IMG/VR virus record: IMGVR_UViG_3300017917_002434
Location: 62,001-126,000 of that record
DNA length: 64,000 bases
Reading direction: 5' to 3' (one strand)
The position numbers and the translations under genes were made by a program. This document shows, piece after piece, positions 1 through 64,000 of the stretch. Position 1 is the first letter of the stretch. Each line of letters starts with the position of its first letter. The notes beneath the pieces were generated by a model that saw only the letters and a program-made list of their open reading frames with translations, did no database searches and was not told the DNA's origin.

Positions 1-1
1 A

Positions 2-1036
2 GCCGGCAACACTCAAGGCTGGGCTAGAAAGTCCAACATTTATTATATGGAATTTAATTATCCCGGATGGAGTCAACCGCAGGGATGGGCACTATATCTA
101 TTTGATTTTGTTAGAGCGTGGCACAACAGTAAACCGATCAATCCGCTTACTGGTCGTAGAAACCCCACGGTCACAAACAATAGTTGGGGATATAGTTACG
201 GCGGCATATCGCTTCCAAGCATTAACGAAGTTACATATCGAGGTAACACAACTAATTTAGTTGGACAAACCAACGCAGCTAAAAGAGTTGTGTTAGAAAA
301 CAACGGTGTTCCGGTGCCAAATGGAACTTCTCTTTTTAGGACACCGGCAAGGGTTCCGGCGTTAGATGCTGATATCGCCGATGCTATTGATGACGGGATT
401 ATTGTTGTAGCTTCAGCAGGAAATAGTTATTGGTATGTTACCGACGATCCCGGACACCCGGATTACAATAATAGTGTTACACTTTCTAGCGGTCTTTTAT
501 ATCATTCTAATGGTTCTAGTCCGGGATCAGCTCCCGGAGCAATATGTGTGGGGGCATTAAGTACATCCACTCAAGAATATAAAACAAATTTTAGTAATTA
601 CGGTGACAGAATAGATATTTGGGCACCTGGACAAAACATAATATCAGCTGTTTTTAATTCTACAGCATCTAGTGAATTTGGTATTTCATTGGCGGACGAT
701 CCAAGAAACCCCACTTTTAAGCTAGGATCGATATCAGGAACTAGTATGTCGGGTCCTCAAGTAGCAGGAGTAATCGCCTGTATCATGAGTAGATATCCTA
801 ATTTTACTCCGCAGGATTTGTATGATTATCTAATCGCTAAATCTAAAACCGGTCAAATAGGAACTACTAGCGGAAATTACGGAGATTTTACTAATCTTAG
901 AGATAGTAAAAACAAATATCTGTATTTTCCAGTAGAAAGATCACAGCAAGGCTCGGCGTTTCCAGACACTAGTTACAATTTACGCCCGGCTACAGGAAAC
1001 GTATATCCTCGACTACGTATTAGAAGACGCGGATAA
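2..1036 (+). CDS. Subtilisin-like S8 serine protease, 5'-truncated by window
   Basis: Frame is open upstream of Met47 (AGNTQGWARKSNIYYM). Motifs NNSWG, ASAGN (oxyanion Asn), FSNYG, DIWAPG and catalytic-Ser GTSMSGPQVAG. Confidence 0.9.
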   Translation, partial: AGNTQGWARKSNIYYMEFNYPGWSQPQGWALYLFDFVRAWHNSKPINPLTGRRNPTVTNNSWGYSYGGISLPSINEVTYRGNTTNLVGQTNAAKRVVLENNGVPVPNGTSLFRTPARVPALDADIADAIDDGIIVVASAGNSYWYVTDDPGHPDYNNSVTLSSGLLYHSNGSSPGSAPGAICVGALSTSTQEYKTNFSNYGDRIDIWAPGQNIISAVFNSTASSEFGISLADDPRNPTFKLGSISGTSMSGPQVAGVIACIMSRYPNFTPQDLYDYLIAKSKTGQIGTTSGNYGDFTNLRDSKNKYLYFPVERSQQGSAFPDTSYNLRPATGNVYPRLRIRRRG

Positions 1037-1039
1037 ATA
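1032..1039 (+). promoter_or_regulatory. T4-like late promoter (GATAAATA)
   Basis: TAAATA core ~20 nt upstream of a structural gene; the motif recurs before other late-type genes. Confidence 0.55.
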
Positions 1040-1058
1040 TTAGATAGAAACAAAAATT

Positions 1059-1778
1059 ATGGCTATAGAAACAGTAAACATTGGAAATTTAGTAAACGAC
1101 GGCCTCGGGGACGATCTACGCACGGCGTTTCAAAAGGTTAATAACAGCCTACAATCGTTAAACAACGAACTTGTATTAACGGGCCGAAACTTGGGCGACG
1201 GTGCTAATTTGTTTAAAAGAAAAGCAAATGCGTTAGGTACCGAAACTATAGTTCCAGAATCCGATGCTGATCGATTAGAATTTAGATCTATAAAAGGATC
1301 AGCAAATATTATAGTAACTGAGAACGCTAATGATATTACGATCGCTACTCCTTTACAAAATGTTTTTACTAAGATTTCTGTTCCCGAAGCTAGTGTAATT
1401 ATTGGAGCCGATACTGCTGATACAACATTAACTTTAGTAGGCGGAGTTAACACCAACTTAAACGTTAACGGAAAAACAATAACAATTAATACCGATCCTG
1501 TAGGAAATATTTTGTTACAGAATCTAGATTTAAACACAAACAATATTATCGGTACTGGTAATATAACAATTAACGGAAACATTACTGCTAACAATTTTAA
1601 TGGAGATCTTTGGGGCTACGATGGTTTTGAATCGGTGAGTGCTTTGTATTCTTTTGATTTTGGAACTTATACAAATATATTCAACAATGCTCTACAATTT
1701 CTTGTTTCCAACAGTGATTTTGATATGGGAACGATAGTAGTCCCAACTGATCTAGAAATAGATCTCGGAACGTTTTAA
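1059..1778 (+). CDS. Baseplate protein with T4 gp9/gp10-like N-terminus
   Basis: N-terminal INIG..NDG.GD.LR.AF.KVN motif. Confidence 0.7.
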   Translation: MAIETVNIGNLVNDGLGDDLRTAFQKVNNSLQSLNNELVLTGRNLGDGANLFKRKANALGTETIVPESDADRLEFRSIKGSANIIVTENANDITIATPLQNVFTKISVPEASVIIGADTADTTLTLVGGVNTNLNVNGKTITINTDPVGNILLQNLDLNTNNIIGTGNITINGNITANNFNGDLWGYDGFESVSALYSFDFGTYTNIFNNALQFLVSNSDFDMGTIVVPTDLEIDLGTF

Positions 1779-1791
1779 CGGAGAATTATAA

Positions 1792-3162
1792 ATGGCTCTA
1801 AGATTAAAAAGAGGAACCACAGCTGAAAGATTAACCTATACTCCACTCAATGGAGAATTGGTCTATGACACGGATCAGAAAGCGATCTATATAGGAGACG
1901 GAGCCGTAGTCGGCGGAAAACTATTAGCCAGCGGTGGAACGATTATTGACGATATCATCCTTAACGGGAATGATATTACAGGCACAGGTAATATAGATAT
2001 AACTGGTGACATCGACGTAACTGGAAACATTCATGCTACAGGAAACATCACATCCGACGGAGCTATTACACTAGGCAATAATGATGCTGACTCTGTTGAT
2101 TTCAAAGCTGAGATTATTTCTAATTTAGTACCCGACACTAATAATACATACGATTTAGGAACTACTTCAAAGAAATGGAATACGGTTCATGCTAATGTAG
2201 TCAATGCTACAACTGTAAATGCCAATACCTCAGGTTATCACACTGGCGATGTCACAGGTTCAGTGTTCGCCGGTGATTCTACATTATTAGTAGATGCTAC
2301 TTCTGGTAGAATCGTAGGACCAGTGTTTGCTAATGTTACAGGAAACACTACAGGTACACATACTGGCAACGTGATAGGTAACGTGCTAGGAGATATCAAC
2401 GGAAATCTCAATGGAGTTGTTACAGGATCATTCATCGGAGCTGTACAGACTCCCAGCGGAGATGTTCTGTTCGACACTAGATTAAGCGGAGATATTACTA
2501 TTCCTGCTAATATTGTAGGAGATCTATACGGATCAGTATTTGCCAGCGACTCTACCGTGTTGATTAACAGCAATGATGCTATAATTAATACTGACGGAAC
2601 TGTAATTGAAGTTATTCCATCAGCAAACGGACTATATAGATTAGGTACTAGAGAAGCTAGATTCACTAGAGGTTATTTCACAGAAGGGTTAAATCTAGAA
2701 GATAAACATCTTAGATTAGAAAATAATAGAATCTCATCATGGGGTGGAGTTAGACATAACGTAGAAGTCGTCACAACATTAAGTGCTGATATCCCAGATG
2801 GTGTTCCTACTACCAACTTTACCATTACGGCTGCTTCCGGAATTAAAAACGGAGCTAAGTTTTATCTAAACGGAACTTCCGAGCTTGAAGTTCAAAATAT
2901 TGTTGGCAATACCGTAACTACTACAGGCCAATTTACTCCTTCGGGAAACCTTAATGGTCAGACTGTGAGATTTTACAACTCGTCAACTGACACACCCGGA
3001 GTAACATTTAGAGATGTTGTTCCTGCTACTTCCAAAGGACTGAACGGAGATAGACCCGGAATGGTATTTGCCAATTCTAACTATATCTATTTCTGCGTAG
3101 CACCATGGGATGGCACTAGCGATATCTGGGTAAGACTTCCTGTTATTTTAGCTACATTCTAA
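1792..3162 (+). CDS. Tail fibre/spike protein with Mtd_N-like N-terminal domain
   Basis: LRLKRGT...TPLNGELVYDTD..IYIGDG N-terminus; G-N/D-V-x-G fibre repeats. Confidence 0.7.
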   Translation: MALRLKRGTTAERLTYTPLNGELVYDTDQKAIYIGDGAVVGGKLLASGGTIIDDIILNGNDITGTGNIDITGDIDVTGNIHATGNITSDGAITLGNNDADSVDFKAEIISNLVPDTNNTYDLGTTSKKWNTVHANVVNATTVNANTSGYHTGDVTGSVFAGDSTLLVDATSGRIVGPVFANVTGNTTGTHTGNVIGNVLGDINGNLNGVVTGSFIGAVQTPSGDVLFDTRLSGDITIPANIVGDLYGSVFASDSTVLINSNDAIINTDGTVIEVIPSANGLYRLGTREARFTRGYFTEGLNLEDKHLRLENNRISSWGGVRHNVEVVTTLSADIPDGVPTTNFTITAASGIKNGAKFYLNGTSELEVQNIVGNTVTTTGQFTPSGNLNGQTVRFYNSSTDTPGVTFRDVVPATSKGLNGDRPGMVFANSNYIYFCVAPWDGTSDIWVRLPVILATF

Positions 3163-3172
3163 GGAATCATGG

Positions 3173-5923
3173 ATGGCACTGTCTTGGATAACACCCCCTG
3201 GATCTCTAGGGAGCATAAATGAAAGAGACAGGCAAGAAATAACTTTACTTGCTACGTCTACTCAAGGTCCAGTGACCTTTTCTTTACAGGCAGGATCATT
3301 GCCACGGGGCCTAAGATTAGAAGAAAACAAAATCTTAGGCACGCCTTTCGAAGTTTCAAAACCTACTACAACTAGATTTGTTATAAGAGCATTTGACGGC
3401 TCTGAAAAGAAAGATAGAACTTTCAGTATTTCTGTAGGCGGATATGACGAACCTAAATGGGTAACAACCGAAGGTCTTTTACCTGTAGGTCCTAATTCAA
3501 CATTCTTTGTCTTAGACAACGATAAGGTCGATTTTCAGTTAATGGCGATGGATCCGGATATGCCGGCTGGGGATACGATAGAGTATTATATTCCTTACAA
3601 CGGTGGTGAACTTCCGCCAGGGCTTACTCTTTCTAGATCAGGTCGAATCACAGGTTTCACTGATCCTATCTTTGCCTTAGAATATAAAATATACAGCGGT
3701 AATTATGATCTCAACTTGTTTGATTCAGAGCCTTACGATTTAGGTACTAGACCGATTAACGGTTTTGACAGTTTCTCGTTTGACGAAAGAACTTTTGATT
3801 ATTTTGACGAAACAGGATTCCCAAGACGGTTGACTAGGTATTATCAGTTTACTGTTGTTGCTACGGACGGGTTATTTGAGGATCGCCGAACATTCCAAAT
3901 TTATGTAGTCAGCGAAGATTTTTTAAGATCTGATAACACAATAATGCAGGTTGGCACAGGTATATTCCGTGCGGATAACACCTATGTTAGACAGCCGATA
4001 TGGATCACTGAACCAGATCTAGGACAACGACGTGCTAACAACTATGTTACAATATACCTCGATGTTTTCGATCCCCCATCGATGCCTGGATATATTTCAT
4101 ATAGGTTTGAAATAATCAATCCAGAATTTAGCGGTAAAACCGTAAGAATTTTTAAAGACGAATCTGATTATATCGAAGTCGATATGATACCTGATATAAA
4201 AGGTGTTACAGGCCTCCCAAGAAAAAATCAAAAATTCAGTGTTGCCAATGTTTACAATTTCTTAGACAGTACACTGGGCACTTACACGATTCTCAATGTA
4301 GAGAAAATTGATGGGTATACTGATCGTTACGGAATAACATTTAATCCTAGCCTAGGCGAACGTGTTATACAAAATGCTGAAATTATATTCGGCAACGACA
4401 GTGCATTACCGCCCGGACTTGATCTAGACACGATCACTGGAGAGCTAGTAGGTAGTCTTCCATACCAGCCGAGAATTACTAAAGATTACAAATTTACTGT
4501 TAGTGCTGTTAATACCTACGACAACGGTGTATCAGCATCAACTCCTCGTACATTCAGTTTACGAGTATTAGGAGAAATAGAAAGCGGCATCGTTTGGATC
4601 TCTGACAGAGATTTAGGTTCTATTAGTCCTAACAAAGATAGTATGATATTTGTTGAAGCGTTGTCTAAACTAAATGGCGGAAACGTATTTTATCAATTGA
4701 GATCCGGTCAATTACCACCAGGACTGAGATTATTACCATCAGGAGAAATATACGGTAAAGTAAATCAGATAGGAACTTCTTCGTTATCGGGCATTACTAG
4801 ATTTTACAACAACTTTATTTTAGTTACTGGAATAACAGGTACCTTTACAATTGGTAGTGTTATTACTGGTTCAAATAGTCAGAATACCGCAAAAGTTATT
4901 GCGGTAGATTCTGACAAGATTTTTTATAAAGATTTATCAGGCAACTTTATAGTAGGTGATGTTATAACAGCCACAGGTGCTAGTGCTACATTTGTTAGTC
5001 ACAATAAGGATTTTACATCTACCACATACGATAGTAACCTAACATCCTTTGATAGAGTTTATACCTTTGTTATAGAAGCTAGAGATATATTAAACTATAC
5101 TGAAAGTGCTAAAACTTTTCAAATCACTGTACAGACACAGGCCGACATAGTTTACAGTAATCTCTATTTCAAAGCATATCAGAAAAAATCAAAGAGAGAA
5201 TTGTGGAATAATTTTATTTCTGACTTTTCAATCTTTACTCCTGAAAAAATATATAGATATGGTGATCCGGCTTTTGGTGTACAAGACGAAATAAAAATGT
5301 TGATGTTTGCGGGAATAGAAAGTAATAATGCCGAAACATTCATCCAAGCACTGAGTCGAAATCATTATTTTAAAAGGTTAAATTTTGGTTCTATCAAAAA
5401 AGCTGTAGCCAAAGATACAGCTACGCAATCAGTAATGTACGAAATCATATATGTGGAGATCGTCGATCCTTTAATTAAAAAGGGCAAAAGTATCTCGAAC
5501 GTAGTTACATTATCCGATAATATAAACAGTAGATTTCTAGTAAACAATACTAAAATCAATGTCAGTAGTGATATACCGTTAGCCAGCGATAGAGATCATC
5601 AACGTGTATTTCCAAACTCAATTAAAAACATGCGTAAACGAATTAAACAAACTGGAATACGAGATCGATCATATCTACCTCTATGGATGAGAAGCATCCA
5701 AGAGGATCAATTCGCAGAGCCGGGATTTGTCAGTGCGATGCCGCTGTGTTTTGCCAAACCTGGGCAAGCTGACGATATAATATTGAATATCCAGAAAAGC
5801 GGGTTTGATTTTAAAGTATTAGATTTTGAAGTAGATAGATATATCATAGATGCTTTAGATAGAGAAATCGAGGATAAATATCTCGCATTTCCAACATTTG
5901 AAGCGGACAAATTTAGACAATAA
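3173..5923 (+). CDS. Large baseplate/virion protein with putative Ig-like repeats
   Basis: Repeated G.LP.GL.L...G.I.G motifs; 916 aa; structural neighbourhood. Confidence 0.65.
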   Translation: MALSWITPPGSLGSINERDRQEITLLATSTQGPVTFSLQAGSLPRGLRLEENKILGTPFEVSKPTTTRFVIRAFDGSEKKDRTFSISVGGYDEPKWVTTEGLLPVGPNSTFFVLDNDKVDFQLMAMDPDMPAGDTIEYYIPYNGGELPPGLTLSRSGRITGFTDPIFALEYKIYSGNYDLNLFDSEPYDLGTRPINGFDSFSFDERTFDYFDETGFPRRLTRYYQFTVVATDGLFEDRRTFQIYVVSEDFLRSDNTIMQVGTGIFRADNTYVRQPIWITEPDLGQRRANNYVTIYLDVFDPPSMPGYISYRFEIINPEFSGKTVRIFKDESDYIEVDMIPDIKGVTGLPRKNQKFSVANVYNFLDSTLGTYTILNVEKIDGYTDRYGITFNPSLGERVIQNAEIIFGNDSALPPGLDLDTITGELVGSLPYQPRITKDYKFTVSAVNTYDNGVSASTPRTFSLRVLGEIESGIVWISDRDLGSISPNKDSMIFVEALSKLNGGNVFYQLRSGQLPPGLRLLPSGEIYGKVNQIGTSSLSGITRFYNNFILVTGITGTFTIGSVITGSNSQNTAKVIAVDSDKIFYKDLSGNFIVGDVITATGASATFVSHNKDFTSTTYDSNLTSFDRVYTFVIEARDILNYTESAKTFQITVQTQADIVYSNLYFKAYQKKSKRELWNNFISDFSIFTPEKIYRYGDPAFGVQDEIKMLMFAGIESNNAETFIQALSRNHYFKRLNFGSIKKAVAKDTATQSVMYEIIYVEIVDPLIKKGKSISNVVTLSDNINSRFLVNNTKINVSSDIPLASDRDHQRVFPNSIKNMRKRIKQTGIRDRSYLPLWMRSIQEDQFAEPGFVSAMPLCFAKPGQADDIILNIQKSGFDFKVLDFEVDRYIIDALDREIEDKYLAFPTFEADKFRQ

Positions 5924-5947
5924 ATACCTATAAGGTGGAGATAAAAG

Positions 5948-6538
5948 ATGCCAACAAACAGTAATATTAACGCAACAGCTATTGATGAAGCATATCCTGT
6001 TGCCGGTGTAGACAACGATACACAGGGTTTCAGAGACAATTTCTCTTATATTAAAACTGCGTTAAACGTTGCTAAAACAGAAATCACAGAACTTCTAAAT
6101 TTTACAGCCCGTCTGGATCGTGATAACAGCTACAATAACAAATTCTTATCAAATGCTGTTTTCAAACAGAACCAGCATAGCCTAAACAACTACGGTACTG
6201 GATCAGGTGTTGGTAATAGGATAGATATTAATTTTGGTAATGCTGATTATCAGGTTTATAGATTAGATGACGATGTAACATTTGAGTTCGAGGGCTTTTC
6301 GAATGATAACGTTAATAAAGTCACTATAGAATTACTATCCGATGGTGGAACCTATAATGTTTCATTTTTTACAGACGGTGCCTATCCTATTAAGAAAAGC
6401 AGTAATTTTCCAACATCGTTAACTGTATCCAGCACATCAAACCCAATCCTGATAGAAGTTATTACTAGGGCCAAGAGTCAAGATCCTGGATCATTAGGTA
6501 GAACTGTATTCCTTAACTATCTAGGACAATTTGTATAA
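5948..6538 (+). CDS. Putative virion structural protein
   Basis: Preceded by AATAAATA (5919-5926) and GGAG; YPVAGVDNDTQGFRDNF N-terminus; structural context. Confidence 0.5.
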   Translation: MPTNSNINATAIDEAYPVAGVDNDTQGFRDNFSYIKTALNVAKTEITELLNFTARLDRDNSYNNKFLSNAVFKQNQHSLNNYGTGSGVGNRIDINFGNADYQVYRLDDDVTFEFEGFSNDNVNKVTIELLSDGGTYNVSFFTDGAYPIKKSSNFPTSLTVSSTSNPILIEVITRAKSQDPGSLGRTVFLNYLGQFV

Positions 6539-6780
6539 TGTTTCATCCGCTTGAAGGTGATCTTAGTAAACTAAAAGATTCCGAAGTGGAATCTAAACTT
6601 CAAGAACTGACTAGAAAATACTATCAAGCATCTCGTTTAGGCAATCGAGAGCTATTGACACAACTGTCAACATTTGTTACAATATATAGAGAAGAAATGC
6701 GTAGCCGACAAGCCAAAGCATTATCTATAAACAATAATGTAACGAACGAAGACTTGGGTCAATTTATTAATGTCGATTAA
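6538..6780 (+). CDS. Hypothetical protein
   Basis: TAATG-coupled to the upstream gene. Confidence 0.6.
   Translation: MFHPLEGDLSKLKDSEVESKLQELTRKYYQASRLGNRELLTQLSTFVTIYREEMRSRQAKALSINNNVTNEDLGQFINVD
6655..6683 (+). promoter_or_regulatory. Sigma70-type promoter TTGACA-N17-TACAAT with palindromic -35
   Basis: TTGACA-caac-TGTCAA inverted repeat; lies at the structural/accessory boundary. Confidence 0.6.
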
Positions 6781-7243
6781 TACAAACGAAAATCTATTAC
6801 AAGGAATATTGAAACATGGTCCAAATATATTGGAGCATTGCCTTGTAGAAGAAAACAATCCAAATATCGAAAACTATATCCAAAGGATAAAGGAAGAAAA
6901 GCTCCTTTATCCTTTCCCGCTTACACAAGAACCTCAGGGTCGAAAATGGTTCATTCCTAAAGAGTACCGAGATTTTGATATCGAAGAATTTCTCTTAACC
7001 CAATGTCCTGAAGAAAATCTTGATAGGTTAGCGGAAGAATTAAAACTGTATAAAAAATACGACATGCTAGATCTTCTCAAAATGATGAAATATCTAGTAG
7101 ATAGCCTAAGAAAAAACAATATAGTATGGGGTGTAGGGCGAGGAAGTTCCGTTTCTAGCTACTGTTTATATCTAATAGGCATACATAAGATAGACAGCGT
7201 TAAATACAGATTACCAATATCTGACTTCTTTAAAGGAGAGTAA
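6770..7243 (+). CDS. Stand-alone fragment of DNA polymerase III alpha (DnaE palm region)
   Basis: RL.EEL...GVGRGSSVSSYCLYLIGIHKID..KY.L matches DnaE GPGRGS.AGSLVAY.LGIT..DP. Confidence 0.8.
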   Translation: MSINTNENLLQGILKHGPNILEHCLVEENNPNIENYIQRIKEEKLLYPFPLTQEPQGRKWFIPKEYRDFDIEEFLLTQCPEENLDRLAEELKLYKKYDMLDLLKMMKYLVDSLRKNNIVWGVGRGSSVSSYCLYLIGIHKIDSVKYRLPISDFFKGE

Positions 7244-7244
7244 A

Positions 7245-7466
7245 ATGGGAAAAACTTATAGAACTATGCAGGGCAAAGAAATCGACATGGAAAAACTTGC
7301 TCTATTAAACGAACTAACTCCAGCAGTAGGAAATGCTAGAGTAAACGCCAGAGGCGACGAACTAGGTCCCGGTGGCCAAATCATCAGAAAGCGTGAAGAC
7401 ATCGTTTCGGATTATTACGAAAAAAATCCTAAGAGTGTAAAATCGGAAAAGAAAGCTCAGGAATAA
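7245..7466 (+). CDS. Hypothetical protein
   Basis: Strong AGGAG ribosome-binding site; 73 aa. Confidence 0.65.
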   Translation: MGKTYRTMQGKEIDMEKLALLNELTPAVGNARVNARGDELGPGGQIIRKREDIVSDYYEKNPKSVKSEKKAQE

Positions 7467-7467
7467 C

Positions 7468-7827
7468 ATGGCTGCGTACGAACCTAAAAAAATACAAATC
7501 AAAGCTATCCGAGATAATGTTCTTGTCACTGACATGGATTTCGGAGAACAAAAAACTAGCTCTGGTATTATTTTAAAATCCGACGACGGTAAAGTACACG
7601 GCATCAAACCTCGTTGGGGCAAGGTTTACAAAATTGGGCCTGAGCAGACAGATGTAAAAGAAGGGCAGTGGGTCTTAATCGAGCACGGAAGATGGACCAG
7701 AGGCATGGAAATAGATGATGGCAACGGTAAAAAAACTATCCGTAAAGTCGATGTTAATGCCATGTTAGCAATCTCCAACGAGCCCCCAACATCTGAAGAT
7801 CTTTATATACCACCAGTAAATTCGTAA
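7468..7827 (+). CDS. groES: GroES/Cpn10-like co-chaperonin
   Basis: IRDNVLV, mobile loop EQKTSSGIIL, G.V..IGP, VKEGQ.V. Confidence 0.8.
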   Translation: MAAYEPKKIQIKAIRDNVLVTDMDFGEQKTSSGIILKSDDGKVHGIKPRWGKVYKIGPEQTDVKEGQWVLIEHGRWTRGMEIDDGNGKKTIRKVDVNAMLAISNEPPTSEDLYIPPVNS

Positions 7828-8072
7828 TGGGCTTTAGGAAAAGTTGGGATGCTGCTGATATCGCTAATCAGCTACATTCTCTCTCTAGAGAATGTTCTAG
7901 TGCCTATAACGATGGCTTCACAGCGTTTGAATGTAAAAAAGATCTTTATTTGATAAAACATTTAGTAGATGCTGCTCTAGCAGACGCACCTAATTTCGGT
8001 GTTATAGAAGAACGATGGCTCGAAGAACAAGAGAAGAAAAAAGTAATTAAATTTCTTAAGGAAAAACCATGA
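7827..8072 (+). CDS. Hypothetical protein
   Basis: Translationally coupled on both sides. Confidence 0.6.
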   Translation: MGFRKSWDAADIANQLHSLSRECSSAYNDGFTAFECKKDLYLIKHLVDAALADAPNFGVIEERWLEEQEKKKVIKFLKEKP

Positions 8073-8464
8073 CCAACCCATTTAGAGATCAAGAAAAATT
8101 TATGCGGGCTTGCGATCAAAGTACTGACATAGAAAACTATGATCAATACAAAATGTACCTGAGTCTGATAAAAGAAGAATATAACGAGCTTCTAGTTGCT
8201 CAGGGCATTGATCTAACAACTATGGAACAGGTCAATCCTGCGGATCCTGTAGAAGTTCTAGATGCTTTGATAGATATTCTTGTTGTAACTATTGGTGCTA
8301 TCCATAGCATGGGTGCTGATGGAGAAGGTGCTTGGAAAGAAGTCATGCGTACCAACTTTGCTAAAATCGACAAAGATACCGGCAAGGTTCGTAAGCGTGA
8401 AGATGGCAAAGTACTCAAACCCGTAGGTTGGAATCCACCGGATCTTAAACCCTTTGTTAAATGA
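8069..8464 (+). CDS. MazG-like/PRA-PH-type all-alpha NTP pyrophosphatase
   Basis: LIKEEYNEL...LDALIDIL, EV..TN.AK, REDGKVLKP.GW.PPDL. Confidence 0.8.
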   Translation: MTNPFRDQEKFMRACDQSTDIENYDQYKMYLSLIKEEYNELLVAQGIDLTTMEQVNPADPVEVLDALIDILVVTIGAIHSMGADGEGAWKEVMRTNFAKIDKDTGKVRKREDGKVLKPVGWNPPDLKPFVK

Positions 8465-9219
8465 AACGATCATTACTGATAGTAATATCAGTACTGGTGA
8501 TATCAAAGGCTCATGCTAGAAATGAGCCTTCTCATTTAGTCCTCGATATTAGCAAAAAGGAAACAATATCTTCTGCTTACGAAGATAAACTCCGTCCTAT
8601 TGCTTCTATTACCAAATTAATGACTGCCCTAATTGTTGTAGAATCAAAGTTAGAAATGTCAGAAGAAGTCGCTTATAAAGGCGGAATATGGCGACACAAA
8701 AAAGTAAAGAGATCAGACCTATTAGAATCCTTGTTGATTAAAAGTGATAATCAAGCCGCTGAAGCTTTGGCGAATTCTTATCCGGGAGGCAGAGAAGCTT
8801 TTATAACAACTATGAATTCCAGAGCTAGATCGTTAGGCATGCTCAATACTAGTTTCGAAGATCCTAGCGGTCTCGGTAGATACAATATCAGTACAGCTAG
8901 AGATTTAACTTTGCTAGTTTCTAAAACTTATCAACATCCAGAAATCAGTAGTACATCATCATCCAAATTTTTTAAAGTAGAAATTAAAAATAAGAAAAAA
9001 ATTACATACATGACTGTTGGAAATACCAATAGCCATCTATTGAGCCTTTTTGATAATATTACTTTGAGTAAAACCGGCTATACGGATCCAGCAGGTCGCT
9101 GTTTGGCATTAATAGTTGAGAAAAATAATAACAAGTATGCTATAATAATACTAGGAGAAAGAACGTCTGGTGATAGATTTTATCGTGCCAGAAACTTGAT
9201 TAATATGGTGTCAGAATGA
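8461..9219 (+). CDS. D-Ala-D-Ala peptidase, family S11 (PBP7/PbpG-like), with signal peptide
   Basis: SxxK (ASITKLMT), SxN (SDN) and KTG motifs; hydrophobic N-terminus. Confidence 0.88.
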   Translation: MKRSLLIVISVLVISKAHARNEPSHLVLDISKKETISSAYEDKLRPIASITKLMTALIVVESKLEMSEEVAYKGGIWRHKKVKRSDLLESLLIKSDNQAAEALANSYPGGREAFITTMNSRARSLGMLNTSFEDPSGLGRYNISTARDLTLLVSKTYQHPEISSTSSSKFFKVEIKNKKKITYMTVGNTNSHLLSLFDNITLSKTGYTDPAGRCLALIVEKNNNKYAIIILGERTSGDRFYRARNLINMVSE

Positions 9220-9650
9220 AAATTGGTTTTACTTGCTCAACCTTCGACTTGTTTCACGCAGGGCATATTATAATGCTCAAGGAAGCTAAATCACAATGTG
9301 ATTACCTTATAGTAGGGTTACAGACAGATCCTACTATCGACCGACCCGTGGAGAAAAATAAACCAGTTCAAAGTATATTTGAACGATTTGTCCAATTACA
9401 GGCCTGTAAGTATGTAGATGAAATCGTAGTCTATGCTACAGAAAAAGAGTTAGTTGACATCTTGCTTTCTTATCCTATTGATGTTAGAATATTAGGTAAT
9501 GAGTACGAGAATAAATCGTTTACTGGTAGAGCAGAATGTGTAGACAAAGGTATCAAATTCTATTTCAATAATAGAGCACACAGTTTTTCTACTACTGAGT
9601 TAAGACAACGTGTTATCGAGGCAGAAGCAGAAAAGGTATTGAGATTATGA
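9216..9650 (+). CDS. Cytidylyltransferase (TagD/glycerol-3-phosphate CT-like)
   Basis: FDLFHAGH (HxGH) and the C-terminal R..SFSTT motif. Confidence 0.85.
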   Translation: MKIGFTCSTFDLFHAGHIIMLKEAKSQCDYLIVGLQTDPTIDRPVEKNKPVQSIFERFVQLQACKYVDEIVVYATEKELVDILLSYPIDVRILGNEYENKSFTGRAECVDKGIKFYFNNRAHSFSTTELRQRVIEAEAEKVLRL

Positions 9651-9862
9651 GCATGGATCAGGCGGCTATTTTTTTAGCCAGTAGTGTATTAGTGATGCTA
9701 GGATTTACTGTGATAGTTATCGGGTGTGTAACTATCAATAATATTATTCACAAATACTGGAAAAATCTTGGATGGAGAATTTTTCCGTCGCATTGGGACG
9801 AACATTCACCCAGATTCGCAGAGCCTCATGAATTAAATCAAATTAACAAGGATAAAAAATGA
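9647..9862 (+). CDS. Small membrane protein
   Basis: One long hydrophobic segment; coupled to neighbours. Confidence 0.55.
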   Translation: MSMDQAAIFLASSVLVMLGFTVIVIGCVTINNIIHKYWKNLGWRIFPSHWDEHSPRFAEPHELNQINKDKK

Positions 9863-10779
9863 GAGAGCTATGGGTAGAAAAATATCGACCTAAAAGTGTA
9901 GATGGTTATGTATTTAGGGATGATCATCAAAGAAAACAAGTAGAAACTTGGATCAAAGACAAGAGCATCCCGCACTTACTATTAAGCGGCAATGCCGGCA
10001 TTGGTAAAACAACATTAGCTAAGATTCTAATAAACGAACTTGGCATAGAAGAATATGATGTTTTAGAACTAAACGCATCACGTACTAACTCTGTCGAAGA
10101 TGTGCGTGATAAAATTACTAACTTCGTCCAGATGATTCCATTTGGACCTTTTAAGGTGGTGCTATTAGATGAAGCTGATTATCTTAGTCCGAACGCTCAG
10201 GCGGCGTTACGTGGGGTCATGGAGGAGTATCATTCAACTGCTCGTTTCATCCTCACCTGTAACTACCCTAATCGCATTATCCCTGCTTTACACTCACGAT
10301 GTCAAGGATTTCACGTTGAGCGAACGGATCTTACTGAGTTTACCGCTCGTGTTGCTACTGTTCTTGTTGAGGAGGCTGTGGATTTCGATCTTGAGACGCT
10401 AGACAACTATGTTAAAGTAACTTATCCCGATTTAAGAAAGTGTATTAACCTTGTTCAACAAAATGTTCAGGAAGGAAAACTCATGTCTCCAAATAAAGGT
10501 GATGAAGGTACAGCAGATTGGAAATTCGATATGGTCGAACTCTTCAACGCAGGTAAACTCAACGAAGCACGTAAATTACTCTGTGGCAAATTAAGAGCCG
10601 AGGAGATGGAAGAAGTCTATCGATGGCTCTACGATAATATCAACATTTTTGGCGACGAAGCAAAACAAGACAATGCTATCCTTATTATCAAACAAGGTTT
10701 AGTCGATCATACATTGATTTCCGATCCCGAAATTAATCTTTCAGCAACATTAGTTAAGTTGGCAAAACTAAAGGCATGA
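9859..10779 (+). CDS. Clamp loader AAA+ subunit (RFC small/T4 gp44-like)
   Basis: LWVEKYRP, Walker A GNAGIGKTT, ELNAS, LDEAD, SRC motif. Confidence 0.92.
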   Translation: MRELWVEKYRPKSVDGYVFRDDHQRKQVETWIKDKSIPHLLLSGNAGIGKTTLAKILINELGIEEYDVLELNASRTNSVEDVRDKITNFVQMIPFGPFKVVLLDEADYLSPNAQAALRGVMEEYHSTARFILTCNYPNRIIPALHSRCQGFHVERTDLTEFTARVATVLVEEAVDFDLETLDNYVKVTYPDLRKCINLVQQNVQEGKLMSPNKGDEGTADWKFDMVELFNAGKLNEARKLLCGKLRAEEMEEVYRWLYDNINIFGDEAKQDNAILIIKQGLVDHTLISDPEINLSATLVKLAKLKA

Positions 10780-11288
10780 AACAAAAATTTATTAATCTCT
10801 ATATGGACTGGGCCAAGAGATGTTCTAAGCTCAGTCATGCTATGAGATTACAGGTAGGGGCAGTTATCGTAAAAGATGATTCGGTTATAAGTTACGGTTA
10901 CAACGGTATGCCTGCGGGATGGAATAACGACTGCGAAGATAAGGTATTCGATCCCGGTGCTGGAGGTTGGCTCAGCCCTAAAGAATTTAAAGATCAATAT
11001 CCTTATAGTGAATGGCACCCTGAAGTACAACGCGAAGTCCACTATGGGTTAAAAACCAAACCCGAAGTCTTACATGCTGAATCTAACGCTATAGCTAAAT
11101 TGGCAAGATCGTCTAACAGTGGGTTGGACGCAGATATCTTTATCACTCATGCCCCATGTATCGAATGTGCTAAATTAATCTATCAGTCTGGAATCAGACG
11201 TGTGTTTTATGGACACGATTATCGAGACGATGCTGGTATTAAATTTTTAAAAAAATCTAATATAAAAGTTGAAAAGGTAGAAACTTGA
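10776..11288 (+). CDS. dCMP deaminase
   Basis: VGAVIV, GYNG, HAESNA, PCIEC zinc motifs. Confidence 0.9.
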   Translation: MKQKFINLYMDWAKRCSKLSHAMRLQVGAVIVKDDSVISYGYNGMPAGWNNDCEDKVFDPGAGGWLSPKEFKDQYPYSEWHPEVQREVHYGLKTKPEVLHAESNAIAKLARSSNSGLDADIFITHAPCIECAKLIYQSGIRRVFYGHDYRDDAGIKFLKKSNIKVEKVET

Positions 11289-11524
11289 AGTACAGATATA
11301 TGCTTGTCTCCTATCACCCCAGACGTGATGGAAAATATGATGAACTAACTGAATTTAAAAACAGTCTAAAATTTAAGCACAGACATCATGCTAAGGTCAT
11401 CTTAGACCTTAAGAAAAAAACTGTTCTCAAAAACGAGTTGAACCCCAACGCCTCTTTTAATGATTTGTTGGAGTTCTATAAGAAAGTTATTGGTTCTACT
11501 CTGCTCGATTACCTCCCGTCATAA
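11285..11524 (+). CDS. Hypothetical protein
   Basis: TTGA-coupled; 3' end overlaps the convergent phoH. Confidence 0.5.
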   Translation: MKYRYMLVSYHPRRDGKYDELTEFKNSLKFKHRHHAKVILDLKKKTVLKNELNPNASFNDLLEFYKKVIGSTLLDYLPS

Positions 11525-12249
11525 TCTCCGTAGATTGCTAATATCTCTTTGACCGCTTGGTGTCTTTCTACATCTTCGACACTAAACTGGCAGATATCAA
11601 CATGTTTGTGGTTTTTAAAATTATCGTATAATTTTAAGAACTCAAGAAGCCCGTTTGATGCTGGTCTGTCTGCCTGTTGTAAATCTCCCGTCACTATCAT
11701 CCTAGAGCCTTCGCCCAATCTAGTCAGTAGCATCTTCATTTGACTAGGGGTCGCATTCTGCATCTCGTCAGCGATAATAAAACTCTTTTTGAATGTTCGT
11801 CCTCTCATATATGCTAAAGGACTGATCTCAATCACCCCCTCTTTTATAAAATTTTCTATTTCTTTAGCATAATAGTATTCTTCGAATACATCAAAAATCG
11901 GGCGAGTCCAAGGTTCCATCTTTTGCTGTAAGGTTCCTGGCAGGAATCCATGCTGCTCATCCACACTTACAGCGGGACGAGTAACCACGATCTTATCGAT
12001 CTCTCCTTCTTGGAACAGTTTGACTGCCCACTGACAGGCCAGCATAGTTTTGCCCGTACCCGCAGGTCCTATAGCAAATACTATGTTTTTCTGTTCTTCT
12101 TGGAGTTTTAAGAGATAATTCTCTTGATTGAGGTTTTTAGGATATATCAGTACCCTGTTTTTCTTTTTTGGAAGGAATTTATTTAGTTGAACTACGTTAT
12201 CATGCTCTTGTACAGCCAGATTTTTAACTGATTTTCTTTGTTTTCTCAA
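11509..12249 (-). CDS. phoH: PhoH-like ATPase
   Basis: GPAGTGKT, RPAV, GFLPG, YMRGRTF, DEMQN, TRLG, GDLQQ; TTG start with AGGAGG RBS. Confidence 0.93.
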   Translation of the reverse strand: MRKQRKSVKNLAVQEHDNVVQLNKFLPKKKNRVLIYPKNLNQENYLLKLQEEQKNIVFAIGPAGTGKTMLACQWAVKLFQEGEIDKIVVTRPAVSVDEQHGFLPGTLQQKMEPWTRPIFDVFEEYYYAKEIENFIKEGVIEISPLAYMRGRTFKKSFIIADEMQNATPSQMKMLLTRLGEGSRMIVTGDLQQADRPASNGLLEFLKLYDNFKNHKHVDICQFSVEDVERHQAVKEILAIYGDYDGR

Positions 12250-12268
12250 AGGATAGCCTCCTAATTAA

Positions 12269-12313
12269 GTGATCGGCACGGACCTTTAAACCGTTGTGTC
12301 CGTGGTCGAACAC
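12269..12313 (-). promoter_or_regulatory. Imperfect hairpin in the phoH 5' leader
   Basis: CACGGAC (12277-83) pairs with GTCCGTG (12298-304), extended by TCG/CGA and GTG/CAC. Confidence 0.5.
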
Positions 12314-12363
12314 AAAAGTATTTAAGACTTGAGACAAAAAATAATAACTTAAGATAATATTTT

Positions 12364-12375
12364 TGCGATAAATAC
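12364..12375 (+). promoter_or_regulatory. Late promoter TGCGATAAATAC
   Basis: The same 11-mer occurs at 19915 (+) and ~56955 (-), each just upstream of a gene start. Confidence 0.65.
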
Positions 12376-12393
12376 TATTGGAGATTAAAAGCT

Positions 12394-12912
12394 ATGCGTG
12401 ACGCCCGCGAAATACTACAAAATATAGAGAATATATATGGGTCAAATAACAGCCTTAATATTCTTAAGGACTTTGAACGTGTCCTAGACGAGCTAGATAT
12501 ATATGTTTACGAGAATTGGATCGATGGGGAACTTATTGAGGGTCCTGAAGAGTCTAGGTACTTCATCACCTGTAAGTTTATGTGGCCCGAAAAGAAGATG
12601 CCTAACCCTAAGGGTGGCATGCGATTACTAGACTACGGTTGTAGAGTATTCTTTGAAAAAGATGATATCGCTGATGTACGAAAGATTAGAACACCGGACG
12701 ATATTCGTCCTGGAACCAAACAGGGAAAAATAGATCATAAGCCTGTATGGATCGTAGAAATACGTATGCCTAAGAAACTAATGTTTGATATCGACAAGGG
12801 CTACAGAAAACTTACTAAGAATAAAACAGAAAGTCCAATGGCTGGTGTGACTACTGCTGTACCGCCCTCTCAACAGAGCCAAGCTGAACCAGTCGAAGGA
12901 GCAGCACAATAA
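12394..12912 (+). CDS. Hypothetical late protein
   Basis: Late motif and GGAG RBS upstream; 172 aa. Confidence 0.65.
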   Translation: MRDAREILQNIENIYGSNNSLNILKDFERVLDELDIYVYENWIDGELIEGPEESRYFITCKFMWPEKKMPNPKGGMRLLDYGCRVFFEKDDIADVRKIRTPDDIRPGTKQGKIDHKPVWIVEIRMPKKLMFDIDKGYRKLTKNKTESPMAGVTTAVPPSQQSQAEPVEGAAQ

Positions 12913-13652
12913 TGACACAACTACAAGAAGGTCTCAGACCAGAAGATTTAGTTGATATGATTTTTGACAGCATCGAGATCGATTCATTTAAAAGTAAGAT
13001 GGGTGAAGATCGAGATGTCTGTGTTGTTTCTTTCAAAGCTAGAGAAAGAGGTCCAGCTAAGGATATGATGGAGTTTATCGAAAAAGGTTACAACTTTGTT
13101 CTAGATGCTGACGTTAGTTCAGGCGAAGATCGAAATGGTCTATATCATGTGTTCATCGAATTAAAGAGAACTCCAGCATTGTACGATCAGATTAACGAAT
13201 TAATAGACGGTATCAAAAGATTAACAGCTATAAATGAATGGAAATTTAAATACCACAAAAGTAATAGGTATCAACCCTTAGATGAACAGACATTAAAATC
13301 AGCTATTCCCGGAACGCCCGATGCTTACGATATGATGGTTGAAAATATTAGAGTAGAAAGTATCAAACGTTTCTTTTCTAAAACATTCAAAAACGAATTA
13401 GTAATCGAAGGAAATAAAATAACGATTACTAAACCATTCGGATCTAAATTTACATTCAATCTAGTAGATTTCGGCCAGGCCGACGATTTACAGGTTAAGA
13501 TTACTGAAACAGTAAAAATTGATACAAAAAGTATGGCCGAAGTGATGTGGCTAACCAAAGTCTTAGGAGACTTTAACATTACGAAATATGGTGATCAATT
13601 CGTCTTAGAGGACGGAAAGAAATCCATGATTATTAAAATGGAGGAGCAATAA
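12912..13652 (+). CDS. Hypothetical late protein
   Basis: TAATG-coupled; 246 aa. Confidence 0.65.
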   Translation: MTQLQEGLRPEDLVDMIFDSIEIDSFKSKMGEDRDVCVVSFKARERGPAKDMMEFIEKGYNFVLDADVSSGEDRNGLYHVFIELKRTPALYDQINELIDGIKRLTAINEWKFKYHKSNRYQPLDEQTLKSAIPGTPDAYDMMVENIRVESIKRFFSKTFKNELVIEGNKITITKPFGSKFTFNLVDFGQADDLQVKITETVKIDTKSMAEVMWLTKVLGDFNITKYGDQFVLEDGKKSMIIKMEEQ

Positions 13653-14281
13653 TGAGTTTTAATTTTGAATTTACTAAAGCACATCTAAAAGAGATGATCG
13701 GTAACAATCCGTATTTGGATAACTGGCACAGTGCGTTAAGTGAAATCCTTCCAGAATATGAAATTAATACCAAAGAGCGTGTGGCGGCGTTTATCGCTCA
13801 ATGTGCTCATGAATCAGGTAATTTTAGATTCTTAAAAGAAAATTTAAATTATAAAGCACCGAGTTTACGCAAAGTTTTTCCTAAATACTTCCCCGACGAT
13901 GCTATCGCTGCCCAGTATGCTAATAAACAAGAAAAAATCGCTAACAGAGTCTATGCTAATCGTATGGGTAATGGTGACGAAGCTTCAGGCGATGGCTGGA
14001 GATACTGCGGTCGTGGATTGATTCAGCTAACAGGAAAAAACAATTATACCTTCTTCGCTGCCAGCTTAGATATGAAAGTAGAAGATGTTCCAGAATATCT
14101 AGGAACATTTGAAGGTGCTGTTCAGTCAGCATGTTTCTTCTGGGAACAGAATAATCTTAACCAGTGGGCAGACAAAGGCGATATCTTAACATTGACTAAG
14201 CGTATCAATGGCGGTACCATTGGCTTAGACGATCGTATTAAGCACTTTGAACATGCCAAGCATGTGTTAGGAGTTCATTAA
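13652..14281 (+). CDS. Endolysin, glycoside hydrolase family 19
   Basis: AAFIAQCAHESG, ENLNY, YCGRGLIQLTGKNNY, TKRINGG. Confidence 0.9.
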   Translation: MSFNFEFTKAHLKEMIGNNPYLDNWHSALSEILPEYEINTKERVAAFIAQCAHESGNFRFLKENLNYKAPSLRKVFPKYFPDDAIAAQYANKQEKIANRVYANRMGNGDEASGDGWRYCGRGLIQLTGKNNYTFFAASLDMKVEDVPEYLGTFEGAVQSACFFWEQNNLNQWADKGDILTLTKRINGGTIGLDDRIKHFEHAKHVLGVH

Positions 14282-14282
14282 T

Positions 14283-14750
14283 ATGTGGCTGACAGGGTGG
14301 ATGCTGAGCTTTATACCAGACAGCTTCTTTCTCTGGGTGTCCTATACCCTAATAGGAATAGGTGTAGGACTTTATGTTCTTAGCAAAATAGTTAAATGGC
14401 TTCCTATTATAAGTCAATACAAATTTCCAGCAGAAATTCTTGGAATTATAATTTTGACTGTAGGAGCCTATGTGTTTGGTAGTTACGGTACCGAAATGGT
14501 ATGGCGTGAACGTGTTCGCGAACTAGAAGAAAAAGTAGCTATCGCTGAGCAAAAATCTAAAGAAACTAACACGATCATCAAAGAAAAAATTGTAACTAAG
14601 ATTAAAGAAATAAAAGTGTTCCAAGATCGTATCAAAGAAGTCATAGTAGAAAAGGAAAAGATCATAGACGCACAATGTACAGTTCCACAAGAAGCTCTAG
14701 ACATTTTAAATGATAGTGCTAAAGGAGTACCGGAGGGAGAAAAGAAATGA
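14283..14750 (+). CDS. Putative inner-membrane spanin (Rz-like)
   Basis: N-terminal TM segments plus coiled coil and C-terminal Cys; sits between endolysin and lipoprotein. Confidence 0.65.
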   Translation: MWLTGWMLSFIPDSFFLWVSYTLIGIGVGLYVLSKIVKWLPIISQYKFPAEILGIIILTVGAYVFGSYGTEMVWRERVRELEEKVAIAEQKSKETNTIIKEKIVTKIKEIKVFQDRIKEVIVEKEKIIDAQCTVPQEALDILNDSAKGVPEGEKK

Positions 14751-15019
14751 GATTTTTACTTTTATTAATCCCTGCTTTTTTACTAACTGGTTGTTTTTCA
14801 ACTACTGCTCCTGTGAAACGAAATTTTCCAGAAGTTCCAGCAGAACTAATGGCAACTTGTCCGGATCTTAAAAAGATAGAAAAGGGAACACAGCAGTTGA
14901 GTAAAGTCATCACAGTTGTCACTGAAAATTATTCTCAGTATCATGAGTGTAAAGTTAAAGTTGATAATTGGATTTTATGGTATGAGTCACAGAAAAAAAT
15001 CTTCGACGAAGTCAAATAA
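14747..15019 (+). CDS. Putative outer-membrane spanin lipoprotein (Rz1-like)
   Basis: Lipobox LLTG-C followed by a Pro-rich segment; 4-nt overlap with the Rz-like gene. Confidence 0.75.
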   Translation: MRFLLLLIPAFLLTGCFSTTAPVKRNFPEVPAELMATCPDLKKIEKGTQQLSKVITVVTENYSQYHECKVKVDNWILWYESQKKIFDEVK

Positions 15020-15037
15020 AAGAGTTAGGAGCGGTAA

Positions 15038-15328
15038 ATGGTAACTTTAATGGACAACGACAAAGACGGTAAAATTAGTAAAGAAGATATCGAGACTAGT
15101 GACGCTAGACTAGAATTAGAATTACGTGAAGAGAAAGCAGATGCACATAGAAAAATGGCTTGGGTAGCTATGATTTCTATGATAATCTTCAGCGGTTTTC
15201 TATTTTCACCGATGGTGGAAGTTGAAAGGGTCAAAGCATTGGCCGATCTATTAGGCATGTTCTACATTGCTCAAGCTGGTGTAGTAGGTGCGTACATGGG
15301 TGTAACAGCTTGGATGAGTAGGAAATAA
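15038..15328 (+). CDS. Putative holin (2 TM) with EF-hand-like N-terminus
   Basis: Two hydrophobic helices, basic C-terminus, lysis-cassette position; DNDKDGKISKED loop. Confidence 0.55.
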   Translation: MVTLMDNDKDGKISKEDIETSDARLELELREEKADAHRKMAWVAMISMIIFSGFLFSPMVEVERVKALADLLGMFYIAQAGVVGAYMGVTAWMSRK

Positions 15329-15342
15329 TCAAGGAGATTTAT

Positions 15343-15567
15343 ATGAAATTATTTTTAACAGCACTATTTTTAAGCGTGATGGCTAGCACTTCAGTGTATG
15401 CCGATAATCACGATAAGAAACCAGAAACTAAAAAGGTCTGCGTTGATGTACAGGGCAAAGACGGGAAGCCTGTTATTGATCCAAAGACTAAAAAACCAAA
15501 ACAAGAATGTAAAGAAGTTAAGAAACATCAAAAGCATGAAGGTACAAAAGTTCCAGAAAAGAAATAA
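15343..15567 (+). CDS. Small secreted basic protein
   Basis: Signal peptide ending VYA; Lys-rich with two Cys; AGGAG RBS. Confidence 0.6.
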   Translation: MKLFLTALFLSVMASTSVYADNHDKKPETKKVCVDVQGKDGKPVIDPKTKKPKQECKEVKKHQKHEGTKVPEKK

Positions 15568-15575
15568 TTCTGTTT

Positions 15576-15604
15576 TTGACTTTTCTCAAAGGGTATAGTA
15601 TAAT
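15576..15604 (+). promoter_or_regulatory. Sigma70 promoter TTGACT-N17-TATAAT
   Basis: Near-consensus, directly upstream of dnaJ-def-clpA. Confidence 0.75.
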
Positions 15605-15623
15605 TACTACTATACCCTTTTTT
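15588..15623 (+). terminator. Intrinsic terminator after the lysis cassette
   Basis: 13-bp inverted repeat AAAGGGTATAGTA/TACTATACCCTTT followed by a T-run. Confidence 0.7.
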
Positions 15624-15628
15624 ACCCT

Positions 15629-16438
15629 ATGATAGATTACTATAAAACTTTAGGTGTAGATAGATCTGCTACATCGGACGATATTAAAAAAGCCTACAGA
15701 AAGTTGGCTATGAAGTATCATCCTGACCGCGGCGGTGATTCAAAAAAATTCCAAGAAATACAGGAAGCCTATGCTACACTAGGTGACGACGAAAAAAGAT
15801 TTCAATACGATAATCCCAATCAACGCCACTTCCATACCGGTAATATGGGAGATGATATATTTTCAACGTTCTTTGGGGGCGGTAGTCCGTTCGGTTTTGG
15901 ATTTCAACAACAGCAAAGAAATTCCAATATAGGTGCGACAGTTACCGTAACCTTAGAAGATATTCTAACTGGTAAGACTATAGACGCAGAAATCAGTTTT
16001 AGAAACGGACAAAAGAAACTAGTATCAATTAACATTCCGGCAGGTGTCGATGACAACATACAGATCAGATATCCAGGAATGGGCGATCAAAGTATTCCTA
16101 AATTTCCGGCCGGTGATTTAATCGTAACCGTTAGAGTATTACCTCACGCAGTATGGCGTAGAGAGCACAATAATCTAGTAGCGGAAAAAGAAATCAGCGT
16201 ATGGCAAGCATTGCTAGGATGCGATATTACGTTTGAAACTATTGAAAATAAAACTCTCAGCATAACGATTCCTCCGGGAACACAGCCCGGAACTGTGTTT
16301 AGTTGTAAAGGTGAAGGACTTCCCCATCCTAGGTCTGGCGTCAGAGGTGCTATACTGATTAAAGTTAAAGTCAATATACCAAGGAATCTTTCTGAAGAAT
16401 CTAAAAAAATGATAGAGGCATTAAGCAATGGAATTTAA
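15629..16438 (+). CDS. DnaJ-class (CbpA-like, no zinc finger) co-chaperone
   Basis: J-domain with HPD motif, G/F-rich region, C-terminal substrate-binding domain. Confidence 0.92.
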
Positions 16439-16919
16439 ATTAGGCCCCCATGAAAGCCTAGCACAGGTCAGCGACGACTGGAATTTCGCTGCTGATGGTA
16501 ACGCAGAAGAATTAGAAAAATCTATGATAGATTTTATGCTGAATAACAACGGCATAGGATTAGCAGCTAATCAAATAGGATTAACAAAAAATGTATTTGT
16601 GATTGGTAGTAAAAATATTCCCGGATATGAACCGATGGCAGTGTTTAATCCTAAAATCTTAGAGGTGAGTAAAGATACAGAGCTATTCAAAGAAGGATGT
16701 CTTAGCTATCCTGATCTTTGGTTAACTATTAAAAGACCAAAAGCTATTATAGCAGAATTTCAGAACAGCAAAGGAGATGTAGTCACTGCCGAGATGGATG
16801 GTCTTATTGCTAGATGCTTTCAACACGAATTCGACCATCTAAAGGGCATCTGTTTCGTTGACAGAGTGTCTCAGATGAAGTTACAATTAGCTATGAAAAA
16901 AATTAATAAGAGAAGATAA
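16428..16919 (+). CDS. def: Peptide deformylase
   Basis: [22 protein letters not shown] motifs. Confidence 0.93.
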
Positions 16920-16922
16920 TCA

Positions 16923-19262
16923 ATGCTAGAACCAAGTAGAAAACTCCAAGCAGTCTTTGAAAAAGCGATCGATATCGCACAGAGACTTGAACACGAATAC
17001 GTTACTATCGAACATTTAACTTTTTCTATCATCTTAGATGAAGAAACTTTCAATGGTCTTAGCCAAGCTGGTTTTGCTAGTGAATTCTTAAAAGTTAATT
17101 TAGAACACTTCCTCAAGACTAAATTAGATGATATCAGAACAGGTACGTCTAATCATAAACCTAAAAGAACAACATCTGTCGAACGTGTATTGAACAGAGC
17201 GTTTACTCAGGCATTGTTCAGTGGGAGACAAGTTATAGAAGTAGAAGATGTTCTTATCGCTATTATAGGTGAAAGAAAAAGCTTCAGTTTCTTTTACATG
17301 ACAAAAGCAGGAATTACCAAAGAAAAATTAATCGAGTATTTCCAAACTAAATTTGAAAACAGCGTCGAAGCAGACGAAAGCCCAAGACTTAATCATAATC
17401 AATTGGATAAAATTCTAAATCAGTTTTGTACTAACTTGAGCCTACTGGCCAAACAAAGAAAGATCGATCCTGTTATTGGCAGGGACGATGAATTGGAAAA
17501 AATACAACTTATTCTCGCTCGCAGATCTAAGAGTAATGTTCTGTTAGTTGGAGAACCCGGTGTAGGTAAGACTGCTATCGCGGAAGGCCTAGCACGTAAG
17601 ATATTTGAAAAGAAAGTTCCTAAATTCATATTAGATCACAGTGTTTACACACTAGATATTTCTGCTCTACTAGCAGGTAGCAAATATCGTGGTGATTTTG
17701 AAGAACGTATCAAAGCAGTCCTGACTGCCTTAGAAAAGAAAGGCAAAATCATCCTGTTCATCGATGAGGCTCATATGATGAACGGTGCTGGTGCTGCTAA
17801 CGGTTCAGCAAATGACCTAGCTAATATTCTAAAGCCTATGCTGACCAAAGGTACTATGAAAGTTATCGCTTCTACCACCTGGGAAGAATATCGCAAGCAC
17901 TTCGAAAAAGATCGTGCCCTAATGCGTCGATTCCAACGTGTTACAGTTGACGAACCTACGCCAGAGCTTACTGTTAAAATTGTTAAAGGTATAAGAAAGT
18001 ATTACGAACAGTTCCATACAGTAAAAATTACCGATGCGGCTATTGAACAGGCAGTTAAGATGAGCATCAAATATATGCCGGATAAGAAATTACCGGACAA
18101 GGCTATTGATATCATCGACTGTGCTGCGGCTCGTTATAAAATAAAAGATAATGACGCAGAAACCGCGGTTAGTATCGTTGACATTGAACAGATCATGTTC
18201 GAAGTTAGTAAAATGACTAACATGCCGTTCGAAACTGTCAGCGAAAAAGAATCTAAAAATCTTTCTGACCTAGAAAGCAATCTTAAAAATTCTGTGTTCG
18301 GACAAGAATCAGCGATTTCTAATCTGTTAGATAAGATTTTTGTAGCACAAGCAGGTATGAAAGTACCTAACAAGCCTATCGGATGCTTCTTATTCGTAGG
18401 ACCGACTGGCTGCGGTAAGACAGAAACAGCTAAACAGCTCAGCGATAAAATGGCTATGCCATTAGTTCGATTTGATATGAGTGAATATCAAGAGAAACAT
18501 AGCGTGGCACGGTTGATTGGTGCTCCTCCCGGCTACGTCGGCTTTGAAGATAATGCTGGTCAGCTGATTACTAAATTACAAGAAACTCCAAATTGCGTAC
18601 TGTTGTTGGACGAGATCGAAAAAGCACATCCAGACGTTAGTAACATCTTGCTACAGTTTATGGATAATGGATTCGTAACCGGTTCAAATGGTAAACAGGC
18701 AGACGGTCGTAACACTATTCTTATTATGACATCAAACTTAGGTGCCGCTGACAACGAAAGAAATAGTATTGGATTCGGAGATCTAGAAAAAGATGGGGAA
18801 GATGACAAGGCAGTTAAAAAATTCTTTGCTCCGGAATTTCGAAATCGTCTAGATGCTGTCGTAAAATTTGGCAGTTTATCTATGGATACTGTTAAAGTTA
18901 TCGTTGACAAGTTTATGCGTGACCTTAATCAACAAATCAAAGAGAAGAGAGTCGAAATAATCTTAACTGACGACTCGAGAGATTGGCTGGCAAAGCATGG
19001 CTATAATTCAAAATTAGGTGCTAGGCCGTTAAGTAGACTTATCGATAACGAAATTAAGTCTCCGATTAGTAGAAAAATACTGTTTGGAGAACTTAAGAAT
19101 GGAGGAAAAGTCTTCGTCAATGTGGTTGACAATAAGCTAGACTTTGTTGTAAAATTACAGGAAGAAGAGCTGGATAAATTTGAAAAACGTGCTTTCAAAC
19201 ACCACAGAAGGATTCAAGAGGGTGCTCCATTAATAAAAGATGATACAGTACAAGCCAACTAA
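16923..19262 (+). CDS. clpA: ClpA-like AAA+ unfoldase
   Basis: Clp N-domain, two AAA modules ([16 protein letters not shown]), no M-domain, IGF ClpP-docking loop. Confidence 0.9.
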
Positions 19263-19890
19263 AAAACTATTCTACGGTAAATGGCTATACAAAGTTAGCT
19301 ACAACATCGATGGCTGCTCATATATACGGCATAAGTCTTTTGATGGCTTAGAACGCTCTATAGACCAATTGATGCCTAATAGTACTTACAATCGTAAAAT
19401 TTTGGGCAGCAAGGAAGAATTAATTAGACTTACATCTAATCTCAAGGCGATTCCTAGAGAGTCTTACGATATCCGAGTAGAAACAAATATCATCGATGTT
19501 TATACCAACGATGAGGCTTTTTTTAACTCGTTAATCCTATTACTGCCAGGAAGAATAAGATACGCTCAAAAACCATCAACAATATCCGAACAACAGTTAA
19601 CGGATAAAAGAACTATCCTTGTAAAAAAATATCCTCAAGATAGATTTACTATGCGTGTATATCTTAAACCGCATAAGATGGAGTTATCTGATAAAGGGCC
19701 ATATATCGCATGGCTTAAAGAAATCAACGGCGTTTCTATTTCTGATGCTGTACAACAATGGTTTATAACCACTCATTGGAACTGGGACCGCAGATATATC
19801 CTCGTAGATAACGAAAAAACACTGTTATTTCTTAAATTAAAGAATTCAAGCGTTATTGGTACGGTCTATAACCTGGTTTTACAGGATTAA
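19240..19890 (+). CDS. Hypothetical protein
   Basis: 216-aa ORF overlapping the clpA end. Confidence 0.6.
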   Translation: MIQYKPTKKLFYGKWLYKVSYNIDGCSYIRHKSFDGLERSIDQLMPNSTYNRKILGSKEELIRLTSNLKAIPRESYDIRVETNIIDVYTNDEAFFNSLILLLPGRIRYAQKPSTISEQQLTDKRTILVKKYPQDRFTMRVYLKPHKMELSDKGPYIAWLKEINGVSISDAVQQWFITTHWNWDRRYILVDNEKTLLFLKLKNSSVIGTVYNLVLQD

Positions 19891-19914
19891 TACAATTTCC
19901 GCTCAAATATAGTC

Positions 19915-19925
19915 TGCGATAAATA
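19915..19925 (+). promoter_or_regulatory. Late promoter TGCGATAAATA
   Basis: Repeated motif; heads the 19952-26895 array. Confidence 0.65.
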
Positions 19926-19951
19926 TAGTATCATCTTATAAGAGAGATACT

Positions 19952-20680
19952 ATGCGAGACATTCTTAATAAACTAACAGCGATCAGCGAAACTGCCCTTA
20001 GAGACAAGGAAGATCTAGACGCTAAACGCCAAGCATTGCAGGACTTAGAATCTGATCCTGTAGCTTCCGAAGACCCTGAAATTTCTAGTGCTATAGCACA
20101 ACGCAGAGCAGATCTAGAAAAAGAAGCTAAATCTAAAGGATTCACAGAGTCTTTAGAAATAGGAGACGGGTTTGGCATTAGCTTTTCTGAAGATTTTGAA
20201 ATTGCTACTGAGATTGTAGATATTTTAGAAGACGGAATCGTTATTGATTTAGATGATACAGCATTAGACATGCTAACCAAAGAAGGTTTAGTATTCTTAG
20301 AAGGCGAAATAGTAGAGGGCGAACAGCACGGTAACAGTAAAATTTACGATAAGTGCTGGAAAGGCCATAGAAAAGTCCCAGGTAAAGCAAGAGGCGAAAA
20401 AGGTTCTTGTAAAAAGATCGGTGAGGATAAGGAAGTCGACGAAGCCGAGTATCAAGGTAAAGAAGTTCCGCTAGGTAAGAAGTTACCGGGCGATGTAAAG
20501 AAATCAAAAGTATATGTACGCAAACCAAACGGTAAAGTTGTCAAAGTAAACTTTGGCGATAAGAAGATGCGTATTAAAAAATCAAATCCAGCACGTAGAA
20601 AATCTTTCCGTGCTAGACACAACTGTAAAAATCCAGGACCACGCTGGAAGGCACGTTACTGGTCATGTAGGAGCTGGTAA
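19952..20680 (+). CDS. Putative head-associated protein, acidic N-terminus and basic C-terminal domain
   Basis: C-terminal KVNFGD..RRKSFRARHNC..ARYWSC domain seen in large phages. Confidence 0.55.
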   Translation: MRDILNKLTAISETALRDKEDLDAKRQALQDLESDPVASEDPEISSAIAQRRADLEKEAKSKGFTESLEIGDGFGISFSEDFEIATEIVDILEDGIVIDLDDTALDMLTKEGLVFLEGEIVEGEQHGNSKIYDKCWKGHRKVPGKARGEKGSCKKIGEDKEVDEAEYQGKEVPLGKKLPGDVKKSKVYVRKPNGKVVKVNFGDKKMRIKKSNPARRKSFRARHNCKNPGPRWKARYWSCRSW

Positions 20681-21027
20681 TGAGATTATTTGAATTATTT
20701 GGTCCTGAGCCTGAAAATAAAGACGAAAGAGTAAATTCAGACATAGATTATGTATCTGATTTAAAATTTTTTATCGATAACGATAATGAATTAGTTAGTC
20801 ACAGTTTATTTCCTGCTATCAAGAAGCACAAAAAATTAGGCGGAGAGCCAGGACAATATCATGTCTACCTAGACGCTGTTAGATCCGCTATACCAAAATA
20901 CTGTGCCGAATACGATATGACCGATATCCAAGAAGATGTGTTTACCAATGAAGTCATTGAAGCAGTCTGTAAAAAATTTGCTGAAGAACAGTGTAAGTAT
21001 CTAGAACGCGGCGATTATGAGAATTAA
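20680..21027 (+). CDS. Hypothetical protein (MRLFELF N-terminus)
   Basis: Coupled ORF in the late array. Confidence 0.6.
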   Translation: MRLFELFGPEPENKDERVNSDIDYVSDLKFFIDNDNELVSHSLFPAIKKHKKLGGEPGQYHVYLDAVRSAIPKYCAEYDMTDIQEDVFTNEVIEAVCKKFAEEQCKYLERGDYEN

Positions 21028-21703
21028 TGAATTATTTGAAGACGCTGGTAAAACAGTAGCAGTCGCCTTTGGCAGACTGAATCCACCTACGATTGGTCAT
21101 GAGAAATTAGTCGAGGCCGTATTAAAACAAAAAGCCGACGATCATTTTTTATTTGTTTCTCAGACAACTAAGACTACAGGTAAAAATGATACGAGATTTA
21201 AAAATCCTATACCATTTAATATCAAGATACATTTTGTAGAAAAAGCATTTACTAATATCCCAATAGGAGATACATCTGTTAAAACAGTTATACAGATGAT
21301 GCAATATTTAGAAGACAAAGGATATGAAAATGTAATCTTCGTCTGCGGTAGTGATCGTGTTCCAGAGTTTACACAATTACTTAATGCTCAAAATGGCGTA
21401 GATTATAATATTAAAAATTTAAAGATCGAGTCTAGCGGTGCTAGAGATCCAGACGGCGAAGGAGCAGAAGGAATGAGTGGGACTAAGCTCAGGCAGGCAG
21501 CGATCGATAATGATCTAGAAAAATTTAGATCAGGTTTAGCATCAGGTCTACAGGCAGATGCTGAGGCAGTATTTGCAGCAGTTCGAGAAGGTTTACAACC
21601 GTGGATTACAGAAAGTGTTGTTGAAGGCTACGGTCGTTATTGGTGTTCTACAGATAAAAAATGGAAAACACGCAAAGGTCCTAAACAAAAGAGATCATCA
21701 TGA
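21017..21703 (+). CDS. HxGH-type nucleotidyltransferase (phage cytidyltransferase-like)
   Basis: FGRLNPPTIGH, NP, GSDR, MSGTKLR motifs. Confidence 0.8.
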   Translation: MRINELFEDAGKTVAVAFGRLNPPTIGHEKLVEAVLKQKADDHFLFVSQTTKTTGKNDTRFKNPIPFNIKIHFVEKAFTNIPIGDTSVKTVIQMMQYLEDKGYENVIFVCGSDRVPEFTQLLNAQNGVDYNIKNLKIESSGARDPDGEGAEGMSGTKLRQAAIDNDLEKFRSGLASGLQADAEAVFAAVREGLQPWITESVVEGYGRYWCSTDKKWKTRKGPKQKRSS

Positions 21704-23178
21704 GAGCAAAAGAATTTATCGTAAAGAAAAGAGATCCTAATTGGCAAACACTACAGGCCAAACGCACTAGCGGTGCTGCTGGGGCTCATAAAAATAAAAA
21801 GAAAGCTGCGAAGCAAGGTGATGTCAAACACAAAGCCAAATCTATGGCAGAGGGTTACAACCTAGGTGGTCTTGAGAAAGGCAAGTATTATCTCCACAGC
21901 ATTTACTCTGACAGTGAAATATTTACAGATCCCCGATCTGGCGATCCTATGTCATTTGACAGTTACGACGAAGCGGAAGATTTTCGCAGCGGTATGAGTG
22001 GTCGTGAACATGACGAATACCAAGTATCAGTATTCAATCAAGGGCAGTTGCTGCCTGTAGATGAAAGTGTATCAGAAGGTTCAGATTCTACCATTGCCAC
22101 CTTAGATGATGTTTTTAATGAACATGATTTTTATCGTTTAGAACACATCTGGCCCGCTTTAGAAGCAGGAGATAAAAAAGAAGCCCTAAGACAGATCAAT
22201 CATTATCTTCGCAAAGGTAAGAACCGTGCGTGGTGGGGAGACCTACAAGCCGTTGATATTAAAATAGATTCTAGCGATGTCGAGAACTCAATGGTGATGT
22301 GGAGTAAACCTATCAAGCAAGGCGTAGAGGAAGGTTTACTAACTGAAGATCCAGTAACTGCATTTGCAAGTAAAGCACATGACGAGTGGCGTCAAGGATG
22401 GATCAAACAAAACGGTGGCAAAAATCTTCCTAGAGTTAAGAAAAACAGCGACGGATCCGAGGGCGATATCAACGTTCCATTTAATAAACTTCACCCAGAC
22501 TGGCAACGAGAAAATTTGGCGGCGGGGAAGGCTGCTGAAGCCGCTGTGAAGTCGTATCCGAACGCACTTTCGGATCCCGACGAAATGGAAAAAGCTGCCG
22601 AATTTATTCATGTTGAATGGATGAAACGTAATCCCAAGGCTGATTATAATGCGGCTCAACACGTATCTTATGATCAACTGCCTGAGCCAGAAAAAGAAAA
22701 GGATCGTGTTCACGTTCGAACTATGGCTAAACTTATGGGTAAAACCGGAGGCTCTGTACAAGAATACGGAGATACTGCTAAAGGTCAGAAGATGTTGACT
22801 AAAGTTCATAAGCGAGCAGTTGATCGTATGATTAAAGCAGACGATAAGAGAGATGCTAAAGACGCTAAAAAGAATCAGCAAAGTGCTAATCGTGCTTGGG
22901 ATAGATTTGGCGAGAAAGAAAAGTATGGCGAAGATATAGAAATGGAAAGGGTAAGAGATCCCGAAGACTGGGACGAAGGCAACACCGAACCGCCAAACAA
23001 TATGGCAATCTATATTAACGGCAAGAAATGGAAAGTATTTCCAGGTCGTGGTCGATATGCCGACGACGAAAGAGAGATGAAACAGTTCTACGACTTAAAG
23101 GCATGGTGCCAAAGAAAATCAGAAGCAACAGGCAAGAAATGGGAAGTTTCTAGAACAGGCGAGCCTGCTACAGCATAA
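21700..23178 (+). CDS. Modular protein containing two RyR-like repeats
   Basis: AHDEWR...VPFNKL...REN and IHVEWM...VSYDQLPEPEKEKDR. Confidence 0.6.
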   Translation: MRAKEFIVKKRDPNWQTLQAKRTSGAAGAHKNKKKAAKQGDVKHKAKSMAEGYNLGGLEKGKYYLHSIYSDSEIFTDPRSGDPMSFDSYDEAEDFRSGMSGREHDEYQVSVFNQGQLLPVDESVSEGSDSTIATLDDVFNEHDFYRLEHIWPALEAGDKKEALRQINHYLRKGKNRAWWGDLQAVDIKIDSSDVENSMVMWSKPIKQGVEEGLLTEDPVTAFASKAHDEWRQGWIKQNGGKNLPRVKKNSDGSEGDINVPFNKLHPDWQRENLAAGKAAEAAVKSYPNALSDPDEMEKAAEFIHVEWMKRNPKADYNAAQHVSYDQLPEPEKEKDRVHVRTMAKLMGKTGGSVQEYGDTAKGQKMLTKVHKRAVDRMIKADDKRDAKDAKKNQQSANRAWDRFGEKEKYGEDIEMERVRDPEDWDEGNTEPPNNMAIYINGKKWKVFPGRGRYADDEREMKQFYDLKAWCQRKSEATGKKWEVSRTGEPATA

Positions 23179-23396
23179 TGGAACTATCAGACTTAAAACG
23201 CCTTGCTGGCATTAAGGAATTTAAAGGTTACCAACCCTATGGTGGTAGCAATATCAGCATCACTGGTACTGAAAAAAGACAATTAGAAAAGAAACACAAC
23301 ATTAGGCCCGGGACACCAGAATGGTTTAAGTTATGGTTTAGTTTGCCGTACCTAACAGGAGAAAAACCAGTAGGAGACGATCAATGGTCGAGATAA
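23178..23396 (+). CDS. Hypothetical protein
   Basis: Coupled ORF; LKRLAGI motif; [13 protein letters not shown]. Confidence 0.6.
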
Positions 23397-23710
23397 GCGA
23401 ATCAGCAAAAGCTAAAGTAATTGATTTATTAAATGAGGAAAATAATCCCGATTTAAAATTAAGAACATTTGTACAAGGTGGCGGCTGCTCTGGATTCCAA
23501 TACGGCTTTACTTTTGACGAAGAACAGAATGATGATGATTGGGAAATAAATCTAGACGGTAAGTGGAAGCTATTAGTAGATTCGATGAGCATGACCTATC
23601 TTAACGGAGCCCAGATCGACTACACCGATGATATTAATGGTAGTCAATTTACAATTAAGAATCCCAATGCTCAAACAACATGCGGATGCGGAAGTAGTTT
23701 TACAATATGA
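23384..23710 (+). CDS. erpA: A-type Fe-S carrier (ErpA/IscA family)
   Basis: [30 protein letters not shown]. Confidence 0.9.
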
Positions 23711-23781
23711 ACCAATATCCAGTATATCCAGAACAACAAGGCGAACAAGATCGCCCTTTAAATCCCTACGGACAACACTAA
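23707..23781 (+). CDS. Micro-ORF, 24 aa (not in ORF track)
   Basis: [24 protein letters not shown]; ATGA overlap upstream and TAATG overlap downstream. Confidence 0.5.
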
Positions 23782-25142
23782 TGAGAGCAAAAGAAATTCA
23801 GCCTAAGACATTAGTGGTCTTTGACATAGATGATACTCTGGTTCATACTCAGACCAAAGTTCATGTAGTCAAGGACGGTGAGGTAGTAAAGAGCTTAAAC
23901 AGTCACGACTTTACACATTACAAACTACAACCAGGTGAAAGTTTTGACTTTGAAGATTTTCGCAATGCTAGAGAGTTCTTTGAAAAATCTCGTCCTATCA
24001 TTCCTATGATGAATCAACTCAAGCGTGATATCGCTAGAGGAAACAAAGTTGTTATGGTCACTGCTCGTGCTGATTTCGATGACAAAGAATTGTTCTTAGA
24101 TACTTTCCGTAAGTACGGAGTAGACATTGATAAAGTACATGTCTATCGTGCGGGAAACAGTAAACAGGGAACCACAGAGGAACGTAAAAAAGCTATCATA
24201 AAAACTCTGTTAGATAAAGACAATTATAGCAAAGCTATCATGTATGATGATGCTAAACCTAATCTACATACATTTATAGAATTAAAAAATGACCATCCTA
24301 AGACACGCTTTTATGCTTGGCATGTAAGCCTAGAAGGAGAAGCCTCAGAATATATGAGAGAAGGAATGGTCAGCGAAAAGAGACGCCGACGCAAATTCAG
24401 AGGAGCAGCCTACGGTCCGGGACCATTCGGCGGGTATGGATATGCTACAGGATACAGCGGAGATGGTGGCGGTGCTGTGGGAGAAGCTAGTTACGCAGGT
24501 AACATCGGTGCTATGGAAGTGTTCAAGTTCATGCAGAAAGCAGGACCTGAAGAAAAAGAAATCCTAAAACAATTAATTGCTAGAAAGGATTATAGTCGTG
24601 CGTGGGCATTGATACAGGGGCTAACTGGTGTTAAACTTCAAGGTAAAGAATTTGAGGATCAACATCCTAACGAACAGCCCAGAGGTCCTGAAACTAAACC
24701 AACTATGCCCAAAGGTACAGTCAAAGTAGATGTATCCGATGTCTACGATTGGTACAAATTAGGTCAGCATATTAGTAATATGCGAGGACTGGGCAAACAC
24801 GATTTTGGACAAGGTCCGCCTAGCACTATTTTTTCATTCGGGGACGAAGAATTAGAACACAAATATATTCAGGCATTGCTAAAGACAGGATTAACAACGA
24901 CCGACATCGACCCTGCTGGTCACAAAAAACGCAAAGGACAAAAAGTAGATCCTACTTATAATGTTGAAAATTTTGCTGATGGTAAAGTAAAAGGCAAAAG
25001 CCGACCTGGTCGTGTAAAACGTGCCGGTGCTAGCTGTGACGGATCTGTAACTGACCTAAGAAAACGTGCTAAAAATTCATCAGGCGAAAAAGCCAAGATG
25101 TATCACTGGTGTGCTAATATGAAATCAGGACGCGGTAAATAA
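23781..25142 (+). CDS. Modular protein: HAD phosphatase domain plus short C-terminal modules
   Basis: VFDIDDTL, VTAR, YDD HAD motifs; start moved to MRAKEI (TAATG coupling). Confidence 0.75.
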   Translation: MRAKEIQPKTLVVFDIDDTLVHTQTKVHVVKDGEVVKSLNSHDFTHYKLQPGESFDFEDFRNAREFFEKSRPIIPMMNQLKRDIARGNKVVMVTARADFDDKELFLDTFRKYGVDIDKVHVYRAGNSKQGTTEERKKAIIKTLLDKDNYSKAIMYDDAKPNLHTFIELKNDHPKTRFYAWHVSLEGEASEYMREGMVSEKRRRRKFRGAAYGPGPFGGYGYATGYSGDGGGAVGEASYAGNIGAMEVFKFMQKAGPEEKEILKQLIARKDYSRAWALIQGLTGVKLQGKEFEDQHPNEQPRGPETKPTMPKGTVKVDVSDVYDWYKLGQHISNMRGLGKHDFGQGPPSTIFSFGDEELEHKYIQALLKTGLTTTDIDPAGHKKRKGQKVDPTYNVENFADGKVKGKSRPGRVKRAGASCDGSVTDLRKRAKNSSGEKAKMYHWCANMKSGRGK

Positions 25143-25145
25143 ATT

Positions 25146-25331
25146 ATGAAGATTGAAGAAATCACTGGACAGTTCAAATTCTTTGCTGCTAAAGTTAAAA
25201 TTAAGCAGAGCGGTTATAGCCAGATCATCGATACTACTATAACTGCTAAAAATCAAGAAATGGCTAGAAGGTTGATTAAGGCACAATATGGAAAAACTGC
25301 CCTAGTAAGTAACGTTAGAGAAATCAAATGA
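25146..25331 (+). CDS. Hypothetical protein (MKIEEI)
   Basis: TAAATA immediately upstream. Confidence 0.6.
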   Translation: MKIEEITGQFKFFAAKVKIKQSGYSQIIDTTITAKNQEMARRLIKAQYGKTALVSNVREIK

Positions 25332-25594
25332 AAATCGCAGAAATTATATTAGAGTCAGGTACTGAGGGCGGAACTACAACAGACATGATCGCTAAAGTAG
25401 TAAACCCGCAAGTTGCTATCGGTAACGATCGAGGAAACCGCAGCTACACTGGTAGTCCAGGAAAATCGGGTACTAAAGCACCCCGTGTGCCCAAGGCTGT
25501 ACAAGCTAAAAACCCAGACGGTACTGCTAAAAATGCCCTAGATATCGATACAAACATATTTGGTTCTGGGTCTGCTATCAAAAGATATAAATAA
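25328..25594 (+). CDS. Hypothetical protein (MKIAEIILE)
   Basis: ATGA-coupled. Confidence 0.6.
   Translation: MKIAEIILESGTEGGTTTDMIAKVVNPQVAIGNDRGNRSYTGSPGKSGTKAPRVPKAVQAKNPDGTAKNALDIDTNIFGSGSAIKRYK
25586..25593 (+). promoter_or_regulatory. T4-consensus late promoter TATAAATA
   Basis: Exact T4 late consensus, 5 nt before ATG 25599. Confidence 0.6.
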
Positions 25595-25598
25595 TACT

Positions 25599-25937
25599 AT
25601 GAAGAATAATGTGTTAAATGAAGACAACGATCTAGGTCCGCAGGACCATGAAGCTTCTATGGCTAGAGCAGAGCTTTACAAATCTGCTGAATATGCCATC
25701 AAAATATTTCATATGATCCAACCAGGAGACAATCTCGAAGGATGGGTAGCTGCTAAAATTACTAAAGCTGCTGATTATCTAGATTCTGTAGCACATTATA
25801 TGGAATATCAGAAAAAATTTGAAGAGCCTAAAATGGACGACAAAATGTCCTTAGACTCGGAACCAGAAGAATCACTGACTGCTGAAGTTGCCGAAAACCT
25901 CGCAGATCAATGGAAAAAATTTAAGACACAAGGATAA
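25599..25937 (+). CDS. Hypothetical head-associated protein
   Basis: Start moved to MKNNVLNE; LEGWV..KIT.A.DYL motif. Confidence 0.6.
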   Translation: MKNNVLNEDNDLGPQDHEASMARAELYKSAEYAIKIFHMIQPGDNLEGWVAAKITKAADYLDSVAHYMEYQKKFEEPKMDDKMSLDSEPEESLTAEVAENLADQWKKFKTQG

Positions 25938-25941
25938 GAAC

Positions 25942-26895
25942 ATGGATTTCAAATCTATACTAAGCAAACTAGACAATTTGTCTGCTCCTCCAAAGGGAGT
26001 CCAAGCACCAAAGCAAGCCGAACCTATTAGATTAGACGAAGGCACAGAATTACGTGTTCTAGCCGGTGTTACAGCATTAACTGAATCCGTTATTGCTGAA
26101 AAGAAATTAACAGCTGGTGAAAAGAAAAAGAAAGAAGAAGTTGTTAAGTCTATGAAAAAAGACAAAGAGGGCTTCAGCAAGCGTTATGGTAAACGTGGCG
26201 AAGAAGTTATGCACGCTACTGCTACTAAGATCGCTAAAAAGAAAGCTGAGAGTGTCAAGTCAAGCGACGAAACTATCGAAGAAGAAATGAAAGTCGGCGA
26301 TACAAAAAAGACACAACACGGCACTTTAACTAAAACAGCTACAGGTGTTAAGCATACAAGAGATCACAAACCAGAAGACGACGACGATTATGTACCTCCA
26401 AAGAAAGAAAAGAAAACTGCTATGACTGGAGCAGAGCGTCGAGAGCAGAAAGCTAAAGACAAAGAACAAGCTAAAGCTTCTAAAGAATACGAAAAGAAGA
26501 ATCCAGGTTCTGTAAAAAAATATGTTGATGGTAAGCTAGTCAAAGAAGCTAACAAACTAGATCCAGTCGGCAAAGAAGACGATGATGTCAACAATGATGG
26601 CAAGAAAGACAGTTCAGATGAGTATCTGAAGAAACGTAGAGCTGCTGTTTCTAAAGCAGTCGGTGGCAAGAAAGCAAATACTAAAGAGTCGCTATCATTC
26701 ATCACGGCATTGAAAGTAGTAAAAGAAAGTCGCGGCGAATTCCAGATCGATCCTATGGACAAGGAATTATGGGCATGGGCAGAACGTGTTGGTAAGACCA
26801 AGTTTACTGAATCAGTTCAAGCACAGGCATTTGCTGCTGCTACTTACGAAAGAATGGGCGGCGAGTGGAACTTACATAAAATTATCAAAGAATAA
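25942..26895 (+). CDS. Highly charged putative internal/scaffold-like head protein
   Basis: Start moved to MDFKSIL; K/E-rich with many hydrophobic-x-E sites. Confidence 0.55.
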   Translation: MDFKSILSKLDNLSAPPKGVQAPKQAEPIRLDEGTELRVLAGVTALTESVIAEKKLTAGEKKKKEEVVKSMKKDKEGFSKRYGKRGEEVMHATATKIAKKKAESVKSSDETIEEEMKVGDTKKTQHGTLTKTATGVKHTRDHKPEDDDDYVPPKKEKKTAMTGAERREQKAKDKEQAKASKEYEKKNPGSVKKYVDGKLVKEANKLDPVGKEDDDVNNDGKKDSSDEYLKKRRAAVSKAVGGKKANTKESLSFITALKVVKESRGEFQIDPMDKELWAWAERVGKTKFTESVQAQAFAAATYERMGGEWNLHKIIKE

Positions 26896-26912
26896 AAGTT
26901 CATTTGGTAAAC

Positions 26913-26943
26913 AAAAGCCGGTTAATCATTGACCGGCTTTTTT
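26913..26943 (+). terminator. Intrinsic terminator
   Basis: AAAAGCCGGT/ACCGGCTTTT stem followed by Ts. Confidence 0.8.
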
Positions 26944-26957
26944 ATTGACTATATAAT
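26929..26957 (+). promoter_or_regulatory. Sigma70 promoter TTGACC-N17-TATAAT
   Basis: Overlaps the 3' arm of the terminator; heads the replication block. Confidence 0.7.
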
Positions 26958-26982
26958 GTACATTATTAACCGGAGTTAACAA

Positions 26983-27243
26983 ATGGCAAAAATGTACGGC
27001 CCAGAAGAAAAGGCAAAGCTCGAAAGATTGATTACCGAAGGCGGCAATGTCCTTCGAGAGATTGAAGATCTACAAGAAGGTCTCAAAGAAACTGTAAAAG
27101 CTGTAGCCGAAGAATTACAAGTTAAACCTAGCATTATTAACAAAGCAATTAAAATCGCACATAAAGATAATTGGAAAGACCACGAACAAGAATGGGACGA
27201 AATCGAAATGATCTTAGGTGTAACCAAAAGATTACCTGAATGA
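26983..27243 (+). CDS. T4 DsbA-like dsDNA-binding protein
   Basis: Size and the pattern L..LI.E.......IE.....LKE.....AEEL......INKAIKIAHK. Confidence 0.6.
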   Translation: MAKMYGPEEKAKLERLITEGGNVLREIEDLQEGLKETVKAVAEELQVKPSIINKAIKIAHKDNWKDHEQEWDEIEMILGVTKRLPE

Positions 27244-27530
27244 TAGATATATTAAATGGAACAGTCAATTGGATCAAACAAGATTACTCGAGCAATAGAA
27301 TACGTTTTTGCCTTGAGGTCCTTGCTTGGGCTATCAGCATTGGCTGTTCTATCACTATGGCACTCACCGTTCCAACACCACCTCTCATCATACTTTACCC
27401 AATCTGGATTATTGGTTGTGCTATATACGCTGGGTGTGCTCTTAGTCGTGGTTCCTTTGGTATGTTGGCTAATTATCTCTTACTGGTCACAATCGACACA
27501 GTAGGATTGGCCAGGATGATACTTCAATGA
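27240..27530 (+). CDS. Membrane protein (~3 TM)
   Basis: Three hydrophobic segments. Confidence 0.6.
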   Translation: MIDILNGTVNWIKQDYSSNRIRFCLEVLAWAISIGCSITMALTVPTPPLIILYPIWIIGCAIYAGCALSRGSFGMLANYLLLVTIDTVGLARMILQ

Positions 27531-27658
27531 CTGCTATAGCACTAGAAATTATTTTCAACTGGGTGTTAATGGGAATAATCCTATCAGCTGTAATGGTAAT
27601 CGGTTTATATTTTGCTATTCTATGCGAAAAATTTATTGACTACTTACGCAGTCAATAA
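27527..27658 (+). CDS. Small single-TM protein, 43 aa (not in ORF track)
   Basis: ATGA-coupled; MTAIALEIIFNWVLMGIILSAVMVIGLYFAILCEKFIDYLRSQ. Confidence 0.55.
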   Translation: MTAIALEIIFNWVLMGIILSAVMVIGLYFAILCEKFIDYLRSQ

Positions 27659-27672
27659 ATATATTAGAGTAA

Positions 27673-27728
27673 GGTTTGATCAGCCATAAATGATCCGTTT
27701 GGTTTGCCAGCCGCAAGTGGCATAGGAG
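27673..27728 (+). promoter_or_regulatory. Tandem hairpins in the DNA polymerase leader (putative translational operator)
   Basis: GATCA-gccataaa-TGATC and TGCCA-gccgcaag-TGGCA; the second abuts the TAGGAG RBS. Confidence 0.6.
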
Positions 27729-27734
27729 AAAAAT

Positions 27735-30401
27735 TTGAGTTACGTTGACGCATTCTATAATCGCGATCAGGATACTATCCATATTGTCGAACGAGACGAT
27801 AAAGGAATTAGGCATTTTAAAGAATATCCTGCTCGACACATCTTTTACTTTCAAGACCCTAAAGGAAAATACACTAGTACTCACGGAGAACCGCTGAGCC
27901 GTGTAACCTGTAAAAATCTCAAAGATTTACATAAAGAACTTAAAATACATAGTGGCATGAAGCTCTACGAATCGGACATAAATCCGATTTATCGCTGTCT
28001 CGAAGACAATTATCTAAATCAAGATTCTCCTAAATTACAAGTAGCGTTTTTTGATATTGAAGTTGACTTTGATCCGGAACGTGGTTACGCATCGCCTGAA
28101 GATGCTTTTATGCCGATTACTGCTATAGCTATTCATTTACAATGGCTGAATACTCTAGTTTGTTTAGCCCTACCTCCAAAAACGCTAACTTTAGAAGAAG
28201 CCAAAAAACAAGTATCTGAATTTCCTAATACATATATCTTCGAAACAGAGGCTGAACTATTAGATAACTTCTTAAATCTCATCCAAGATGCTGATGTGTT
28301 AAGTGGTTGGAACTCAGAAGGCTTTGATATTCCTTACACAGTTAATCGTGTTACCAAAGTTCTCAGCAAAGATGACACAAGACGTTTCTGTTTGTGGGAT
28401 CAATATCCTAAGAAGCGTGAATACGAGAAATATGGTAGAACTTCTGTGACCTATGATCTCGTAGGTAGAGTACATCTAGATTTATTAGAAATCTATAGAA
28501 AATATACCTACGAAGAAAGACATTCGTATCGACTAGATGCTATCGCCGAATATGAATTAGGAGAAACTAAAACAGTCTATGAAGGTACATTAGATCAACT
28601 TTACAATAATGATTTCAAAAAGTTCATCGAATACAATAGACAAGACTGTGCTCTACTAGATAAACTAGACAATAAACTTAAATTCTTGGATCTCGCTAAT
28701 AAGATCGCACACGAAAATACAGTATTACTACAGACTACAATGGGTGCTGTAGCTGTTACAGAGCAGGCTATCATTAACGAGGCACATCGTAGAGGGATGA
28801 TAGTACCCAATCGGGTAAGAAGAGAACCTGGCTCTGAGCCAGCTGCTGGTGCTTATGTCGCTTATCCTAAGAAAGGCATCCACGAATGGATTGGTTCAGT
28901 TGATATTAACTCACTGTATCCTTCAGCAATTCGTGCCTTAAACATGGGACCAGAGACTATCGTAGGACAGTTGCGTCAAGACTACACTAAAAACTATATC
29001 GATCAAGAAATGGGCAAAGGAAAATCTTTCGCCGCTGCTTGGGAAGGTATATTTGGTAGTCTAGAATACGAATATGTGATGGAAAGAAACGTTGCCAAAG
29101 AAATTACTATCGACTGGGAAGGTGGGGGTAGTGATACACTCAGCGGTGCTCAGATCTATGATCTTATATTCGAAAACAATCAACCTTGGATGCTATCAGC
29201 AAACGGTACTATCTTTACCTACGAAAAAGAAGGTATTATTCCCGGACTGTTAAAGCGTTGGTATGCTGAACGTAAAGAGATGCAGGCCAAACTTAAAGAA
29301 TGTATCGCTGCTGGTAATAAAGTAGAAGAAGAATACTGGGACAAGCGACAGCTAGTTAAGAAGATTAATTTGAACAGTTTGTACGGTGCTATTCTTAATC
29401 CGGGTTGTAGGTTCTTTGATAATAGGATCGGTCAGAGTACTACACTCAGTGGTAGACAGATCGTCAAACATATGGCTAGTAAGATCAATGAAATAGCCAC
29501 AGGAGAATATGATTACAAAGGTAAAGCTGTAATCTACGGTGATACAGACTCATGTTATTTCTCAGCCTATCCTGTATTAAAGAAAGAAATTGAATCTGGA
29601 CAGTTGCCGTGGACCAAAGAAACTGTGGTTCAACTCTATGATCAGATCGCCGACGAAGTAAATGCCAGCTTTCCAAAAATGATGCAGGATAAGTTTCATT
29701 GTCCTAAGACTCGCGGAGAAGTTATTAAAGCAGGTAGAGAACTTGTTGCTTCAAAGGGGCTGTTTATTACCAAGAAGCGTTATGCTGTACTTTATTATGA
29801 TAAAGAAGGCAAACGTACAGATGTTAATGATAAACCTGGTAAAATCAAAGCCATGGGTCTTGATCTGAAACGTTCAGATACTCCTGTTGTAATTCAAGAC
29901 TTCCTTAGCAAAGTACTCGAGATGGTACTTAATGGTGTTCCTAGAGAAGAAGTTCTAGAATACATCACTGATTTCCGTACAGAGTTTAAGACTAGACCTG
30001 GTTGGGAGAAAGGTTCACCTAAACGTGCCAACAACATTACCGAGTATCAGGCTAAAGAAAAGAAACAAGGCAAAGCCAACATGCCCGGCCATGTTCGAGC
30101 TAGCTTAAACTGGAATACTCTGAAACGTATGCATGACGACAAGTACTCTATGGGGATCACTGACGGTGCTAAGGTTATTGTTTGTAAAGTCAAAGATAAT
30201 CCAATGGGCTATACTTCAGTGGCATACCCTGTTGACGAACTTAGATTGCCGCAATGGTTCAAAGATCTTCCGTTCGATGATTCCGAGATGGAGACTACAG
30301 TCATCGACGAAAAGCTAGAAAACCTTATTGGTGTTTTGGAATGGGACATCAGTTCAACAAGGTCAGATAACACATTCAGCAAATTGTTTGATTTTGAGTA
30401 A
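27735..30401 (+). CDS. Family B DNA polymerase (gp43-like) with 3'-5' exonuclease
   Basis: FDIEVD, GWNSEGFD, YNRQD, DINSLYPS, KINLNSLYG, YGDTDS, KKRY; TTG start. Confidence 0.96.
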   Translation: MSYVDAFYNRDQDTIHIVERDDKGIRHFKEYPARHIFYFQDPKGKYTSTHGEPLSRVTCKNLKDLHKELKIHSGMKLYESDINPIYRCLEDNYLNQDSPKLQVAFFDIEVDFDPERGYASPEDAFMPITAIAIHLQWLNTLVCLALPPKTLTLEEAKKQVSEFPNTYIFETEAELLDNFLNLIQDADVLSGWNSEGFDIPYTVNRVTKVLSKDDTRRFCLWDQYPKKREYEKYGRTSVTYDLVGRVHLDLLEIYRKYTYEERHSYRLDAIAEYELGETKTVYEGTLDQLYNNDFKKFIEYNRQDCALLDKLDNKLKFLDLANKIAHENTVLLQTTMGAVAVTEQAIINEAHRRGMIVPNRVRREPGSEPAAGAYVAYPKKGIHEWIGSVDINSLYPSAIRALNMGPETIVGQLRQDYTKNYIDQEMGKGKSFAAAWEGIFGSLEYEYVMERNVAKEITIDWEGGGSDTLSGAQIYDLIFENNQPWMLSANGTIFTYEKEGIIPGLLKRWYAERKEMQAKLKECIAAGNKVEEEYWDKRQLVKKINLNSLYGAILNPGCRFFDNRIGQSTTLSGRQIVKHMASKINEIATGEYDYKGKAVIYGDTDSCYFSAYPVLKKEIESGQLPWTKETVVQLYDQIADEVNASFPKMMQDKFHCPKTRGEVIKAGRELVASKGLFITKKRYAVLYYDKEGKRTDVNDKPGKIKAMGLDLKRSDTPVVIQDFLSKVLEMVLNGVPREEVLEYITDFRTEFKTRPGWEKGSPKRANNITEYQAKEKKQGKANMPGHVRASLNWNTLKRMHDDKYSMGITDGAKVIVCKVKDNPMGYTSVAYPVDELRLPQWFKDLPFDDSEMETTVIDEKLENLIGVLEWDISSTRSDNTFSKLFDFE

Positions 30402-30409
30402 TTTCTAGG

Positions 30410-30438
30410 TTGATTTTTTCTCAAGATCTAAATATAAT
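30410..30438 (+). promoter_or_regulatory. Sigma70-type promoter TTGATT-N17-TATAAT, with overlapping TAAATA
   Basis: Intergenic; correct spacing. Confidence 0.6.
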
Positions 30439-30463
30439 CTTAATATACATGGAGACTCTCTAA

Positions 30464-31201
30464 ATGAAAGATATTTTACAAGACATCGTAGGTCACACAC
30501 AGAATCTAGGCTTCTTAACAACTGTTAAAGTCACAGGCTCAGAAGAAGGTACAGCAATTTTTTCAATGGCGGATGATCGTTCTGTGATCATGGAAGCTAC
30601 TACACACAATCCATATCCAGATATGATTGGTACATTTGGTATGCCGCAACTACAGAAACTCAAGTATCTGTTAGATGGGCCGGAGTATAAAGAAGATGCT
30701 AAGATCAATATTACCACAGCAGAACGCAATGGCGAAACTATTCCTGTAGGCATCCACTTTGAAAACAAAGACGGCGACTTCAAGAACGATTATCGTTTCA
30801 TGAATCAAGAAATCATCAACGAAAAGATGAAGACAGTCAAGTTTCGTGGTGTTAAGTGGGACGTAGAATTAGAGCCAAGCGTGGCCGCAGTACAGCGTTT
30901 CAACTTTCAAGCAGGTGCTCACAGCGAACATCCGACATTTCTCGCTAAAACAGACAGCGGTAATCTAAAGTTTATCTTTGGTGATGCTTCTACACACGGT
31001 GGTGAGTTTGTATTCGCACAGAATGTAGCAGGTAAACTTGATCGCGGTTGGACTTGGCCAGTCAATCCAATCCTAAGTATCTTGAAAATCGCAGATGTTA
31101 ACAATACAAAAATGGCTCTAAGTAATGAAGGTGCCATCCAGATTACTCTAGACAGCGGTTTAGCTACTTACAAATACATTATTCCAGCACAACAGCAATG
31201 A
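30464..31201 (+). CDS. Probable sliding clamp (gp45/PCNA-like)
   Basis: 245 aa, directly after the polymerase; PCNA-like C-terminal strand YKYIIPA; clamp loader present in the window. Confidence 0.55.
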   Translation: MKDILQDIVGHTQNLGFLTTVKVTGSEEGTAIFSMADDRSVIMEATTHNPYPDMIGTFGMPQLQKLKYLLDGPEYKEDAKINITTAERNGETIPVGIHFENKDGDFKNDYRFMNQEIINEKMKTVKFRGVKWDVELEPSVAAVQRFNFQAGAHSEHPTFLAKTDSGNLKFIFGDASTHGGEFVFAQNVAGKLDRGWTWPVNPILSILKIADVNNTKMALSNEGAIQITLDSGLATYKYIIPAQQQ

Positions 31202-31205
31202 TATT

Positions 31206-31448
31206 ATGAAAGAGTGGCGTGACGCAGATCATAAGGTTTCTTATTATTTTGAAAAAGATAATGGTAGGATCATCGGTCAAGTATACAATCTAGCACATAC
31301 AAATATCTATGGTGCTAAAGTTTACAGCGAACGCAACGAAGAATTATATCTAGGTCAATATATCAGCTATGAATTCGCTAAAAAGGCCACTGAACATTTT
31401 TGGAACGTACAAGAGAGAACACTAACACATGAAGAAGCCACCAGTTAA
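31206..31448 (+). CDS. Hypothetical protein
   Basis: 80-aa ORF in operon context. Confidence 0.55.
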   Translation: MKEWRDADHKVSYYFEKDNGRIIGQVYNLAHTNIYGAKVYSERNEELYLGQYISYEFAKKATEHFWNVQERTLTHEEATS

Positions 31449-32955
31449 TTTAACCCCACTACAGAAAGACTACGCAGTATATCTACCTGCGATCAGTTGT
31501 TTCTTTTCAACATACATTAGCAAACAGAGATTTGACGAATTCGTTCCGCAAGATCGTATTCCTAAAGGATTTGATCGAGGCATCGAAGGTATGAACTTCT
31601 TAAATCCAGAACAGGGTTACTTTACCTACAAATATGGCTTATATTCAGCTGGTCACGCACAATTAGATCTAAATAAGACTATAACACAAGATGCTATGAT
31701 ACAAGATCGTGATCGTGCTAATACTTTGATCGTAGGCGATTCCGGCGGATATCAGATTGGTAAAGGTGTTCTTAAATTTGATTGGCAGAATTTCGAAGGA
31801 GCAGCAGCGAACAAGGTTCGCGACAACATCCTTAATTGGTTAGAATTAACTGCCGATTGGTCAATGTTGCTAGACGTCCCTACCTGGGCTTGTGATCATA
31901 TTCATGGTCCAAAAACAGGATTAAAAAGTTTCAATGATTGTTTAGAAAAAACACTTCACAATAACGACTATTTCATTAGAAATAGACTAGGTCAAACTAA
32001 ATTTTTAAATGTTCTTCAAGGTAGTGACTGGGAAACAGCACAGGCTTGGTATGAAGCAGTTAAACACTTGCCCACAGAAGGTTGGGCGATGGGTGGAAAG
32101 AATATGTGCGATATGGAAATCGCACTAAAAAGACTTATCATTCTAAGAGACGAAAAACTTTTAGATGATAGGAATTGGATGCACTTCTTGGGCACCGCTC
32201 AATTAGATTGGTCCTGCTATCTAACTTCTATTCAACGCCAAGTGAGGGAAAACATCAATGAAAACTTTACCATATCTTTTGACTGTGCCAGCCCATTTAT
32301 CGCAACAGCACACGGACTCGTCTATACTAACGCCCAGCACACAAACAAACGCTGGTCAGTCATCATGGACAAAGCACCAGACAACAAAGCCCTTAGCCAG
32401 GCTTTTCATGTCCCGTTCCCCTTTGAATCAGAAATCGGAAGAAGACTCACTCAAGGTGACATCTGCTGGTACAAGCCGGGAATGTTAAACAAAGTAGGCA
32501 AAGAAGGCAAAACATCTTGGGATAGTTTTGGTTACGCCCTAATGATGGCACATAATACCTACTGTCATATTGTTGCTGTACAACGTGCTAATAATTTGAT
32601 GGATATCGAAACTGCTCGATTCGCTCCCGATTGGAGAGAGTGGAAGAAGATCAAAGACTCGGACATGAGTGACGAGTATTCAGATTGGGTACCTAGAAAT
32701 ATACTTTACTTTGATCGTTTTGTAAAAGAATTATTCAAGAGCGAAACACCTATGCAGATGATCGAAGATGCTAAACCTATGCTATCAAATATGATGGGTA
32801 TGAGACTTAAAGGTGGGGTGGCTAAGAACCAATTTAACAGTTTGTTCGACGAAGAACAAAAAACCGGCGATGTAGAAGATTTCATGGATCCCGAAGATCC
32901 TAAGTTGAAAGAATTGGAAGAACTTTATTACGAACAGGAGGCTCAGAATGTATGA
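31429..32955 (+). CDS. TGT-fold DNA 7-deazaguanine transglycosylase (DpdA-like)
   Basis: GDSGGYQ, MLLDVP, NVLQG, GWAMGG, HFLG, SFDCASP TGT motifs; folE and queE nearby. Confidence 0.75.
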   Translation: MKKPPVNLTPLQKDYAVYLPAISCFFSTYISKQRFDEFVPQDRIPKGFDRGIEGMNFLNPEQGYFTYKYGLYSAGHAQLDLNKTITQDAMIQDRDRANTLIVGDSGGYQIGKGVLKFDWQNFEGAAANKVRDNILNWLELTADWSMLLDVPTWACDHIHGPKTGLKSFNDCLEKTLHNNDYFIRNRLGQTKFLNVLQGSDWETAQAWYEAVKHLPTEGWAMGGKNMCDMEIALKRLIILRDEKLLDDRNWMHFLGTAQLDWSCYLTSIQRQVRENINENFTISFDCASPFIATAHGLVYTNAQHTNKRWSVIMDKAPDNKALSQAFHVPFPFESEIGRRLTQGDICWYKPGMLNKVGKEGKTSWDSFGYALMMAHNTYCHIVAVQRANNLMDIETARFAPDWREWKKIKDSDMSDEYSDWVPRNILYFDRFVKELFKSETPMQMIEDAKPMLSNMMGMRLKGGVAKNQFNSLFDEEQKTGDVEDFMDPEDPKLKELEELYYEQEAQNV

Positions 32956-33160
32956 ACGCAGAATTAAACATTTGGAAGAAGCACACAGAGCACTGGATAA
33001 ACAGATCGAAACTTTGGAAAGAACTGGTAATTTTACAGACCAAAGATTAACTGATTTGAAGAAACATAAGTTGACATTAAAGGATGAAATTGCTATACTA
33101 AAGCGTAAGCAATGGGAACACGACCACGAAACTATCCATTATGACGACGACGAAAGATAA
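32948..33160 (+). CDS. DUF465/YdcH-like coiled-coil protein
   Basis: L.E.H..LD.QI..LE...LKK.KL.LKDEI. Confidence 0.7.
   Translation: MYERRIKHLEEAHRALDKQIETLERTGNFTDQRLTDLKKHKLTLKDEIAILKRKQWEHDHETIHYDDDER
33071..33099 (+). promoter_or_regulatory. Sigma70 promoter TTGACA-N17-TATACT
   Basis: Near-consensus, internal to the upstream gene. Confidence 0.6.
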
Positions 33161-33374
33161 GAAATCTAAACCTCATCAATTTGCTCTTAATCGAAGCCAA
33201 ATTGAAAAACTTGCCAAGATGGCCGCTCACTTTAAAGAAGTCGAGTGGTTCACTCTCGAAGAAAACAATAGCAGCGGAATCGGTCCTACCGTTGTTGTTA
33301 AGTTCAACCTATTCAACGATATCGATAAGGACATCGATACTACCGTTGATATCACTGATGTGAGTACCTGGTGA
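33141..33374 (+). CDS. Hypothetical protein
   Basis: SSGIG motif; operon context. Confidence 0.55.
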   Translation: MTTTKDKKSKPHQFALNRSQIEKLAKMAAHFKEVEWFTLEENNSSGIGPTVVVKFNLFNDIDKDIDTTVDITDVSTW

Positions 33375-33835
33375 ATCAAGATCTTGATAAAAAACTCTGC
33401 GAAAAATATCCAAAAATTTTTAAAGACAGGCACGGTGATCCTAAACAAACTTTAATGTGTTTTGGTTTTGAATGCGGAGACGGATGGTATAGTATTCTCG
33501 ATGCTCTGTGTTCTAATATCCAACATCACATCGATTGGAATAATCAGAATCATGCCAAAGGTTTTAAACAATATAAAGAAGTACCGCAAGTAGTAGCTGT
33601 ACAGATCAAAGAAAAATTTGGAGGTCTTCGTTTTTATTACGACGGTGGCGATGATCACATTAGCGGTATGGTACGGATGGCTGAGTCATGGGCCGATCGT
33701 ACCTGCGAAGAATGCGGAGGACCAGGATATGCAAGACGAGGTGGTTGGATCAAGACTCTTTGCGATCACCACGAAGAAATTAGACAAGAACATTATCGCC
33801 AACGTGAAATGAAACTATCAGGACTTGAAGAATGA
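33371..33835 (+). CDS. Conserved phage protein with C-terminal Zn-ribbon-like motif
   Basis: ECGDGW, QIKEKFGGLRFY, CEECG...TLC. Confidence 0.65.
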   Translation: MNQDLDKKLCEKYPKIFKDRHGDPKQTLMCFGFECGDGWYSILDALCSNIQHHIDWNNQNHAKGFKQYKEVPQVVAVQIKEKFGGLRFYYDGGDDHISGMVRMAESWADRTCEECGGPGYARRGGWIKTLCDHHEEIRQEHYRQREMKLSGLEE

Positions 33836-34290
33836 GAACCTGCGGAGAATGTACAGAATGCTGTACAGGAACATTACAGGGCGAAGTCCGAGGTTATAAA
33901 TTTGATAAAAATTCGCCCTGTTTCTTTTTAAAAGAAAATAAATGTAGCATTTATGAATCCCGTCCAGATCATCCTTGTAAAAATTATAGCTGTATGTGGT
34001 TAAACGATATTAGTATTCCTGATTTCATGAGACCAGATATTTCGAAGGTAGTTTTAACTAAACGGTCTGTTGATAATTTTGATTACATAGAAGCAGAAGA
34101 AGCTGCTCGAAAAATTATGTCTGCTGAAACCCTAGCTAACGTTATCAATTTCGCTGTCCAAACTAAACAGAATTTAGTATACAGAGTTTCGGGCAGACTA
34201 AGATGGTTTGGAGATCCAGAATTTATAAACTTTATGGATAATCAAAAAATAGTTACTAAAATTATTGAGGTAAAACCTTATGAAGCGTGA
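33832..34290 (+). CDS. YkgJ-like Cys-cluster (Zn or Fe-S) protein
   Basis: CGECTECC...CFFL...CSIYESRP..C..YSC. Confidence 0.75.
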   Translation: MRTCGECTECCTGTLQGEVRGYKFDKNSPCFFLKENKCSIYESRPDHPCKNYSCMWLNDISIPDFMRPDISKVVLTKRSVDNFDYIEAEEAARKIMSAETLANVINFAVQTKQNLVYRVSGRLRWFGDPEFINFMDNQKIVTKIIEVKPYEA

Positions 34291-34813
34291 TTACAGACAA
34301 GGTGAAGCAGAAAACATTACGTTTTTTGTAGGAGAAGAAATTGAAAAAACACCAGCATTTGGGCTTCGTACACTTTTTGTTGTCGGTGTTCACGATCCCT
34401 ATATTATTCTTGAGCTTGCTCGCAATAATAATTGTCGTCATATCTATTTCGGTGCTAACCAGAGTTTTAGAACTAACGGCGTCAATGACGCAGAAACTTG
34501 GCGGCCGTGGGAAGATATGATCTATGTCTGTCTCGATGCTGAAGATGGATTCTGGTGTACTTTAGATTTTGATGTACGCGAAACGGAAGGATTGCTAGAG
34601 AGCGGTCTTACCGAAAAGCGTAGATTTATTCCGCAGATTAGTGTAAAATTACCATATATTAATCAACTAGGCTATAACGCTACACTGAAGATTGATGATA
34701 AGAATTTCGCAGCAACTAATCCTGGGGTTTGGTGCCATAACCTACAGGATCTAATGGGTAGAGATAAGTTTACCAATTGGGATCAATATGGCAAGGATGA
34801 GATAATCAAATGA
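34280..34813 (+). CDS. Hypothetical protein in the deazaguanine region
   Basis: 177 aa; TLFVVG, HIYFGANQSF, NPGVWCH. Confidence 0.65.
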   Translation: MKRDYRQGEAENITFFVGEEIEKTPAFGLRTLFVVGVHDPYIILELARNNNCRHIYFGANQSFRTNGVNDAETWRPWEDMIYVCLDAEDGFWCTLDFDVRETEGLLESGLTEKRRFIPQISVKLPYINQLGYNATLKIDDKNFAATNPGVWCHNLQDLMGRDKFTNWDQYGKDEIIK

Positions 34814-35166
34814 GTGGTTACGGACAGGCGATAGGGTATGCTAATACGTCAAAAGGTATAGGTATCAAACCTGCTCGCAAGATAAGGAAACAAAAAGTGA
34901 AACTTACATTTAGACAGCGTATTCGTAATTGGTTGAACAGTGACGACTACGATCAAGATGTTCCTCAAGTAGTGGAAGCAGATCGACTTTCTAGTGAAGG
35001 CATGCGTCTACAAATTTACAAAGCTAATGGCGGTTATGTAGTTGAGACTCGTAGCTATGACAGTCATAAAGATCGTCATCACCATACAATGCATGTAATT
35101 ACTGAAGAAAGCGATCTTGGTGATTCTTTGGGTAAAATCGTAATGATGGAGGCACTGAAAAGATGA
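34810..35166 (+). CDS. Hypothetical protein
   Basis: Coupled ORF; ANGGYVVE motif. Confidence 0.6.
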   Translation: MSGYGQAIGYANTSKGIGIKPARKIRKQKVKLTFRQRIRNWLNSDDYDQDVPQVVEADRLSSEGMRLQIYKANGGYVVETRSYDSHKDRHHHTMHVITEESDLGDSLGKIVMMEALKR

Positions 35167-35366
35167 AAGAGTTTACAGTAAAACAAAGTTCAGCATTTAG
35201 ACTGCGTGTTAAAAGTTGGAAATGCCTTAATCCTTCTGATCTAAATAGTATTGAATTTATTAACGAATCTCTCGACAACAAGGGAGAAGTTAGTCAGAGT
35301 TCTGTATATAATTTCTTCATGACTGACGACGAAGTTAAAACACTCTGCGAAGGAATGTTAAAGTGA
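35163..35366 (+). CDS. Hypothetical protein
   Basis: Coupled ORF. Confidence 0.55.
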   Translation: MKEFTVKQSSAFRLRVKSWKCLNPSDLNSIEFINESLDNKGEVSQSSVYNFFMTDDEVKTLCEGMLK

Positions 35367-35758
35367 TTGTTAAACAAGATATAAGACCCAACAAAATGAT
35401 TTGGGTTACATTCCGTAAAGAAGGAATCCATAAGTATCCAGCAGCCGCAACAGATCCCAATCTAGCAACAGGAGATGAATATGATGTATCGTTTTTGGCT
35501 AATCCCCATCGCCATATTTTTCATTTTAGGGTATGGCTTAGTGTCACCCATAATGACAGAGATGTGGAATTTATACAATTTAAGCGATGGCTCGAAAAAC
35601 TGTATTCTAGCAACGAAGGTGTATTGTCGCTAGACTATAAAAGTTGTGAGATGATGAGCGACGATTTATATGCTCAGATTCACGCAAAGTATCCAGACCG
35701 TGAGGTTTGGATTGAGGTCTCCGAAGACGGAGAAAATGGTTCATTCATCAAATATTAA
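35363..35758 (+). CDS. T-fold QueD-paralog (DpdL-like) protein
   Basis: EGIH..., LANPHRHIF (LxxxHRHxF), RDVEF, SCE, V.EDGENG; lacks the canonical QueD C..HGH motif. Confidence 0.7.
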   Translation: MIVKQDIRPNKMIWVTFRKEGIHKYPAAATDPNLATGDEYDVSFLANPHRHIFHFRVWLSVTHNDRDVEFIQFKRWLEKLYSSNEGVLSLDYKSCEMMSDDLYAQIHAKYPDREVWIEVSEDGENGSFIKY

Positions 35759-35767
35759 AAAGGAAAC

Positions 35768-35971
35768 ATGATGAAACAGCAAGTTGAGAAAATCTTTGAC
35801 GATCTCGACCGTTACTTGGATTTTTGCCGTTTTGAGCTTAGGGACTTTAATCCCGCTCATCTGTACGATAAAGATAATGAAAATTATCGTGCGTTTCTAA
35901 ACAGTCAGCGTCCTCAAAGACGCTGGGATAACAACCGTGGCTATAAGCCATATAATAAACGACATGGGTAA
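35768..35971 (+). CDS. Hypothetical protein
   Basis: AGGA RBS; 67 aa. Confidence 0.55.
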   Translation: MMKQQVEKIFDDLDRYLDFCRFELRDFNPAHLYDKDNENYRAFLNSQRPQRRWDNNRGYKPYNKRHG

Positions 35972-37058
35972 AATATTTCTTGTCGATCTTGAAGCAGTAG
36001 AAACAAGGTACACAGGCGAGTGGAAAACCCACTTGCCTGCCTTGTTAAGAAAGAGAGGTCACGATGTTCAAGTTATTAGTGGTCCTAAAGATATTCCTAG
36101 TGCCACTACTCCTGGTGCCTTTCTTAACTTTGGCGGCACTAATATCTATAAGTCTCGCCAAGTTGAAGAATTTAGTAGGTTATTTACATCCGGAGCAGTT
36201 AAGTCTGGGGATCATTTTATTTTTACTGATGCTTGGCATCCTGGTATCATAAACTTAAAATACATGAGTGAACTACTTAATATCAAAGTAGTTATACATG
36301 CTCTCTGGCATGCCGGATCATATGATCCCCAAGATTTTCTAGGTAGACTGATAGGCAATGCTCCATGGGTTAGACACGCTGAAAAGAGTTTCTTTCATGC
36401 CATAAATCATAACTATTTTGCTACTGACTTCCATATTAGAATGTTCGACAATAATCTTCTAAACGACGGTCTGATGGAAAATCCTTGGCGTTATGAAGAT
36501 ATGAAAGAATATCTAGAGAATAAAAAGATTATTCGATCAGGCTGGCCTATGGAGTATATGCCCGACACTCTATTAATGTATAAGAATATGCCTAAGCGTA
36601 ATCTTATCCTTTTCCCTCATCGTATAGCACCAGAAAAGCAACTTCCGATATTTGAAGATTTAAAAGAAAGATTGCCTCAATACGAATTTAAAGTATGCCA
36701 GGAATATCCGTTAACTAAGAATGAATATCACAATATGTTAGGTGAAGCTAAATTAGTTTTTAGTGCTAACCTACAAGAAACACTAGGCATCAGTTGGTAC
36801 GAAGGTGCTCTAGTAGACGCTATACCTATGGTTCCAAATAGGTTAAGCTATTCAGAAATGGCTTTAGATGATTTTAAATACCCTTCTGAGTGGACAGAAT
36901 CTTTCGAATCATATCACACACATAGAGAAAAGGTAGTACATCAAATTATCCAGTATATGGAAAATTATGAAAAATTCTTACCAAGCCTAAATAAACAGGT
37001 AGATGTATTAACTAAAAACTTCTTTAGTTGCGATAATCTATTAGAGATGTTAAAATAA
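35964..37058 (+). CDS. GT-B fold glycosyltransferase
   Basis: FPHRIAPEKQ and LQETLGISWYEG (E-x7-E) GT4-like motifs; start moved to MGKIF. Confidence 0.75.
   Translation: MGKIFLVDLEAVETRYTGEWKTHLPALLRKRGHDVQVISGPKDIPSATTPGAFLNFGGTNIYKSRQVEEFSRLFTSGAVKSGDHFIFTDAWHPGIINLKYMSELLNIKVVIHALWHAGSYDPQDFLGRLIGNAPWVRHAEKSFFHAINHNYFATDFHIRMFDNNLLNDGLMENPWRYEDMKEYLENKKIIRSGWPMEYMPDTLLMYKNMPKRNLILFPHRIAPEKQLPIFEDLKERLPQYEFKVCQEYPLTKNEYHNMLGEAKLVFSANLQETLGISWYEGALVDAIPMVPNRLSYSEMALDDFKYPSEWTESFESYHTHREKVVHQIIQYMENYEKFLPSLNKQVDVLTKNFFSCDNLLEMLK
37028..37056 (+). promoter_or_regulatory. Possible sigma70 promoter TTGCGA-N17-TAAAAT
   Basis: Upstream of folE; correct spacing. Confidence 0.45.
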
Positions 37059-37093
37059 TATGTCATCCACGACTATAACTCGGAGAAATTTAA

Positions 37094-37918
37094 TTGACAA
37101 CAAAATTTACACCAGATCCTGTCTTAAATGAAAAGATAGATAGAGAATTCAAACCAGACGAATACAAAGACGAATATGTGCCTCTAGACAAACCAGTATA
37201 TGTAAAGGCACAGGATAGAAAACAAGATGGAGCATATCTAGCCGATATCATCCGTGTTAAGATGAAACACGATGGTAAGAGATATTGGGCAGGTGATAAT
37301 ATTTCCGAATACGTCACTGAAGAAATGAAGCACAAGCTCATCGATGAAGCTACAGAAGCCTTTGAACTTGTATTAGATAGACTCTTGATTGATCGTGAGA
37401 ACGATCCTAACAGCCATGGAACAGCCCGCAGACTTGCAAAAATGTACTTCAACGAAATCATGTCAGGTCGATATGAACCGAGTCCCTCAGCCACAGCGTT
37501 CCCTAATGATACAGAGGACCGTTACGAAGGTATGCTGGTTGTTCGCAGTGAGCTTCGCAGTATGTGTAGCCATCATCACCAGCCCGTTAATGGTGTTGCC
37601 TATATTGGTATTATTGCGGCTTCTAAGCTCATTGGCCTCTCTAAGTACACACGCATCGCACAGTGGTGTGCCCGACGTGGTACTCTCCAGGAGGAACTTG
37701 CTAATGATATTGCTCGCGAGATCTCCAAAGCCACGGGAGCCAAAGACGTAGGCGTTTACATTCAAGCTACACATGGTTGCTGTGAAAACAGAGGCATCAT
37801 GGCACATAGTTCATTGACGCAGACTACAGTATTAAAGGGTGCGTTCAAAGACGATCAAAGTACAAAGAAAGAGTTCTTTGATAATATTAAACTACAACAA
37901 GATTTCGCTCCGAGATAA
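37094..37918 (+). CDS. folE: GTP cyclohydrolase I
   Basis: SMCSHH, IGLSKY.R, LQEEL, HGCCENRG. Confidence 0.93.
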   Translation: MTTKFTPDPVLNEKIDREFKPDEYKDEYVPLDKPVYVKAQDRKQDGAYLADIIRVKMKHDGKRYWAGDNISEYVTEEMKHKLIDEATEAFELVLDRLLIDRENDPNSHGTARRLAKMYFNEIMSGRYEPSPSATAFPNDTEDRYEGMLVVRSELRSMCSHHHQPVNGVAYIGIIAASKLIGLSKYTRIAQWCARRGTLQEELANDIAREISKATGAKDVGVYIQATHGCCENRGIMAHSSLTQTTVLKGAFKDDQSTKKEFFDNIKLQQDFAPR

Positions 37919-37919
37919 T

Positions 37920-38150
37920 ATGAATACAGCAGAACAAGCCACAGCATTTATAAACAGAGTAAAGAATCTCAAAACGTTTGAAGTAAAGCGTATGTTAGAT
38001 GAGCCTTTAGAATTTAGAGGTGGCCGTATACCGTTCGATATCAAGGCTAATCAAGAATGTGCGTGGTTTCAGGTTCTCGCTGTGAGCCAGAAAGAAGCAG
38101 AAGAAATGGTCGATGCTTGGATGCGAGGCGATGATGATTACGAGGCTTAA
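37920..38150 (+). CDS. Hypothetical protein
   Basis: Start moved to MNTAEQ, right after the folE stop. Confidence 0.55.
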   Translation: MNTAEQATAFINRVKNLKTFEVKRMLDEPLEFRGGRIPFDIKANQECAWFQVLAVSQKEAEEMVDAWMRGDDDYEA

Positions 38151-38589
38151 AGACGAATTGATGGTCCAGCAGCAACTACCCGACGGCCTAGATACTGTTA
38201 ACGGTGCTTGGCAACATATGGTAGCTGTAATTATGTTGAACCAAACTGGTCGTGGTCCTGTAAAAAATGTTTTTCCTATTTTCATAGATAGATGGAGGAC
38301 TCCAGGGGCATTTTATAGAGCCTTTAAGCATTTTGGTCAAGACGAAGATATACGAGATATTATCTGGCCCCTAGGACTAGTTAGTGTAAGAGCAAAACGT
38401 CTCAAGCGTATGACGGAAGATTTTTTAACCTGGGATCATAACGATGCTACTAAACTCTACGGCATTGGCAAATACGGTTCTGATTCATACGAAATTTTCT
38501 TTAAAAAGAATTATACAGTTCAACCAACAGATAAAGAGCTACAACGTTATCTAAAAGAAGAGGTATTTAATGTTTCTGAGATTACTTGA
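38131..38589 (+). CDS. HhH-GPD DNA glycosylase, MBD4-like
   Basis: WQHMVAVIMLNQT, PLGL...RAKRL, LYGIGKYGSDSYEIF, P.DK.L..Y parallel the MBD4 glycosylase domain. Confidence 0.75.
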   Translation: MMITRLKDELMVQQQLPDGLDTVNGAWQHMVAVIMLNQTGRGPVKNVFPIFIDRWRTPGAFYRAFKHFGQDEDIRDIIWPLGLVSVRAKRLKRMTEDFLTWDHNDATKLYGIGKYGSDSYEIFFKKNYTVQPTDKELQRYLKEEVFNVSEIT

Positions 38590-39034
38590 ACGACTAGGTC
38601 GTAAACGTATTATAATGGATCGTGTTGACAACGAACCGTACCTAGAAAGATATTATCTATTTCTAAAAGATCGTAAAACTTTTCCCTTTAATATCTTTCT
38701 ACATAAATTTTTAAAAGGGGATCCAGATGACGTCCATGATCATCCGTGGTCTTACGCTACTCTAATTTTGAAAGGTGGTTACTATGAATGGACTCCGACG
38801 TTTGATGAGCATAACAACCAAGTTGGAGAAACTAGGCATTGGCGTGGCCCTGGCCATTTTCGTATTTGCAGTCCTAATAGCTATCATCGCATCGAACTTA
38901 AAGATGGGGTAACTGCTTGGACTCTGTTTATGCCGGGGCCTCAGAAACGAGAATGGGGATTTCTCGTAGATAACAAATGGATTCAAAACGAACAATACAT
39001 AGCACAACGCAAGGAGTCAAATGTTAAAACGTAA
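38570..39034 (+). CDS. Cupin-fold metal-binding protein
   Basis: HDHPW....IL.GGY.E ... YHRI ... WTLF. Confidence 0.7.
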   Translation: MFLRLLERLGRKRIIMDRVDNEPYLERYYLFLKDRKTFPFNIFLHKFLKGDPDDVHDHPWSYATLILKGGYYEWTPTFDEHNNQVGETRHWRGPGHFRICSPNSYHRIELKDGVTAWTLFMPGPQKREWGFLVDNKWIQNEQYIAQRKESNVKT

Positions 39035-39614
39035 AGTAAGTTGGCACGAATTTCAGAATTTAGTTTCTAAAATCTGCAGAGACATCAGTCTAAGTAACTG
39101 GCGTCCTGATTATGTAGTAGGCATTACTAGAGGTGGATTATTACCAGCGGTGATGATAAGTCAGTATTTCAAAGTACCTTGTGAGACTCTAAAAGTTAGC
39201 TTACGAGGTAATGCCGGAGAAGTAGATACAGAAAGTAACCTCTGGATGGCGTCTGACGCTTTAGGTTACAATAGAACTAAAGAAGTCGCTGATGAAAATG
39301 ACATTGAAGCAATTTTTGAAGCTGCGACTGAGTTATTAGAAAACGGCGAAACATATAAAAATATATTGATAGTAGACGATATTAACGATACTGGTGCTAC
39401 AATAAACTGGATATTAAAAGACTGGCCGTCTAGTTGCTTTCCATCCGATCCTATGTGGCAAGATGTTTGGAATAATAATGTTAGATTTGCTACAGTATTC
39501 GATAATCTAGCCAGTCAAGCAGAAGTCTCTATGGATTATGTAGGTGAGGAAATAAACAAAGCCGAAAATCCTGTTTGGATAGAATTTCCTTTCGAAGAAT
39601 GGTGGACTAAATGA
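39021..39614 (+). CDS. Type I purine phosphoribosyltransferase (Gpt-like)
   Basis: VVGITRGGL.PA, PRPP loop ILIVDDINDTGAT, WIEFP.E. Confidence 0.85.
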   Translation: MLKRKVSWHEFQNLVSKICRDISLSNWRPDYVVGITRGGLLPAVMISQYFKVPCETLKVSLRGNAGEVDTESNLWMASDALGYNRTKEVADENDIEAIFEAATELLENGETYKNILIVDDINDTGATINWILKDWPSSCFPSDPMWQDVWNNNVRFATVFDNLASQAEVSMDYVGEEINKAENPVWIEFPFEEWWTK

Positions 39615-39838
39615 TAGATGCCAAAGTAAAGATACGCTGCACTGACAACGGTAAAGATGTAGAAGCACATATTTTAAATTATAAGCCTAAAGCATTTTTA
39701 GAAGTTGCTTTCCAGACTGTAAAATTACGTATGGTATACAAAGAGAATACTAAAGTATTTTTTGGTAATCTTATGGGTAGAGAATTTGTTATTAAAGAAG
39801 ATTCGTTACCTCAAGAACGCAAGGAGTTTCAGCGATGA
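39611..39838 (+). CDS. Hypothetical protein
   Basis: Coupled ORF. Confidence 0.55.
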   Translation: MIDAKVKIRCTDNGKDVEAHILNYKPKAFLEVAFQTVKLRMVYKENTKVFFGNLMGREFVIKEDSLPQERKEFQR

Positions 39839-40233
39839 AAGGCGATAATGTTAAAGTCATAAAAGATCAACCTCCATTTATAGAAGATGGAGATGCTCCA
39901 TGGGATAATCTTTTAGAAGAAGATTATCATGTAAAGGTATTTGCTGACAAATATCCAGTTACAGAAGGACACGTTTTATTTGTGCCTAAATATAACACCG
40001 TAGCTGTGCTCATGGATGCGTTTGAAGATGCTATTACTGATGGTATAAGAATGGTCCAAAATGGTAAATGCGATGGCTTTAATGTCGGTTTCAATTACGG
40101 CAGTGCGGCAGGGCAGACAGTTCCGTGGCCGCATGTACATTTAATTCCCCGGAGGTCGGGAGATATGGAGGACCCTACAGGTGGCGTAAGACACGTCATT
40201 CCTGAAAAGGGCAATTATAGGAAAACAAAATGA
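39835..40233 (+). CDS. HIT-family nucleotide hydrolase
   Basis: YPVTEGHVLFVPK, AGQTV..PHVHLIPR. Confidence 0.88.
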   Translation: MKGDNVKVIKDQPPFIEDGDAPWDNLLEEDYHVKVFADKYPVTEGHVLFVPKYNTVAVLMDAFEDAITDGIRMVQNGKCDGFNVGFNYGSAAGQTVPWPHVHLIPRRSGDMEDPTGGVRHVIPEKGNYRKTK

Positions 40234-40433
40234 GAGACAAGATGATCAGTGTTCTAAAACAACACTTTGAAGCACATATTTTGAAGCATAGAATGAATGT
40301 AGATATCATGTTAAGTAACCCTATGGCTATTCATGATCATACAGATTTAATGGAAGCTATTGAAAAGGAAGTTGATAAAATTTCTGAGTACATGGATAAA
40401 CTAGAAGTAATGGAAAAATATTTCCGTGACTGA
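40230..40433 (+). CDS. Hypothetical protein
   Basis: Coupled ORF. Confidence 0.55.
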   Translation: MRDKMISVLKQHFEAHILKHRMNVDIMLSNPMAIHDHTDLMEAIEKEVDKISEYMDKLEVMEKYFRD

Positions 40434-40620
40434 GATTAAAGTTCGCTGGAAAAATCAATCGAACACTTGGTGGAATGAAACCTGTGCTCGAATACTTGAA
40501 CGGTTTGGTCTTCCAGGAGATCGATATACTACTGAAGTCGGTGCCGACGAAATGATATTTTTCTTTAAAGACGATCGAGATGCTTTTTTTTGTAGACTAA
40601 TGATCAGCGAGGAACTATGA
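40426..40620 (+). CDS. Hypothetical protein
   Basis: GTG start; FGLPG.RY and F.D.RDA..F motifs. Confidence 0.55.
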   Translation: MTEIKVRWKNQSNTWWNETCARILERFGLPGDRYTTEVGADEMIFFFKDDRDAFFCRLMISEEL

Positions 40621-40826
40621 GTATGCGTGATAGAATTATCGTAATAATAGCGTTGGCATTTTGTGTCTATATATTATTCAACTCAGATCTTAGTAATAAT
40701 AGAACAAAAATTTACGATTGTACTATTTCCGAGATCAGTCCCGATTTTCCTATAGAAGTAAGAGAGGAATGTCGCAGATTAAGAAAAGAATATCACGAAA
40801 GACATAATAACAAGTATACAACATGA
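40617..40826 (+). CDS. Small membrane-anchored protein
   Basis: N-terminal TM; YDC..SEISPDFP..V..ECR. Confidence 0.55.
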   Translation: MSMRDRIIVIIALAFCVYILFNSDLSNNRTKIYDCTISEISPDFPIEVREECRRLRKEYHERHNNKYTT

Positions 40827-41641
40827 GTAGAGCATTATTTTTAGGTGATAGTCATACTTGCGGATACGTAACTATCCCAGGAAAGACCGGATTTGGTAGT
40901 TATAGCATGTGGAATGACAATAACTACGCCGAATCATATGCTAAAGAGTATTCTAAACCTACAGCGGTGTATGCGTTGCCTGGAGTATGTAATAGAATCT
41001 ACCCAGACTGGTTGAGATCTATGTTAGACAAACATCCTGATATAGATGAAGTATTTGTTCTTTTAGCTAGTTTCAACAGATTTGTACTAGCATTTAACGA
41101 AAAGTTATCACAGGACGTTTTGCCAGCAGACTATTTTACACTACAACATGAGAAAAAAGATCCTCTCATCGACTTGTATTACGATCAAATTTTTAAAGAC
41201 GACCGGTTCCAACTTCTTAATAAGCCGACCTATGAAGATTTTGGAAAAATAGCAGATATAAGTTTTGATTATAAAAATGGACTTATTAAGCCGGATCTGA
41301 GGAAAGACACATTTATGGATGTAAAATTATTCTTTGATCTAAATACTCATCTGGAACAAAGAGATTTTTTCAAAGATATTTTAGTTATGGACAGAATGTG
41401 CGAAGATCACGGATGTAAAATTTATCTTTTTAACATGACTGACCGTGTACAGTTTCCGGATCGTTTTGATTTTTACACAAAATTAAAATCTACAGTAATT
41501 TCACCAATTACTATAGAATCGTTCTTTAGACAAAGATTCATCGATCATAGAAAATACTATCTCGATGATAATGAACATTATAATAAATCGTTTCACGATT
41601 TGATTGCTACCAAATTTATTCCATGGCTAAAAACAATTTAA
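40823..41641 (+). CDS. SGNH/GDSL-like hydrolase/acyltransferase
   Basis: FLGDSHT.G block I; C-terminal DNEH. Confidence 0.6.
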   Translation: MSRALFLGDSHTCGYVTIPGKTGFGSYSMWNDNNYAESYAKEYSKPTAVYALPGVCNRIYPDWLRSMLDKHPDIDEVFVLLASFNRFVLAFNEKLSQDVLPADYFTLQHEKKDPLIDLYYDQIFKDDRFQLLNKPTYEDFGKIADISFDYKNGLIKPDLRKDTFMDVKLFFDLNTHLEQRDFFKDILVMDRMCEDHGCKIYLFNMTDRVQFPDRFDFYTKLKSTVISPITIESFFRQRFIDHRKYYLDDNEHYNKSFHDLIATKFIPWLKTI

Positions 41642-42225
41642 AAATCTTATTAGCAGGAGATAGTTTTTCTGCGAAATGGCCCGACGGTCCCTCAGGATGG
41701 CCAGAATTATTACGGAAAGAGTTTAACATAACGAATGTATCACAGGCAGGTGTAGGCGAATATAAAATCTTAAAGCAGATCGAGAGTCAAGATATAAAAA
41801 AATTCGATCTAGTAATTGTTAACCACACTAGCCCTTTTAGAGTACATACATCTAAACCTATCCATAATAGCAAATTACATGCTAACTGTGATCTTATCTT
41901 TACAGATGTTGAATCGAATTTAGATATTAAAAACGAAAGCACAGTGACCGCATATAATTGGTTCAAGTATCATTACGACGAGCTGTATCAAAAAGACATT
42001 TACGATTTACTTAGAAAAGAAATTCATAGATCTATTACTGTTCCTTACCTAGCTATAGATCACACAGATACAAGTTTCAAACATTCTTTCGAGGAACCGC
42101 ATATTGATTTTACTAATCATTGGAGATTCCATCGAGGTTTAGTAAATCATTATACAGAAGAAGGTAATAAAATCGTCGCTCAAAAAATAAAGGAGAAAAT
42201 CAATGAGATGGGTCTTAACTGTTGA
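41623..42225 (+). CDS. SGNH/GDSL-like protein
   Basis: AGDSFS, N.SQAGVG, NHY..EGN. Confidence 0.6.
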   Translation: MAKNNLKILLAGDSFSAKWPDGPSGWPELLRKEFNITNVSQAGVGEYKILKQIESQDIKKFDLVIVNHTSPFRVHTSKPIHNSKLHANCDLIFTDVESNLDIKNESTVTAYNWFKYHYDELYQKDIYDLLRKEIHRSITVPYLAIDHTDTSFKHSFEEPHIDFTNHWRFHRGLVNHYTEEGNKIVAQKIKEKINEMGLNC

Positions 42226-42370
42226 TGACGATGGTGTTTTAACTTTTCCGCCAGAGCTGTTAGAAGCTAACGGATGGAAAGAAGGCGATGTGCTAGTTTG
42301 GAAAAATAATGAGGACGGTTCTTGGACATTGTCTAAAAAACTTGACAACGACAAAGAAGAGAGTGTATAA
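42203..42370 (+). CDS. AbrB/MazE/SpoVT-like small protein, 55 aa (not in ORF track)
   Basis: AGGAG RBS; MRWVLTVDDDGVLTFPPELLEANGWKEGDVLVW. Confidence 0.7.
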   Translation: MRWVLTVDDDGVLTFPPELLEANGWKEGDVLVWKNNEDGSWTLSKKLDNDKEESV

Positions 42371-42371
42371 T
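42342..42371 (+). promoter_or_regulatory. Sigma70 promoter TTGACA-N18-TATAAT
   Basis: Perfect hexamers; predicted start site near ATG 42378. Confidence 0.65.
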
Positions 42372-42377
42372 ATAACT

Positions 42378-42656
42378 ATGAACACCAAATCTCACGAAAT
42401 CATGAGCATTCTTCAAGAAGAATGTTCCGAAGTAATCCAAGCAGTTTCGAAAATTAATAGATTCGGAATCGATAATTACAAACCAGGAAAACCAAAAACT
42501 AACAGAGAACATCTAGAAGAAGAATTGGGAGACCTATTAGCAATGGTCGATCTTTTAGAAAAAGATGGTATCATCTCTAAAGATAAAATGGAAGTGGCTA
42601 AGAAAGCCAAATTCGAAAAACTAAAAAAATGGTCAAGTATCTATGAGCAAAATTAA
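42378..42656 (+). CDS. MazG-like NTP pyrophosphatase
   Basis: LQEECSEVIQAVSK...LEEELGDL; start moved to MNTKS. Confidence 0.8.
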   Translation: MNTKSHEIMSILQEECSEVIQAVSKINRFGIDNYKPGKPKTNREHLEEELGDLLAMVDLLEKDGIISKDKMEVAKKAKFEKLKKWSSIYEQN

Positions 42657-43494
42657 AATAGCAGAACTGTTTTACAGCATACAAGGTGAAGGACGTTATA
42701 TGGGCGTGCCTTCTGTTTTCTTACGTACATTTGGTTGTAACTTTAAGTGTGCTGGGTTTGGTATGCCTAAAGGGCAACTTAGTAAAGAAATCGAAGATAT
42801 CGCAGCCAGAGTACATTATTTTAAAACATATGAAGAACTCCCATTGGTTTCTACTGGTTGTGATAGTTACGCTAGCTGGGATCCTCGCTTTAAGGATCTT
42901 AGTCCAATGCTTACTAGCGACGCCATCGCACAAAGAATCTGCGAGATTCTACCGTTCAATGAATGGAGAGACGAGCATCTCGTCATCACAGGAGGAGAAC
43001 CGTTGCTTGGGTGGCAACGTGCTTACCCCGAACTGTTAGATCATCCTAAGATGAAGGATCTCAGAGAAATTACGTTTGAAACAAATGGTACTCAAAAACT
43101 TACTCCAGAATTTAAAAAATATCTATTAGACTGGGGCATGGAGAATCGAGGATATCATAGATTGACTTTTAGTGTCAGTGCCAAACTTAGTTGTTCTGGT
43201 GAGCCGAGACACGAAGCTATACGTCCCGATGTTGTTTGTGAATATGAAGAAGTCGGTTATACATATCTTAAATTTGTCATCGCCACAGAAGAAGATGCCG
43301 AGGAAGCCATCGAAACCTATGACATTTATCGTGCTGAAGGATTTAGCGGGCCTTGTTATCTAATGCCTGTAGGTGGAGTAGAAAGTGTTTACAATTTGAA
43401 TAACCGTCGAGTAGCAGAATTAGCTATGAAGAGCGGCTTACGTTATAGTGACAGATTACAAGTACCGTTATTTAAGAATGAGTGGGGAACATAA
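42643..43494 (+). CDS. queE: 7-carboxy-7-deazaguanine synthase (radical SAM)
   Basis: ELFYSIQGEG, VFLRTFGCN..C, CDS, VITGGEP, ETNG, RLQV. Confidence 0.88.
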   Translation: MSKIKIAELFYSIQGEGRYMGVPSVFLRTFGCNFKCAGFGMPKGQLSKEIEDIAARVHYFKTYEELPLVSTGCDSYASWDPRFKDLSPMLTSDAIAQRICEILPFNEWRDEHLVITGGEPLLGWQRAYPELLDHPKMKDLREITFETNGTQKLTPEFKKYLLDWGMENRGYHRLTFSVSAKLSCSGEPRHEAIRPDVVCEYEEVGYTYLKFVIATEEDAEEAIETYDIYRAEGFSGPCYLMPVGGVESVYNLNNRRVAELAMKSGLRYSDRLQVPLFKNEWGT

Positions 43495-43922
43495 TGAAAA
43501 AAATTATAGATAAATTTTTCGGTCTCGAAAAATTAAAAGAAGAGAAAGAGGCATTACAGGCCGCAAGAGATAAAGCAGTTGCTGAAACCGTTCGAGCACA
43601 GGAGGAAGCCGAACTTGCCAAAATGACTCCAAAAGATCGTGCTACCAAAAAAGGCGAGCCTTGGGTCAGTGTATTAGATACCAAAGTAAATCCAGATAAT
43701 ATCCGTAACGGATTTTTCGAACTTGACTGGAACGAACAATTTGTGCTAAAATTAAAGCAAGAGGGTTATGGTTTCGATGGCGACCCTGATGAAGAAATCG
43801 TTGATCGCTGGTTTAGGGATATCGTTAGGCAGATGTTGGCCGAAGAAGGAATGGATGTCAATAGACCCGCAGGTTATATTAATGTAACACCTATCTCTAA
43901 AGGAAAGTCAGAAGTTTCATGA
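43494..43922 (+). CDS. Hypothetical protein
   Basis: TAATG-coupled start; FELDWN..F motif. Confidence 0.6.
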   Translation: MKKIIDKFFGLEKLKEEKEALQAARDKAVAETVRAQEEAELAKMTPKDRATKKGEPWVSVLDTKVNPDNIRNGFFELDWNEQFVLKLKQEGYGFDGDPDEEIVDRWFRDIVRQMLAEEGMDVNRPAGYINVTPISKGKSEVS

Positions 43923-44905
43923 CATATATATTAGTCGATACTGCTAACACGTTTTTTCGTGCTAGACACGTAATTCGCGGCGATGCTGATATTAAAATCG
44001 GCATGGCTTTCCATATCACTCTAAATTCTATACGTAAAGCATGGCAGGATTTTAAAGGTACCCATGTTATTTTCTGCTTAGAAGGCAGATCTTGGCGTAA
44101 AGACTACTACGAGCCTTATAAACGCAATCGTAGTGATGCTAGAGCAGCCCTAACTCCTAAAGAACAGGAAGAAGATAAATTATTTTGGGAAGCATTTGAT
44201 ACTTTTAAAGAGTTTGTTTCAGAAAAAACAAATTGTACAGTCCTACAAAATCCAAGATTAGAAGCAGACGATCTTATCGCAGGTTGGATACAAAATCATC
44301 CAAAATCTCAACATGTAATTATTTCTACCGATTCTGACTTTGAACAATTAATCGCACCTAATGTAAAACAATATAACGGTGTAAGCGAAATCACGATCAC
44401 ACACGAAGGCTATTTTGATGCTAAAGGCAACAAAGTCAAAGATAAAAAGACAGGAGAAGAAAAGGCAGCACCAGATCCAGAGTGGCTCCTATTCGAAAAA
44501 TGTATGCGTGGTGATACCAGTGATAATGTCTTCTCAGCGTATCCAGGTGTGCGTACTAAAGGCACAAGCAAAAAAGTGGGTCTTGCTGAAGCGTTCGAGG
44601 ATCGTAAAAGCAAAGGATTTGCGTGGAACAATCTCATGCTTCAGAGATGGACTGACCACGAAGGCAAAGAACATCGTGTGTTAGAAGATTACGAACGTAA
44701 TCGTCGACTTATCGATCTTTCATTTCAACCAGATGATATCAAATCTATTATAAATGAAACTATCCACACAGCTACAACTGCTGATAAAAATATCAGCCAA
44801 GTAGGTATTAGACTGATGAAATTTTGTAACCTGTTCGATCTTAAAAAGATCGCTGATCAGGCACAGAGTTATTCGGAGCCACTTAATGCGAGGTATACAC
44901 AATGA
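43919..44905 (+). CDS. rnh: 5'-3' exonuclease/RNase H (T4 Rnh/FEN1-like)
   Basis: LVD, SWRK...YK.NR, EADD, STDSD, GDTSDNV. Confidence 0.88.
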   Translation: MTYILVDTANTFFRARHVIRGDADIKIGMAFHITLNSIRKAWQDFKGTHVIFCLEGRSWRKDYYEPYKRNRSDARAALTPKEQEEDKLFWEAFDTFKEFVSEKTNCTVLQNPRLEADDLIAGWIQNHPKSQHVIISTDSDFEQLIAPNVKQYNGVSEITITHEGYFDAKGNKVKDKKTGEEKAAPDPEWLLFEKCMRGDTSDNVFSAYPGVRTKGTSKKVGLAEAFEDRKSKGFAWNNLMLQRWTDHEGKEHRVLEDYERNRRLIDLSFQPDDIKSIINETIHTATTADKNISQVGIRLMKFCNLFDLKKIADQAQSYSEPLNARYTQ

Positions 44906-45378
44906 CAGACATCCATGCTAAACCAATTATCGATAATAAATTCTGGATCGTAGAAGAGAACGGCGAAAAAATTGCCACACTTCGAAAGAACGAAGACGAA
45001 CGATTCGTTATGAGTAACGAGAAAGGTGTTAAAATTTATGACACCAAAAAAAGTCTTACTGACCAGTTCGGTAAGGATTTCTTTGTTGTAAAAATTCTTA
45101 AAGAAGCGAGAGATGCCAATCCGATGGAAGTACATGGTTACGCTACCAGTGCCGATCCACACAATGCCATGTACGACATACAAAGAAAACTACCGTTGTT
45201 TACTAAGAGTGGCGACTCAAAGAGTTTGTATTGTGCTGGTTACTATGTCATTCGTTTTGATAAAGGTTGGGTCAAATCATTCTGTCCCAAATTAATTACC
45301 TTACAACGTTATCAGTATGAAGGTCCTTTTAAGACTGAAGTAGAAATGCGTCAAAGGCTATCACATGTCTCAAGATAA
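44902..45378 (+). CDS. Hypothetical protein
   Basis: Coupled ORF. Confidence 0.6.
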   Translation: MTDIHAKPIIDNKFWIVEENGEKIATLRKNEDERFVMSNEKGVKIYDTKKSLTDQFGKDFFVVKILKEARDANPMEVHGYATSADPHNAMYDIQRKLPLFTKSGDSKSLYCAGYYVIRFDKGWVKSFCPKLITLQRYQYEGPFKTEVEMRQRLSHVSR

Positions 45379-45613
45379 AATTTCACTACAACTGCCCAGT
45401 ATCGAAAGACTGGTACAAAGACTAGTTGCTGCCGAAAAAACCAATCAAAAAGAAATTCGGATAACTGTACAAGAAGCAAGGGAACTAACTACTGACCTTA
45501 GCCTATTAACTACTAAATTAGGTAAACAAATACAAGAAATACATGCTAGATTGGACAAATTGACCGCAGGGCAAGAACAAATAACAGTTCAGATGGATGG
45601 CGGAACTTTTTAG
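45365..45613 (+). CDS. Hypothetical protein
   Basis: Coiled-coil; ends MDGGTF. Confidence 0.55.
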   Translation: MSQDKISLQLPSIERLVQRLVAAEKTNQKEIRITVQEARELTTDLSLLTTKLGKQIQEIHARLDKLTAGQEQITVQMDGGTF

Positions 45614-45651
45614 CGAGATAAATATATGCGTGTATTATTGTAGAGAAATAG

Positions 45652-45945
45652 ATGAGTAGACCTAAGCCAAAAGTACTGCTAGAGTATGCTAATAAAGAAA
45701 ATTTCAAGGTAGAACAGATCCTTGAATCTGATGCCATATGGGCGGTCTTTTATCTAGGAAAACCTTTTAATTTAAAAAGTGGTAGTTTGATATCTAGCTA
45801 TCCTGGACCTAAATACAAAAAGGTAAGTTTTTCTAATCCTGGTCATGCGTATAATCTAGCAAAAAAATTAAACAAGTTATTTAAGACAGAAGATTTCCAA
45901 GTCGTTAAATTGACCCAAGGCGAAATCATCAAGTCTAAGAAATGA
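45652..45945 (+). CDS. Hypothetical protein
   Basis: Preceded by GATAAATA (45617-45624). Confidence 0.6.
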   Translation: MSRPKPKVLLEYANKENFKVEQILESDAIWAVFYLGKPFNLKSGSLISSYPGPKYKKVSFSNPGHAYNLAKKLNKLFKTEDFQVVKLTQGEIIKSKK

Positions 45946-46331
45946 AGACCAAAGACGTTTATACCGAAATATTTCTAAAAGCCGCAGAAGAACAAGTAAA
46001 CGAAAATTTAGTAAAATCTAAAAAGAGTACTTGGTGGTGGAATACTAGAAATAAAGATACCGGAGGCCTTAGGCTAACTGAGGAAGGTATAGACTACATC
46101 ACAGACAATGCCAAACTAAAAACATACAAAATAAAATTTCCAAACGAAATAATTATCACTCCACAAATATTAGTATGGCTTGACAATTTCATCGAAAGTC
46201 CGTATTATATAACAAAGAAAGATATTACTGTTATAACTGAAAAAGCTGCGTTTGAATTATACCTGTTTTCTGGAGATATCAGAAAATTTGGGTACGGCAA
46301 AGCTCTAAATCAAAGACTGAACCAAGAATAG
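45942..46331 (+). CDS. Hypothetical protein
   Basis: Coupled ORF; GLRLT.EG. Confidence 0.6.
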   Translation: MKTKDVYTEIFLKAAEEQVNENLVKSKKSTWWWNTRNKDTGGLRLTEEGIDYITDNAKLKTYKIKFPNEIIITPQILVWLDNFIESPYYITKKDITVITEKAAFELYLFSGDIRKFGYGKALNQRLNQE

Positions 46332-46364
46332 TATATCTATCGTTTTTGTACCGTAAATACTAAC

Positions 46365-46610
46365 ATGAATCTAAACCCTCTAGATGTTTTAAACAAAAGG
46401 TCATTGACTTGGATTCCTCCGCATTTCGCTCGGATCAAAGTTAAGCATCAATTTTTTGAAACTGATCTAGAGGATTGGGTAAAATACAAACTCAAAGGAA
46501 GATACTGTCTGATACAGAATGTAGATGCTAGTACAGCTACTTTAGGGTTTGAAGATGATAAAGAGCTAACTTATTTTATGTTAGCCTGTCCGCATTTTAG
46601 GAGAATATAA
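46365..46610 (+). CDS. Hypothetical protein
   Basis: CGTAAATAC just upstream. Confidence 0.55.
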   Translation: MNLNPLDVLNKRSLTWIPPHFARIKVKHQFFETDLEDWVKYKLKGRYCLIQNVDASTATLGFEDDKELTYFMLACPHFRRI

Positions 46611-46840
46611 TGACAGAAGAAGTTAAACAAGAGCAAGCTCAGCCGCAACAGACAGAAGCTAAGGCACCAGAGCTTACTATTAATGATTTGGGTGCCCTGC
46701 GTACTATTATTGATGTAGCAACGCAACGTGGAGCATTCAAAGCAGCAGAGATGGAGTCTGTTGGTAAGGTCTATAACAGATTAGCATCTTTTCTCGAAAG
46801 TGTAACACCAAAACCAGAAGGACAAAAAGAAAATGGTTAA
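46610..46840 (+). CDS. Hypothetical protein
   Basis: AGGAG RBS; IIDVA..RGAF.A.E. Confidence 0.6.
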   Translation: MTEEVKQEQAQPQQTEAKAPELTINDLGALRTIIDVATQRGAFKAAEMESVGKVYNRLASFLESVTPKPEGQKENG

Positions 46841-47453
46841 TATTAAACACATAGGCCGTATGAAAGCTAATAAGGCGAAAGTCTTAGTAGTTTTTAAAAC
46901 ATTGCCTAACGACCCAGAGCATTGCCTTGTAGTCGGAACAGCAGGATTGAATGATAATTATCACAATTCAATTATCAGCTTAGTTGAAAGCCAACAGGCT
47001 CAAGATACGTTTGAGTTAGGTGAAATTTTATCAATCCGTTATTTTCCAGATGGAAAACCAATGTTAGCAGCACTACATCAGGGAAAGAATCTAGTTCGTG
47101 TTCCCACAAAAGATGTTGAAATGACTCCTGGTCCAAACACCGCAATGCCGTTAAACGAATTAAACAAGTTAATCGCAGAGCAACGTGGAGTAAGATTAGA
47201 AGATCTAGCTGTTACAGACGGTCCAGCTAAATCCGAAGTAAGAGAAGTAGCTAAAGTTAGAGATCTAATGGAGACTGCTCCAACGGCTCAAGCAAAGACT
47301 GACGGTGTGTTGTCCGACCTTGATCTAGCTAAATCTTATAGAAGCCAAGCAGATGCTATGTATAAAGAAGCCGCAAGACTTCGCAAACAAGCAGATGAAC
47401 TAGATCCGCCGAAGAAAAAGACAGTAAAGGTATCAGAAGACGCTAGTGCCTAA
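46833..47453 (+). CDS. Hypothetical protein
   Basis: 206-aa coupled ORF. Confidence 0.6.
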   Translation: MVNIKHIGRMKANKAKVLVVFKTLPNDPEHCLVVGTAGLNDNYHNSIISLVESQQAQDTFELGEILSIRYFPDGKPMLAALHQGKNLVRVPTKDVEMTPGPNTAMPLNELNKLIAEQRGVRLEDLAVTDGPAKSEVREVAKVRDLMETAPTAQAKTDGVLSDLDLAKSYRSQADAMYKEAARLRKQADELDPPKKKTVKVSEDASA

Positions 47454-47760
47454 AAAATACTTCAAGCCGCCCAAAGATGTTATAAAAGAATGGCCTGAAG
47501 TATTCGAAGAGATATACATGAGCTCGATGCCCATTAAGTATATCCATGGAGTAGAACTAACCTTTCACGACGGCAGAGTTTGGGAAATTGATCTTCCAGA
47601 ACAACTAGATCTAGTTGACGAAGATGATATTTTGGAAAAACTTTCTGAAGGTATCAGAGATTTCCAAGATGAAATCGTTACCGTTAACTTTCAAGTTGAC
47701 ATAGACCGACTTAAACAAGATATTTTAAAATTAACAAAAAACATATTAGGTGACAAATGA
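47446..47760 (+). CDS. Hypothetical protein
   Basis: GTG start; coupled ORF. Confidence 0.55.
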   Translation: MPKKYFKPPKDVIKEWPEVFEEIYMSSMPIKYIHGVELTFHDGRVWEIDLPEQLDLVDEDDILEKLSEGIRDFQDEIVTVNFQVDIDRLKQDILKLTKNILGDK

Positions 47761-48422
47761 ATGTTAATCTCGTTTCCTATTCACAACCCACAGGTCAATT
47801 TAGACAGTTGGGTATCGAAGACGCACAGGAACTCATCGCGTATTGTGCCCGTGTCAGCAATCCCGCAAACCAACTTAACACCGAGACATCAGAAAAACTC
47901 ATCAGATACTTGGTCAAACACAAACACTGGTCACCACTCGAAATGGTCTCAGCCTGTATCGAAATCACTACAACCAGAGATATCGCAAGACAGATCCTTA
48001 GACACAGAAGTTTCAGCTTCCAAGAATTCAGTCAGCGATATGCTGATCCTACTAAAGACCTCTCGTTTGTGGTTAGAGAAGCACGACTTCAAGACCCAAA
48101 GAATCGACAGAACAGTGTCGAAACGGATGACGAACGCCTACAACGAGATTGGGAACTTAGACAAAACAATGTCATCACAGAAGCCAGAATGGCCTACCAA
48201 TGGGCTATCGATAATGGCATAGCCAAAGAACAGGCTCGTGCTGTACTGCCAGAAGGTTTAATTGAAAGTAAACTTTATATGAATGGAACGCTACGTAGTT
48301 GGATTCATTTTATTGAATTACGTAGTGCTAACGGCACACAAAAAGAACACCAAGAAGTTGCGATAGCCTGTGCTAAAGTTATCTCAGAAATATTTCCGTT
48401 AACTAACGATTTTATTGGTTAG
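47757..48422 (+). CDS. thyX: Flavin-dependent thymidylate synthase
   Basis: HWSPLE, RQILRHRSFSFQEFSQRY, EQARAVLP, LRS. Confidence 0.95.
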   Translation: MNVNLVSYSQPTGQFRQLGIEDAQELIAYCARVSNPANQLNTETSEKLIRYLVKHKHWSPLEMVSACIEITTTRDIARQILRHRSFSFQEFSQRYADPTKDLSFVVREARLQDPKNRQNSVETDDERLQRDWELRQNNVITEARMAYQWAIDNGIAKEQARAVLPEGLIESKLYMNGTLRSWIHFIELRSANGTQKEHQEVAIACAKVISEIFPLTNDFIG

Positions 48423-49800
48423 TAATTTTCCACTGATCATATATAGATCGCATTTCGGGGAACGTGCTTAAAAAGTTCGTTCCTCGTCTTTTATCGTGTT
48501 CATCAACAAACGCTACAAAATCTTTTCTGATTGTAGGCAATAAATTTTCGTCGTATCTATGGTCTTCTGCCCATTTGGCTACACGTTGAAATTTTGATAA
48601 TTCCGTGCTATCAAAATGTTTATAACTTAAATTATCAACTTTAGTTTTCATGTAATCAATAGCTTTATATAAACGTTGTATCTGATCGTCGTTGGCTATC
48701 TGTAAACTAAGATGTGGTGGTTCTAAAAGATACGGAGTATCCATCTGTATTCTTCGATTGAATCTTGTATTATATTTTTGTCTTAATTCTAAAATTTTAT
48801 CTAATAATTCTTCGAAATTATAAATGCTTAAAAGATTAACTGTTATCATAAATCCTAATTTACCGTTAGGAACTTCGTTAAGATAACGATGTATATTATT
48901 TTCCCATTGGACTAAATCTAATCCATTTCTAATATATTCTGCTTGATTACCCCAAGTATCAACACTAGTGTAAAGCATAATCTCTTTTACTTTTTTGTTT
49001 TCTTTTAAAGATTTAGCACGAACGATAAATTTATCAAGATTACGCTGCGGTACACTCATATTACTATTAATAGCGAATTGTAAATCTGATCTTGGATGGT
49101 CTTCTATGTAATCTAACATCTTCATGAAATTAGTACTTAATAATGGTTCTCCTCCGGTTACTCTTAGAGTCTCTAAATTTTTATAGCACTCCGGAAACCA
49201 TTGCCAAAAAGCATCAATGTAGGGATTATTCTCTTCTTTATATACAGTACGAGCTTTAGGATTAATTGCGTATTGCCTACGATTAGGCATATATTGTAAA
49301 GGATATTCTCCGTGTTTTTTGATCTCTCCTTCCCAAGCACTGCTAATAGTTGGAGCACAATATATACACTTCATCTGGCATTCTGAACCAAAACTTAATT
49401 CCATATATCTAGGATAAACATCAGCATCCCATGGTAAATTTTTTACATACTCGATACTCGGAATGGTATTTTCAAATTCCCAACTTCTTAAATGTCTGTC
49501 ACTGATTTGGCCTAGATCTTCTAGTGCCCAACAATAACTACATTCTTGAGGACGTTCGCCCTCTAACATCATCTTCCTTTGTTGTTTTTTATAATTACTA
49601 TTGTGTAATGCCGCAGGATTATTGTTCACTTCATCAACACTGACTCTGTGCATAGAAGGATGATAACAACTATGGTTATCTCCGGTATGAAGATGTATTG
49701 TGACCATGTGCCACTTAGCTAGACAAAACCCTTTACCTGTTTTATCTAGTTCATTAGCAATCTTGATATATTTTTTATTCGGGTCTCGACGCCAAAACAT
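48412..49800 (-). CDS. Radical SAM protein with N-terminal auxiliary Cys (twitch-like) domain
   Basis: CQMKCIYC, TGGEPL; N-terminal CLAKW..SCYH..CSYCW. Confidence 0.85.
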   Translation of the reverse strand: MFWRRDPNKKYIKIANELDKTGKGFCLAKWHMVTIHLHTGDNHSCYHPSMHRVSVDEVNNNPAALHNSNYKKQQRKMMLEGERPQECSYCWALEDLGQISDRHLRSWEFENTIPSIEYVKNLPWDADVYPRYMELSFGSECQMKCIYCAPTISSAWEGEIKKHGEYPLQYMPNRRQYAINPKARTVYKEENNPYIDAFWQWFPECYKNLETLRVTGGEPLLSTNFMKMLDYIEDHPRSDLQFAINSNMSVPQRNLDKFIVRAKSLKENKKVKEIMLYTSVDTWGNQAEYIRNGLDLVQWENNIHRYLNEVPNGKLGFMITVNLLSIYNFEELLDKILELRQKYNTRFNRRIQMDTPYLLEPPHLSLQIANDDQIQRLYKAIDYMKTKVDNLSYKHFDSTELSKFQRVAKWAEDHRYDENLLPTIRKDFVAFVDEHDKRRGTNFLSTFPEMRSIYDQWKITNQ

Positions 49801-50458
49801 ACTGTTCTTTTAAAAAATTAAAATCGTTGATTTTTCTTAAATCGTCAATGCTGTGTTTATATCTATGACCATATTCTCTTCCTTCACGGGCACCATTTAA
49901 ACATTCTTGAGAAAACTCGTTTCCGTTGGCTTTCTCGCACCAAACGTCTAGTCTATATTCGTCATCATACTTATTTCTATTTTTAATAGCAGAAGACGAA
50001 AGTTTTACGCATTCTCTAAATGCGGTACGCCAAGTATGAAATTCGCTTGAGTTAAATCGATGTATATTTAAAGTTAAATCCACGTGTTCAATTTTACCAA
50101 AAAAACTTGTAGAAAAATCAACAACTTCAGTATCAGTAAAAAAAGATTTTTTAAATATTTTTATAGCACCGTGTCCGTACTCTAGACCATTTATTGGATT
50201 TCTAGCAGAAAAAATATACATCTTGTTTTGGTCAATGATGCTGTCATATACCTTAGACATCTGAAAACTATCTAGCAGATACGCATCAGAATCAATAACT
50301 AAAAACATATCTGTAATAGATCTATCTCCGCAAAGTTTGTGAGATTCAGCTATGTTCGTTTTGGTAGTAAAAAGATTAAGATCATTTATTTTAGATTTTG
50401 CTACTAAGAAATTTTCCGCTAAATTAGGATCGTCGTAGCTTAGGAAGAACTTTTCCAT
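49775..50458 (-). CDS. Glycosyltransferase-like protein (GT-A, DxD)
   Basis: SYDDP, VIDSD, NPINGLEYGHGAIK, WRTAFRECVKL; paralog of the adjacent gene. Confidence 0.6.
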   Translation of the reverse strand: MEKFFLSYDDPNLAENFLVAKSKINDLNLFTTKTNIAESHKLCGDRSITDMFLVIDSDAYLLDSFQMSKVYDSIIDQNKMYIFSARNPINGLEYGHGAIKIFKKSFFTDTEVVDFSTSFFGKIEHVDLTLNIHRFNSSEFHTWRTAFRECVKLSSSAIKNRNKYDDEYRLDVWCEKANGNEFSQECLNGAREGREYGHRYKHSIDDLRKINDFNFLKEQYVLASRPE

Positions 50459-51357
50459 ACTGGATCCTTATTATAATAAGTTTGACCTAATGCCACTGTT
50501 TCAGCATATAAGTCTGTGATATATTTGCTTTGTTTAGGATCAAAGGTTGTGAGGTCTAATCCTATACCTGCTCGTATTTCGAAAGCTAAAGAATCTAATG
50601 TTTCTAATATTTTATTTCTGTCACCTTCCATCTCAGCATATTCACTATCGTATATCTGTCTGATACATTCAAAATCTCTTACGTTTATATGATTCCAGTC
50701 AGTACAGTAAGTCATATAACTTCCGGCCCTTGCTCCTAACATAGCATAGATACCATTTTCTACATGATCTCCCACGCAGCTCCATATTTTTAATCTGTGT
50801 AAATTGTGCCAGTAAATTTGAGTAGCTACTGAAGTGCTGTTAACTTTTAATCCATCTTTCAGTAGCATCTTAACGCCTTCACGAAAACCTGCTCTCCATG
50901 CTTGGTATGGAGTGGCATTTATAACTGTCTTGCTGAAAACTGTAGGGTGATTAAGGTACCCTTCTTCCCAACAAAAATCTACCTGTGCTCTAGATTCTAC
51001 AGCAGCTTCGTGTGTACGCATATTGCTTACGAATTCTTTGTTCCAGATTTTTAATCCGCCGTTGCCGTATCTTAAATTATTAATTACATTCTCTCCAGAC
51101 CATCCGTAGACCTGTATTCCTGATGTTTCTTTTATCTCAATTTGAAAAAATTTATCGTCAACAATGTTATCCCCATCTACGGTTACGAACCATTCTGTCT
51201 CGGATATCTCAGCTGCGGCTTTATGAGCGTTATCGCTACCTTTGATTCCGTGTATTCTTTTTGCGTAGGGAACTTTATTACACAGATCCGCATAATTAAA
51301 ATCTGCGTTTGGTTCATCGTAGGAAATAAAAATAATATCTAATTCTGATGTTTTCAT
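50440..51357 (-). CDS. Glycosyltransferase-like protein (GT-A, DxD)
   Basis: SYDEP, TVDGD, N.INNLRYGNGGLK, WRAGFREGVKM. Confidence 0.6.
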   Translation of the reverse strand: MKTSELDIIFISYDEPNADFNYADLCNKVPYAKRIHGIKGSDNAHKAAAEISETEWFVTVDGDNIVDDKFFQIEIKETSGIQVYGWSGENVINNLRYGNGGLKIWNKEFVSNMRTHEAAVESRAQVDFCWEEGYLNHPTVFSKTVINATPYQAWRAGFREGVKMLLKDGLKVNSTSVATQIYWHNLHRLKIWSCVGDHVENGIYAMLGARAGSYMTYCTDWNHINVRDFECIRQIYDSEYAEMEGDRNKILETLDSLAFEIRAGIGLDLTTFDPKQSKYITDLYAETVALGQTYYNKDPVWKSSS

Positions 51358-51929
51358 GTTATTGTATAAACTATGTTTAATTTTTTTCTATGATAAAAAC
51401 TAATTTGATTAGCGAACAATTTTTTATAATCGCAGCGATCTATATCGTATATCATTTCATCTGAAACAAATTTGTTTAAGTCAAGTTCGAAAGTTTGATA
51501 ATGACAATTAATATCATTTTTTCCAGTCAAATGAATATGAGTTTTATTTTTATAAGAATTTACTTTTAAAGACTCGTCACCTAAAAATTTTATTTTTAAT
51601 ACCGGCTTATTTTCTAAACTAGTCACTTCGAGTTTTATCTCAGCAGTAACATCTTGTGATCTGTGTACATATGGAATTGACAATAATTTATTATATGTGA
51701 GATCAGCAGTCGCTACACGTTGATCGACTAAATCAATCTTACTTCCATTTGTAAAGACTTTAAAATCTGTAAACAATCTAGGTATAGAATCACTGTCATT
51801 AAGTTCATTTAATTTCTTTTGATTTACTTTAAATGACTTTCTAGTATCAACAGAATTTTCTATCTCAGTAGAAGATACTTTTATAATAGTGCCCGAACTT
51901 GTTTCAAATAGAATGTAAAGATTATCCAT
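51354..51929 (-). CDS. Hypothetical protein
   Basis: Coupled within the GT operon. Confidence 0.55.
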   Translation of the reverse strand: MDNLYILFETSSGTIIKVSSTEIENSVDTRKSFKVNQKKLNELNDSDSIPRLFTDFKVFTNGSKIDLVDQRVATADLTYNKLLSIPYVHRSQDVTAEIKLEVTSLENKPVLKIKFLGDESLKVNSYKNKTHIHLTGKNDINCHYQTFELDLNKFVSDEMIYDIDRCDYKKLFANQISFYHRKKLNIVYTIT

Positions 51930-52776
51930 GAGTTATCTTCATACGTTTTAAAAATTCTGTTTGATAAATTTGTATTAAGGATCCAACGTCTAGATCCTTA
52001 TCCGAATAATGTAAAAGTTCGGTCTGATTAAAAATTCCAATTTTAAAAGTGTTTTCGTTAAAATAATAACCGAGGTCGTCTTTGATAGTTCCCCCATTAA
52101 CACCATCTTGTAAAATAGATTTTAGATGAGTGAATCTAGGAAAGGCTAGGGGATAAGATATTTCATGTTCTATGTCTAAAATTTTTGCGGCAAGAGCAAA
52201 TGATTCATCTGTTCCAACGACTTCAGGAGTTTGTTTAGGTAAAAAGAAATTCTTAAATTCTCTAGGATTTTCTATTATTTTTCTATTTAGATCAAAAAAA
52301 TCTTTAGATTTATCTGTTTTTGAAAAAAAGGTATAAGCAGAATAAAGCATAGGCAGATCGTTGACCTTAAATGCCTTTCTACAATAGTCATTAAGTAGTT
52401 CGTCGCCATTGTACTGAAGTACTCTATTAGCAACATAAAGATAGCTTTCCCTTATAAAATAATCAATCCAATGACTTGTATCTCTAAAGAAAATCATATC
52501 AGTATCTAGGCAAACTGTATATTTCCACGGAGATAATTCATCCATATAAGATCTACCGTCCCAATGTGTTTTCTTATCCCAGAAACCAACTGTGTCAAAA
52601 TAAGGCATTCCTCTGAACCAAGATAGTTTGTCTTTATCATCTGTTATCAAAGCAACACGATCGTACCCATACTTCTGTGTTCTCTTTATAGAAAGTGCTA
52701 ACAACACAGCCATCAGATCGTACCTATGAGCTGTGCTTTTAGATATTATAATAAGGTACCCAAAATCGTTATTCAA
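51922..52776 (-). CDS. Glycosyltransferase-like protein (GT8-like)
   Basis: LALSIK, VALITD, SPW..TVCLDTDM, GTDE.FA, LHY. Confidence 0.65.
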   Translation of the reverse strand: MNNDFGYLIIISKSTAHRYDLMAVLLALSIKRTQKYGYDRVALITDDKDKLSWFRGMPYFDTVGFWDKKTHWDGRSYMDELSPWKYTVCLDTDMIFFRDTSHWIDYFIRESYLYVANRVLQYNGDELLNDYCRKAFKVNDLPMLYSAYTFFSKTDKSKDFFDLNRKIIENPREFKNFFLPKQTPEVVGTDESFALAAKILDIEHEISYPLAFPRFTHLKSILQDGVNGGTIKDDLGYYFNENTFKIGIFNQTELLHYSDKDLDVGSLIQIYQTEFLKRMKITHG

Positions 52777-53542
52777 CTACTGCCTCCTGTAGACTAAATT
52801 TATTCATTATATGAACATCTACATCAACAACGATATCATCGATTAAAATATTGTCTTTATCAAATCGTATGTTTTTAAAACTTTCAAGTGCCATCATTGG
52901 ACTTGGTAACAAATTGTCTGTAACAACGAATCCATGTGCTATGTGATTAGCTATGGTAAAAGCAAAGTCATTTCTAAAACTTGTTGGCGGCAAGTTATAT
53001 AGATCAATAAAATAAAACCAATTTTCTTTTACATATTCGACAATTTTAAAAATATGCTCTACAGTGTCAGTTTTTGAAAACATAACAGCCGTGGCCCATC
53101 TCATAGGAATAGTTGTCGGAGATAGTTTTATCGTGTCCTGTGATAATTTGCTACCTATCGGTAACATACTTTCGGTGATAAGAAATTCTTTTTCCGAATA
53201 CCAATAAGAATCTAATCTATCAGTAAGTATAAAAAAATCCGAATCGATTAATAGAGTCCGTTCGTAAGGAGAATAATCAAAGGCCGAGAATCTATTCGTA
53301 TTAATAAAATCAATATGTCGAGCATCTAATAATCTAGTATTTGAACTGTCTGGTCTATCGATAATCAATAGATTATCAATATTTTTTAAATTTGAACTAG
53401 TGTTTGTTACAGATTCTCGATCTGTTATTAACGTCACAGGCACGTTTAAATTTTTCGCAGCGTAGCCAGCTGCGACATTAGACAACTTTACATAATCTAT
53501 GTCTTTAGAATTATGTCCGAATATTACTACACCTTTATCCAT
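52769..53542 (-). CDS. Glycosyltransferase-like protein
   Basis: PVTLITD, SPYERTLLIDSDF, RNDFAF, HIMNK. Confidence 0.65.
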   Translation of the reverse strand: MDKGVVIFGHNSKDIDYVKLSNVAAGYAAKNLNVPVTLITDRESVTNTSSNLKNIDNLLIIDRPDSSNTRLLDARHIDFINTNRFSAFDYSPYERTLLIDSDFFILTDRLDSYWYSEKEFLITESMLPIGSKLSQDTIKLSPTTIPMRWATAVMFSKTDTVEHIFKIVEYVKENWFYFIDLYNLPPTSFRNDFAFTIANHIAHGFVVTDNLLPSPMMALESFKNIRFDKDNILIDDIVVDVDVHIMNKFSLQEAVVE

Positions 53543-53858
53543 TTTTTAGATCTTGATATCCAGCATTATATCTTCCTAAAGCCATGAAATATCGATCTAA
53601 GATATCTTTTTGAAATTGAGATAAATTTTCTATTACGACCGGTGTATGATTAATATCTAATAAAATTACGTTCTGCTGTTTGTTTATAGACAGAAGAAAA
53701 TTTACATAAGTTATTAGTTGCTGATCAATCTTAAAAATTCCGCCGTTATAACCAAAAGTGATATCAGCATCAAAACGCTCTCTAAGAAGTTGGCGTTTGA
53801 TTTTTGCTGACAGCAATCTGTCAGATTTTTTAATTATAGATTCAAGAGATTTTTCCAT
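53535..53858 (-). CDS. Hypothetical protein
   Basis: YNGG.FKI; first gene of the GT block. Confidence 0.6.
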   Translation of the reverse strand: MEKSLESIIKKSDRLLSAKIKRQLLRERFDADITFGYNGGIFKIDQQLITYVNFLLSINKQQNVILLDINHTPVVIENLSQFQKDILDRYFMALGRYNAGYQDLKNG

Positions 53859-53861
53859 AGT

Positions 53862-53892
53862 TTAGCTCGACAAATTATATATGCCGAGCTAA
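53862..53892 (-). promoter_or_regulatory. Hairpin directly before the start of the GT block
   Basis: 11-bp stem (one G-U) TTAGCTCGGCA/TGTCGAGCTAA, loop TATATAATT; ends 3 nt before ATG; no U-tract. Confidence 0.5.
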
Positions 53893-53897
53893 CCAGG

Positions 53898-55127
53898 TTA
53901 TAGGTTATTTGTGAAGCTAACTAGAAGTTGTGTAGCTGGATCCCATCCTAGAGGAATAGGTGTCTTAGTGTATATGGCATTTACGTTAAATTGAATATCA
54001 GCTGTTACACCGCCAGTGAATGCGTTTGAAACCTGATCTTGTAACAATAGATTAAATTGAATAACATTTGGCTGACCGACTACTCTAAAATGTTCCATCT
54101 TTATATAATTTGATGTATAGGGCGAAGTAGTGGCAAATTTTTCGTAGATCGTTGTGAATCCAACTGTACTAGATGCGAACGCACCTTCCGCTGTAAAATT
54201 ATTTGTATCGCTGGTTCTGTCAGGTAAGAATGTCGTAGAATCGTAACCCATGACTGCCTTAGTAAATCCCGTGTAATACATAGGGAAGTTATTATTGATC
54301 AATGTCTGCCAAGAACCTTCTTTAGCTGCCTGTTGACCTGTGGTCTGAACGTTAGATATGACAATATTAAATCTTATCATACCTCCAGTATTCCAATATT
54401 GGAAAAATCTAAGTTCGTCTGGCCACGAAATAGTAAATGTAGCATCGATACCAGAAGCACCGTCACCCCATGTAGCGGTCTGGCTACGTGTGGCTATTAA
54501 CACATTATCAAAGGTTCTTAAAACTAATTTTTTTGTTAGTGCCTGATCGATGGCGGTATAATATTGATTATACACGTTTCCCTGTATCGTTGTATTTCTC
54601 GTGGGCGACGTAGTGCTGGAATTAATGGCAAAAATATGTTGAAACACAGCATCTAAGTCTAACTTAATACGATCAAACTGACTCTTATGTACGATAGGTT
54701 GAGTTACACTACCATTGCCTGTAGCATATGCGGGCAAACTAGATCCTTGTAAAAAGGTATCTTTTAACGCAAAAGAATTAGTAAGAGCATTAACAACTTC
54801 AAAATACTGCCCCTCTAAGGACGACGATGCCCAAGAACCGGGCAGTCCTGATAGATAAACAATGTCACCGTTTTGGAATCCGTGTGCTGTTTGGGTAGTG
54901 ACCACAGCGGGGTTGGTTTTCGAAATAGTAGAAATTGTTTTAGTGAATGGATAAGGAGCAGAATTTAAAAATGCTGAAGTTAATCCGTAACCGTTGCCTC
55001 TGGCTGAATTTAAAGGTTTCCCAGTATTGTCCACAGCAATAGGACCGATAATACCTAACAGTGTATTATATAAATTGTCCCAGTCACTAAATGATATCGG
55101 TGTTACACCCGGCGTAATTGTCGGCAT
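53898..55127 (-). CDS. Putative virion/tail protein
   Basis: ISKTNPAVVT...HGF..GD.V.L beta module; T/S/N-rich; follows the fibre genes. Confidence 0.55.
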   Translation of the reverse strand: MPTITPGVTPISFSDWDNLYNTLLGIIGPIAVDNTGKPLNSARGNGYGLTSAFLNSAPYPFTKTISTISKTNPAVVTTQTAHGFQNGDIVYLSGLPGSWASSSLEGQYFEVVNALTNSFALKDTFLQGSSLPAYATGNGSVTQPIVHKSQFDRIKLDLDAVFQHIFAINSSTTSPTRNTTIQGNVYNQYYTAIDQALTKKLVLRTFDNVLIATRSQTATWGDGASGIDATFTISWPDELRFFQYWNTGGMIRFNIVISNVQTTGQQAAKEGSWQTLINNNFPMYYTGFTKAVMGYDSTTFLPDRTSDTNNFTAEGAFASSTVGFTTIYEKFATTSPYTSNYIKMEHFRVVGQPNVIQFNLLLQDQVSNAFTGGVTADIQFNVNAIYTKTPIPLGWDPATQLLVSFTNNL

Positions 55128-55136
55128 TTTTTTTCC

Positions 55137-56933
55137 TTATAATACTAGAGCTTCTACTATTTTTATTCCTGTGTCATCTGATGATTCTAATGCGATGGCA
55201 AATACTTCAGTGTACTGATGGAAACTAGCATGAACAGCACAGCCATTATTTGATGCTACTAACCTATCTCCCTTCTTAATAGAACCAACTACTTTAACTG
55301 GCACACGGCCCTTTAAAGCTATATATGTTCCGTTTTCTAAATCTTCGTTCATTCTGAACGCTGGTTTCTCTGAAACCACGCCTATGGCTCTATCTCCAAA
55401 TTGTGCTTCTCTAACTTCTGCTGATCCGCCTATGGCTACAACGGTTCCTACTTCATAATCTTTATCTGCTAGATATTTTTCTGCTAAGTCAGCGTAACGT
55501 GAGCTAGTCGATGTACCATTAAAAAATCTAGCATTAATGTCAGCACCAGCTGTTCTTAAAACAACAGTATCTGGATCTTTATCTACTGATGGCAATCTAC
55601 CTTCAACGGCCTGTGTATTTGTTGAAGTACCGTTAAACAATACAGCACTAATAGTTCCAACAGCAGTTCTAATAGGTATTGATGCCGATCCTGGTAAAGC
55701 TAGATCGCTAGGATTATAGATATTCGCACCTACTTGTAATCTCGTAGCTGATATCGCAGACGACGCTTGACCTACTATAGGACCAGCAAATTCACCTTCA
55801 AATCGTCCGTAGAATGTTCTCGTATCAGCATCAAAAGAAATAACATTTGAATTGTCTCTAACACTACCCTTGTGTACTCCTGTGCTGTTACCAAGAACGT
55901 TGCCTTCAACATCACCAAATAAATGATTGGCAAAAATTTTGTTCCACTTCTTTCCAGCATATCCTAGATTATATTTGGATGTAGAACCTGGGAGTATACA
56001 AAATTCAGAATCGGGATCAGCAACATCAAAAATCTGTCTAGAGAAAATCATCATATCATCTTTATCGACGTTAGATCCTCCAGTACTGATTCTAACAAGA
56101 ATTTGACCATTAATCTGATTTTCTATAATAGGCTGTTGACCTACAGATGAATTAACATAAATTTTTAAATCTTTTCTTGTACTAGTTCCAACAGTTAGAC
56201 CTGCTTGAAAGCCGATAGTGTTATTAAATCCGCCCTCGATATCTGAGCGAATATAATTTGACGGAGACACTCCACCTAGTTTAAGAGCATCACTAGCTGT
56301 TCCCCAGAATACCTGTCCGGTACTCACGCCAGTAGAGTTTACGGAATTTAATGTAATACCTTTCTTGACCTGCCTGCCTGTTTCTGAAAAACCAGCGATA
56401 GTATTTGAAGTTGAAAGTGTAAAATCGTCATCATTGCTGAAAATAGCAGTAGTAACACCACCTACCACAGCACGTAATATAACATGGCTGGTATTGTTAG
56501 AGTCTTTTACTACCTGTGTAACGATCTGTGATGTACCGAATCCTGGGGCACTTTGAGGACCAATCAAAACAAAGTTAGATCCGTTCCAGGCCGATAATTG
56601 ATTAGTGTTAGTGTCAAACCAAAGATCGCCTGCGGTCAATCCAGGTGGCGGAGTTGAAGCAATCTCAGCACCGCTGGCTACCTTGAATTTTGTGCCATCG
56701 TAAAATTTTAATTTTTTGTTAACAGAATCAAACCATATCTGTCCTACAATAGGTTTAGAAGGCGGTATTGTATTTGCGAAATTTTCTAGTAAATGGAGGA
56801 AATTTTCGTTTTGTACTTCGCCGTAGCCCGTATAATTTCTACCTACAAACTTAAGATCTGTAGTATTGTCAATGGTGCCATCGGCAACATTCGTTAAAAA
56901 AGTTCCATTATATCTGTCTACGCGGTATGTCAT
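55137..56933 (-). CDS. Tail fibre protein with C-terminal YADLAE-type chaperone-like domain
   Basis: Shared fibre N-terminus; YADLAEKY...GVVSEKPA..MN...ALKGRVPVKV. Confidence 0.7.
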   Translation of the reverse strand: MTYRVDRYNGTFLTNVADGTIDNTTDLKFVGRNYTGYGEVQNENFLHLLENFANTIPPSKPIVGQIWFDSVNKKLKFYDGTKFKVASGAEIASTPPPGLTAGDLWFDTNTNQLSAWNGSNFVLIGPQSAPGFGTSQIVTQVVKDSNNTSHVILRAVVGGVTTAIFSNDDDFTLSTSNTIAGFSETGRQVKKGITLNSVNSTGVSTGQVFWGTASDALKLGGVSPSNYIRSDIEGGFNNTIGFQAGLTVGTSTRKDLKIYVNSSVGQQPIIENQINGQILVRISTGGSNVDKDDMMIFSRQIFDVADPDSEFCILPGSTSKYNLGYAGKKWNKIFANHLFGDVEGNVLGNSTGVHKGSVRDNSNVISFDADTRTFYGRFEGEFAGPIVGQASSAISATRLQVGANIYNPSDLALPGSASIPIRTAVGTISAVLFNGTSTNTQAVEGRLPSVDKDPDTVVLRTAGADINARFFNGTSTSSRYADLAEKYLADKDYEVGTVVAIGGSAEVREAQFGDRAIGVVSEKPAFRMNEDLENGTYIALKGRVPVKVVGSIKKGDRLVASNNGCAVHASFHQYTEVFAIALESSDDTGIKIVEALVL

Positions 56934-56953
56934 AGTTATTCGTCCAATTCACT

Positions 56954-56965
56954 GTATTTATCGCA
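56954..56965 (-). promoter_or_regulatory. Late promoter TGCGATAAATAC
   Basis: Reverse complement of GTATTTATCGCA, ~20 nt upstream of the fibre gene. Confidence 0.65.
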
Positions 56966-56971
56966 GTTTCT

Positions 56972-57460
56972 TTATTCGAAATTCTGCTTTTTTGCTATGA
57001 TTTCTTTCTCTTCGGCCTCTGAAACAAAGGTAAAAGCACCCGCATTAGACGAATAAGACTGTATCTGATCTTTATGATTTTGCTTGGCAGCATCTAGAAA
57101 CTCTTTCATAGCTGCGAATTCTGGCGTTTTTGCCATATCGCTCTTTTCTAACATATCAATTATTATGTTGATCTGCTTATGTATAGGATACTCAGTAAGT
57201 ATAGTAACGTTAGTATTATACTTTACATAAGATTCTGTGATCACTGGTTTATCTGCCCTAGATCTTACCTCACCTGTGGTGTAGTCTCCGTACCAATAAT
57301 CACCAGCATCTTCGTCAAGCTCTACCGTCTTAGTAACGAAGCTATCAAAATTTAACGCTGAGCGATCTGTATCGGGAGTTATTTCACCTATAAGAACACC
57401 AGTGCTTTTTATAAAAAGTAATTCTCTTGCTATTTTGGCCATTATCCTATCCTTCCCCAA
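56972..57460 (-). CDS. Hypothetical protein (possible fibre accessory)
   Basis: Lies between fibre genes; likely start MAKIAREL. Confidence 0.55.
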   Translation of the reverse strand: MGKDRIMAKIARELLFIKSTGVLIGEITPDTDRSALNFDSFVTKTVELDEDAGDYWYGDYTTGEVRSRADKPVITESYVKYNTNVTILTEYPIHKQINIIIDMLEKSDMAKTPEFAAMKEFLDAAKQNHKDQIQSYSSNAGAFTFVSEAEEKEIIAKKQNFE

Positions 57461-57939
57461 GCTAATACTAAACTGTATTTAGATTTTTCATTGGGTCCTA
57501 TTTCTGTAACTTCATGTTCTAAATGTAAAGGCATGTCTATCAGAGAACCCGGCTCCTCTTCTACTAGATGATCAACACCATGGTCATCATAATACTTAAA
57601 ATGTGGTTTATCACTGCGAAGAAAAATTAATTTAAACTTCCAATAACCGCCTATGCTGTCTTTATGTCTAAGCAGATAATCGCCCGGATCATATCTGTTG
57701 ATAGTCATACTAGTAATAAATCTCGAATCATCTGGAATCGTTCTAGTAATAGCAGACTTAAGATTATCATCCATGTTAAAATGAAATAAACTTTTTAATT
57801 TGCTGCTACCATAGGAAGTCTTAAAATTGTGTGTATCAGTTGAGGTGCGGTTAGAGAACTTATCGCTATGCTTTTCTGCTAGTTCGATAATTTCATCTAC
57901 GTTACTAACATAGTTTTTCACTAGTTTAACCTGAGACAT
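57442..57939 (-). CDS. 2OG-Fe(II) oxygenase
   Basis: INRY.PGD.L.RHKD (HxD), distal HEVTEI, KYSLV. Confidence 0.8.
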   Translation of the reverse strand: MSQVKLVKNYVSNVDEIIELAEKHSDKFSNRTSTDTHNFKTSYGSSKLKSLFHFNMDDNLKSAITRTIPDDSRFITSMTINRYDPGDYLLRHKDSIGGYWKFKLIFLRSDKPHFKYYDDHGVDHLVEEEPGSLIDMPLHLEHEVTEIGPNEKSKYSLVLAWGRIG

Positions 57940-59707
57940 ATTCCCAACTCGATTGTATTGTGTTAACTCGATAAATCAATAGATTGTTTCTCGACGGATT
58001 TGATACAGTTGTGGTAACCGAAACGTTACTAACAAATGAAACGCTGATCCAACTTCCTCTAGACACAGATGTCGATGTTGAAACGTTTTGTATAGTACTA
58101 GCAATATGTGCCAACGTTCCTACACGGAAGTTTAAGGGTGGTGCTAGTTGATTTAATAGACCTGCTACAGATCCCGGACCGGAACCAGTTGTTGACAAAC
58201 CATTAGTGTCTAAACTGAAGTACAGTGTTCTATTAGCTATCTGATCGTCAACATATTTTTTCGTGGCGGCATGTTTCTCATTGATCGGATCATCTACTAG
58301 TGTCAGATAACCGGTCATTATTCCACCAGCTTTAGCTACTCTAGTATCATCAACTACTTCTATATTAGCCGAACCGTCAAATGCTACACCGTTAATAAAT
58401 TTAGGCGATTGTAGTTTTGATGCTGTTTCTGCATTACCAACTAAAGAACCTGTAAATATTTTTGTTCCGGCATTGAACGCAAGTGTGTTATCACTAGCGA
58501 TAATATCACCTTTAACATCACCAACAACTTTATCTATTAGGATTAATAAATCTGTAGTTAAGTTTGTAAATGATCCAGATGCTCCTGTAAATGCTTTAGC
58601 TGAAGAATCAAAACATAGCGAACCATCTGCTGCTCTAACATCACCTTTTTGTGTACCTATATGTGTGCCATAAAATTCTTTTAGGCTACCGTCGAACATA
58701 ACTTGATCGTCTTCGGCTAATAAATCACCTTGAAGAGATCCTACTACGTTTCCAAATACATCTTTGGCGTGTATTTCCTTCCACTTTTTAACATTTGATC
58801 CTAGATTATAAATTTCAGTAGTATTAGGATCCATTCCTGCTTCTGAAAATATCGCGACATCGTTGTTAATAACTCCGTTCTTAATACGAATTTTCAGCGG
58901 ACCATTGAGCTGACTGGATATTACAACCTTGTTAAAATCTTCAACAAATATTTTTAAATCATTATCGTCGCCTACTGTAAACCCTGTATCGCCGAATGTA
59001 GATCCATTCATGCCTCTCATTACAAAATCAGCAGTAGTAAATCCAGAAAATTTATCCGAATTACTAGCTGTACCCCAATATCTATACTGGGTAGACGTTA
59101 CTCCACTGGCAGGTGTATCAACTAAAGTAAATCCTTTTCTGATCGTGGTAAAACCATCAATAGTATTGATAACGCCTATATCAAACTGATCATTACTGAT
59201 AACTGCGATAACTTTATCGTTATCAAAAACTTTAATTATAGGATATTCTACGTTGCTGTTATCCCTGATAGTTCCAGAACTTAGTTTTGTTTCGCCAAAA
59301 CCTACAGCTATTTCCGGTCCGATAATTTTATAATCCACACCATCCCAGATGTTTAATTGATCTAGTGCATCATTATACCACAGATTTCCTTTATCTTTAA
59401 CTGATAAACCCGTAGGAGCAGTCGCAGATACATCTGCCACTGCTACTGTTTTCCATGCCTGTGTATCATCATAGAACTTTAATTTATTGTTTAGTTCATC
59501 GTACCATATCTGGCCGATGATAGGTCTTCTAGGTGCTGCGAAACCTCTAAAGTTTTCTAACAAATGTAATACATTTTCATTTGTGACTTCGCCATACCCG
59601 GCATAGTTTTTGCCGATTAATTTCAAGTCACAGCTAGAACTATCAACCGTCTGATCGGGTACTTCTACAAAAAACGACCCGTTATATCTATCAATCTGGT
59701 ATGGCAT
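57926..59707 (-). CDS. Tail fibre protein
   Basis: Shared N-terminus; A.TA.KL...INGV.FDGS and HAATKKYVD fibre motifs. Confidence 0.75.
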   Translation of the reverse strand: MPYQIDRYNGSFFVEVPDQTVDSSSCDLKLIGKNYAGYGEVTNENVLHLLENFRGFAAPRRPIIGQIWYDELNNKLKFYDDTQAWKTVAVADVSATAPTGLSVKDKGNLWYNDALDQLNIWDGVDYKIIGPEIAVGFGETKLSSGTIRDNSNVEYPIIKVFDNDKVIAVISNDQFDIGVINTIDGFTTIRKGFTLVDTPASGVTSTQYRYWGTASNSDKFSGFTTADFVMRGMNGSTFGDTGFTVGDDNDLKIFVEDFNKVVISSQLNGPLKIRIKNGVINNDVAIFSEAGMDPNTTEIYNLGSNVKKWKEIHAKDVFGNVVGSLQGDLLAEDDQVMFDGSLKEFYGTHIGTQKGDVRAADGSLCFDSSAKAFTGASGSFTNLTTDLLILIDKVVGDVKGDIIASDNTLAFNAGTKIFTGSLVGNAETASKLQSPKFINGVAFDGSANIEVVDDTRVAKAGGIMTGYLTLVDDPINEKHAATKKYVDDQIANRTLYFSLDTNGLSTTGSGPGSVAGLLNQLAPPLNFRVGTLAHIASTIQNVSTSTSVSRGSWISVSFVSNVSVTTTVSNPSRNNLLIYRVNTIQSSWEYVSG

Positions 59708-59719
59708 TACTTGCTCCTA

Positions 59720-60091
59720 TTATTCTGTTATACTATCTGCGGCAGTCTGTCTTTGCTGCTCTAATTCTAAATATTCTTGCTCACTCAATGATGTTGATAT
59801 TCCTAACGCCTTCTCTCTCATATGTCGCAATACTTTCCAATCAGTGCGATTTAAAAATTCTCTATGTACACTGTTAGTGCTGTATGTAGATTTTGCCAAT
59901 GTCTGTTCGGCAGTTAACGCTTTTACTGTATTAGTAACGGTATCAAAATAATGTGTGTCAGAAACAATCTGATCATATTGCTCGTCAGTTATACCAACGA
60001 CCTGTACACTATTCGGTGTGTTTGGTTGATAATTTAATATCGCCGTTATTTGATTATTTTCTAAGCAGACGTAGTGCATTCTTAACTCCAA
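59720..60091 (-). CDS. Putative tail fibre assembly chaperone
   Basis: R.FL..TDWKVLRH...RQ.A motif; lies between fibre genes; start may be MHYVC. Confidence 0.6.
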   Translation of the reverse strand: MELRMHYVCLENNQITAILNYQPNTPNSVQVVGITDEQYDQIVSDTHYFDTVTNTVKALTAEQTLAKSTYSTNSVHREFLNRTDWKVLRHMREKALGISTSLSEQEYLELEQQRQTAADSITE

Positions 60092-61704
60092 ATAGCCAGC
60101 CAGTTAGCAGCTGGGGTTGATCTCTGTTCTGTATTCTGTACCCATACACGTATACGATCTCCGAGATTAGACCAAATACATCTCAAACTATCGTTACCAT
60201 CTACACCGCCAGCATAATGTATAACAGCGATTGATGGAATAAATGCTTTAAGATTAGACATTGTTTTACCAGCTGGTGGATAAACATCGAAAAAATTCGC
60301 ACCGTTGTTAAATGATCCAACTTGATTAGTAAATCCTGTAGTACTATATTGTGTATTTCCGTAGGTTATTGTATAATTTGTGGGAAATAAAGCAACAACT
60401 TCATTCTTAATAATCTGATCTCTATCATCGACATATTGCTTAGTAGCAGCACCCAATCCTGTGGTAGGATCGTTAGCGAGTACCAACGGACCTAGTAATG
60501 TTCCTCCTGTAGTAGGAAATTTAGTATTATCAAATATTGTAATACTAGATTGTCCGTTAAAAGAAACATTGTTTATCAAAACATCATTTAATAATCTTGT
60601 AGCCGTCGAAGCATTACCTGTAAAAGTTCCTGTAAATATTTTTGTGTTGCCATCGTAGGCTACAGAATTATCAGCAGCTAACAGGCTTCCTTTAAGATTA
60701 CCTATTACACTGCCTGTTAAAGAACCAGTTACGTCGCCGGTTACATCACCTATAACATTACCTAAAACATTTCCTGTAACATTACCGATAACATTTCCAG
60801 TGACTCCGCCCACTACTGGACCGGTGTGTGTTCCTACAGAATTTCCTGTTAGGTTAGCTACTACTGTATTGGCTGCGAAATTTCCCGATCCGTCTCTTAC
60901 AACAACAGTTCCTTGGACATTATTAGAAGATGCGTTCAATGTCCAAGAAATAGGTGCTGAACCGTCAAAGTCAGAGCCTGTTATATATGTTCCTGCTGTT
61001 AATTTGTTAGTGGTTGATGCTTTAACAGTAATATCGGTAGATCCATTGAATGCTACACCGTTAATATTTCTAGCAGTCGCTAATGCGTTTGCTGAAGTAG
61101 CATTACCAATAACATTACCGTTTAATGCTGATGTGCTAGAAAAGTTAATACCTTTTACAAATGAGGTAAATCCTACAATAGGTGATAAAGGACTAAACGC
61201 CCTATCAGCTACTATAGCTATAATAGCATCGTTTATCAGTGCTTTAATTACAGGAATATCGTTACCTAATGAATCAACAATTTTATCTGAGACAAATCTG
61301 GTATTTCCAAATCCTGCTACTGTTTCTGGACCAACAAATTGAAAATCTGTACCGTCGTACACATAAAATTTTCCAGAATCGCTGTCATACCAGCCATCGC
61401 CTTCCGATGGATCTACTGGTTCCGATGCTGATATTTTTGTACCGCCGACAAAATTCCAAGTAGAACCGGAATAAACTTTTATTTTTTTACTAACTGTGTC
61501 GTACCATATCTGTCCTGTCAACGGTTTGCCCGGAGCGATGCCGCTGGCGAAGTTTTCTAACAACCACACAAAATTTTCATTTTGTGTTTCGCCGTAACCG
61601 GCAAAGTTTTTTCCTACCAAATTTAAGTTGGTAGTAGAATCAAGAGTACCGTCTTCTAGTATTACTAGTCGTTCTCCGTTAAATTTGTTAATTTGATATG
61701 GCAT
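60082..61704 (-). CDS. Tail fibre protein
   Basis: Shared N-terminus; GNVxG repeats; AATKQYVD. Confidence 0.75.
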   Translation of the reverse strand: MPYQINKFNGERLVILEDGTLDSTTNLNLVGKNFAGYGETQNENFVWLLENFASGIAPGKPLTGQIWYDTVSKKIKVYSGSTWNFVGGTKISASEPVDPSEGDGWYDSDSGKFYVYDGTDFQFVGPETVAGFGNTRFVSDKIVDSLGNDIPVIKALINDAIIAIVADRAFSPLSPIVGFTSFVKGINFSSTSALNGNVIGNATSANALATARNINGVAFNGSTDITVKASTTNKLTAGTYITGSDFDGSAPISWTLNASSNNVQGTVVVRDGSGNFAANTVVANLTGNSVGTHTGPVVGGVTGNVIGNVTGNVLGNVIGDVTGDVTGSLTGSVIGNLKGSLLAADNSVAYDGNTKIFTGTFTGNASTATRLLNDVLINNVSFNGQSSITIFDNTKFPTTGGTLLGPLVLANDPTTGLGAATKQYVDDRDQIIKNEVVALFPTNYTITYGNTQYSTTGFTNQVGSFNNGANFFDVYPPAGKTMSNLKAFIPSIAVIHYAGGVDGNDSLRCIWSNLGDRIRVWVQNTEQRSTPAANWLAIWS

Positions 61705-61716
61705 GTCGCTCTTCCA

Positions 61717-63783
61717 TTATAGTAATCTTGTACCGTATGTTGAATACGGAATAGTGTATGGTGACGGATCTTCGACTAACGGTATTTCAACTGTCCATGT
61801 TAGTGTTGAAGAAATGTTTTCTAATTTTAAAACAATCAGTCCTCTTCTAACAAATAATAGAGGAGGTGCTTTAGCAGGAATCACTACGGGATTTTGTATA
61901 TCTAATACAACACCGTGTGGTGTTTCAGCACCGCCCGGTGTTTCAGATCCGTCGACTTCATACAAAGTAGAATAATTAATCGTAAAACTTTGCTGTGCGA
62001 TATCTTCCTGATAGTATCTAGTTGTTGCTATACGACACAGTGTATTCTCTTCGTACTCGTCTGGCGGACAAATTTGTGTCACAATAGCTATTATCTCTGG
62101 ATCAGTAAGTGGTTGTTCTGCTTGTGTACCTTGACCGCTATTAGTATTTTTTGTAATATCAAGTGTCAACGGTATGCTTCGGGTTCTTACTAAATTTGTA
62201 ACATATTTTTTAGATGTAGCTTCTTTTAATTGATCGGGGTCATTAACAGAAAGATAGGTATAACCTTCTTGCGTCTGATCAGGAGCACCTTCTCCCGAAG
62301 TGGCAATTCCCTGTAACTTAGGACTGCCGACGAACTCAACATCACCTAATGGTTCAAAAACTAAATTATTCGGATTAGCGGGGTCTCCATCTACATATGG
62401 TGTATTACGACCATTGTTAGAAATCCTATTGTCGTCGATAGTTATGTTGTCTGCTGTTAACGCTGTCTGCGATCCAAAACTTATCAGGCCCGGAGCGGCT
62501 GTAACTGCTGAAGATAATTCAATTGTCGTACCATTGTTTCTTAAAACTTCAACGCCGCCAATCTTGTAAGCACGGCTAGCAGGAATATCAATGTTCTCGC
62601 TGAAGTCCCAATCTTGCTCATCGGCTACTGCTGTCTCTGCTGCGTTCCATATGATAAAATGATCTGTGGTTCCTTTTAATACGATACCACCGCCATAGGC
62701 CTGAGCGTCTGTAAGGTTTGTATTGTCGGATTTTTTTCCTAGTTCTATATTTTTATCTTCTACTCTTAGTGTAGAAACATCGACACTGACCATGTTACCT
62801 AAGACTGTCAAATCTCCTGTGATTTCAACACTGCCGCCAATAGTGGTTAGGCTTAATGGATTCGACGGTGCTATCTCTATCGTATCATTACCGCTGCTGT
62901 TAGGTGTTATAACAAAATAATTTAATAGGTTACCAGATCTAGTCGCTCTAAAAGTAATTTTTCCGTCTTCGGAAGTATTTCTTAAAGTTACATCTCTAAA
63001 GTTTTCAACTGCTAATTGACCTTGAGGACCTGTTCCGAAAAATAAACCTTCATTATTCTGGATGGTTAAAGCTGCTGTTAGAACGTTAGCTAGATCCTTT
63101 CTTACGTATGAAGCTGAATCAACATCTCCTAATCTATCAGCATTATAAGTTGTTCCCTGCCATTTAAATGACGGATCTGCTGGATTAAATCCTATCTTAA
63201 TTAATGTATTAGGAATTGCTTCGCCGTTTTGATTAACAGTGTTATAATCAGATATAGGATTTCTTAAAGTAAATTCTTGAGCACTAAAATATCCCATCAA
63301 TCTTCCGGCATTATAAACACCAGAAATAATTTTATTTCGTCTATCTGAATCTTCTACGGTTTCAATTCTGAATCCGCTGATATTCTGAGATGAACTGTAG
63401 ATAGGAGCAACTAATACATCTTGATTGCCGTCAAAGAAAAATAACTGTGCTGTGGATGTATTGAACCAAAAATCTCCTGTGCTTATATCTAAAGGTCTGG
63501 CTATCGATAACGCAGCAGTACCTACAGATTTCCACTCATTGCCAGAATAAACTTTTATTCTATTTTCAGTAGTATCAAACCATAACTGGCCTAATAACGG
63601 TTGGCTAGGTTCTGCCTGGCCTGCGAAATTTTCTAATAAATGTACAAAATTTTCGTTAAGGTAATCTCCGAAGCCGCTAAAATTTTTACCTATTAAGGTT
63701 AAGTCAGTCGACCCTTGATCTATCTGACCGTCAGCTACGGTAGCAACTATCGATCCGTCTGTTTTGTTTACTGTATAGGCCAT
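61717..63783 (-). CDS. Tail fibre/baseplate-attached protein
   Basis: MAYTVNKTDG...LIGKN..G.G...NENFVHLLENFA...GQLWFD. Confidence 0.7.
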   Translation of the reverse strand: MAYTVNKTDGSIVATVADGQIDQGSTDLTLIGKNFSGFGDYLNENFVHLLENFAGQAEPSQPLLGQLWFDTTENRIKVYSGNEWKSVGTAALSIARPLDISTGDFWFNTSTAQLFFFDGNQDVLVAPIYSSSQNISGFRIETVEDSDRRNKIISGVYNAGRLMGYFSAQEFTLRNPISDYNTVNQNGEAIPNTLIKIGFNPADPSFKWQGTTYNADRLGDVDSASYVRKDLANVLTAALTIQNNEGLFFGTGPQGQLAVENFRDVTLRNTSEDGKITFRATRSGNLLNYFVITPNSSGNDTIEIAPSNPLSLTTIGGSVEITGDLTVLGNMVSVDVSTLRVEDKNIELGKKSDNTNLTDAQAYGGGIVLKGTTDHFIIWNAAETAVADEQDWDFSENIDIPASRAYKIGGVEVLRNNGTTIELSSAVTAAPGLISFGSQTALTADNITIDDNRISNNGRNTPYVDGDPANPNNLVFEPLGDVEFVGSPKLQGIATSGEGAPDQTQEGYTYLSVNDPDQLKEATSKKYVTNLVRTRSIPLTLDITKNTNSGQGTQAEQPLTDPEIIAIVTQICPPDEYEENTLCRIATTRYYQEDIAQQSFTINYSTLYEVDGSETPGGAETPHGVVLDIQNPVVIPAKAPPLLFVRRGLIVLKLENISSTLTWTVEIPLVEDPSPYTIPYSTYGTRLL

Positions 63784-63795
63784 TAAATCGCTCCA

Positions 63796-63999
63796 TTAAT
63801 CATTTGTAGGTCTACCGCTTCTAATAATATAATTCAATGTAATAAAAGGATTCATTACAGTGAAAGGTTTTCCTGTTTGTGAATCGGCAAAACCTGGTCT
63901 TCTCTTGTTCTCATCACTTACTTTTACTAGACCCGATGATGCCATTGCCTGTGCTCCGTTGGCAACAGTACCGCCCTCTATTCTTATATTAGAGATAGC
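63796..63999 (-). CDS. C-terminus of a tail-collar-type protein, truncated by window
   Basis: Reads ...PFTVMNPFITLNYIIRSGRPTND*, typical of the P...LNYII collar ending. Confidence 0.6.
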   Translation of the reverse strand, partial: AISNIRIEGGTVANGAQAMASSGLVKVSDENKRRPGFADSQTGKPFTVMNPFITLNYIIRSGRPTND

Positions 64000-64000
64000 A

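What the first reader, a model, noticed from the sequence alone, without database searches (positions are those of the whole stretch)
48412..53858. Glycosyltransferase-radical SAM operon downstream of tail fibres: candidate virion glycosylation system
Seen: seven overlapping minus-strand genes continuing the fibre transcription unit. They comprise two pairs of paralogous DxD GT-A-like proteins, two unknowns, and a radical SAM enzyme with extra Cys. None has an evident signal peptide, and the block looks more AT-rich than its flanks (not measured). Inference: a late pathway that builds and radically tailors a glycan on virion proteins (the fibres are very S/T/N-rich), or modifies the host surface receptor. 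It is separate from the early DNA-modification GT.
Basis: partly seen in the sequence, partly recalled or inferred. Interest (0 to 1): 0.72.

Follow-up and report, generated by a model that had tools for sequence, protein, structure and literature searches.

The report
Fibre-linked glycosyltransferase and radical SAM cassette
A freshwater jumbo phage carries, directly after its tail-fibre genes, a conserved seven-gene block of four sugar-adding enzymes, one radical SAM enzyme and two small unknown proteins that most likely decorates the fibres with a tailored sugar chain, though the target has not been shown.

Summary
Seven overlapping minus-strand genes (48412-53858) follow the fibre genes. 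They include two paralogous pairs of DxD enzymes and a radical SAM protein with four extra N-terminal cysteines. None has a membrane segment. The block has the lowest GC of the 269.7-kb genome.

Structure models (pLDDT 94) show both pairs are GT-A glycosyltransferases. p257/p284 resemble retaining GT8/GT6 enzymes such as glycogenin. p305/p227 resemble GT2-type enzymes, with the chlorovirus capsid glycosyltransferase A64R as top hit. The radical SAM protein belongs to NCBIfam N_Twi_rSAM. The other six have no Pfam, PHROG or NCBIfam family.

The cassette is widespread: at least 592 IMG/VR contigs and 1,227 protein clusters at 50% identity for p305. Gene order was fixed downstream of fibre genes in every informative locus. 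The only cultured phage with it is Ralstonia phage RsoM2USA, where all genes are annotated hypothetical.

Best reading (about 0.5): a late cytoplasmic pathway that glycosylates fibre proteins. The acceptor is inferred from synteny only. Rivals are host envelope modification, a glycosylated peptide or metabolite, and DNA modification. I rate it a new variant of virus-encoded protein glycosylation.

The parts
48412..49800 (-). Radical SAM enzyme (462 aa) with an N-terminal twitch-type auxiliary Fe-S domain. It is the last gene of the unit and converges on thyX.
   Evidence: It matches NCBIfam NF033640 N_Twi_rSAM at 2.1e-95, 320 bits against a cut-off of 170. CX3CX2C lies at C141/145/148, the GGE motif at 216-218, and C26/C45/C87/C90 are invariant. 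The N-terminal part of the profile aligns to the BtrN twitch domain (E 4e-4). The core aligns to SkfB, Tes, YydG, viperin and MoaA.
49775..50458 (-). p227: short GT-A glycosyltransferase, paralog of p305.
   Evidence: BLASTP to p305 gives E 2e-17. D56/D58 and R148/E149 are conserved. It is 37% identical to RsoM2USA gp348. The domain is fused in tandem with a p305-like domain in other genomes.
50440..51357 (-). p305: GT-A glycosyltransferase domain (about aa 1-147) followed by an alpha-helical C-terminal domain.
   Evidence: The AF2 model has pLDDT 94.4. The top Foldseek PDB hit is PBCV-1 A64R (E 2.9e-5), followed by GT2 enzymes and SunS/ThuS. VIA-align gives Z 9-11 to B4GALNT1, WrtF, STIV A197, SpsA and A64R. 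AFDB neighbours are GT2-like. The best PDB match by profile is GmaR at the DxD motif (E 0.027). Relatives carry fusions to GT-B domains and Sel1 repeats. The protein has no Pfam, PHROG or NCBIfam hit.
51354..51929 (-). p191: conserved slot protein of unknown fold, the fastest-evolving member of the cassette.
   Evidence: A 190-216 aa ORF fills this slot in 78 of 78 loci. hhalign of the p191 group against the slot family gives probability 96%, E 3e-9. RsoM2USA gp351 matches the slot HMM at 7.8e-12. It has no Pfam or PDB match. The Atlas model is poor, with pLDDT 0.59.
51922..52776 (-). p284: GT8/GT6-like GT-A glycosyltransferase, paralog of p257 (TTG start).
   Evidence: hhalign to the p257 family gives probability 99.7%, E 1.3e-25 over 260 columns. 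D91/D93, H256 and K260 are conserved. It is 30% identical to RsoM2USA gp352.
52769..53542 (-). p257: GT8/GT6-like (retaining-type) GT-A glycosyltransferase.
   Evidence: The AF2 model has pLDDT 94.1. Foldseek PDB hits are GTA/GTB, glycogenin, alpha3GalT and GlyE (E about 3e-6, probability 1.0, TM 0.45-0.51). The only PDB matches by profile are glycogenins, aligned at the DxD motif (E 0.3). One homolog carries PF01501. D100, D102, H244 and K248 are invariant.
53535..53858 (-). p107: small conserved first gene of the block. It may be a fibre-assembly-type accessory protein (lead only).
   Evidence: It is conserved in RsoM2USA gp354 (E 1e-10) and in all loci with room for it. Its ESM-feature neighbours include DUF4376 clusters at 0.90. 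It has no Pfam hit.
53898..55127 (-). p409: S/T/N-rich fibre-module protein immediately upstream, and a candidate acceptor.
   Evidence: It has a weak match to PHROG 584 'major tail protein' (4.6e-7). S+T+N is 28.9%. Homologs sit at the same place in relatives.
55137..56933 (-). Tail fibre (598 aa) with the shared N-terminal fibre domain and a C-terminal intramolecular-chaperone cleavage domain.
   Evidence: It matches PF11962 Peptidase_G2 IMC domain at 3.8e-6, above the cut-off. The N-domain is found in 90 cultured jumbo myoviruses, annotated as tail fibre or structural protein.
57926..63783 (-). Three further fibre paralogs (593, 540 and 688 aa) with the same N-terminal domain, plus a small interspersed ORF (123 aa).
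   Evidence: ORF layout is.
47757..48422 (+). ThyX. It is convergent, overlaps the radical SAM stop by 11 nt, and marks the end of the minus-strand unit.
   Evidence: It matches PF02511 Thy1 at 1.9e-45.

Best explanation
The block is a conserved cytoplasmic glycosylation module genetically tied to the tail-fibre module of a freshwater jumbo myovirus. The phage is distantly related to the Rak2/XacN1/RsoM2USA group.

Shown:
- Two GT8/GT6-like (retaining-type) GT-A enzymes, p257 and p284.
- Two GT2/A64R-like GT-A enzymes, p305 and p227. All four keep DxD and other family-invariant residues.
- One N-terminal-twitch radical SAM enzyme with intact SAM and auxiliary cluster motifs.
- Two small conserved proteins, p107 and p191.
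- Translational coupling of all seven genes, and a fixed position after the fibre genes.

Inferred: the genes are transcribed late with the fibres. In the cytoplasm the four transferases act in sequence, using nucleotide sugars, to start and extend a short glycan on a fibre or other virion protein before or during assembly. The radical SAM enzyme either tailors a sugar (its auxiliary domain resembles BtrN's) or modifies the acceptor protein (its core resembles the peptide maturases SkfB and YydG). p107 and p191 would act as fibre-side or specificity accessories.

Relatives vary the number of GT domains and carry 1 to at least 4 radical SAM copies. This suggests the product is a diversifying surface structure. 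Confidence that this is a glycosyltransferase plus radical SAM pathway making a glycoconjugate is about 0.9. Confidence that the acceptor is a fibre or virion protein is about 0.5.
For: Folds and motifs.

Radical SAM identity.

Rosetta-stone fusions of the p305 domain to GT-B (GT1/GT28-type) domains, and tandem p305-like fusions.

Synteny in IMG/VR:
- 30 of 30 loci with at least 7 kb upstream have fibre N-domain genes.
- 54 of 54 keep the order p107-p257-p284-p305.
- 56 of 56 with room downstream have the radical SAM gene.

The same arrangement is seen in 11 of 12 more divergent phage contigs (p305 41-51% identical). It is also seen in RsoM2USA, where gp355 (fibre N-domain) is followed by gp354-348 next to the tail sheath and tube genes.

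The proteins are soluble. Genes overlap, with no terminator between the fibres and the block.

The fibre identity of the neighbours is supported.

Phage-encoded NDP-sugar epimerase/dehydratase genes lie elsewhere in the genome, and near the cassette in RsoM2USA (gp358).

The nearest structural analogues include enzymes that glycosylate proteins, some of them surface filaments or capsids: A64R, GmaR, GlyE, glycogenin and SunS.
Against: - No direct evidence identifies the acceptor. No glycoproteomic or expression data exist, and no RNA run was listed.
- Most syntenic loci belong to one lineage, so part of the synteny is inheritance rather than independent association.
- Of 90 cultured phages with the fibre N-domain, only RsoM2USA matched p305 or the radical SAM protein in the phage collection. 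The fibres therefore do not need the cassette.
- The p305 + p227 + N_Twi radical SAM triad occurs in Bdellovibrionia chromosomes with no fibre genes nearby. Lone p305 homologs sit in Rhodobacterales glycosyltransferase clusters. The enzymes are therefore not intrinsically fibre-specific.
- GT-A folds are shared with nucleotidyltransferases at similar Z.
Confidence: 0.5

Rival explanations
1. The cassette makes a glycosylated, radically tailored peptide or small molecule that is not part of the virion. The product could be glycocin- or RiPP-like, or a metabolite. It might serve in host takeover, competition or signalling.
For: - The GT + GT + N_Twi radical SAM triad stands alone in Bdellovibrionia chromosomes, beside two more radical SAM genes.
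- The radical SAM core is closest to the peptide maturases SkfB and YydG.
- p305 resembles the glycocin S-glycosyltransferases SunS and ThuS, including the helical domain.
- The genome carries at least 11 radical SAM genes, a tryptophan-halogenase-like gene, a carbamoyltransferase and a hydroxylase-like gene.
- In relatives up to five radical SAM genes follow the cassette.
Against: - No precursor peptide, transporter, protease or immunity gene was seen in the block.
- The strict placement after fibre genes across divergent phages is not explained.
- The p257/p284 pair, p107 and p191 were seen only on phage or phage-like contigs, not on the bacterial chromosomal loci.
Confidence: 0.15
2. The enzymes modify a host envelope glycan during infection. 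The target could be LPS, capsule or a receptor. The effect could be to block superinfection, or to stop progeny being trapped on cell debris.
For: - GT-A enzymes of the GT2 and GT8 types commonly build LPS and capsule (LgtC-like, WrtF, TarP and TarS among the hits).
- The genome encodes an ADP-heptose-6-epimerase-like protein and a GalE/LegB-like protein.
- Rhodobacterales homologs lie among other glycosyltransferases.
Against: - None of the seven proteins has a membrane segment, and no flippase, polymerase or lipid-carrier enzyme is present.
- The genes are linked to fibre genes rather than to early or lysogeny genes.
- No integrase-type context was seen in the window.
Confidence: 0.15
3. The cassette hypermodifies phage DNA, for example by glycosylating a modified base with radical SAM tailoring.
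For: - Phage glycosyltransferases often target DNA, as reviewed in PMC12619734.
- thyX abuts the cassette.
- Replication genes fill the adjacent plus-strand region.
Against: - thyX is on the opposite strand and converges on the cassette.
- No thymidylate-synthase-type hydroxymethylase (PF00303) was found in the record, which is 76% complete.
- The block is co-oriented and coupled with fibre genes in all relatives.
- The closest structural matches are protein and glycan transferases.
Confidence: 0.07
4. The proteins are non-catalytic fibre assembly or structural factors that merely keep a glycosyltransferase-like fold.
For: - The genes sit inside a structural module.
- p107 has a DUF4376-like feature signal.
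Against: - DxD and further catalytic-type residues are invariant across hundreds of homologs in all four GT-like proteins.
- The radical SAM cluster and SAM-binding motifs are intact.
- None of gp347-355 is among the abundant RsoM2USA virion proteins identified by mass spectrometry.
Confidence: 0.03

Closest known systems
Mycobacteriophage virion glycosylation (Freeman et al. 2023, as summarised in PMC12619734)
   Same: Phage-encoded glycosyltransferase genes sit with the structural genes, act in the host cytoplasm and decorate virion proteins with glycans.
   Different: In mycobacteriophages the glycans were shown, on the capsid and tail tube C-termini. Here the target is only inferred, and the neighbours are fibres. 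This cassette has four GT-A enzymes from two unnamed families, plus a radical SAM enzyme and two accessory proteins. Homology to the mycobacteriophage enzymes was not tested.
Chlorovirus PBCV-1 A64R and the virus-encoded capsid glycosylation machinery
   Same: A64R is the top Foldseek PDB hit of p305 (E 2.9e-5, VIA Z 9.3). It is a soluble viral GT-A enzyme with a DxD motif that glycosylates a virion protein independently of host secretory machinery.
   Different: Identity is only 12-15%, and only the roughly 147-residue GT-A core aligns. The host is eukaryotic. No radical SAM partner is involved, and p305 has an extra helical domain.
GT8/GT6 retaining glycosyltransferases (glycogenin, LgtC-type, GTA/GTB, GlyE of the pneumococcal serine-rich-repeat adhesin pathway)
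   Same: p257 and p284 share the fold (Foldseek E about 3e-6, TM about 0.5) and the DxD plus distal His...Lys pattern. Glycogenin and GlyE act on proteins in the cytoplasm.
   Different: The window proteins do not reach any Pfam GT8 threshold. Identity is 10-14%. Donor, acceptor and stereochemistry are unknown.
GmaR (Listeria flagellin O-GlcNAc transferase) and SunS/ThuS glycocin S-glycosyltransferases
   Same: All have a GT-A domain followed by a helical or TPR-like domain, and act on a protein or peptide. GmaR is the best PDB match by sequence profile, at the DxD motif (E 0.027). SunS aligns over 174 residues (Z 8.7). Some p305 relatives carry Sel1 repeats.
   Different: The matches are weak and limited to the core. 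No flagellin or precursor peptide was identified here.
NCBIfam NF033640 N_Twi_rSAM (twitch domain-containing radical SAM protein)
   Same: The 462-aa protein is a full-length member at 320 bits against a cut-off of 170.
   Different: The family has no assigned reaction, and no paper mentioning it was found. Its pairing with the two p305-type transferases is, as far as I could find, undescribed.

Membership tests
GT-A fold glycosyltransferase, GT8/GT6-like (p257, p284) | GT-A (Rossmann-like alpha/beta/alpha) fold superposable on solved GT8/GT6 enzymes | tested here: met
   The p257 model has pLDDT 94.1. 357 PDB matches have E<=1e-3, led by GTA/GTB, glycogenin, alpha3GalT and GlyE, with probability 1.0 and TM 0.45-0.51. 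p284 is tied to p257 by hhalign at probability 99.7%.
GT-A fold glycosyltransferase, GT8/GT6-like (p257, p284) | DxD metal/nucleotide-sugar motif plus a distal His (and Lys) | tested here: met
   D100, D102, H244 and K248 are invariant in 66 p257 homologs. In 34 p284 homologs D93 and H256 are invariant, and D91 and K260 are at least 90% conserved. The DxD aligns with that of glycogenin. Spatial equivalence of the His and Lys was not checked.
GT-A fold glycosyltransferase, GT8/GT6-like (p257, p284) | Match to Pfam PF01501 (Glyco_transf_8) at the gathering score | tested here: not met
   Neither protein hits at E<=0.1. Only 1 of the 120 listed homologs carries PF01501.
GT-A fold glycosyltransferase, GT2/A64R-like (p305, p227) | GT-A fold with the DxD after beta-4 | tested here: met
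   The p305 model has pLDDT 94.4. VIA-align gives Z 9-11 over residues 1-147 to B4GALNT1, WrtF, A197, SpsA and A64R. The top Foldseek hit is A64R, and AFDB neighbours are GT2-like. D61/D63 and D56/D58 are conserved. Nucleotidyltransferases of the same superfamily score Z 8-9.5, so the fold alone does not exclude them. The absence of a G-rich N-terminal loop and the presence of DxD favour a transferase (my reading of the sequence).
GT-A fold glycosyltransferase, GT2/A64R-like (p305, p227) | Match to Pfam PF00535 (Glycos_transf_2) or another curated GT family | tested here: not met
   Neither protein matches Pfam, PHROG or NCBIfam. None of the 120 listed homologs has a Pfam domain.
NCBIfam NF033640 N_Twi_rSAM | Full-length HMM score above the curated cut-off, CX3CX2C, and an N-terminal Cys-rich twitch domain | tested here: met
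   It scores 320.2 bits against a cut-off of 170, covering profile positions 2-398. C141/C145/C148, GGE and C26/C45/C87/C90 are invariant. The N-terminal part aligns to the BtrN twitch domain.
Phage virion glycosylation system (mycobacteriophage type) | Glycosyltransferase genes embedded in the structural (late) gene module | tested here: met
   The block is directly downstream of and co-oriented with the fibre genes, here and in RsoM2USA and the metagenomic relatives.
Phage virion glycosylation system (mycobacteriophage type) | Glycans demonstrably attached to virion proteins | not testable with these tools
   This needs glycoproteomics. The RsoM2USA paper identified only the abundant virion bands, and none of gp347-355 is among them.
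Phage DNA glycosylation (T-even type) | A hydroxymethyl-pyrimidine synthase (thymidylate-synthase family) that provides the acceptor base | tested here: not met
   PF00303 was not found in the 269.7-kb record, which is 76% complete, so absence is not proven. Only ThyX is present.
Seroconversion Gtr-type host O-antigen modification | Membrane-embedded GtrA/GtrB/Gtr(type) proteins | tested here: not met
   None of the seven proteins has a hydrophobic segment (maximum Kyte-Doolittle 19-residue mean 1.18).
Glycocin or radical SAM RiPP cluster | A precursor peptide gene, plus a transporter or protease, next to the maturases | tested here: inconclusive
   No such gene was recognised among the seven ORFs or their flanks. 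Small ORFs under 50 aa were not examined. p107 and p191 have no assigned role.

The most novel reading that the evidence does not exclude
Tail fibres of a large, globally distributed lineage of aquatic jumbo phages mature like RiPPs. Four dedicated glycosyltransferases and a family of N-twitch radical SAM enzymes install a glycan, radical-derived sugar or amino-acid modifications, or both, on the receptor-binding proteins. The radical SAM family is expanded to as many as five contiguous copies next to the cassette in relatives, and to at least 11 radical SAM genes in this genome. This variable chemistry would set host range or shield the fibres. If so, it would assign a first function to the N_Twi_rSAM family and define a new class of post-translationally modified phage receptor-binding proteins.
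Probability: 0.15. Interest if true: 0.85.

Novelty: new variant of a known kind. Interest (0 to 1): 0.62.

Why it matters
Virion glycosylation by phage-encoded enzymes has been shown experimentally only in mycobacteriophages. Outside phages it is known in giant viruses of eukaryotes.

This cassette would extend it to Gram-negative-type jumbo myoviruses and to the receptor-binding fibres. There a glycan could affect host recognition, resistance to proteases or lectins, or decoy binding.

Scale and annotation gap:
- p305 has 7,204 clusters at 90% identity and 1,227 clusters at 50% identity.
- At least 592 IMG/VR contigs carry a relative.
- Near-identical DNA occurs in at least 20 freshwater, river, lagoon and aquaculture metagenomes.
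- Six of the seven proteins have no Pfam, PHROG or NCBIfam family.
- In the only cultured carrier, RsoM2USA, all seven genes are annotated as hypothetical.

The cassette also gives a testable genomic context for the uncharacterised N_Twi_rSAM family. It defines two glycosyltransferase families that could be added to annotation resources.

Tried and rejected
- DNA search (megablast) of the cassette and of 24 kb of the window against 50,697 phage records found no match.
- Pfam, PHROG and NCBIfam gave nothing for six of the seven proteins.
- The radical SAM protein as a single sequence against PDB gave nothing useful.
- p191 has no Pfam hit shared by more than one of 39 family members, and no meaningful PDB profile match. 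The ESM Atlas model is poor, and its structural neighbours (TM about 0.4) are not interpretable.
- p107 vs the 123-aa ORF between the fibres showed no similarity.
- Complex prediction with p284 + p305 + p191 as partner gave no support (score 0.00, controls not run). This is not evidence for or against binding.
- No RNA sequencing run was listed for p305, so co-transcription with the fibres could not be checked.
- I asked whether the genome is a 'moraphage', a lineage reported with four core putative glycosyltransferase orthogroups (PMC12619734). No DnaK or glutamine synthetase was found, so I did not pursue it. The record is incomplete, so this is not decisive.
- p165 (57442-57939) was tested as a possible 2OG oxygenase. 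It has no Pfam or PDB support by sequence or profile, so only the motif pattern remains.
- Literature searches for the N_Twi_rSAM family, for jumbo phage radical SAM enzymes and for fibre glycosylation found no description of this cassette. The Freeman 2023 paper is not held.
- One family-search call failed because of a mistyped reference.
- Low GC as a sign of recent foreign origin was rejected as weak evidence. GC3 is nearly the same as in the fibres, and the bias is conserved in 26 of 26 relatives.

Full report
**Source of the window.** The window is bases 62001-126000 of a 269,730-bp IMG/VR virus record that CheckV estimates as 76% complete. Near-identical DNA occurs in a pond metagenome and in at least 19 further freshwater, riverine, lagoon and aquaculture runs from 2018-2025. 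It is therefore a real and widespread freshwater phage. The plus strand up to about 48.4 kb carries replication-type genes: a clamp-loader-like AAA+, a ClpB-like ATPase, family B DNA polymerase, a 5'-3' exonuclease and ThyX. From 48.4 kb to the window end the minus strand carries the finding and, upstream of it, a run of fibre genes.

**Observation.**
- All six internal junctions overlap by 4-26 nt.
- The two fibre-module genes upstream are only 39 and 9 nt away.
- Terminator-like sites are no more frequent than in shuffled sequence.
- The last gene overlaps the convergent thyX by 11 nt.
- p227 and p305 are paralogs (E 2e-17).
- p284 and p257 are paralogs (pairwise E 3e-5; family-to-family hhalign probability 99.7%, E 1.3e-25).
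- The two pairs are unrelated to each other at sequence level (hhalign probability 0.9%).
- No protein has a hydrophobic segment.
- The block is the lowest-GC 5.4-kb stretch of the genome (0.324 vs mean 0.387, sd 0.025). The same contrast holds in 26 of 26 relatives.
- GC3 is almost the same as in the fibres. I therefore read the bias as compositional rather than as a mark of recent import.

**The p257/p284 pair.** An AlphaFold2 model of p257, built on 66 diverse homologs, has mean pLDDT 94.1. Foldseek against PDB returns 357 matches at E<=1e-3. They are led by the retaining GT-A enzymes GTA/GTB (GT6), glycogenin (GT8), alpha-1,3-galactosyltransferase and GlyE, with probability 1.0 and TM about 0.5. 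A sequence profile of the family finds only glycogenins in PDB (E about 0.3), aligned at the DxD motif. One homolog carries a precomputed PF01501 hit. D100, D102, H244 and K248 are invariant in the p257 family, and D91/D93, H256 and K260 are conserved in the p284 family. From established knowledge, this is the DxD plus distal His/Lys pattern of GT8 enzymes.

**The p305/p227 pair.** A model of p305 built on 76 homologs has pLDDT 94.4. Residues 1-147 form a GT-A domain.
- VIA-align gives Z 9-11 to B4GALNT1, a Leptospira GT, WrtF, STIV A197, SpsA and PBCV-1 A64R.
- The top Foldseek PDB hit is A64R, the chlorovirus capsid glycosyltransferase (E 2.9e-5). GT2 enzymes and the glycocin S-glycosyltransferases SunS and ThuS follow.
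- AlphaFold-DB cluster neighbours outside the protein's own unnamed family are GT2-like.
- The best PDB match by profile is GmaR, the Listeria flagellin O-GlcNAc transferase, at the DxD motif (E 0.027).
- Residues about 150-300 form a helical domain.
- The DxD (D61/D63 in p305, D56/D58 in p227) and an Arg-Glu pair are conserved in both paralogs.
- In other genomes the p305 domain is fused to N-terminal GT-B (GT1/GT28, UDPGT/EryCIII-like) domains, to Sel1 repeats, or to a second copy of itself. This links it independently to glycosylation and suggests that p305 and p227 work together.

**The radical SAM protein.** It is a full-length member of NCBIfam NF033640, twitch domain-containing radical SAM protein (2.1e-95). 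It has CX3CX2C, GGE and four invariant N-terminal cysteines. A profile of nine relatives aligns its N-terminal part to the C-terminal twitch domain of BtrN. Its core aligns to SkfB, the tetraether synthase, YydG, viperin and MoaA. The substrate class, sugar or peptide, is therefore open.

**The two small proteins.** p191 is a strongly diverged member of a family that fills the same slot in 78 of 78 relatives and in RsoM2USA. It has no recognisable fold or family. p107 is conserved. Its only lead is a language-model resemblance to DUF4376, a domain seen in tail-fibre assembly proteins. I treat that as a lead only.

**Distribution and context.** The only match in 50,697 cultured phage records is Ralstonia jumbo phage RsoM2USA. 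There gp354-gp348 are homologs of all seven genes, in almost the same order; the p227 homolog follows rather than precedes the radical SAM gene. They lie directly after gp355, which shares the N-terminal fibre domain of the window's fibres, and near the tail sheath and a virion structural protein. All are annotated hypothetical.

In metagenomes p305 has 7,204 clusters at 90% identity and 1,227 clusters at 50% identity. At least 592 IMG/VR contigs encode a relative. Counts for the 80 best loci:
- 30 of 30 with at least 7 kb upstream have fibre N-domain genes.
- 54 of 54 keep the order p107-p257-p284-(slot)-p305.
- 56 of 56 with room downstream have one to four radical SAM copies.

More divergent phage contigs, mis-binned into bacterial MAGs, show the same arrangement in 11 of 12 cases. 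Relatives vary the region between p305 and p227 and the number of radical SAM genes.

The fibre N-domain occurs in 90 cultured jumbo myoviruses, annotated as tail fibre or structural protein. One of the window's fibres also has the intramolecular-chaperone cleavage domain. The neighbours are therefore genuine fibres. Because only RsoM2USA in the phage collection matched the cassette proteins, the cassette is an accessory to them.

**Bacterial homologs.** Two kinds exist. Rhodobacterales chromosomes have a lone p305-like gene next to a GT4 gene, a GT28-type protein and a Sel1/TPR/caspase protein. Bdellovibrionia chromosomes have p305-like + p227-like + N_Twi radical SAM, followed by two more radical SAM genes, among housekeeping genes. 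The triad is therefore a mobile functional unit that is not restricted to fibres. The GT8-like pair, p107 and p191 were seen only on phage or phage-like contigs, not on the bacterial chromosomal loci.

**Mechanism.** The following is shown: four soluble GT-A enzymes with intact motifs, a radical SAM enzyme with an auxiliary cluster, translational coupling, and conserved placement after the fibres.

The following is inferred. The genes are expressed late. The transferases build a short glycan on a fibre or other virion protein in the cytoplasm. The radical SAM enzyme tailors the sugar or the acceptor. This would work like serine-rich-repeat adhesin, flagellin or chlorovirus capsid glycosylation.

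Nucleotide-sugar tailoring enzymes are encoded elsewhere in the genome. They are GalE/LegB-like and ADP-heptose-epimerase-like proteins. In RsoM2USA one (gp358) lies three genes upstream of gp355.

I put about 0.9 on a glycoconjugate-building pathway and about 0.5 on a fibre or virion protein as the acceptor. The rivals are:
- a free glycosylated or radically tailored peptide or metabolite (0.15);
- host envelope modification (0.15);
- DNA hypermodification (0.07), weakened by the absence of a PF00303-type hydroxymethylase and by the convergent orientation of thyX;
- non-catalytic roles (0.03).

**Novelty.** Virus-encoded virion glycosylation is known in chloroviruses, mimiviruses and mycobacteriophages (the last as summarised in PMC12619734). 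I found no paper describing this cassette, its two GT families or a function for N_Twi_rSAM. I rate it a new variant of a known kind. Interest is moderately high because of its abundance, its link to receptor-binding proteins and the radical SAM component. That interest is tempered by the lack of any direct evidence for the acceptor.

Noticed in passing
G000:C1 6454-32715 and 258708-259874 (outside the window); window 48412-49800: The genome encodes at least 11 radical SAM proteins. Four are paralogs of the N_Twi_rSAM family, all above the cut-off. One is B12-binding and methyltransferase-like, and several are SPASM- or viperin-like. In relatives up to five radical SAM genes sit contiguously after the cassette.
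   Followed up: partly
G000:C1 14638-16248, 23760-24428, 257785-258711 (outside the window): Other tailoring-type enzymes lie near the extra radical SAM genes. They are a tryptophan-halogenase-family protein (2e-83), a weak Asp/Asn beta-hydroxylase-like protein and a carbamoyltransferase N-domain protein.
   Followed up: no
window 57442-57939 (-): A 165-aa ORF lies between two fibre genes. Across 34 homologs H92-x-D94, H142 and K154-x-S156 are invariant. This pattern is typical of 2OG/Fe(II) oxygenases (my reading). No Pfam or PDB match supports it. It is present in the fibre module of only 5 relatives.
   Followed up: partly
window 48412-53858: The cassette is the lowest-GC 5.4-kb stretch of the whole genome, and it is lower than the fibres in 26 of 26 relatives. 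GC3 is nearly unchanged, so the bias lies in codon positions 1-2.
   Followed up: yes
L123 9983-13147; L126 8483-10924: Bdellovibrionia chromosomes carry a p305-like + p227-like + N_Twi radical SAM triad followed by two more radical SAM genes. Roseibium and other Rhodobacterales carry a lone p305-like gene with GT4, GT28-type and Sel1/TPR/caspase neighbours.
   Followed up: partly
L094, L095, L097-L100, L102, L105, L115, L135, L141: Contigs with fibre genes plus the cassette are filed in MAGs labelled Bifidobacterium, Fischerella, Rickettsiales, Legionellales, Haliscomenobacter and others. They look like phage contigs mis-binned into bacterial genomes.
   Followed up: no
G000:C1 241346-242245 and 219204-220115; L001 1600-2577 (RsoM2USA gp358): The phage encodes NDP-sugar SDR enzymes. 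One is GalE/LegB/RmlB-like. One is ADP-glyceromanno-heptose-6-epimerase-like at 268.9 bits, just under the cut-off. RsoM2USA has a homolog three genes upstream of the fibre gene gp355, which directly precedes the cassette.
   Followed up: partly
window 1792-3162 (+) and 3173-5923 (+): A protein with a major-tropism-determinant N-terminal domain (Mtd_N, 2.8e-10) is followed by a 916-aa protein with He_PIG Ig-like repeats. They lie on the plus strand, far from the fibre module.
   Followed up: no
window 55137-56933 (-): The 598-aa fibre carries a Peptidase_G2 intramolecular-chaperone autocleavage domain. Its 130-residue N-domain is shared with fibres of 90 cultured jumbo myoviruses, including Atu_ph07, PA5oct and Rak2-like coliphages.
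   Followed up: yes
L006 10902-13526; L015-L092: In relatives the p227-like domain is often the C-terminus of a much longer protein (874 aa in L006). The spacing between p305 and p227 varies from about 0.9 to 3.2 kb, so this is a variable region of the cassette.
   Followed up: no
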